22,707 nucleotides of DNA from Promethearchaeota archaeon. GTDB taxonomy: Archaea; Asgardarchaeota; Lokiarchaeia; Sigyniarchaeales; SOKP01. Under the pieces are notes generated by a model that worked only from the letters and a program-made list of their open reading frames with translations, was not told where the DNA came from and made no database searches. Position numbers and translations under genes: made by a program. Each line of letters starts with the position of its first letter. The first letter of the stretch is position 1. The DNA lies in the NCBI GenBank assembly GCA_019058015.1, contig JAHLWH010000076.1:1-22707 (forward strand). Reading direction: 5' to 3'. Below, piece after piece: positions 1 to 22,707 of this stretch.

Positions 1-91
1 ATGAAATTGAAGATTTTTGATTTATTAAATTAATTTATTTAATCAAAAAAATAAAAAAAAGTATAATTTAAATTTAAGTTTATTAGGATTA

Positions 92-421
92 TTATTCTAT
101 TTGAGCTCCACATTCATCACAGTATCTCGTTCCAGAACGTAGCATTTTCTTACATTTTGGGCATTCTTTATAGAATTGGTAGCCACATTTTTTACAAAAT
201 TTTGCATCTCTACTAATATTGCCCCCACATTGAGGACACTTCTTTCCTTCAAGTATAAAAAATCGTAATATTGCACCTACGAAGCCAATCCAAGAGAATG
301 CAATTATCATATAGATCCACCATTGCCATCCCAATAAAAACTCAGCCAATAATCCAAATATTAATGTTACAGTTATTGCTCCAAGAGCAGAACTTGCTAG
401 CGAATACGAATAATTTCTCAT
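92..421 (-). CDS. Two-TM membrane protein with C-terminal double zinc ribbon (DZR)
   Basis: Two hydrophobic helices, then CPQC/CKKC/CPKC/CDEC; GGTG Shine-Dalgarno-like motif before ATG; paralog of 517..993. Confidence 0.85.
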   Translation of the reverse strand: MRNYSYSLASSALGAITVTLIFGLLAEFLLGWQWWIYMIIAFSWIGFVGAILRFFILEGKKCPQCGGNISRDAKFCKKCGYQFYKECPKCKKMLRSGTRYCDECGAQIE

Positions 422-883
422 TTTTTACACCATAAATTTTTATTCTTGCATTTTATTCTATTAAAAAAATAATAATATTGAATTTTTTATAAAAAAAGAA
501 AAAAATATATTTTTTATTATTTTAACGCTGTTCCACAAAAAGAACAATGTTTTGCGCCAGGATTTTCAACTTTTTCACCACATCCAGGGCAAAAATTAAT
601 TATTGCTCCTTTTACTTCTTCAGATGGAATAGGTGGTTCAACTTTTTCAGGTTGCTTAAGCTCAGTTCCACATTCTTCACAAAATTTTGCTCCAATTGTA
701 ACTGGTTTCTGGCATTTAGGACACATATTGAGAAATTTATGACCGCAAACTTTACAAAATTTATCGAATTTATTTGCTGGTGAACCACAGCTTGGACAGT
801 TAATTCTTTCTACCGTGTAAAATCTAAGAACATTAGAGATTGCTCCAATCCAAATAAAGCCAATGATCATATAGATCCACCAT
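301..883. repeat. 23-nt near-identical direct repeat shared by the two DZR paralogs
   Basis: caat(t/g)atcatatagatccaccat at 301-323 and 861-883, encoding WWIYMII in both genes. Confidence 0.8.
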
Positions 884-993
884 GTACCCCAACCAAACAA
901 GAATGCAGCTAATACAATAAATACAAGAGTTGCAGTAAATGCGCCAATTACACTATTTCGCACACCAATTATTCCACGTTCATCATCTTTCAT
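517..993 (-). CDS. Two-TM membrane protein with three zinc ribbons
   Basis: Two TM helices, then six CxxC motifs (CPSC, CKVC, CPKC, CEEC, CPGC, CSFC) with a Pro/Glu linker before the last pair. Confidence 0.88.
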   Translation of the reverse strand: MKDDERGIIGVRNSVIGAFTATLVFIVLAAFLFGWGTWWIYMIIGFIWIGAISNVLRFYTVERINCPSCGSPANKFDKFCKVCGHKFLNMCPKCQKPVTIGAKFCEECGTELKQPEKVEPPIPSEEVKGAIINFCPGCGEKVENPGAKHCSFCGTALK

Positions 994-1001
994 TCTTTAT
1001 T

Positions 1002-1202
1002 TCAATCCTCTAATTTATTTTTAATTATTTTATATTTAGTTTTTATATTATTAAGATTTGTTTTACAATTTGGACATAAAATTGCATTTTTATCCATAAT
1101 AGTAGCACTACATACAGGGCATAATTTTATTTTATCTCCAAATATGTCACTTTTATTTGAATTTAATAACTTTTTTATCTTTTTATTTCTTTTTCTTTTC
1201 AT
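1002..1202 (-). CDS. Small basic zinc-ribbon protein
   Basis: CPVC...CPNC; Lys/Arg-rich N-terminus; GGTGA before ATG; 8 nt from the next gene. Confidence 0.7.
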   Translation of the reverse strand: MKRKRNKKIKKLLNSNKSDIFGDKIKLCPVCSATIMDKNAILCPNCKTNLNNIKTKYKIIKNKLED

Positions 1203-1424
1203 TTATAAATATCACCATTCAGAATTCAATAAATAAATCCTTTAAATTAACAAAGAAAAGAAATATATTAAAAAGATCTTTAGACCGATTTTTGAGAGAA
1301 AAATAGTTTTTCACTAGAGGAAAATAAATATCGAAGTTTTTGAATTAACATGAACAAAAGAGAAGTAAATTAAATAAGAAGGATAAATAAATCTAATTTA
1401 AATTGGATGATTTTAAAAAAAGAG

Positions 1425-1628
1425 TCACTTCTTCCTGTATCTACGGTTTGCCCCAATAGAACCCGTTTGACCACCATATTCTCCTTTTATTATTCTTTTT
1501 TTATAGATTTCTCGATATCTGACTCGGGGGATTTTTTTTGGGCGGGCGTTGACACCACGTCTTTGAACTTTAGGTGTTTGAGTTTTAACTTTACCTGCTT
1601 TCGTTAAAGAACCATGAGAACCGGGCAT
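1425..1628 (-). CDS. rps30e: 30S ribosomal protein S30e (eS30)
   Basis: Signature SHGSLTKAGKVKTQTPKV; very basic; followed by an oligo-T tract on the minus strand. Confidence 0.97.
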   Translation of the reverse strand: MPGSHGSLTKAGKVKTQTPKVQRRGVNARPKKIPRVRYREIYKKRIIKGEYGGQTGSIGANRRYRKK

Positions 1629-1722
1629 ATTCTTTTCTTTCCTTATTTATTTTCGGTTATTATGTATTATTTTTATAATACTTAACTCTTTAAAATCATT
1701 AAGCGATTAAAAATTTTTGGTT

Positions 1723-3597
1723 TTAAATTGGAACACCAATAATGTTTAATTGATTTTTAACATTAAGTGCTTGATTCGAAAAATAATTTGACATATTATC
1801 ATCTTTTAATAGAAATTTATGGAAATCGGCCATCATTTGATAGTATTTATGCATCATTTTCAAGTTAAAAATAGTGTCAGAAGTCAATAATTTTTTCATA
1901 TTATCAAGAACAAGATAAGCATTTTTTGTATCTTTCCGAAAATAGATAAAAATCTTTGCTAATAATTTATTGATCTTTAAAATTTGCTTTTTGTGCTGTT
2001 TAATGGCGTTTTCATCTAAACTCCGTAAATTTAAAGCCTGTTTTAATAACTTTATTGCATAAGCCATTTTTTCTGTTTTTTTATTGTATTTTGCTCTTTC
2101 ATAAAAATATTTTAATTGAATCTTAAGAGAACCTTTAGCAAAATTTAATGCTTTATTAAATCGAAGTTTAGCTTCACTTAGATTTTCTTCTTTTAAATTG
2201 ATTTTTGCAAGGCTCAAATATGTATCAGCGAGAATTTCTTGATCATTTATATCAGTTACATTTGATTCAAGAAAGTTCACGATTATCTGAAAATGAGTTT
2301 TCGCCTTATTTAATTGGTTAAATAATAAATAAGTTTTTCCTATTTTTTTGTGCAATTTAATAATAAGAGCCAATGGGACATTTCCACTTTTGCATAGATC
2401 TAATCCGTTTTCTAGATATTCCAATGATTTTTTTGGTTGATTTAGGATTTTGGCAATTCTACTTAAATGTAGTAATATTAAAATTACAATTTTTCTTTGT
2501 TTAAATTTATTAAAAATTTTCATGCTTTCAACAAACAAATTAATTGCTTCCGAAAACTTATAGGTGCTATATTGTTCTAAAGCTCGTTGATATAATTCAA
2601 TTGAATCAATTTCCTCAAAGTTGGATGGTGGAATGCCTAATAATTTATATTCTACTGGATACAATTCTTTTGCGATTTTACTTTCATAATTAAGAGGAAT
2701 AAAAGAAAAATTTATGTCTTTTTCAGAATTTAGAGCAATTTGCTTAAAATTACCTGGTAAAAAATTCAATTTATTAATTTCTTCGCCTTCTATCAATCCA
2801 ATAATTGAATTTAAAATCATACGAGAGAATTTAATCCATGAAGTAATTAATAATTCAAGATTGAAATTCTCTTCATTAAATAATTCTAATAAAACATAAG
2901 GTGTATAACAATTCCAAGAACTCCTTATATGTATGTTTTTAATAATAATATCATTGAAATAGGTTAGAAGCCCCTTTTCCAATATAAGATATTCATTATT
3001 AGAGTCTACATTTTTAAAGAAAAGAACATTATTTACCCGAAATTTTGGAATGCCATTCTTTATATCCAATGGTAAATCATTAGTAGATTCCATACCTAAT
3101 TTTTTAATTGAATTGTTAACACTGGTTGAAATTATTTTATTATAGTGTTCAAACTGTGATTGTTTATTAAAAATTGATATTCTTATTCTATTCAACCATT
3201 TCGGTTCAAGTTCGTTATTTATTGCTTCTGGCATGAGTTGATTTAAAATTTTTAATAACTCTGGCTCTTTTCCTTTAATAGGAAATTCATGTTCTAAATT
3301 GGATTCAATTCCAATTTCTCTAAGTTTTTCTATTAAATAATTTAAGTTTTCTAGTGTGGAGAAATCTGTAATTCTAATCATGAAGATAATTGAAAATTTG
3401 AAAGAGATTATTTCAAACGGTATGTTTAATCTTAGAGGTAGTTCAATAGGTTTTTTAATTGAGATTGTAATAATATTGTTATCTAAAATGGAATATCGAA
3501 AATTATTAGTTGGTTCAAGGTTATCTTTAAAACCTTTTTCCATAAATAATTTATTTAGAAAGTCCAGATCTTTTTCAGAAAAATATGTTAATGACAT
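1723..3597 (-). CDS. Tetratricopeptide-repeat protein with an unassigned N-terminal region
   Basis: C-terminal half has TPR-like helices (KFSEAINLFVESMKIF, KIGKTYLLFNQLNKAKTHF, LSLAKINLKEENLSEAKLRFNKAL). Confidence 0.75.
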   Translation of the reverse strand: MSLTYFSEKDLDFLNKLFMEKGFKDNLEPTNNFRYSILDNNIITISIKKPIELPLRLNIPFEIISFKFSIIFMIRITDFSTLENLNYLIEKLREIGIESNLEHEFPIKGKEPELLKILNQLMPEAINNELEPKWLNRIRISIFNKQSQFEHYNKIISTSVNNSIKKLGMESTNDLPLDIKNGIPKFRVNNVLFFKNVDSNNEYLILEKGLLTYFNDIIIKNIHIRSSWNCYTPYVLLELFNEENFNLELLITSWIKFSRMILNSIIGLIEGEEINKLNFLPGNFKQIALNSEKDINFSFIPLNYESKIAKELYPVEYKLLGIPPSNFEEIDSIELYQRALEQYSTYKFSEAINLFVESMKIFNKFKQRKIVILILLHLSRIAKILNQPKKSLEYLENGLDLCKSGNVPLALIIKLHKKIGKTYLLFNQLNKAKTHFQIIVNFLESNVTDINDQEILADTYLSLAKINLKEENLSEAKLRFNKALNFAKGSLKIQLKYFYERAKYNKKTEKMAYAIKLLKQALNLRSLDENAIKQHKKQILKINKLLAKIFIYFRKDTKNAYLVLDNMKKLLTSDTIFNLKMMHKYYQMMADFHKFLLKDDNMSNYFSNQALNVKNQLNIIGVPI

Positions 3598-3599
3598 AT

Positions 3600-5467
3600 T
3601 TATATCCTCAGTCGTAATAACTCTAGACTTATATATAATTGTAGAATCCCACTCACACTAATTGCTATACCAAATAAGGTTAGAACCGTTATGGATAGAG
3701 ATTCCGCAGTCTGTTGAGAAATGAGTGTATTACCTAATAAGATCTGTTCAAGGGTTATAATGTCTGTACTTATTAAACCTATAACGAAAAAAACAAATAA
3801 GCCGCCAATTAATTGAAGAATTCCTATAATATAATTAACATTGTGAATTAGTTTTAATCTGCTTTCCTTAAGTTCAATAATTCGGCCATCACCAATGGCA
3901 ATCATATCTCGATTAACCTTCTTAATGTAATAATAAACCATTTCTCTAAGTGGTATTACATCAAGAAGAACCGTTCCAAAAGTAAAAATACCAATATATA
4001 TTAAAATTCGAAGAATTATCTCTCTAAATATTACATTAAATCCATCAATTGTAGAATTAATAATAGCAAAATTAGCAATAATCCAAATAAAAACGCCCAA
4101 AACGCAAGTGCTTAAAAATTTCAAACCAGATATTGTTAAAACTATTGAATTCCGATCAGCAATCGTAAGTACATAATAACTAATACCAATAATAAAAATG
4201 ATAACACCTAACAATATTGCTGCCATTGATAATGTAAATGCAAAAATTAAACACATAGAACCAACTAAAATAGGTAGATATGGAAAGAAAGGGGCTTTAA
4301 AGGGACGATCTAATTCTTTTCTTTTATTTCTTAACATTACTGCTCCAAAGTTTATAAAAGCTAATCCAAAAAAGAAAATAAAACTAGTCATTTCTGCGGC
4401 AAATCCTAGATCCGTAAAAACGGTGATTAAGAGCGATAAAAACCCAGTAATAATCAATGCATATATTGGCATTCCAGTCTTTTTATTTACTTTTTTTAAT
4501 CTCTTAGAGACATAGTTATCTCTAGCTAAAGCAAATAAAATACTTACTGCAGAACCTAACGCAGCATTCATAGCAATTAAAGTTGAAATAATTGCTGCAA
4601 TCCCCATAAGAATGAATCCAAAGGGACCCAATATTTTATTGAGAATATCTGCTAACAGAACAACGGATTGACTAATATCTTCTATATCATTTCCTATATT
4701 TACCAATACAACAAAAGTAATTAATAAATAAAGTAAGAGAGTGATAACAATAGCAATGATATTAACCCTCGGAATGTTTTTAGAAGGATTTTTCAAATCT
4801 GAACTTAATATGCTAAATTGGCGACAATAGAAGCAAAACAGATAAATAAAAATGAAAATGTAAATATTACTCCAAAAATATTCGTTCCCGATAAAAGATA
4901 ATTAATATCGAAATCAGTTGCATTAGTAATCGGTGCGATTACAATTCCAGAAATAATAAAAATTACTAAAAATAGGATAAGTAGAATTGTTAATGATATT
5001 AATGTTTTGGTTGCTCTCTGGCTTGTCTTAAATACTATGAATAATATAAAAAAAATAGATAATATGCTAATAAATATCGAGTAATCCTTTAAAATTGGAA
5101 AAAAAGTATATATAACAATAGCAAATGCTTGTGCAGAAAACGAACATGCAGCCATATTTGCTATCCAAAGGAAAAAACCAATTATAAATGCCAAAAAACC
5201 CCCTAACGCTTCTTTACTAAAGGTATATCCCCCACCTCCTGAAATTCGGAGGCTAGTTGCAAGTTCAGAGAAATTTAAAGCAGTTAAAAATATTAATACA
5301 CCACCTAAAATTAAACTGATTAAAACACCAGGACCTGCCCTATCTATTGCTGGCCCCAAGAGAGTAAATATTGACCCTCCAATACCACAACCGACCCCAT
5401 ATAAAATTCCACCCGAAATTCCAGTTGATCTTTCAGGAACAATTATTTTTTCTTCAGAATCACTCAA
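3600..5467 (-). pseudogene. APC-family amino acid permease split by a 1-nt frameshift (pseudogene or sequencing error)
   Basis: 5' part has GCGIGGSIF and ALNFSELATSLRISGGGGYTF; 3' part has KNPSKNIP, ALARD and RPFKAPFFP. One extra T in GCA TAT TAA (about 4808) gives a continuous ...AYLSSDLKNPSKNIP. Confidence 0.85.
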
Positions 5468-5508
5468 AATTTATTCCATTTAATCTGTAATTCAGGTTTA
5501 TATAAAAT

Positions 5509-6960
5509 TTATGATTTTTCTAAATGGAATATACCAGAAACTATTATTAAACCTGCTCCAATTAATGATAAGAGCATGATTAATATTGGGTTTGCTTCTC
5601 CAAAATCGAAAATATTGAGCAAATATCCGAATCCAATAATTAAAAAGAATATGCCTATTCCAATTAATATTCCACCGAAAAATTTTGATGCCCTATATAT
5701 TAAAGATAATATTTCCAATCTATTTATTCGGCTTTCTTTATCTCTAATTTCTTCTTCTTGACCATCTAATTGCTTTTTTAACTGTTGAAATATTTCTTTT
5801 GATTCACTTATACTTTTATCTATGGTATCTTTTGCTTTAGTTAATTTCTCATGTTCTTTTTCTGTATATTCTAACTTTTCAGTTATAGATTTTAAGAGAT
5901 TTTCACGTTCATTATGCTCAGCAATAGCTATTTCAATTTCTACCTTTAATTCATTCAATCTTTTTTCATTTAAACTTATAAGGTTCTCTTTTCCTAAAAT
6001 TTGTTCTTTTACAGTATCTATTGATTCATTTAATTCTATAATTTTTGTTTCTAAAGTCAATATTTTTTGTTGCCTTTCTTCTACTTGGATTACATAGTTT
6101 CTAATAATTTGATCATAAACATCTTTTCTCCTTTCTATTTCAGGAAATTGTTCATTATACTCCTGAAATTTGAGTTCAATACTACTTAATCTCTCTTCTT
6201 TTTTCTCAATTTGTTCATTCAAAAGTTTTATTTCATTTTCTTTTGCTTCAATTAAATTATTTACATTAGAAATCTCTTCTTTATTTTTATCAATAGTCGC
6301 CCTTAAACCTTCATTTTCTGTTCTCAAACTTATTAATCTATTATCTAAAGTTTTAGATTCTTCTTTTAATTGAAGAAAATTTTCTTCATTTTCTTGTATT
6401 TCTTGATTAAATTTTGCAATTTGGTTCCGTAATTCATCTTGATTTGCTAATTTTTCTTTTACTTTATCTTGGAGTACCGTTAAATCAATCTTTCTGGCTT
6501 CATAAGCATTATTAAGATCAATGATCCTTTTCTGAAGGTCATTGTATTCAGTTTCTAGTTTTTCTTTATTTCCAATTACTATTGCTAACTCTTCATTCAA
6601 GGTATTCGAACTTTCAACTTTTCGATTATATATTTCTTCCAATCCCGAAATCTTCTCTTCTAAAGCAATAAGATATTCTTCTTTATCATTTATTTTTTTA
6701 GTAACTACTTCAAATCTTTTTTCTAACTCTTTAATTTCTTCACTTTTCTCAAAAGCTATCTTCTTACCTTCTTCCTTTTCTGACTCTACGTCGGTTTTTC
6801 TCGCATTTGAGACAGTATCAATACTATTTTCGAATGTCCTCAATTTTTTATCAATAAGATCCCTACTATTTTTAGCCTTTAGTAATAGATCTTTATCAAT
6901 GCGATCTACTTCTTTCTCTTTTTTTTTTTCCTTCTCTTCTTCGTTGAATTCTTCAGCCAT
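5509..6960 (-). CDS. Long coiled-coil protein with two C-terminal TM helices
   Basis: About 400 aa of E/K/L/I heptad-like sequence with almost no Pro, then FFGGILIGIGIFFLIIGFGYLL and ILIMLLSLIGAGLIIVSGIF; no Walker A motif. Confidence 0.85.
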   Translation of the reverse strand: MAEEFNEEEKEKKKEKEVDRIDKDLLLKAKNSRDLIDKKLRTFENSIDTVSNARKTDVESEKEEGKKIAFEKSEEIKELEKRFEVVTKKINDKEEYLIALEEKISGLEEIYNRKVESSNTLNEELAIVIGNKEKLETEYNDLQKRIIDLNNAYEARKIDLTVLQDKVKEKLANQDELRNQIAKFNQEIQENEENFLQLKEESKTLDNRLISLRTENEGLRATIDKNKEEISNVNNLIEAKENEIKLLNEQIEKKEERLSSIELKFQEYNEQFPEIERRKDVYDQIIRNYVIQVEERQQKILTLETKIIELNESIDTVKEQILGKENLISLNEKRLNELKVEIEIAIAEHNERENLLKSITEKLEYTEKEHEKLTKAKDTIDKSISESKEIFQQLKKQLDGQEEEIRDKESRINRLEILSLIYRASKFFGGILIGIGIFFLIIGFGYLLNIFDFGEANPILIMLLSLIGAGLIIVSGIFHLEKS

Positions 6961-7258
6961 ATATTTCGCTCTAAATGATCAGTTTGATTATATATTCTTA
7001 ACTTTAACGTATTAGTACTAATAATTAGATAATTATTATTATAAAATTTATATAATTATTTATAAATGGAAATCAAGTTAAAATTCGATTAAAAAATAAA
7101 ATGAATTATTTTAAATAAAAACATCCCAAAATTCGACTTTTCAAAAAAAAAAATATCGAAAAATTGGAGATAAAAACATTTATCAGAACAATTCGTTTTA
7201 TTTAAAACAAATTAATCTGTAAAATTTACTTAATAATTCAAATCAAGGTGCTCAATAA

Positions 7259-7888
7259 TTGAGTCATATTGTTACTTTTAATGAAAAATTAAAAGATTTG
7301 ATTGATAAAGCAAAAGGATATGATAATTTAAAGAATTATAAAAAGTCAATAAAAGCCTGGATTGAAATTTCTGAATTTTGTTTAAAATTTGCGGGGGATC
7401 CTAAGATTGATATAACATATAAAAATATGCTTGTAAAGAAAATTAGAAATATTATTAATCACGTAAAATCTTTAAAATTAAAAATGCAACAAAAAGAACA
7501 AAGAATTATAGAACTTGAGGAAAAGAAGATATCTGCATTAATAGATGATCTACCAGAAACTCCTATAGGTGAGCCTGAAGCATTAAATTCATCAGTAGAT
7601 AATGGAACAATAAAGGATGATATTATAAGTTCAGATCAAAAAGTTAAATCAGTACAAGAATTAAAAAAAATTCCAAATGGATTCAAACAAATTAAACCAA
7701 GAAAATATGATTTTAAAACGATAATACCGAAAAATAAAACAAAACCTACAGTGAATTCAGAGAAAAAAAGTCCAAAAAAAGATGATAAATTAAGGAAGCC
7801 GACTCGGTCATGTCCTTTTTGTGGTGGAGAAATTGGAATTGACGAGAAAATATGTTCTCATTGTGGAACACCGTTGAGTAATGGATAA
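7259..7888 (+). CDS. MIT-like domain + low-complexity linker + C-terminal zinc ribbon protein
   Basis: N-terminal three-helix pattern LIDKAKGYDNLKNYKKSIKAW...KNMLVKKIRNIINHVKSLK; C-terminal CPFC...CSHC; AGGTG before a TTG start. Confidence 0.7.
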   Translation: MSHIVTFNEKLKDLIDKAKGYDNLKNYKKSIKAWIEISEFCLKFAGDPKIDITYKNMLVKKIRNIINHVKSLKLKMQQKEQRIIELEEKKISALIDDLPETPIGEPEALNSSVDNGTIKDDIISSDQKVKSVQELKKIPNGFKQIKPRKYDFKTIIPKNKTKPTVNSEKKSPKKDDKLRKPTRSCPFCGGEIGIDEKICSHCGTPLSNG

Positions 7889-7919
7889 TTTTTCTTTTAA
7901 TCAAATTTAAAATTTTATC

Positions 7920-8729
7920 CTATTTTCTTATTAAACCTAATTCCTCCGGAATTGGAGTATATAATTCTTCACAGGGATGGTTTGCTAATTTAAAGAAAAA
8001 GCAATATCTTAATTTTTCCCTTATTGATTTAATTGGATTATGTTTTTCAGGTTTTCCACCAATAAAACGAAGTTCTCGGAAGCGTACTAAAAATGCTCCG
8101 GTTTTAATTAATTTATGGATTAGGAAAATTCTTCTAAAAAATAAGAGTAATTTGGAATGTAAGGGAGAAATTTGGCTTTTATGCTGAGACATAGATTCAA
8201 TCGCGATTTTTACATCTTTAAATCGAATTCTGATAGATATATTTGTTTTAAATGAATAAAAGAAAAACACTCGTTTTGGTAATTCGGTTTTTTTTAGTCT
8301 TTTAAGAGCAAAATGTACAAGTCTTGCGGTATTCAGATGATCCCGATGGAAATCAATAGCGTACCAAGGATCAGGAGCAAAAATAATGTCTGGCTTCTCT
8401 TTTCTAATAATATCCGTTACAAAATTTAATGAAATTTTATTTAAAGGAAGGAATCCATCAATAAAATCCGCCCAAATTAATTTAATTAGATTGCCGGTAT
8501 ATTTTTTATATACGTCTGCTGCCTTCTCCATCTCATGGATTCTGATTCTTTTGATTCGTTCTCCTTTAAAATCATTTCTTTTAGTTCCATATTCATCATT
8601 TGTCATTATAACTTCTGTTACGTTATTGCCTAGTTTTAAAGCCTCTAAACACATAAAAGGCGCGCCCATTTCAATATCATCTGCATGTGGTGCGAAAAAA
8701 AATACTCTAATATTTTTACGCTTAGACAT
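7920..8729 (-). CDS. PIG-L/LmbE family Zn-dependent deacetylase
   Basis: APHADDIE and HRDH metal motifs; H-K-SQ near the C-terminus. Confidence 0.92.
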   Translation of the reverse strand: MSKRKNIRVFFFAPHADDIEMGAPFMCLEALKLGNNVTEVIMTNDEYGTKRNDFKGERIKRIRIHEMEKAADVYKKYTGNLIKLIWADFIDGFLPLNKISLNFVTDIIRKEKPDIIFAPDPWYAIDFHRDHLNTARLVHFALKRLKKTELPKRVFFFYSFKTNISIRIRFKDVKIAIESMSQHKSQISPLHSKLLLFFRRIFLIHKLIKTGAFLVRFRELRFIGGKPEKHNPIKSIREKLRYCFFFKLANHPCEELYTPIPEELGLIRK

Positions 8730-8815
8730 ATAATTTAAAAAAATTTTAAGAAATTATTAAATCTATTATATTGAAGTTAATAAATTCTTATCTTAGTTGA
8801 ATTATTTTTATGAAT

Positions 8816-9367
8816 TTATTTTTTTAATCTTTTCTTTTTTTCCATTTGATACATCTCATATTTTTCTATGGCTCGATCTCTCCATATAGTTCGCCATCTT
8901 TTAAATCCAGATTTTACGTATTTTTCTCGTCTATAGAAATCTCTGCAAACCCAACCAAATAGAATAAAAAAACGTTTTTTACCGCTTTCAATCGTTAAAT
9001 TTCTTGATTTTACTCCTAATTCTCTTAGATGATTTACATACTTACTTTCTACAGCATCTTGTAATTTCCCTTCTATTTTTGTATCTTCATAATTTTGATT
9101 GATTTCTATAAAATAACTTCGAACTTTATCAAATATATTTCCGCGACATATTTTAACTAATTCGTCCGTAGAAACATTCATTTCAACAAAAGTTTCTTTT
9201 ACTATTTCTACTGCTTTTTTTAGCGGTTCCTTGTTCTTAAACGGCTCTTCAAAAAATAACTCAACTGGTATTGTTTTAAAGATTATTTGATCAGTTTTTT
9301 TTCGATAAAAACCTAAAAAAGCTGCTCCAACTAAGTCTCCGGTTCCAGAATCATCAATTTCAATCAA
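8816..9367 (-). CDS. Conserved hypothetical protein, possible RNase H-like fold
   Basis: N-terminal IEIDDSGTGDLVG resembles the RNase HII G(I/V)DEAGRG motif; TTG start. Confidence 0.6.
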   Translation of the reverse strand: MIEIDDSGTGDLVGAAFLGFYRKKTDQIIFKTIPVELFFEEPFKNKEPLKKAVEIVKETFVEMNVSTDELVKICRGNIFDKVRSYFIEINQNYEDTKIEGKLQDAVESKYVNHLRELGVKSRNLTIESGKKRFFILFGWVCRDFYRREKYVKSGFKRWRTIWRDRAIEKYEMYQMEKKKRLKK

Positions 9368-9508
9368 ATTGGATTTTCAATCTCAATATGCTTCAAATTT
9401 TCTTTATTTTGATAAGATTTTAAAATTTTTAAATCTAATCTATATAATATTGGAAAAAAAAATCAATATTTCAATATAAACAAACAAATAAATTAAAGGT
9501 GATATTTT

Positions 9509-9715
9509 ATGCCATTTGTTCAAGTAAATGTATGGAAAGGGATTTCGGAAGAAAAAATTAAAGAAATTATAGCAGGAATAACTAAAGTTTTTGTGGATAT
9601 GGGCATTCCTACCCGTGCTGTAGAGGTTATCGTATATGAAATTCCAAAAACACACTGGGGTATAGCAGGAAAACCAGCTACAGAATCCCGTCCAGGTGGA
9701 AAGCCACCTCAATAA
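9509..9715 (+). CDS. 4-oxalocrotonate tautomerase family protein (DmpI-like)
   Basis: Catalytic Pro-1 (MPF), 68 aa, V.V.v.EIP..HWGIAG; AGGTGA Shine-Dalgarno motif. Confidence 0.92.
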   Translation: MPFVQVNVWKGISEEKIKEIIAGITKVFVDMGIPTRAVEVIVYEIPKTHWGIAGKPATESRPGGKPPQ

Positions 9716-9739
9716 TTTTAGATAATTAAATGAACGAAA

Positions 9740-10531
9740 ATGAAAAAGATAGAGATTATAATAATTGGAAACGAAATTTTAATAGGTAAAACGCGAGATA
9801 CAAATTCATCGTGGTTAGCCAGATGCATAACTAAATTTGGGCATATAGTTACTATGATTACCACAATTCCAGACGATGTAGATATAATAGCTACAACCCT
9901 TAAGGAATCTTTAAGCCGTTCGCCTGATGTTATAATTACTTCAGGAGGTTTAGGTCCTACTTGGGAGGATTTAACATTAAAAGGTATCGCAAAAGGGTTA
10001 AATAGAGAACTGAAACTTGATAAAATGGCATATGGTATGCTTAAGAGAAGGTATGATAATATTTTTAAAAAAGGCATTACAAAAGTTGGAGGAATGACAG
10101 AAACTCGTGAAAAAATGGCATATTTGCCAGAAGATTCTTATCCTTTAAGTAATCCTGTTGGAGCCGCTCCAGGAGTAGAAATTAAGGAAGGAAAATCGAT
10201 AATTATTTGCTTGCCGGGAGTACCAGCTGAATTAAAGGGCATTGTTAAATTGCATGTAATTCCTATTTTAAAAAAAGATGCAGGAACATTTATGGAAAAA
10301 ACCTTATTTTTTCAGGGTATAGGTGAATCAGAAGTTGCTCCTATGATTTCCGCAATTCAGAAGCAATTTCCTGAAATCTATTTAAAAAGCCACCCAAAAC
10401 TTACAGAAAAATTAGATATTGAGTTATCAATTACTGCATTCAATATTGAAAATGCTGAAGAGATTATAAATCAAGTATTAAAAATAATTAAGAAGAAAAT
10501 AATAGAATTGGATGGCAAAATAATTGCGTAA
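9740..10531 (+). CDS. cinA: CinA-like COG1058 protein (molybdopterin-binding-like domain, probable ADP-ribose/NAD/FAD pyrophosphatase), no PncC domain
   Basis: IGNEILIG..RDTN, TSGGLGPT.EDLT, NPVGAAPG, LPGVPAE, GIGESEVAP, YLKSHP. Confidence 0.9.
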   Translation: MKKIEIIIIGNEILIGKTRDTNSSWLARCITKFGHIVTMITTIPDDVDIIATTLKESLSRSPDVIITSGGLGPTWEDLTLKGIAKGLNRELKLDKMAYGMLKRRYDNIFKKGITKVGGMTETREKMAYLPEDSYPLSNPVGAAPGVEIKEGKSIIICLPGVPAELKGIVKLHVIPILKKDAGTFMEKTLFFQGIGESEVAPMISAIQKQFPEIYLKSHPKLTEKLDIELSITAFNIENAEEIINQVLKIIKKKIIELDGKIIA

Positions 10532-10533
10532 TT

Positions 10534-13497
10534 TTAAGAGAATAAGAGATCTAATCGTCGTGTTATTTTTTTTAAATTTTTTAGAGAGTCTCGAAAATAG
10601 ATATCTAGCTTTATTTCATGAGCATCCATTGCTTGGTTAAATTCATTATTATCTCGATCAATTCTTAAAATGTATTTAAATTTTTTAACAGAACCTGGTG
10701 GAAATTCTTCAATACTAAAAAAATTAGGATTTGGATTTTCCTTTAAGAATGATAAATATTTTGGGTGGGTAAACCGAATAATAACATCTTTTAACGTGTA
10801 ATTTGTTGGATTTGTGATTTTAAAATTAAAAAAAACTTTATTTCCAAGGAGTTTAATGTTTTTAAATAATAATAGGTTATTCTCATCTGATGAATAAATC
10901 TGCTTTTTTGAAGAGTAAAGCTTATTTTCAACAATTTTTCCTTGAATTTTATTATTTCTAATTAATTCGAAAATTTTACTCTTTAGAATTTTGTTATCCA
11001 TATTAAATTTAGTTGCTATAAGCTCAATTGAAATAGGATTCATAATTTCTAAAAATTTATTTAATCGCCCAATAAATAAACGATCTTGAGTTGTTCTATT
11101 AAAGTTTTTTAACTTTTTTTCTAATATACTTTTTGAATTACTCCAATTTTCTAAATAAGGTCTGAATTGACTTATCACAGGTTCTTGGTATTTAAATTGC
11201 TTATTTTCAAAGATCAAATGATTAAGTTCATAATCAACATCTTGAAAAAAAAATTTTATTCTTTCTGAAGTTAAATTTTCAATATTTATTATTTTTTCAA
11301 AATCACTACTTTTAAGGAGTGTTTGAACTTTAATATGAAGATCTTCGAACTCTGAATAAAATTCATTAATTTTCTCAATTGCTTGAGAAGTTATATTTTG
11401 AATTTGATGTTCAATAAGTTGAGAAGCTATTAAAGAATTTAGGAAAACATTTGAAAATTTACTTTTAATATTTGTTACACTAACAGGCATCTCTTGTTTA
11501 ATATCTTCCTTATCTAGATTAATAACTATATCCTTAAAAGCCAATAAATTCTCATTTATATTATATAATTCTTTTTGGACGTCTAATTTAACATCAGTCC
11601 ATTGGGTTATTAAATCATTAAATAAATCTTCAAACTCAAGATTTTCTAATATCATCTGCCCAATTTCAGATTCAAATTTGAACAATTTAGAACGAACTGC
11701 TGTGATTTGATTAAATTTTTCCTTTAAATCAGAGGAGTGAAATGAAGATAAATCCTTATGAGTTTTTAGTAGATTATTTATTTTTTTATCAAAATCCTTT
11801 ATGAGATCAAATTCAATTGATAAGATCTTAATGCGATCTTCAATATTTCTTATTTTATCATTTAATTTTAATTTATAATTATCTTTTTTCTTCTCTAATT
11901 TCTTAAACTCATATTCTTTTATTATACTTATTTCTTCAATTAGTTGAATTTTAATATCTTCCCATTCTTCCAAGATATCAACAACAAGATGTTTAACATT
12001 AAAAGATTTAATTTCATTATCAAAATCATTTAATTGCTTAAGAAAATCTTTAAAACTCTCATTTAACTCGATTTCGGCCTTGTCAAATTGGAGGTTCCTA
12101 ATATGAGAACTTATTGTTTCTCTAAACTCACTTGGATAATTAGTAAATCTTAAAAAATTATAATTAAAAAACTCAACATCCTGTTGAACTTTATCAATTT
12201 CAGTATCTAGATTTTCATAAGCATCTTTTAATTGGAGCAAATTAATTTCAATTTCTTCTTTTACTTCTACGTCTTTTTCTTTTAAAAGTTTTTTTTTTAA
12301 TTCAGAACCAATTAAAACGTAAATTTTCTCGCTTTTTAAAATTAATGCAATATCCGTTAAGAGATTAACTAAATTCTTACGTTTTCTCCACAATTTTGAC
12401 TCAAATTTATTGAATAATTTTAATATTTCATTTTCAATATCATTTTCATTCTCATCATATAAGTTGGTTAAAACCCTAGAGATTGTAGTTCTTATTTTTA
12501 GTAAAGGATTGTTTAATTCTTCAAAGAAGGAAGTAGATACACTTTCAATATTATCTTGTCCTAAGTAGAATAAAGTTTCTTCAACATTGTTTTTTAGTTC
12601 ATTATTATCAGTATTCAACTTGGCAATTAAATTGGAAAATAATTCATCAAAATGGATTTTTGCAATCTTTATAAGTGAATTTATTGTTTTAGATTGAATA
12701 ACATAACTATGATCCCCTAATAAACTAATTAATTGTGGAATTAAATCTTTAATTTCTGAGGAATATATATTACAAATTTCCCCAATAATATCAATAATAG
12801 TTTCTCTAACTCGCCAATCATTATCCTTTAATAAATTCTGAATTAATTCAAAAAACTCTTCCTTAGGTATTATAGATGAAAAACCTAAAAGTTTGAAAAT
12901 CTTTCCAGCAAATTCTCTTATTTCTTCGTTTTCCTCTCTAAAATTATTTACAACACTTTTTATAAGAGCATCGGTTTTTTTGATTTTAGAAGGATTTTCG
13001 GTTAATATCTTAACTATTCTTTTTGATGTTAATAATTTTACCCTCCATTCTACATCATTCAATTTTGTTATGAAATCTGAGCCAATTTCTGATAAATCTA
13101 AATGAGTAGAATTAATCAATGTCCCTAAAATTTTAACACTTAAGCTTCTTACAAAAGAATCCTTATCCCATAATCTTTCCTTAATAGGATCAAGCAAATC
13201 TAAAAGATCATTGGGCCGATATATACTAATCTTATAAAGAATTTCTAATGTAACTAGCCTTATCCATTCATCAGAATAATTGATAAATGGTTCAATTTCT
13301 CTTATAATTTTAGAAACCACAGAAGGATTCTTATCGCAAATTAAGTTGAGCAGTTCTAAAGATTTATATGTAGTATCTTTATCTGATTTTGTTTCTGCAT
13401 AATTAATTAAATCAATAAGATCATCAGTAGCATTTTCATATTTCTTCTGTCCTATCTTTATAGCAATTTTTCCGTACTCAACCATTTTGTATTCCAA
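10534..13497 (-). CDS. Large HEAT-repeat protein with helical repeats, a PCI-like winged helix and a C-terminal beta-sandwich
   Basis: Repeated L.D....VR HEAT motifs (DEWIR, DSFVR, EWRVK, DWRVR); ISIELIATKFNM...LIRNNKIQGKI; C-terminal FNFKITNPTNYTLKDVIIRF...IEEFPPGSVKKF. Confidence 0.8.
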   Translation of the reverse strand: MEYKMVEYGKIAIKIGQKKYENATDDLIDLINYAETKSDKDTTYKSLELLNLICDKNPSVVSKIIREIEPFINYSDEWIRLVTLEILYKISIYRPNDLLDLLDPIKERLWDKDSFVRSLSVKILGTLINSTHLDLSEIGSDFITKLNDVEWRVKLLTSKRIVKILTENPSKIKKTDALIKSVVNNFREENEEIREFAGKIFKLLGFSSIIPKEEFFELIQNLLKDNDWRVRETIIDIIGEICNIYSSEIKDLIPQLISLLGDHSYVIQSKTINSLIKIAKIHFDELFSNLIAKLNTDNNELKNNVEETLFYLGQDNIESVSTSFFEELNNPLLKIRTTISRVLTNLYDENENDIENEILKLFNKFESKLWRKRKNLVNLLTDIALILKSEKIYVLIGSELKKKLLKEKDVEVKEEIEINLLQLKDAYENLDTEIDKVQQDVEFFNYNFLRFTNYPSEFRETISSHIRNLQFDKAEIELNESFKDFLKQLNDFDNEIKSFNVKHLVVDILEEWEDIKIQLIEEISIIKEYEFKKLEKKKDNYKLKLNDKIRNIEDRIKILSIEFDLIKDFDKKINNLLKTHKDLSSFHSSDLKEKFNQITAVRSKLFKFESEIGQMILENLEFEDLFNDLITQWTDVKLDVQKELYNINENLLAFKDIVINLDKEDIKQEMPVSVTNIKSKFSNVFLNSLIASQLIEHQIQNITSQAIEKINEFYSEFEDLHIKVQTLLKSSDFEKIINIENLTSERIKFFFQDVDYELNHLIFENKQFKYQEPVISQFRPYLENWSNSKSILEKKLKNFNRTTQDRLFIGRLNKFLEIMNPISIELIATKFNMDNKILKSKIFELIRNNKIQGKIVENKLYSSKKQIYSSDENNLLLFKNIKLLGNKVFFNFKITNPTNYTLKDVIIRFTHPKYLSFLKENPNPNFFSIEEFPPGSVKKFKYILRIDRDNNEFNQAMDAHEIKLDIYFRDSLKNLKKITRRLDLLFS

Positions 13498-13813
13498 TTA
13501 TTCTTTAGTTGTAATAAGGCGACAAAAATTAATCAGTTGTTTTTCTATAAACATTACAAAAAAATATTGATTTAAATAATTATTTTAAATGGTTTTATAA
13601 CGAAATTCAATTTCAAAAAAGAATATTCTTAATCATAATCTGAAAAAAATTAATATTTACACTGAGAAGAAAATCATAAACATTTTTACTAAAAAGGAAA
13701 TTAATCATTCTTTAATTTACTTCTTCAAGATTTAAAAATAACATTAAATTCTTATAACTCAATTCGTATTTAATTTTAATATCTTAAATTATTATTATTT
13801 TTATAGACTTTAA

Positions 13814-13821
13814 TTTAATAA
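13814..13821 (+). promoter_or_regulatory. Candidate TATA box for tRNA-Pro
   Basis: TTTAATAA ending about 33 nt upstream of the mature tRNA 5' end; the AT-rich background weakens the call. Confidence 0.4.
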
Positions 13822-13853
13822 AAAGAATTAAACTACTGAAATAAGATCTCTCT

Positions 13854-13955
13854 GGGAAGGTAGTCTAGCTTGGTATGATACTATAAAGATATTCTTTTTA
13901 GCAAAAATCTAGCTTTGGGAGTTAGAGGTCGGGGGTTCGAATCCCTCCCTTCCCA
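13854..13955 (+). tRNA. tRNA-Pro(UGG) with a 28-nt non-canonical intron (best fit 13880-13907, position 25/26); CCA not encoded
   Basis: Acceptor GGGAAGG/CCTTCCC + A; anticodon arm CTAGC-TTTGGGA-GTTAG; T arm GGGGG-TTCGAAT-CCCTC; removing 28 nt gives a 74-nt cloverleaf. Confidence 0.95.
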
Positions 13956-13961
13956 TTTTTC
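13956..13961 (+). terminator. Oligo-T archaeal terminator after the tRNA
   Basis: TTTTTT immediately after the discriminator base. Confidence 0.55.
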
Positions 13962-14053
13962 ATAAATTTTTCTAAAAACTTTAGAATAAAAGCAAAAATC
14001 CTAATAGAAAGAAAGATATTCATTTATAATTATACTGTAGAATTTTTTACTCA

Positions 14054-14629
14054 ATGAAAAAAGAACTAATTATAATAAAATTAAACCCAATAATAGACAC
14101 GATTATTGAGAATCTTCAGTTAGATTTAATAAAACTATTTAACGGAATTTTTGAAGAAATACATATTATCGAGAATTCTAAAGGGATTTTAAAAAAATAT
14201 TACAATAAACATAGAAATCAACATAATGCTTCGAGAATTTTGGATGATGTGAAAGAGATTGGAATAAAAGAAGAATATTACAGGGTATTAGCTATAACAT
14301 TAGAGGATTTATATACTGAAAGGTTGAATTTTGTTTTTGGTGTCGCTTTTATGCCATCGCAATCAAAAATTCCAGAGAGTGTTTCGGCTATTATTTCCTT
14401 TAAAAGATTAAAAAAAGAATTTTATAATCTACCGAAAGATGATGTACTTTTTAGAGATAGAATAATCAAGGAGGCAGCTCATGAGTTAGGGCATACTCTA
14501 GGACTTAAACACTGTACAAATAAATGTGTTATGCGATTTTCTAACTGTATTGATGATACTGATGAAAAACCGGCAAGATTTTGTAATAATTGCCTTAATA
14601 AAATTAAGAAAAATTATGGTTTAGGTTGA
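14054..14629 (+). CDS. amzA: Archaemetzincin (M54 Zn metalloprotease)
   Basis: HELGHTLGLKHC.NKCVM.FSN...D.K...FC..C; LNFVFG. Confidence 0.95.
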   Translation: MKKELIIIKLNPIIDTIIENLQLDLIKLFNGIFEEIHIIENSKGILKKYYNKHRNQHNASRILDDVKEIGIKEEYYRVLAITLEDLYTERLNFVFGVAFMPSQSKIPESVSAIISFKRLKKEFYNLPKDDVLFRDRIIKEAAHELGHTLGLKHCTNKCVMRFSNCIDDTDEKPARFCNNCLNKIKKNYGLG

Positions 14630-14732
14630 AAGATTTAAACGTAAAATATCAAATTTTCATATAAATAACCTTCAAATTTAAAATGAACAAATCTTATATT
14701 CATATTATTAAATTTATAGTTTGAAATTTTAA

Positions 14733-15632
14733 ATGAAAGATTTAATACAATATTTAAAGCAAAGGAAATTCATTAAATCAAAGAAAGTAGAGAAAGCCTT
14801 TAGGGAGGTTCCATTTACAAATTTTGTACCTAAAGATCAAGTTGAACGATTTTTATTTGATACACCAGTGATTTTCCCCCGTTTAGGGAGAAATATCTCA
14901 GCTCCACATATGAATGCTATTCTATTAGAACTTTTAGATTTAGACTATGATGATCGGTTGTTAATTATCGGTTCAAAATTGGGATATATTGGAGCCTTAG
15001 CCAGTAAAATTATTACAGATGGATTTATTTCAATTGTTGATGCAAATTCTCTAGTTGTACAACAAACTATAAAAAATTTAGAGAGAATTGAGTTAGATAA
15101 AATGATTAAAGTCCAAAATGCACAACCCCTTGAAGGAGATATTGAGAATTCTCCTTGGGATAGGATTATAATAACTGCAAGTATAAAAGAGATTTCATTA
15201 GATTTATTAGCTCAATTAAAAGTTGGTGGGTTCATTTTCGCCCCAGTAGGTGATTTACATCAACAAGAATTATTGCAATATTTTCGACAAAATCTCAGTT
15301 TGAATAAAAAAGATTTCCTCAAAAAAGTTTGGGGTTCTGTTGTATTTGGTCCATTAGATACAAGTCTTGACACTAGTGAGGTTTTAGAAGAAGATTTGAT
15401 AGATTCAAAGGAATTTTCCTCTGAATTTCATGAAGGTTTAAGAACTACAGAGGATTTAACTTTTTTTTGTCCAAATTGTCAATTTAAATTTATTCAATTG
15501 CCTCTTTCTTTAAAATCCACCGAAAAAAAGATAAGTGTGAATTATAAGATTGAATGTCCTAACTGTAGGAAAAAATTTAATTTACGTGCTAAGTTGAATA
15601 AAAATGGAGATTTAGAAATAAATATAGAATAG
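14733..15632 (+). CDS. pcm: Protein-L-isoaspartate O-methyltransferase-like protein with a C-terminal zinc ribbon
   Basis: V..AF..VP...FVP, ISAPHM, PWDRIIITA, QLKVGG...APVG, V.FGPL; SAM motif I is degenerate; two CPNC motifs in the tail. Confidence 0.8.
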   Translation: MKDLIQYLKQRKFIKSKKVEKAFREVPFTNFVPKDQVERFLFDTPVIFPRLGRNISAPHMNAILLELLDLDYDDRLLIIGSKLGYIGALASKIITDGFISIVDANSLVVQQTIKNLERIELDKMIKVQNAQPLEGDIENSPWDRIIITASIKEISLDLLAQLKVGGFIFAPVGDLHQQELLQYFRQNLSLNKKDFLKKVWGSVVFGPLDTSLDTSEVLEEDLIDSKEFSSEFHEGLRTTEDLTFFCPNCQFKFIQLPLSLKSTEKKISVNYKIECPNCRKKFNLRAKLNKNGDLEINIE

Positions 15633-15671
15633 ATAATCTCTCCTGCGAATCTCTTATCCCGGCGATACTTC

Positions 15672-16679
15672 TTAGCGTAATGAAACTTGATATAATTCCT
15701 TTCCTAATTGGATTATTTCTTTTGAGTTTTGAACTAACGCAATAAGTTTTCCAGGTATACTTTTAAACCCAAAATATGAACCTGCAATGGACCCGCCAAT
15801 AGCACCACATGTATCTGTATCTCCTCCGACGGTTGGTAAAATATAAATACATTTCTTAAAAGAATCAAGATTTTTTAAAAAGATAAAAAGAGCACAAACA
15901 ACTGTGGAGATAGTATAAGGATGAACAAAGCATTTATTTTCTAAACTTTTAATGTAGAAGGGAGGTTTCACGCCAATTTGAGCATATTTTTTTAGTCCAT
16001 CGATTAAATCCATATCTAAATTATTCTGTAAGTCATTTAAAATTTCAATAAATTTTTCCCAAATCCTATCTTTTCTATCAGAGATTACATTAATTATAGT
16101 TTGAAAAAACTCATTAATTGAAAATCCTTTATTGGGATCTTTATATAGAAGAAAAGCGATGCTTGAAGCCACAACTCTTGCTCCAGCTTCTGCAACAGGA
16201 TGAGAATGAGTAATATTACTATTTAAACTTGCTGCTTTCTTTAACTGCTCAATATTATTAGAATAAAATAAACCAATAGGAGATATCCTCATCGCTGTTC
16301 CATTCCCACCAGAGTTTGAAGCTGCATTTTTCCAGGGAATTCCTTCAGCTAACTTTCGAATACTTGATAAGCATCCAAAACCTGCGCCAATGGGAGGATC
16401 ATTTAACCATTTAATAAATTCATCTATTAAGATTTCTTCCTCAATGCCACCAGCTCTTATTATTGCTTTTGCGGTGTGTATTGTGAGCTGGGTATCATCG
16501 CTATAAGTTCTGAAAATGTTGTGATTCTTATCAATAAATTCATCAAAATCATCAAAATACCTAATAATTTGTTCTCTTATTTTTCCTTCAAAAGGAACAC
16601 CTAAAGTATCTCCTATTGCTGTTCCTAAAAGAGTTCCAATAAACTTGTCTTCAAGACCTTTAAAATCCATATCAATCAA
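15672..16679 (-). CDS. ADP-ribosylglycohydrolase (ARH/DraG family)
   Basis: AIGDTLG.PFEG, YSDDTQ, GNGTAMRISP, THSHP, GGDTDTCGAIGG; the start could be the ATG at 16670. Confidence 0.95.
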   Translation of the reverse strand: MIDMDFKGLEDKFIGTLLGTAIGDTLGVPFEGKIREQIIRYFDDFDEFIDKNHNIFRTYSDDTQLTIHTAKAIIRAGGIEEEILIDEFIKWLNDPPIGAGFGCLSSIRKLAEGIPWKNAASNSGGNGTAMRISPIGLFYSNNIEQLKKAASLNSNITHSHPVAEAGARVVASSIAFLLYKDPNKGFSINEFFQTIINVISDRKDRIWEKFIEILNDLQNNLDMDLIDGLKKYAQIGVKPPFYIKSLENKCFVHPYTISTVVCALFIFLKNLDSFKKCIYILPTVGGDTDTCGAIGGSIAGSYFGFKSIPGKLIALVQNSKEIIQLGKELYQVSLR

Positions 16680-16823
16680 ATTTACAAAAATGAGTATTAC
16701 TAAAACTATTTCATGATTTAATATATCATAATAGATATTAACTAATAAAAAAAGATTTGAAAATGATTATAATCCAATTTTTTTTATACTGAGAATAAGA
16801 AAGATGAGTTAAAATAAAAAAAA

Positions 16824-17951
16824 TTAAGTAAACAGTGAACTTATTTTAATACTTTTTTCTTCCTTTTGAGTTTCTTTTGTTTTTGATATCCCTTTATTTT
16901 TTAATTTCTCCCATAGAAAATCATGCAATTGTAATTTCTCTATTGTTCTTCCCTCTTTATAGAAATCAATACCACACAGAATACTTGATAATTTTATAAT
17001 TGAATCAATTAACGGAGTTTCTAGATGGAGATATTTACCTAAAGAAGCAACGGGTACAAGCCCGTTTGGAACATCTTCAGTAAAATATCTAGTTATCAAA
17101 TGATTAGGTGCAACTATATTTTCATATGCCTTAACTTTTTTTATCGAATCAAAAATTGAATTGGCTTTTATACCATATGTTTTTTCTGCCCATTTATGAT
17201 ATCTTAAGAATTTTATCCCTAATTTCTGGAATATATAACTAATTTCCAATTCAATATTCTCGAGAACTTCACAAATACGAGGTGTTGCTCCTTCACTATA
17301 AAACAAGAATTCTTTACCTATATCCATAAAGCCCGCATTAAATAAAGAAATCGCTGGATGTAAAAGCATCCCCGTGTTATTTAAGGTTATCTCTAAGTAA
17401 TCACCTACAGGTGATAATTGAGGAAAAACATTTTTTATTGAATTATAAGGAAAATAAGTAAATATTTCTGGATAAGTAGAATAATTAACTGAATTTTTTA
17501 TTTTTAATATATTTACTTTATTTCCAGGTAATTCTCTTGATGTAAAGAGAAGAGTTTGGGTTTCACCAACAATATTGTGGGAAAAGCGCCTTTTTTTTTC
17601 TATTACTTTCATAAATTCTACAGATCCAAATGTTCTTCCTGGATTTAATAAGATAATTTGATCTTTTGATAAGTAAGGTGCCATCTTTTCAGCAATAGAC
17701 TTGTGAGCAAAAGCTGGAATTACCACCATTATAACATCCGCATCTTTTATAGCAAATTCAATATCTTGGGTAACTCTATTAATTGGAAAAAATCCTTCTA
17801 ACTCTCCTTTAGCTACTATTCCTTTCTTTTTCTTGATTTCATGTATTCTTGAAAAAGATCGATTATAAAGTGAAACTGGATATCCCTTTGATGAGATATA
17901 AGCAGCAAACGCTCGACCTCCAGAACCTGCACCTATCACGCAAAATCTCAT
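16824..17951 (-). CDS. NAD(P)-dependent opine (octopine/nopaline) dehydrogenase family protein
   Basis: VIGAGSGG Rossmann motif, LNPGRT, ETQTL, N.G.LLHP, FY.EG, RYFTEDVP.GL; ATGA overlap with the upstream gene. Confidence 0.92.
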   Translation of the reverse strand: MRFCVIGAGSGGRAFAAYISSKGYPVSLYNRSFSRIHEIKKKKGIVAKGELEGFFPINRVTQDIEFAIKDADVIMVVIPAFAHKSIAEKMAPYLSKDQIILLNPGRTFGSVEFMKVIEKKRRFSHNIVGETQTLLFTSRELPGNKVNILKIKNSVNYSTYPEIFTYFPYNSIKNVFPQLSPVGDYLEITLNNTGMLLHPAISLFNAGFMDIGKEFLFYSEGATPRICEVLENIELEISYIFQKLGIKFLRYHKWAEKTYGIKANSIFDSIKKVKAYENIVAPNHLITRYFTEDVPNGLVPVASLGKYLHLETPLIDSIIKLSSILCGIDFYKEGRTIEKLQLHDFLWEKLKNKGISKTKETQKEEKSIKISSLFT

Positions 17952-19702
17952 TGAGCAATCACCTTATTATATTTTAGTTCCCTATAAAAATTATTATCAA
18001 GTAAAAATTTATCAGGATTGCTCTCAATAATTCTTTTAATCCTTTCTATCTCATCTAATTTGCTATTTATTTTATCATCCCAGGAATAACATGCTCCATC
18101 AATTATTTTTGTTTTAATCTGCCCTAAGGCAAATGGATTGTTAATCAGATGAGGAGCATCAAAAATGCCATATTTTACGACTCGTGTTAATACCTTATAG
18201 TTTATCCATGCATTATCACGTTCTTTCTCCGATCTTACTAAACGGGGAATTGTATTGACAATATATTGAGCTTGTTTTATTAATTCTTCTTTTCTTCTCT
18301 TTATTCTATCATCAATAATATTAATTTTACTCGAATATACTCGATTTATAACTTGATCTACAATATTACAACTTTCTATTATATCCTCGGGAAGTGCAGC
18401 ATGACTAGATTCACTAAAACTAACTACATGTACAATATCAGGTTTTAAAGTTAGTTGTATTAATGTAGCTGTTGCTAATTGTCCTTTTGCTTTGTTTAAA
18501 TTTAATGGAAAACTCGCTAATCCAGTTCTTACCTGTCTAATTATGGAAAATGATTCATCGGATAAAGTATGAAGAAGTTCATCTTTTGCTAATATTTTTG
18601 CGAGATCCATTTCAAAAGAAGTTGATGGTGGTGTATTAAACATGTACTGTGCAATAAAATGTCTAATGCCCAATTTTTTCGCAATTATACCACATAGATA
18701 CATATCTGCAACTACAATTGCATCTGGTGCATCTCTAAGACTCCAATGGTGAGGATCATTAATCTCCACGGGAATGTTGTTTTCTCCATGCCATTTTATC
18801 GCCTCTAAGTGTTGTTTTATTGAATCCTCTAGTGTCAAAGGGCCTCTCCCATCCATTTGATTAAACCAGAAAATAGGAATTGCAGCCCAAGCATTCTCAA
18901 TCGTCTTTCTATATAATTTTGCTAATTTAATAAAATCTCTTGTTCCCGCATAAATCCGCAACAATGGGAGATTACCTCGTAATCTTGCTTGATGTAATTT
19001 TTGAAAATCCTCTTCACACCTCAATGGAACACCACCGGCGCCGATTAATCCTTTAACTTGATCCTCTGGATGAAAATAATTAGATTGAGTATTTTGATCG
19101 GGCGCGATAGAAATAACATCCACAACTTCTTTGTTTGCAATTTTTTTTATCCCTTCTACTGTCTCCCTGAAACTTGGTAAACCAAAATGAGCTCGGATTA
19201 TCGGATACGGTTTTTTCCATTTTATTCGAGAAATTAAATCCATTGGAATTTTTAATTTCTCTTTAACACTATCTTTTTCATTTTTCAAAATTGATAATAA
19301 TTTATATTTTGATTCTTCCCCTACAAAGTATTCTTCAAATTTATTAAACTCTTTCGCAACTTTAACAACCTCTGGAGTTCCCGCAAAAAATAATCTTGGA
19401 GATTTTTCTTGTATTTTATTATATTTTTTGAAGAAATCATCAAGTAAAGGTCTGACTGTTGAGGGAGTTAAGCGATAACTTATTCCTACAATATCCGGTT
19501 TAAATTTTTTAATTTCGTATATTAATTTTGATATAGAAGTTGCGGGTCCTAAAAATTTACAATTAAAACCTAATTGAGTTGCAATATTAATAAAATTATA
19601 TGTACCTACAACATGAACGCATTGTCCAATACTTGCAGTTAATATCTTTTTTCTTTTTTTACTATTTAATTTAAAATCTTTTATATTTTTCACAATAATC
19701 AC
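17948..19702 (-). CDS. Cobalamin-binding domain protein with a large, probably TIM-barrel, catalytic region; function unknown
   Basis: N-terminal SIGQCVHVVG (DxHxxG with Cys for Asp), FLGPA, PDIVGISY; downstream RAHFGLP, HHWSLRDAPD, QYMFNTP, HVVSFSE; GTG start. Confidence 0.85.
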   Translation of the reverse strand: MIIVKNIKDFKLNSKKRKKILTASIGQCVHVVGTYNFINIATQLGFNCKFLGPATSISKLIYEIKKFKPDIVGISYRLTPSTVRPLLDDFFKKYNKIQEKSPRLFFAGTPEVVKVAKEFNKFEEYFVGEESKYKLLSILKNEKDSVKEKLKIPMDLISRIKWKKPYPIIRAHFGLPSFRETVEGIKKIANKEVVDVISIAPDQNTQSNYFHPEDQVKGLIGAGGVPLRCEEDFQKLHQARLRGNLPLLRIYAGTRDFIKLAKLYRKTIENAWAAIPIFWFNQMDGRGPLTLEDSIKQHLEAIKWHGENNIPVEINDPHHWSLRDAPDAIVVADMYLCGIIAKKLGIRHFIAQYMFNTPPSTSFEMDLAKILAKDELLHTLSDESFSIIRQVRTGLASFPLNLNKAKGQLATATLIQLTLKPDIVHVVSFSESSHAALPEDIIESCNIVDQVINRVYSSKINIIDDRIKRRKEELIKQAQYIVNTIPRLVRSEKERDNAWINYKVLTRVVKYGIFDAPHLINNPFALGQIKTKIIDGACYSWDDKINSKLDEIERIKRIIESNPDKFLLDNNFYRELKYNKVIAQ

Positions 19703-19710
19703 TTCTCAAA

Positions 19711-19898
19711 GTCTTATAGAAGGCATTAAGAGTGAAACAATTTTAGTTTCTTGTTTCAATCCGTAAAAAGTGCAAATATTCACAATTTACTAAGTTGTAT
19801 GAATTTGAGATATTAAAAAATGGGTTCATAATTAGACCACAATTTAAGGAAATAATAATATTTTGTAATCGATATTTTTATGCCTCAATCTACCAGAC
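19711..19898. ncRNA. Putative structured RNA element upstream of the B12 gene (leader or antisense RNA)
   Basis: Long-range pairing 19711-19726 with 19880-19898 (GTCT/AGAC, TAGA/TCTA, AGGCAT/ATGCCT) enclosing hairpins 19733-19758 (8 bp) and 19798-19830. Confidence 0.5.
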
Positions 19899-19929
19899 AT
19901 CAAAATAAATATATAAATTTATTGGTTCC

Positions 19930-19940
19930 TTTATATATAA
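19930..19940 (-). promoter_or_regulatory. Candidate TATA box for the B12/opine operon
   Basis: TTATATATAAA on the minus strand, about 30 nt upstream of the 5' arm of the structured element. Confidence 0.4.
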
Positions 19941-20311
19941 CTAGTTCAAATTTTTCATTAAATAGATATTAAGTTATATAAATTAAAAGATCATTATTTT
20001 AAAACTAGATATAGTTTTCTATTGTGATTTCAATCAATATATAAGAGAAATTATTAATTCAGTAAATTGAATTATATTAATAGGGTAATATCTATTAACT
20101 TTTAAACCTTTTAATGACATTAAATTATTATATAGTAATTATAAACTAAACATTATTAAAACTGGTAAAAATTCTATCATATAAATATGAATTTAAATTT
20201 AAAAAATAACGTTTTTTGATTATTCTACTTCATAATTAAGAGTTTGGACTTTTCTAGAAAAAAGAAATAAAGTTAAAATTGATTCTAACTTGATTAAAAA
20301 AGATTTGAAAA

Positions 20312-21286
20312 TTATTCTTTTTTCTCTCTCACAATAAAATATATGGATATGATAATTATGAATAACCCGATTAGATGAAATAAATTGAAAATCTCTCCAA
20401 GAAATATTGCAAAAAATGCGGTAACTATGGGAGTGGGAGATCCGAGGACTGATGCTTTAGATACATCTAAACATGTGAGAACTTTATACCAACAAAATAG
20501 GCCAACACCATAAATTGTTCCCATAGCCAGAAAATAAAAAATATTAATGGGATTAAATAATAAATTAAAATTTTCTAAAGGAAATAATAAAAAATATGTG
20601 CTGAATAAGATTATTCCACTAAGCGCATTTCTTGAAAAAACCAATTGGATTGGTGTTGCTTCATTTTTATCGAAAACTTTTTTTGTGATGGCGTGTCCTA
20701 ACATCCATATGGCTACTGTTATTAACATTAATATTACACCTAAATTAAATTCGAGCAAATTAAATAAACCTTGTGTAATAGCAAGAGTCACACCAAATAA
20801 TAGAATAAAAGAAAATATCACTTGAGATTTTTTAATAGGTTCTTTATTAATTATGTATCCAAATAATAAAGAAAAAATCACTGTTGTTTTTTGAGCAAGA
20901 GAACCATTAATTGCTCCAGCTAGTTGATATGATAGGAAAAATAAAATTTGAGCAATTCCAAAATTGATACCAAGATATACTAAAAAGAGTTTATGCTTTT
21001 TCCAGCCGTTTAAAAGAGACTCGATTTCAATTGTTTTTTTTGGATCCTCTATTTTCGAAATTTTGAGATTTCTGCGTTCTATCATTATGATGGGGAAAAA
21101 TATGATGGATTCAATAATACAAGTCATTGCAGCAAATATATATGAGTCAAGCTCAGCAGGTCTTGAATTTGCGATTATTGGTTGGAGTCCTACTAAGATA
21201 ACCATCGCAATTGCATAGAAAAGACCTTTTTTTAAATTTTCATTTGGCAAGATATTAAAAAAAAAGAGAAAAGAAATAAAAATCAT
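20312..21286 (-). CDS. EamA/DMT family transporter
   Basis: About 10 TM helices in two repeats; LAGAINGSLAQKTTVIFSLLFGY...KE and WYKVL..LDVSKASVL...TPI...LGE; the start may be the downstream TTG (LPNEN). Confidence 0.9.
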   Translation of the reverse strand: MIFISFLFFFNILPNENLKKGLFYAIAMVILVGLQPIIANSRPAELDSYIFAAMTCIIESIIFFPIIMIERRNLKISKIEDPKKTIEIESLLNGWKKHKLFLVYLGINFGIAQILFFLSYQLAGAINGSLAQKTTVIFSLLFGYIINKEPIKKSQVIFSFILLFGVTLAITQGLFNLLEFNLGVILMLITVAIWMLGHAITKKVFDKNEATPIQLVFSRNALSGIILFSTYFLLFPLENFNLLFNPINIFYFLAMGTIYGVGLFCWYKVLTCLDVSKASVLGSPTPIVTAFFAIFLGEIFNLFHLIGLFIIIISIYFIVREKKE

Positions 21287-22707
21287 TTGGAATAAGTTCC
21301 AAATTTAGGGAATTTTCTCAATTGGGTCGAATCGAATATGGGGCCATCTTTACAAACTGAAACATTATTTTTTTCCCCAATACAGCATGAACCGCACAGA
21401 CCAACCCCACATTTCATTTTTCTTTCTAAAGATGCCTGAATATTAATTTTTTTTAATTCAGCAATTTCTAATACTCGTTTCATCATAATTTCGGGACCAC
21501 AAGTGAGTATTAAATCTATGTCGTTATTATCTATGATATCCTCGATTATGTCCGTAACAAAACATTTTTTTCCAATTGAGTCATCATCAGTTGTATATTG
21601 GGTATTAGGGATTTGTAGTGTTATTCTATTACCAAAGATTAGTGATGATTTATCCTTAGCTCCAATTGCAGCAAATAAATTTTTATTATTTTTCTTTAAA
21701 GACTCAATAACTGAAGTAAGTGCAGCAATTCCCATTCCACCACCAACTATAAGAATATTGGAAGCGTCTTCATAGAACCAAGAATTTCCATATGGGCCTC
21801 TAATCCCAATTGTGTCTCCTTCTTTCATGTGGAGTAATTTTTCTGTTCCTTCGCCAATTTTTTGAACAGTAATTTCGACTAAGTTTCCATCGATGTTAGA
21901 AATGGACATCGGTAGAAAATCCACATCCGGAAGCCACAATACAACAAATTGACCTGGTTTATAAGTTTTTGCAATTCTTTCGTTTCTAACAATAAAACTT
22001 TTAATCTCTGGAGAAAATTCTACAACAGATTCAATTTTTACTATGTCAGTTTTGTTTCGAGTTATATCTAGAACAATTTCCTCATCCTCTTTGTCGAGGG
22101 ATTTTTTTTCTATTAATCCCATACTTACTGTTAAATCAAATATCCTTTTCCCCCGAGAATTTCTTATAATTACCGTATTCCATCCTTCTTCGCTACCGAA
22201 CTCACCTACAGAAATATCTGCAAATGAGGCGGTATAGTCAGAACAAGAGAAACAAGCTTTTCTAATTGCTTTATCATATAAATAATAAAGTGGAATTTCT
22301 TTTTTTTCAGATTTCGTAGAAATAATCATTTTAAAATTATTCTTATCCGTTTCTATCTTTTCAATTTCACTTAGAATTAAATTATATTCATTGAAACAAT
22401 CTGTTAATTGTTGATTATGGAAAGTTCCGAAACAAAATGTCCCAATTGTTAAAGAGACTAAATCAAAAGCTTCAAAATCGAATCGAGGGTGGTTTTGTAT
22501 TTTCCGTAAAGCCTGAATTTGGCAACCATTACCTACAACAGCAATATCAGAAAACTCTTGATTTATTGCATCCCCCACAATTGAAAGGGTAGGACTTTGG
22601 CTTGGTTCATATCCCATTCCATTAAATAAATCTTGTATATTTTTAACAATGAAAGGAAAGGGTCTAAAATTCTCGTTTTTTCTCATTGTAATTACGCAAT
22701 CAATTAA
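21283..22707 (-). CDS. FrhB-like (F420-binding) domain fused to PyrK-like dihydroorotate dehydrogenase electron-transfer subunit; 5' end lies beyond the window
   Basis: Frame open to the window edge (LIDCVITM...). FrhB motifs AVVGNGCQIQA, IGTFC.GTF, C..C.DYTA.FADISVG; PyrK motifs PGQF, RGPYGN, GGGMG, CGPE.M, MKCGVGLCGSC...VCKDGPIF. Confidence 0.9.
   Translation of the reverse strand, partial: LIDCVITMRKNENFRPFPFIVKNIQDLFNGMGYEPSQSPTLSIVGDAINQEFSDIAVVGNGCQIQALRKIQNHPRFDFEAFDLVSLTIGTFCFGTFHNQQLTDCFNEYNLILSEIEKIETDKNNFKMIISTKSEKKEIPLYYLYDKAIRKACFSCSDYTASFADISVGEFGSEEGWNTVIIRNSRGKRIFDLTVSMGLIEKKSLDKEDEEIVLDITRNKTDIVKIESVVEFSPEIKSFIVRNERIAKTYKPGQFVVLWLPDVDFLPMSISNIDGNLVEITVQKIGEGTEKLLHMKEGDTIGIRGPYGNSWFYEDASNILIVGGGMGIAALTSVIESLKKNNKNLFAAIGAKDKSSLIFGNRITLQIPNTQYTTDDDSIGKKCFVTDIIEDIIDNNDIDLILTCGPEIMMKRVLEIAELKKINIQASLERKMKCGVGLCGSCCIGEKNNVSVCKDGPIFDSTQLRKFPKFGTYSK

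Follow-up and report, generated by a model that had tools for sequence, protein, structure and literature searches.

A putative single-chain cobalamin-dependent mutase forms a conserved module with a predicted opine dehydrogenase in Asgard archaea and bacteria

The window analysed here, a stretch of 22,707 nucleotides from a Promethearchaeota archaeon, encodes a putative cobalamin-dependent mutase and a predicted opine dehydrogenase (ODH), and these two genes are one conserved enzymatic module. As judged from its sequence and modelled structure, the mutase is most likely a single-chain relative of glutamate mutase with adenosylcobalamin (AdoCbl) as cofactor. Our leading interpretation, to which we give a little less than an even chance, is that the single-chain AdoCbl mutase and the dehydrogenase of this module make an amino-acid derivative for osmotic or potassium balance. 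The locus comprises the following features:

16824..17951, minus strand: predicted NAD(P)-dependent opine dehydrogenase, CENDH-like, 375 aa (Octopine_DH, 1bg6 match)
17948..17951, minus strand: ATGA stop/start overlap of mutase and opine dehydrogenase (sequence)
17948..19702, minus strand: putative mutase ORF, 584 aa, GlmS-like Rossmann domain plus GlmE-like TIM barrel in a single chain (ORF list, Pfam, AF2, Foldseek, VIA-align)
18029..19252, minus strand: predicted TIM-barrel catalytic domain plus C-terminal helical part, residues 151–558 (VIA-align)
19325..19648, minus strand: predicted B12-binding Rossmann domain, approximately residues 19–126 (Pfam, family profile, AF2 strands and helices)
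19604..19621, minus strand: CVHVVG, a CxHxxG variant of the DxHxxG cobalt-ligand motif, residues 28–33 (sequence, alignments)
19703..20311, minus strand: upstream spacer, 609 bp, AT-rich, presumed to contain the promoter (sequence reading)
20312..21286, minus strand: EamA/DMT transporter, weakly tied to the mutase/dehydrogenase pair (Pfam EamA, 9.2e-33)

The ORF list agrees with the coordinates and strand that the first-pass annotation had given for the mutase and dehydrogenase genes, and the ATGA overlap it described is seen in the minus-strand sequence, where the junction reads CAATGAGA and the mutase TGA stop and the dehydrogenase ATG start have four bases in common. The EamA gene had been proposed as a co-directional partner that could move the product. 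It does run in the same direction as the pair, but 609 bp separate it from the mutase start and it shares 4 bases with an upstream FrhB/PyrK-like gene, and it therefore looks like a member of an upstream unit. An EamA homologue adjoins the pair in two of 30 loci, the window and the G040 locus (L001, L002), which belong to the same genus, so that the partnership is weak.

The claim that the mutase has a B12-binding domain with a CxHxxG motif and lacks a radical-SAM motif was upheld throughout the family. CVHVVG is the sole CxHxxG in the 584-aa protein; a motif scan of this protein detected neither DxHxxG nor CxxxCxxC, and a Radical_SAM Pfam match was also absent. All 84 mutase ORFs of the fetched loci contain C.H..G, with the motif Asp changed to Cys in every one, and CxxxCxxC occurs in none of the 84. 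C28, H30, and G33 are at least 90% conserved in the family alignment, and a profile alignment placed the C/H/G of CVHVVG on the D/H/G of DxHxxG (DLHDIG in 4jgi, E 3.1e-6). The family profile matched 4jgi, 7xcn_M, OraE, 2yxb, and GlmS (1be1) with the ligand His aligned. The Pfam B12-binding match on residues 19–81 reached 28.2 bits, under the cut-off of 32.1, and Atlas matches were exclusively to 'putative cobalamin B12-binding' clusters.

The remainder of the protein resembles the catalytic barrel of glutamate mutase. The AF2 model (pLDDT 88.5, pTM 0.84) had GlmE as its top Foldseek matches (6h9e_B/1cb7_B, E 1.1e-16), and VIA-align superposed model residues 151..558 on 1cb7_B 43..440 with a Z of 30.1 and an rmsd of 3.1 over 373 aligned residues. 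KamD (Z 28.7), OraE (Z 26.1), and MCM (Z ~20) followed, so that the suggested structural comparison with GlmE, KamD, and OraE identified GlmE as closest, then the B12 aminomutases. The family may thus shift an amino group instead of a carbon skeleton, because KamD and OraE score nearly as high as GlmE. Pfam Met_asp_mut_E (PF06368) matched the mutase with 20.8 bits (18.7 in the genome scan), under its cut-off of 26.6. Five bacterial carrier genomes likewise had no match that reached the cut-off, and a search of 201 Asgard genomes at E 1e-30 or better yielded neither PF06368 nor its positive control, so that this negative outcome is uninformative. The description of the large catalytic region as His/Asp/Glu-rich was overstated, since residues 151–560 contain 2.9% H, 6.3% D, and 5.9% E.

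R170, D195, D202, Y251, D284, and E313 are among the residues that are invariant in the family alignment. In GlmE, we take Arg66, Arg100, Arg149, and Glu171 to be the glutamate-binding residues and Glu330 to be ribose-binding; the positions of the four glutamate-binding residues were checked in the 6h9e_B sequence and 1cb7_B numbering was assumed to be identical. According to an hhalign alignment of only 6% probability (E 0.006), Glu431, which is at least 90% conserved, sits at the Glu330 position, while R100, R149, and E171 correspond to Q206, Y251, and A273; R66 falls outside the aligned part, and R170 as its counterpart is a guess. Three of five alignable GlmE glutamate-site residues are therefore replaced, which suggests a mode of substrate binding other than that of glutamate in GlmE.

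All 30 longer homologues of the mutase are mutase-MutL fusions of about 1150–1250 aa, and MutL genes are located directly upstream of the mutase in loci L077 and L081 (E 2.9e-175 and 5.2e-167). MutL is the glutamate-mutase reactivase (GlmL), and these fusions and neighbours support AdoCbl radical chemistry. The host genome encodes the adenosyltransferase CobA (183.7 bits) and three MCM-type mutases; MutL, a PduO-type adenosyltransferase, and a diadenylate cyclase domain were not found in this 94% complete genome. Cobalamin use by the mutase is predicted, and is supported indirectly by the retained ligand His, the GlmE/aminomutase-like barrel, the MutL fusions and neighbours, and the CobA and MCM genes of the host. 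NCBI calls many members of the family 'methionine synthase', at the sequence level the Rossmann domain is most similar to corrinoid proteins of methyltransferases, and the motif Asp is lost, which could mean that the cobalamin domain is vestigial or carries methylcobalamin and that the protein is a methyltransferase or a non-radical enzyme. We regard this as extremely improbable. The label is unsupported, as Pfam and NCBIfam gave no match to homocysteine- or pterin-binding barrels or MT-type domains; moreover, the barrel is far nearer to AdoCbl isomerases than to the MetH module 3bol_B (Foldseek E 1.4e-5 versus 1.1e-16 for GlmE), and the MutL associations likewise argue for an isomerase.

The second gene is a predicted opine dehydrogenase of the CENDH type. 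Its 375-aa product matched Octopine_DH (PF02317; E 3.7e-35, 121.6 bits with a cut-off of 30) and, at the N-terminus, NAD_Gly3P_dh_N (Pfam, 5.1e-11), with G7, G9, G11, and G12 conserved in the NAD(P) Rossmann fold. Residues 3–343 aligned with Arthrobacter CENDH (1bg6) at E 2.3e-70. H198, R288, and D293, positioned by the offset of the 1bg6 alignment, are invariant in 26 of 26 dehydrogenase sequences and correspond to the catalytic His202/Arg292/Asp297 of CENDH, whose numbering agrees with this alignment.

Conservation of the pair well beyond chance is very strongly supported. The neighbourhood analysis proposed by the first-pass annotation recovered the dehydrogenase with the mutase in 28 of 30 loci of a smaller set and in 76 of 80 related loci from Asgard archaea, Bacillota, Chloroflexota, and others, in both gene orders. 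Loci taken from genome searches and from genome contigs partly overlap (one 39163-base contig is both L038 and L063), and their counts are therefore not independent. The mutase family was present in 77 of 201 sampled Asgard genomes: both genes occurred in 74, the mutase alone in three, in which it was partial or at a contig end, the ODH alone in five, and neither in 119. In a species-level genome collection, genes for relatives occur in at least 491 stretches. Pairwise identities of mutase and ODH correlate with r 0.885 (2080 pairs, 65 loci), and Asgard sequences form two clades that are intermixed with bacteria (FastTree, midpoint root). Locus L073 as deposited contains an in-frame fusion of the two genes, which could be a sequencing error. 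Open frames of 836 and 875 aa had suggested ODH-mutase fusions in G166 and G133 as well, but these proved to be two genes in one frame with a stop between them and were rejected as fusions.

In bacteria, the pair is linked to c-di-AMP; these riboswitch and receptor links are new in this analysis. Of 63 non-Loki loci, 26 have a c-di-AMP riboswitch (RF00379) immediately 5' of the operon, 15 of them confirmed by Rfam; the 26 include 23 of 27 Bacillota loci, where it is directly upstream. Genes of the c-di-AMP receptor CdAMP_rec account for five of 91 operonic neighbours, in five Chloroflexota operons. Riboswitches of this class turn genes off at high c-di-AMP and serve osmolyte and K+ homeostasis. 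None was detected in the 21 Asgard loci including the window, whose 609-bp spacer had no Rfam match at gathering score and no R1 match; for the archaea, the link to c-di-AMP is thus an extrapolation from bacterial orthologues. An AsnB (asparagine synthase) gene is a neighbour in five of 63 bacterial and three of 21 Asgard loci, and a Ddl-like (D-Ala-D-Ala-ligase-like) gene is directly upstream in 15 of 63 loci (7u56, 2e-31). MFS transporter genes adjoin the pair in four Asgard loci, which also fits the osmolyte reading. The riboswitch, the c-di-AMP receptors, and the Ddl-like and AsnB neighbours favour osmolyte-like biosynthesis over catabolism or a metallophore, and hence one of the three roles originally offered for the pair.

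The Ddl-family ligase would also fit a c-di-AMP-controlled supply to the envelope, or to a small peptide, of an unusual dipeptide or of an unusual D- or branched amino acid, made by mutase, dehydrogenase, and ligase together. Lgt is downstream of the pair in seven loci, PmbA/TldD adjoin it in Aminicenantes loci, c-di-AMP riboswitches also govern cell-wall genes, and c-di-AMP is tied to wall homeostasis. However, 48 of 63 bacterial loci lack the ligase, as do, by neighbourhood clustering, all 21 Asgard loci, where the core pair stands without it, and we know of no peptidoglycan in Asgard archaea; such a role is quite unlikely. Opine-type metallophores such as staphylopine and pseudopaline offer another precedent, in which the dehydrogenase would finish a chelator for export by an MFS or EamA pump, given the EamA gene in the window and G040 and the MFS transporters in four Asgard (Loki-type) loci. 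We hold a metallophore to be very unlikely: no nicotianamine-synthase-like or metal-uptake gene was among the conserved neighbours, the ODH is CENDH-like, EamA belongs to the upstream unit, and control in bacteria is via c-di-AMP with no metal regulator seen.

Breakdown of amino acids or opines is the remaining function to be weighed. Lysine 5,6- and ornithine 4,5-aminomutases precede diamino-acid dehydrogenases in their pathways, and by analogy the mutase could move a group, the dehydrogenase oxidise the C-N bond, and the resulting 2-oxo acid feed ferredoxin oxidoreductases and substrate-level phosphorylation. Consistent with such a fermentation, record titles describe the carriers as anaerobic fermenters of sediment or digester origin, the corresponding aminomutase barrels are structurally close, transporters are frequent neighbours of the pair, and Tissierellia-type loci (5–8 of 63) contain ptb, a buk-like kinase, and a four-subunit 2-oxoacid:ferredoxin oxidoreductase just upstream. 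Yet in these Tissierellia-type loci the c-di-AMP riboswitch stands between the oxidoreductase genes and the pair, which marks them as a separate unit; a glutamate-to-propionate route built on this synteny was dropped for this reason and for its restriction to so few loci. In addition, the genes that recur beside the pair encode ligases and amidotransferases of biosynthetic type, the conserved neighbours include neither a thiolase nor a cleavage enzyme or ammonia-lyase, and methylaspartate ammonia-lyase (MAAL_C) was not found in the 94% complete genome of the archaeon, while the control was found in 11 genomes. A switch that is on at low c-di-AMP suits accumulation over breakdown. Overall, we consider fermentation unlikely.

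Under the preferred biosynthetic reading, His30 of CxHxxG would ligate cobalt in a base-off/His-on state, and Co-C homolysis would yield a 5'-deoxyadenosyl radical, Glu431 taking the place of the ribose-binding Glu330. In the barrel, the radical would take hydrogen from a polar substrate of amino-acid type and thereby initiate a 1,2 carbon-skeleton shift. The dehydrogenase (His198/Arg288/Asp293) would act on the same metabolite and use NAD(P)H to form or break a C-N bond. It would either condense the amino acid, once rearranged, with a 2-oxo acid, or first build an N-(dicarboxyalkyl) amino acid, the arm of which the mutase would then rearrange. The outcome would be an amino-acid derivative, non-proteinogenic and metabolically inert, for osmotic or potassium balance, which a Ddl-like ligase and an AsnB-like amidotransferase might extend or amidate in some bacteria, and the operon would be turned on at low c-di-AMP in Bacillota. 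The fold, the motifs, the conserved pairing, the fusions, and the riboswitch and receptor links are shown by the data, and from them we infer the osmolyte role in the archaeon, as well as the cobalamin form, the substrate, and the order of steps. A bolder version, possible but doubtful in our estimation, is that the mutase is an 'opine mutase' that rearranges an N-carboxyalkyl amino acid or its precursor to a new class of compatible or potassium-balancing solutes, encoded by a two-gene cassette that is c-di-AMP-switched in bacteria and was exchanged between Asgard archaea and anaerobic bacteria.

Few kinds of AdoCbl isomerases are known and a new one would be rare; this family is widespread and widely mislabelled as methionine synthase. 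Knowledge of its reaction would add a B12-dependent rearrangement, give bacterial and archaeal opine dehydrogenases a physiological role, and correct metabolic reconstructions of Asgard archaea, and could bring to light a new solute of the osmoregulatory network around c-di-AMP. Cultured carriers (Caldanaerobacter, Thermoanaerobacter, Tepidanaerobacter, Bellilinea) make the question directly testable.

The first-pass annotation knew of no characterised enzyme of this type, and none was found in Pfam, NCBIfam, PDB, Atlas, or a literature search. Its interpretation is supported, in that none of the three results it had named as refuting came up: cobalamin use is predicted, no characterised enzyme matched, and the gene pair is conserved. 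The family appears, by description, to be the 'novel B12-dependent protein family' of Zhang, Rodionov, Gelfand, Gladyshev 2009 (BMC Genomics 10:78, PMC2667541), whose B12 dependence was predicted in a survey that lists it for 11 bacteria of four phyla and no archaea. That family is described as having a distant N-terminal B12-binding domain, being always beside a pfam02317 dehydrogenase, and having Ddl and asparagine synthase nearby; the passage describing it does not include the GlmE-type fold, MutL, or c-di-AMP. Glutamate mutase GlmS/GlmE of Clostridium cochlearium (1cb7, 1ccw, 6h9e) likewise combines a Rossmann B12 domain with a TIM barrel, and relatives of the window mutase share its association with the reactivase MutL/GlmL; according to a low-confidence hhalign alignment, the window mutase also retains the GTxD strand motif and the Glu330 position. 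Unlike GlmS/GlmE, the window mutase is one chain with an N-terminal B12 domain, has CxHxxG in place of DxHxxG, is about 15% identical, and is paired with an opine dehydrogenase in a genome in which no methylaspartase was found. CENDH of Arthrobacter is a full-length homologue of this dehydrogenase with invariant equivalents of the catalytic His/Arg/Asp, and we know of no link between CENDH and any B12 enzyme.

KamDE and OraSE also consist of a B12 Rossmann domain and a TIM barrel (Z 26–28.7) and their pathways employ an NAD(P) amine dehydrogenase after the mutase, but these dehydrogenases are of other families than that of the window. Both enzymes need PLP, which is bound to a lysine in their Rossmann domain; in the alignment of our own family, the sole near-invariant Lys is K369 in the barrel, with none in the B12 domain. 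Osmolyte routes are known in which AblA/AblB produce N-epsilon-acetyl-beta-lysine, glutamate 2,3-aminomutase produces beta-glutamate, and an ATP-grasp enzyme with AsnO produces NAGGN. The radical aminomutases of such routes differ from the window mutase in being radical-SAM enzymes and in operating without an opine dehydrogenase; the likeness is one of pathway logic only, in that a common amino acid is isomerised to a non-proteinogenic one, capped or amidated, and accumulated under osmotic stress.

The genes for the B12-type protein (hereafter mutase) and the opine dehydrogenase (ODH) are encoded on the minus strand, and the TGA stop of the former and the ATG start of the latter share four bases; the ATGA junction described in the first-pass annotation was confirmed from ORF coordinates and sequence. 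The window has a G+C content of 23-33% and carries the following features:

16824-17951, minus strand: ODH, 375 aa
17948-19702, minus strand: mutase, 584 aa
20312-21286, minus strand: EamA transporter, its start overlapped by 4 bases by the end of the FrhB/PyrK-like gene
21283-22686, minus strand: 467-aa fusion of an FrhB/FdhB C-terminal domain (4.1e-36) and a PyrK-like part (dihydroorotate-dehydrogenase electron-transfer subunit, NF000796, 1.2e-77)
10534-13497, minus strand: 987-aa protein with HEAT repeats (1.5e-14) and a weak PCI match (1.3e-4), an architecture that recalls eukaryotic proteins
13896-13947, plus strand: borderline partial tRNA match (Rfam 29.5 bits, gathering score 29, E 0.097, model positions 10-63)
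14054-14629, plus strand: archaemetzincin (Peptidase_M54, 1.1e-28), adjoining the PCMT gene
14733-15632, plus strand: protein-isoaspartate methyltransferase (PCMT, 9.6e-32) with a C-terminal zinc-ribbon extension

ARAGORN detected no tRNA in the window, and the partial Rfam match may represent an archaeal tRNA that is split or contains an intron, or may have arisen by chance. The host assembly (3.84 Mb, 94% complete) has one copy of the mutase gene, and the window's closest protein relatives have Promethearchaeota/Lokiarchaeota and other Asgard archaea as source names.

Neighbourhood analysis showed that the gene pair is conserved, and the first-pass reading of a B12 enzyme coupled to an opine dehydrogenase is supported overall. 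ODH adjoins the mutase in 28 of 30 loci from a scan of the Asgard phylum, both misses stopping at a contig edge, and is present in 76 of 80 loci drawn from a species-level collection of genomes (at most 160 bp away in 74); these counts are not independent because the two locus sources partly overlap. The 80 loci were kept from at least 491 stretches related to the mutase in that collection. Among the four loci lacking ODH, the contig ends on the downstream side in L058 and L104, L084 has 197 bases upstream only, and L083 is a real exception with a mutase and no ODH. Adjacency is retained, while gene order varies by clade. Pairwise identities of mutase and ODH correlate with r = 0.885 (2080 pairs, 65 loci) and with r = 0.58 when only pairs under 60% mutase identity are taken, shared species history contributing to the correlation. 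In 201 sampled Asgard genomes, both genes were found in 74, the mutase only in three, ODH only in five, and neither in 119; in the three mutase-only genomes (G099, G195, G068) the gene is partial or at a contig end. In one Anaerolineaceae locus (L073:5395-8160, plus strand) mutase and ODH share an uninterrupted open frame of about 920 aa, the result of natural fusion or of a sequencing error. An Asgard contig (L038, G104:C23) carries two complete pairs about 9 kb apart, with mutases at 4299-5978 and 14983-16692 (68% and 63% identity to the query).

Bacterial carriers comprise Bacillota (Caldanaerobacter subterraneus, Thermoanaerobacter thermocopriae, Tepidanaerobacter, Tissierella, Sporanaerobacter, Fervidicola, Maledivibacter), Chloroflexota/Anaerolineae (Bellilinea), Aminicenantes, Poribacteria, Sumerlaeota, and Actinomycetota. 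Among the carriers, C. subterraneus, T. thermocopriae, Tepidanaerobacter acetatoxydans, and Bellilinea caldifistulae are in culture. In a midpoint-rooted FastTree tree the Asgard sequences split into two groups. Family f1, that of the window, and families f2 and f5 group with Poribacteria on the Chloroflexota side, and families f7, f12, f22, and a Thorarchaeota record on the Bacillota/Aminicenantes side. This split suggests cassette-like movement of the pair between domains.

Pfam matches to the mutase were below cut-off for both B12-binding (residues 19-81, 28.2 versus 32.1 bits) and Met_asp_mut_E (residues 325-489, 20.8 versus 26.6 bits), and an NCBIfam scan gave no match. The profile A1, built from 25 sequences of the family, matched the solved corrinoid proteins 4jgi (3.1e-6) and 7xcn_M and, more weakly, ornithine 4,5-aminomutase (OraE), the B12 mutase subunit 2yxb, and the glutamate mutase subunit GlmS (1be1). 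It aligned C-x-H-x-x-G of the mutase onto D-x-H-x-x-G of solved corrinoid proteins, with C28, H30, and G33 at least 90% conserved. The motif occurs in all 84 collected family ORFs and CxxxCxxC in none of the 84, so the first-pass annotation was right on both; its "His/Asp/Glu-rich" catalytic region was not borne out by residue composition. The AlphaFold2 model built on A1 was confident (pLDDT 88.5, pTM 0.84), and in Foldseek it retrieved the glutamate mutase subunit GlmE first (6h9e_B, 1cb7_B; E ~1e-16), followed by ornithine 4,5-aminomutase, lysine 5,6-aminomutase (KamD), and methylmalonyl-CoA mutases. The three enzymes put forward for structural comparison (GlmE, KamD, OraE) all matched, GlmE best.

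VIA-align comparison of the mutase model
GlmE 1cb7_B: Z 30.1 (rmsd 3.1 over 373 residues, model 151-558)
KamD: Z 28.7
OraE: Z 26.1
MCM: Z about 20

From the domain matches, Foldseek, and VIA-align scores, the mutase is predicted to combine a B12 Rossmann domain and an isomerase barrel on one chain, and its modelled fold is nearest to GlmE, with the aminomutases close behind.

For residue comparison we used GlmE as annotated in an E. coli O157 record, with numbering checked against the top match 6h9e_B, in which the residues we had assumed (R66, R100, R149, E171, Y181) stand at the expected positions. The hhalign alignment of A1 to GlmE is long (316 columns) but weak (E 0.006, probability 6%).

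GlmE positions and mutase counterparts (hhalign, probability 6%)
RHGTPD strand: YAGTRD
Glu330, ribose-binding: E431, near-invariant
R100: Q206
R149: Y251
E171: A273

Since R100, R149, and E171 are replaced in this weak alignment and no methylaspartase domain was found in the 94% complete host assembly, the substrate pocket would differ from that of GlmE, and the mutase is predicted not to be glutamate mutase itself. Invariant (R170, D195, D202, Y251, D284, E313) and near-invariant (R249, R286, R323, D327) residues of the predicted pocket in A1 suggest a charged, polar substrate. ODH is homologous over its full length to Arthrobacter N-(1-D-carboxyethyl)-L-norvaline dehydrogenase (CENDH; 1bg6, 2.3e-70) with an Octopine_DH score of 121.6 bits (Pfam). 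Its H198, R288, and D293, which correspond to CENDH His202, Arg292, and Asp297, are invariant in 26 aligned partners from all clades.

All 30 longer homologues (1152-1251 aa, 32-38% identity over 70-98% of the query) carry a fused domain of the glutamate-mutase reactivase family MutL/GlmL (PF13941), and a stand-alone MutL gene lies directly upstream of the mutase in two loci (E 2.9e-175, 5.2e-167). These longer homologues, the metagenomic proteins P0274-P0303, form a sister clade with full mutase plus MutL/GlmL, two of them assigned to Anaerolineae/Anaerolineales in their NCBI names. The host genome encodes a CobA-type adenosyltransferase (183.7 bits) and three MCM-type mutases; neither MutL nor a PduO-type transferase was found in its 94% complete assembly. 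The MutL fusions and neighbours, together with host CobA and MCM, lend support to putative radical AdoCbl chemistry, and the mutase would belong with the AdoCbl isomerases as a variant.

Beyond the pair itself there are no universal neighbours. An ATP-grasp gene of the D-Ala-D-Ala-ligase family is directly upstream in 15 of 63 non-Loki loci, and one metagenomic mutase is fused to an ATP-grasp domain. Asparagine synthase is nearby in 5/63 non-Loki and 3/21 Asgard loci, and MFS transporters in four Asgard loci. Among 91 closely spaced same-strand neighbours the commonest Pfam families are Dala_Dala_lig_C (n = 10), Asn_synthase (n = 5), and CdAMP_rec (n = 5), followed by MFS_1 (n = 4), PmbA/TldD (n = 3), and MutL (n = 2). 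Apart from the window, the EamA gene adjoins the pair in its congener G040 only.

A c-di-AMP riboswitch (RF00379) lies immediately 5' of the operon in six of nine bacterial loci tested with Rfam (98-117 bits, gathering score 38). With these six as input, a covariance model detected the element in 26 of 84 sources, in every case on the operon strand and just upstream, and Rfam confirmed all nine further matches that were re-tested.

Riboswitch by group
Bacillota: 23/27 loci
Chloroflexota: 1/28 loci
Sumerlaeota: 1/1 locus
Unclassified bacterium: 1/1 locus
Poribacteria: 0/2 loci
Aminicenantes: 0/2 loci
Actinomycetota: 0/1 locus
Thorarchaeota: 0/1 locus
Asgard sources, including the window: 0/21

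In five Chloroflexota loci the operon or its surroundings encode PII-like c-di-AMP receptor proteins (PF06153), a line of evidence independent of the riboswitch. The most complete operon seen (Sumerlaeota, L081:2630-8641, plus strand) has the order c-di-AMP riboswitch, ODH, Ddl-like ligase, 4HBT-type thioesterase, MutL, mutase. At high c-di-AMP, riboswitches of the RF00379 class turn their genes off; the regulon mainly serves the balance of potassium and compatible solutes and includes some cell-wall genes. Because of these c-di-AMP links and the ligase and amidotransferase partners, we favour a biosynthetic role, the product being a small modified amino acid that would build up under osmotic or potassium stress. 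For the window's own pair this role would follow by orthology only, since its host has no riboswitch there and no diadenylate cyclase domain was found in the 94% complete assembly. In 8 of 21 Asgard sources, from three families (L033, L041, L042, L043, L046, L048, L050, L051), a gene of the TFIIB/TFB family (PF00382; L033 copy 1.4e-35) adjoins the pair or lies close to it. It could encode a transcription factor paralogue dedicated to the operon in archaea, where the riboswitch is missing.

P0018, P0021, P0028, and many further family members from Asgard genomes are named 'methionine synthase' by NCBI. Pfam and NCBIfam found no methionine-synthase domain in the mutase, which makes the name a probable annotation artefact, one that spreads into metabolic reconstructions. 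Full-text literature searches found no characterised family member, and the pair is a real, widespread, still uncharacterised module of B12-type mutase and opine dehydrogenase. Judged by description, the B12 family appears to be one already predicted by Zhang, Rodionov, Gelfand, and Gladyshev (2009, PMC2667541), whose passages on it describe 11 bacteria from four phyla, a distant N-terminal B12-binding domain, a gene that is 'always adjacent' to that of a pfam02317 dehydrogenase and has D-Ala:D-Ala ligase and asparagine synthase genes in its vicinity, and a call for experiments. Our neighbourhood analysis independently reproduced the pfam02317, Ddl, and asparagine synthase neighbours of those passages and, relative to them, adds the Asgard spread, the modelled GlmE-type fold, the MutL fusions, a predicted change of active site, and putative c-di-AMP control.
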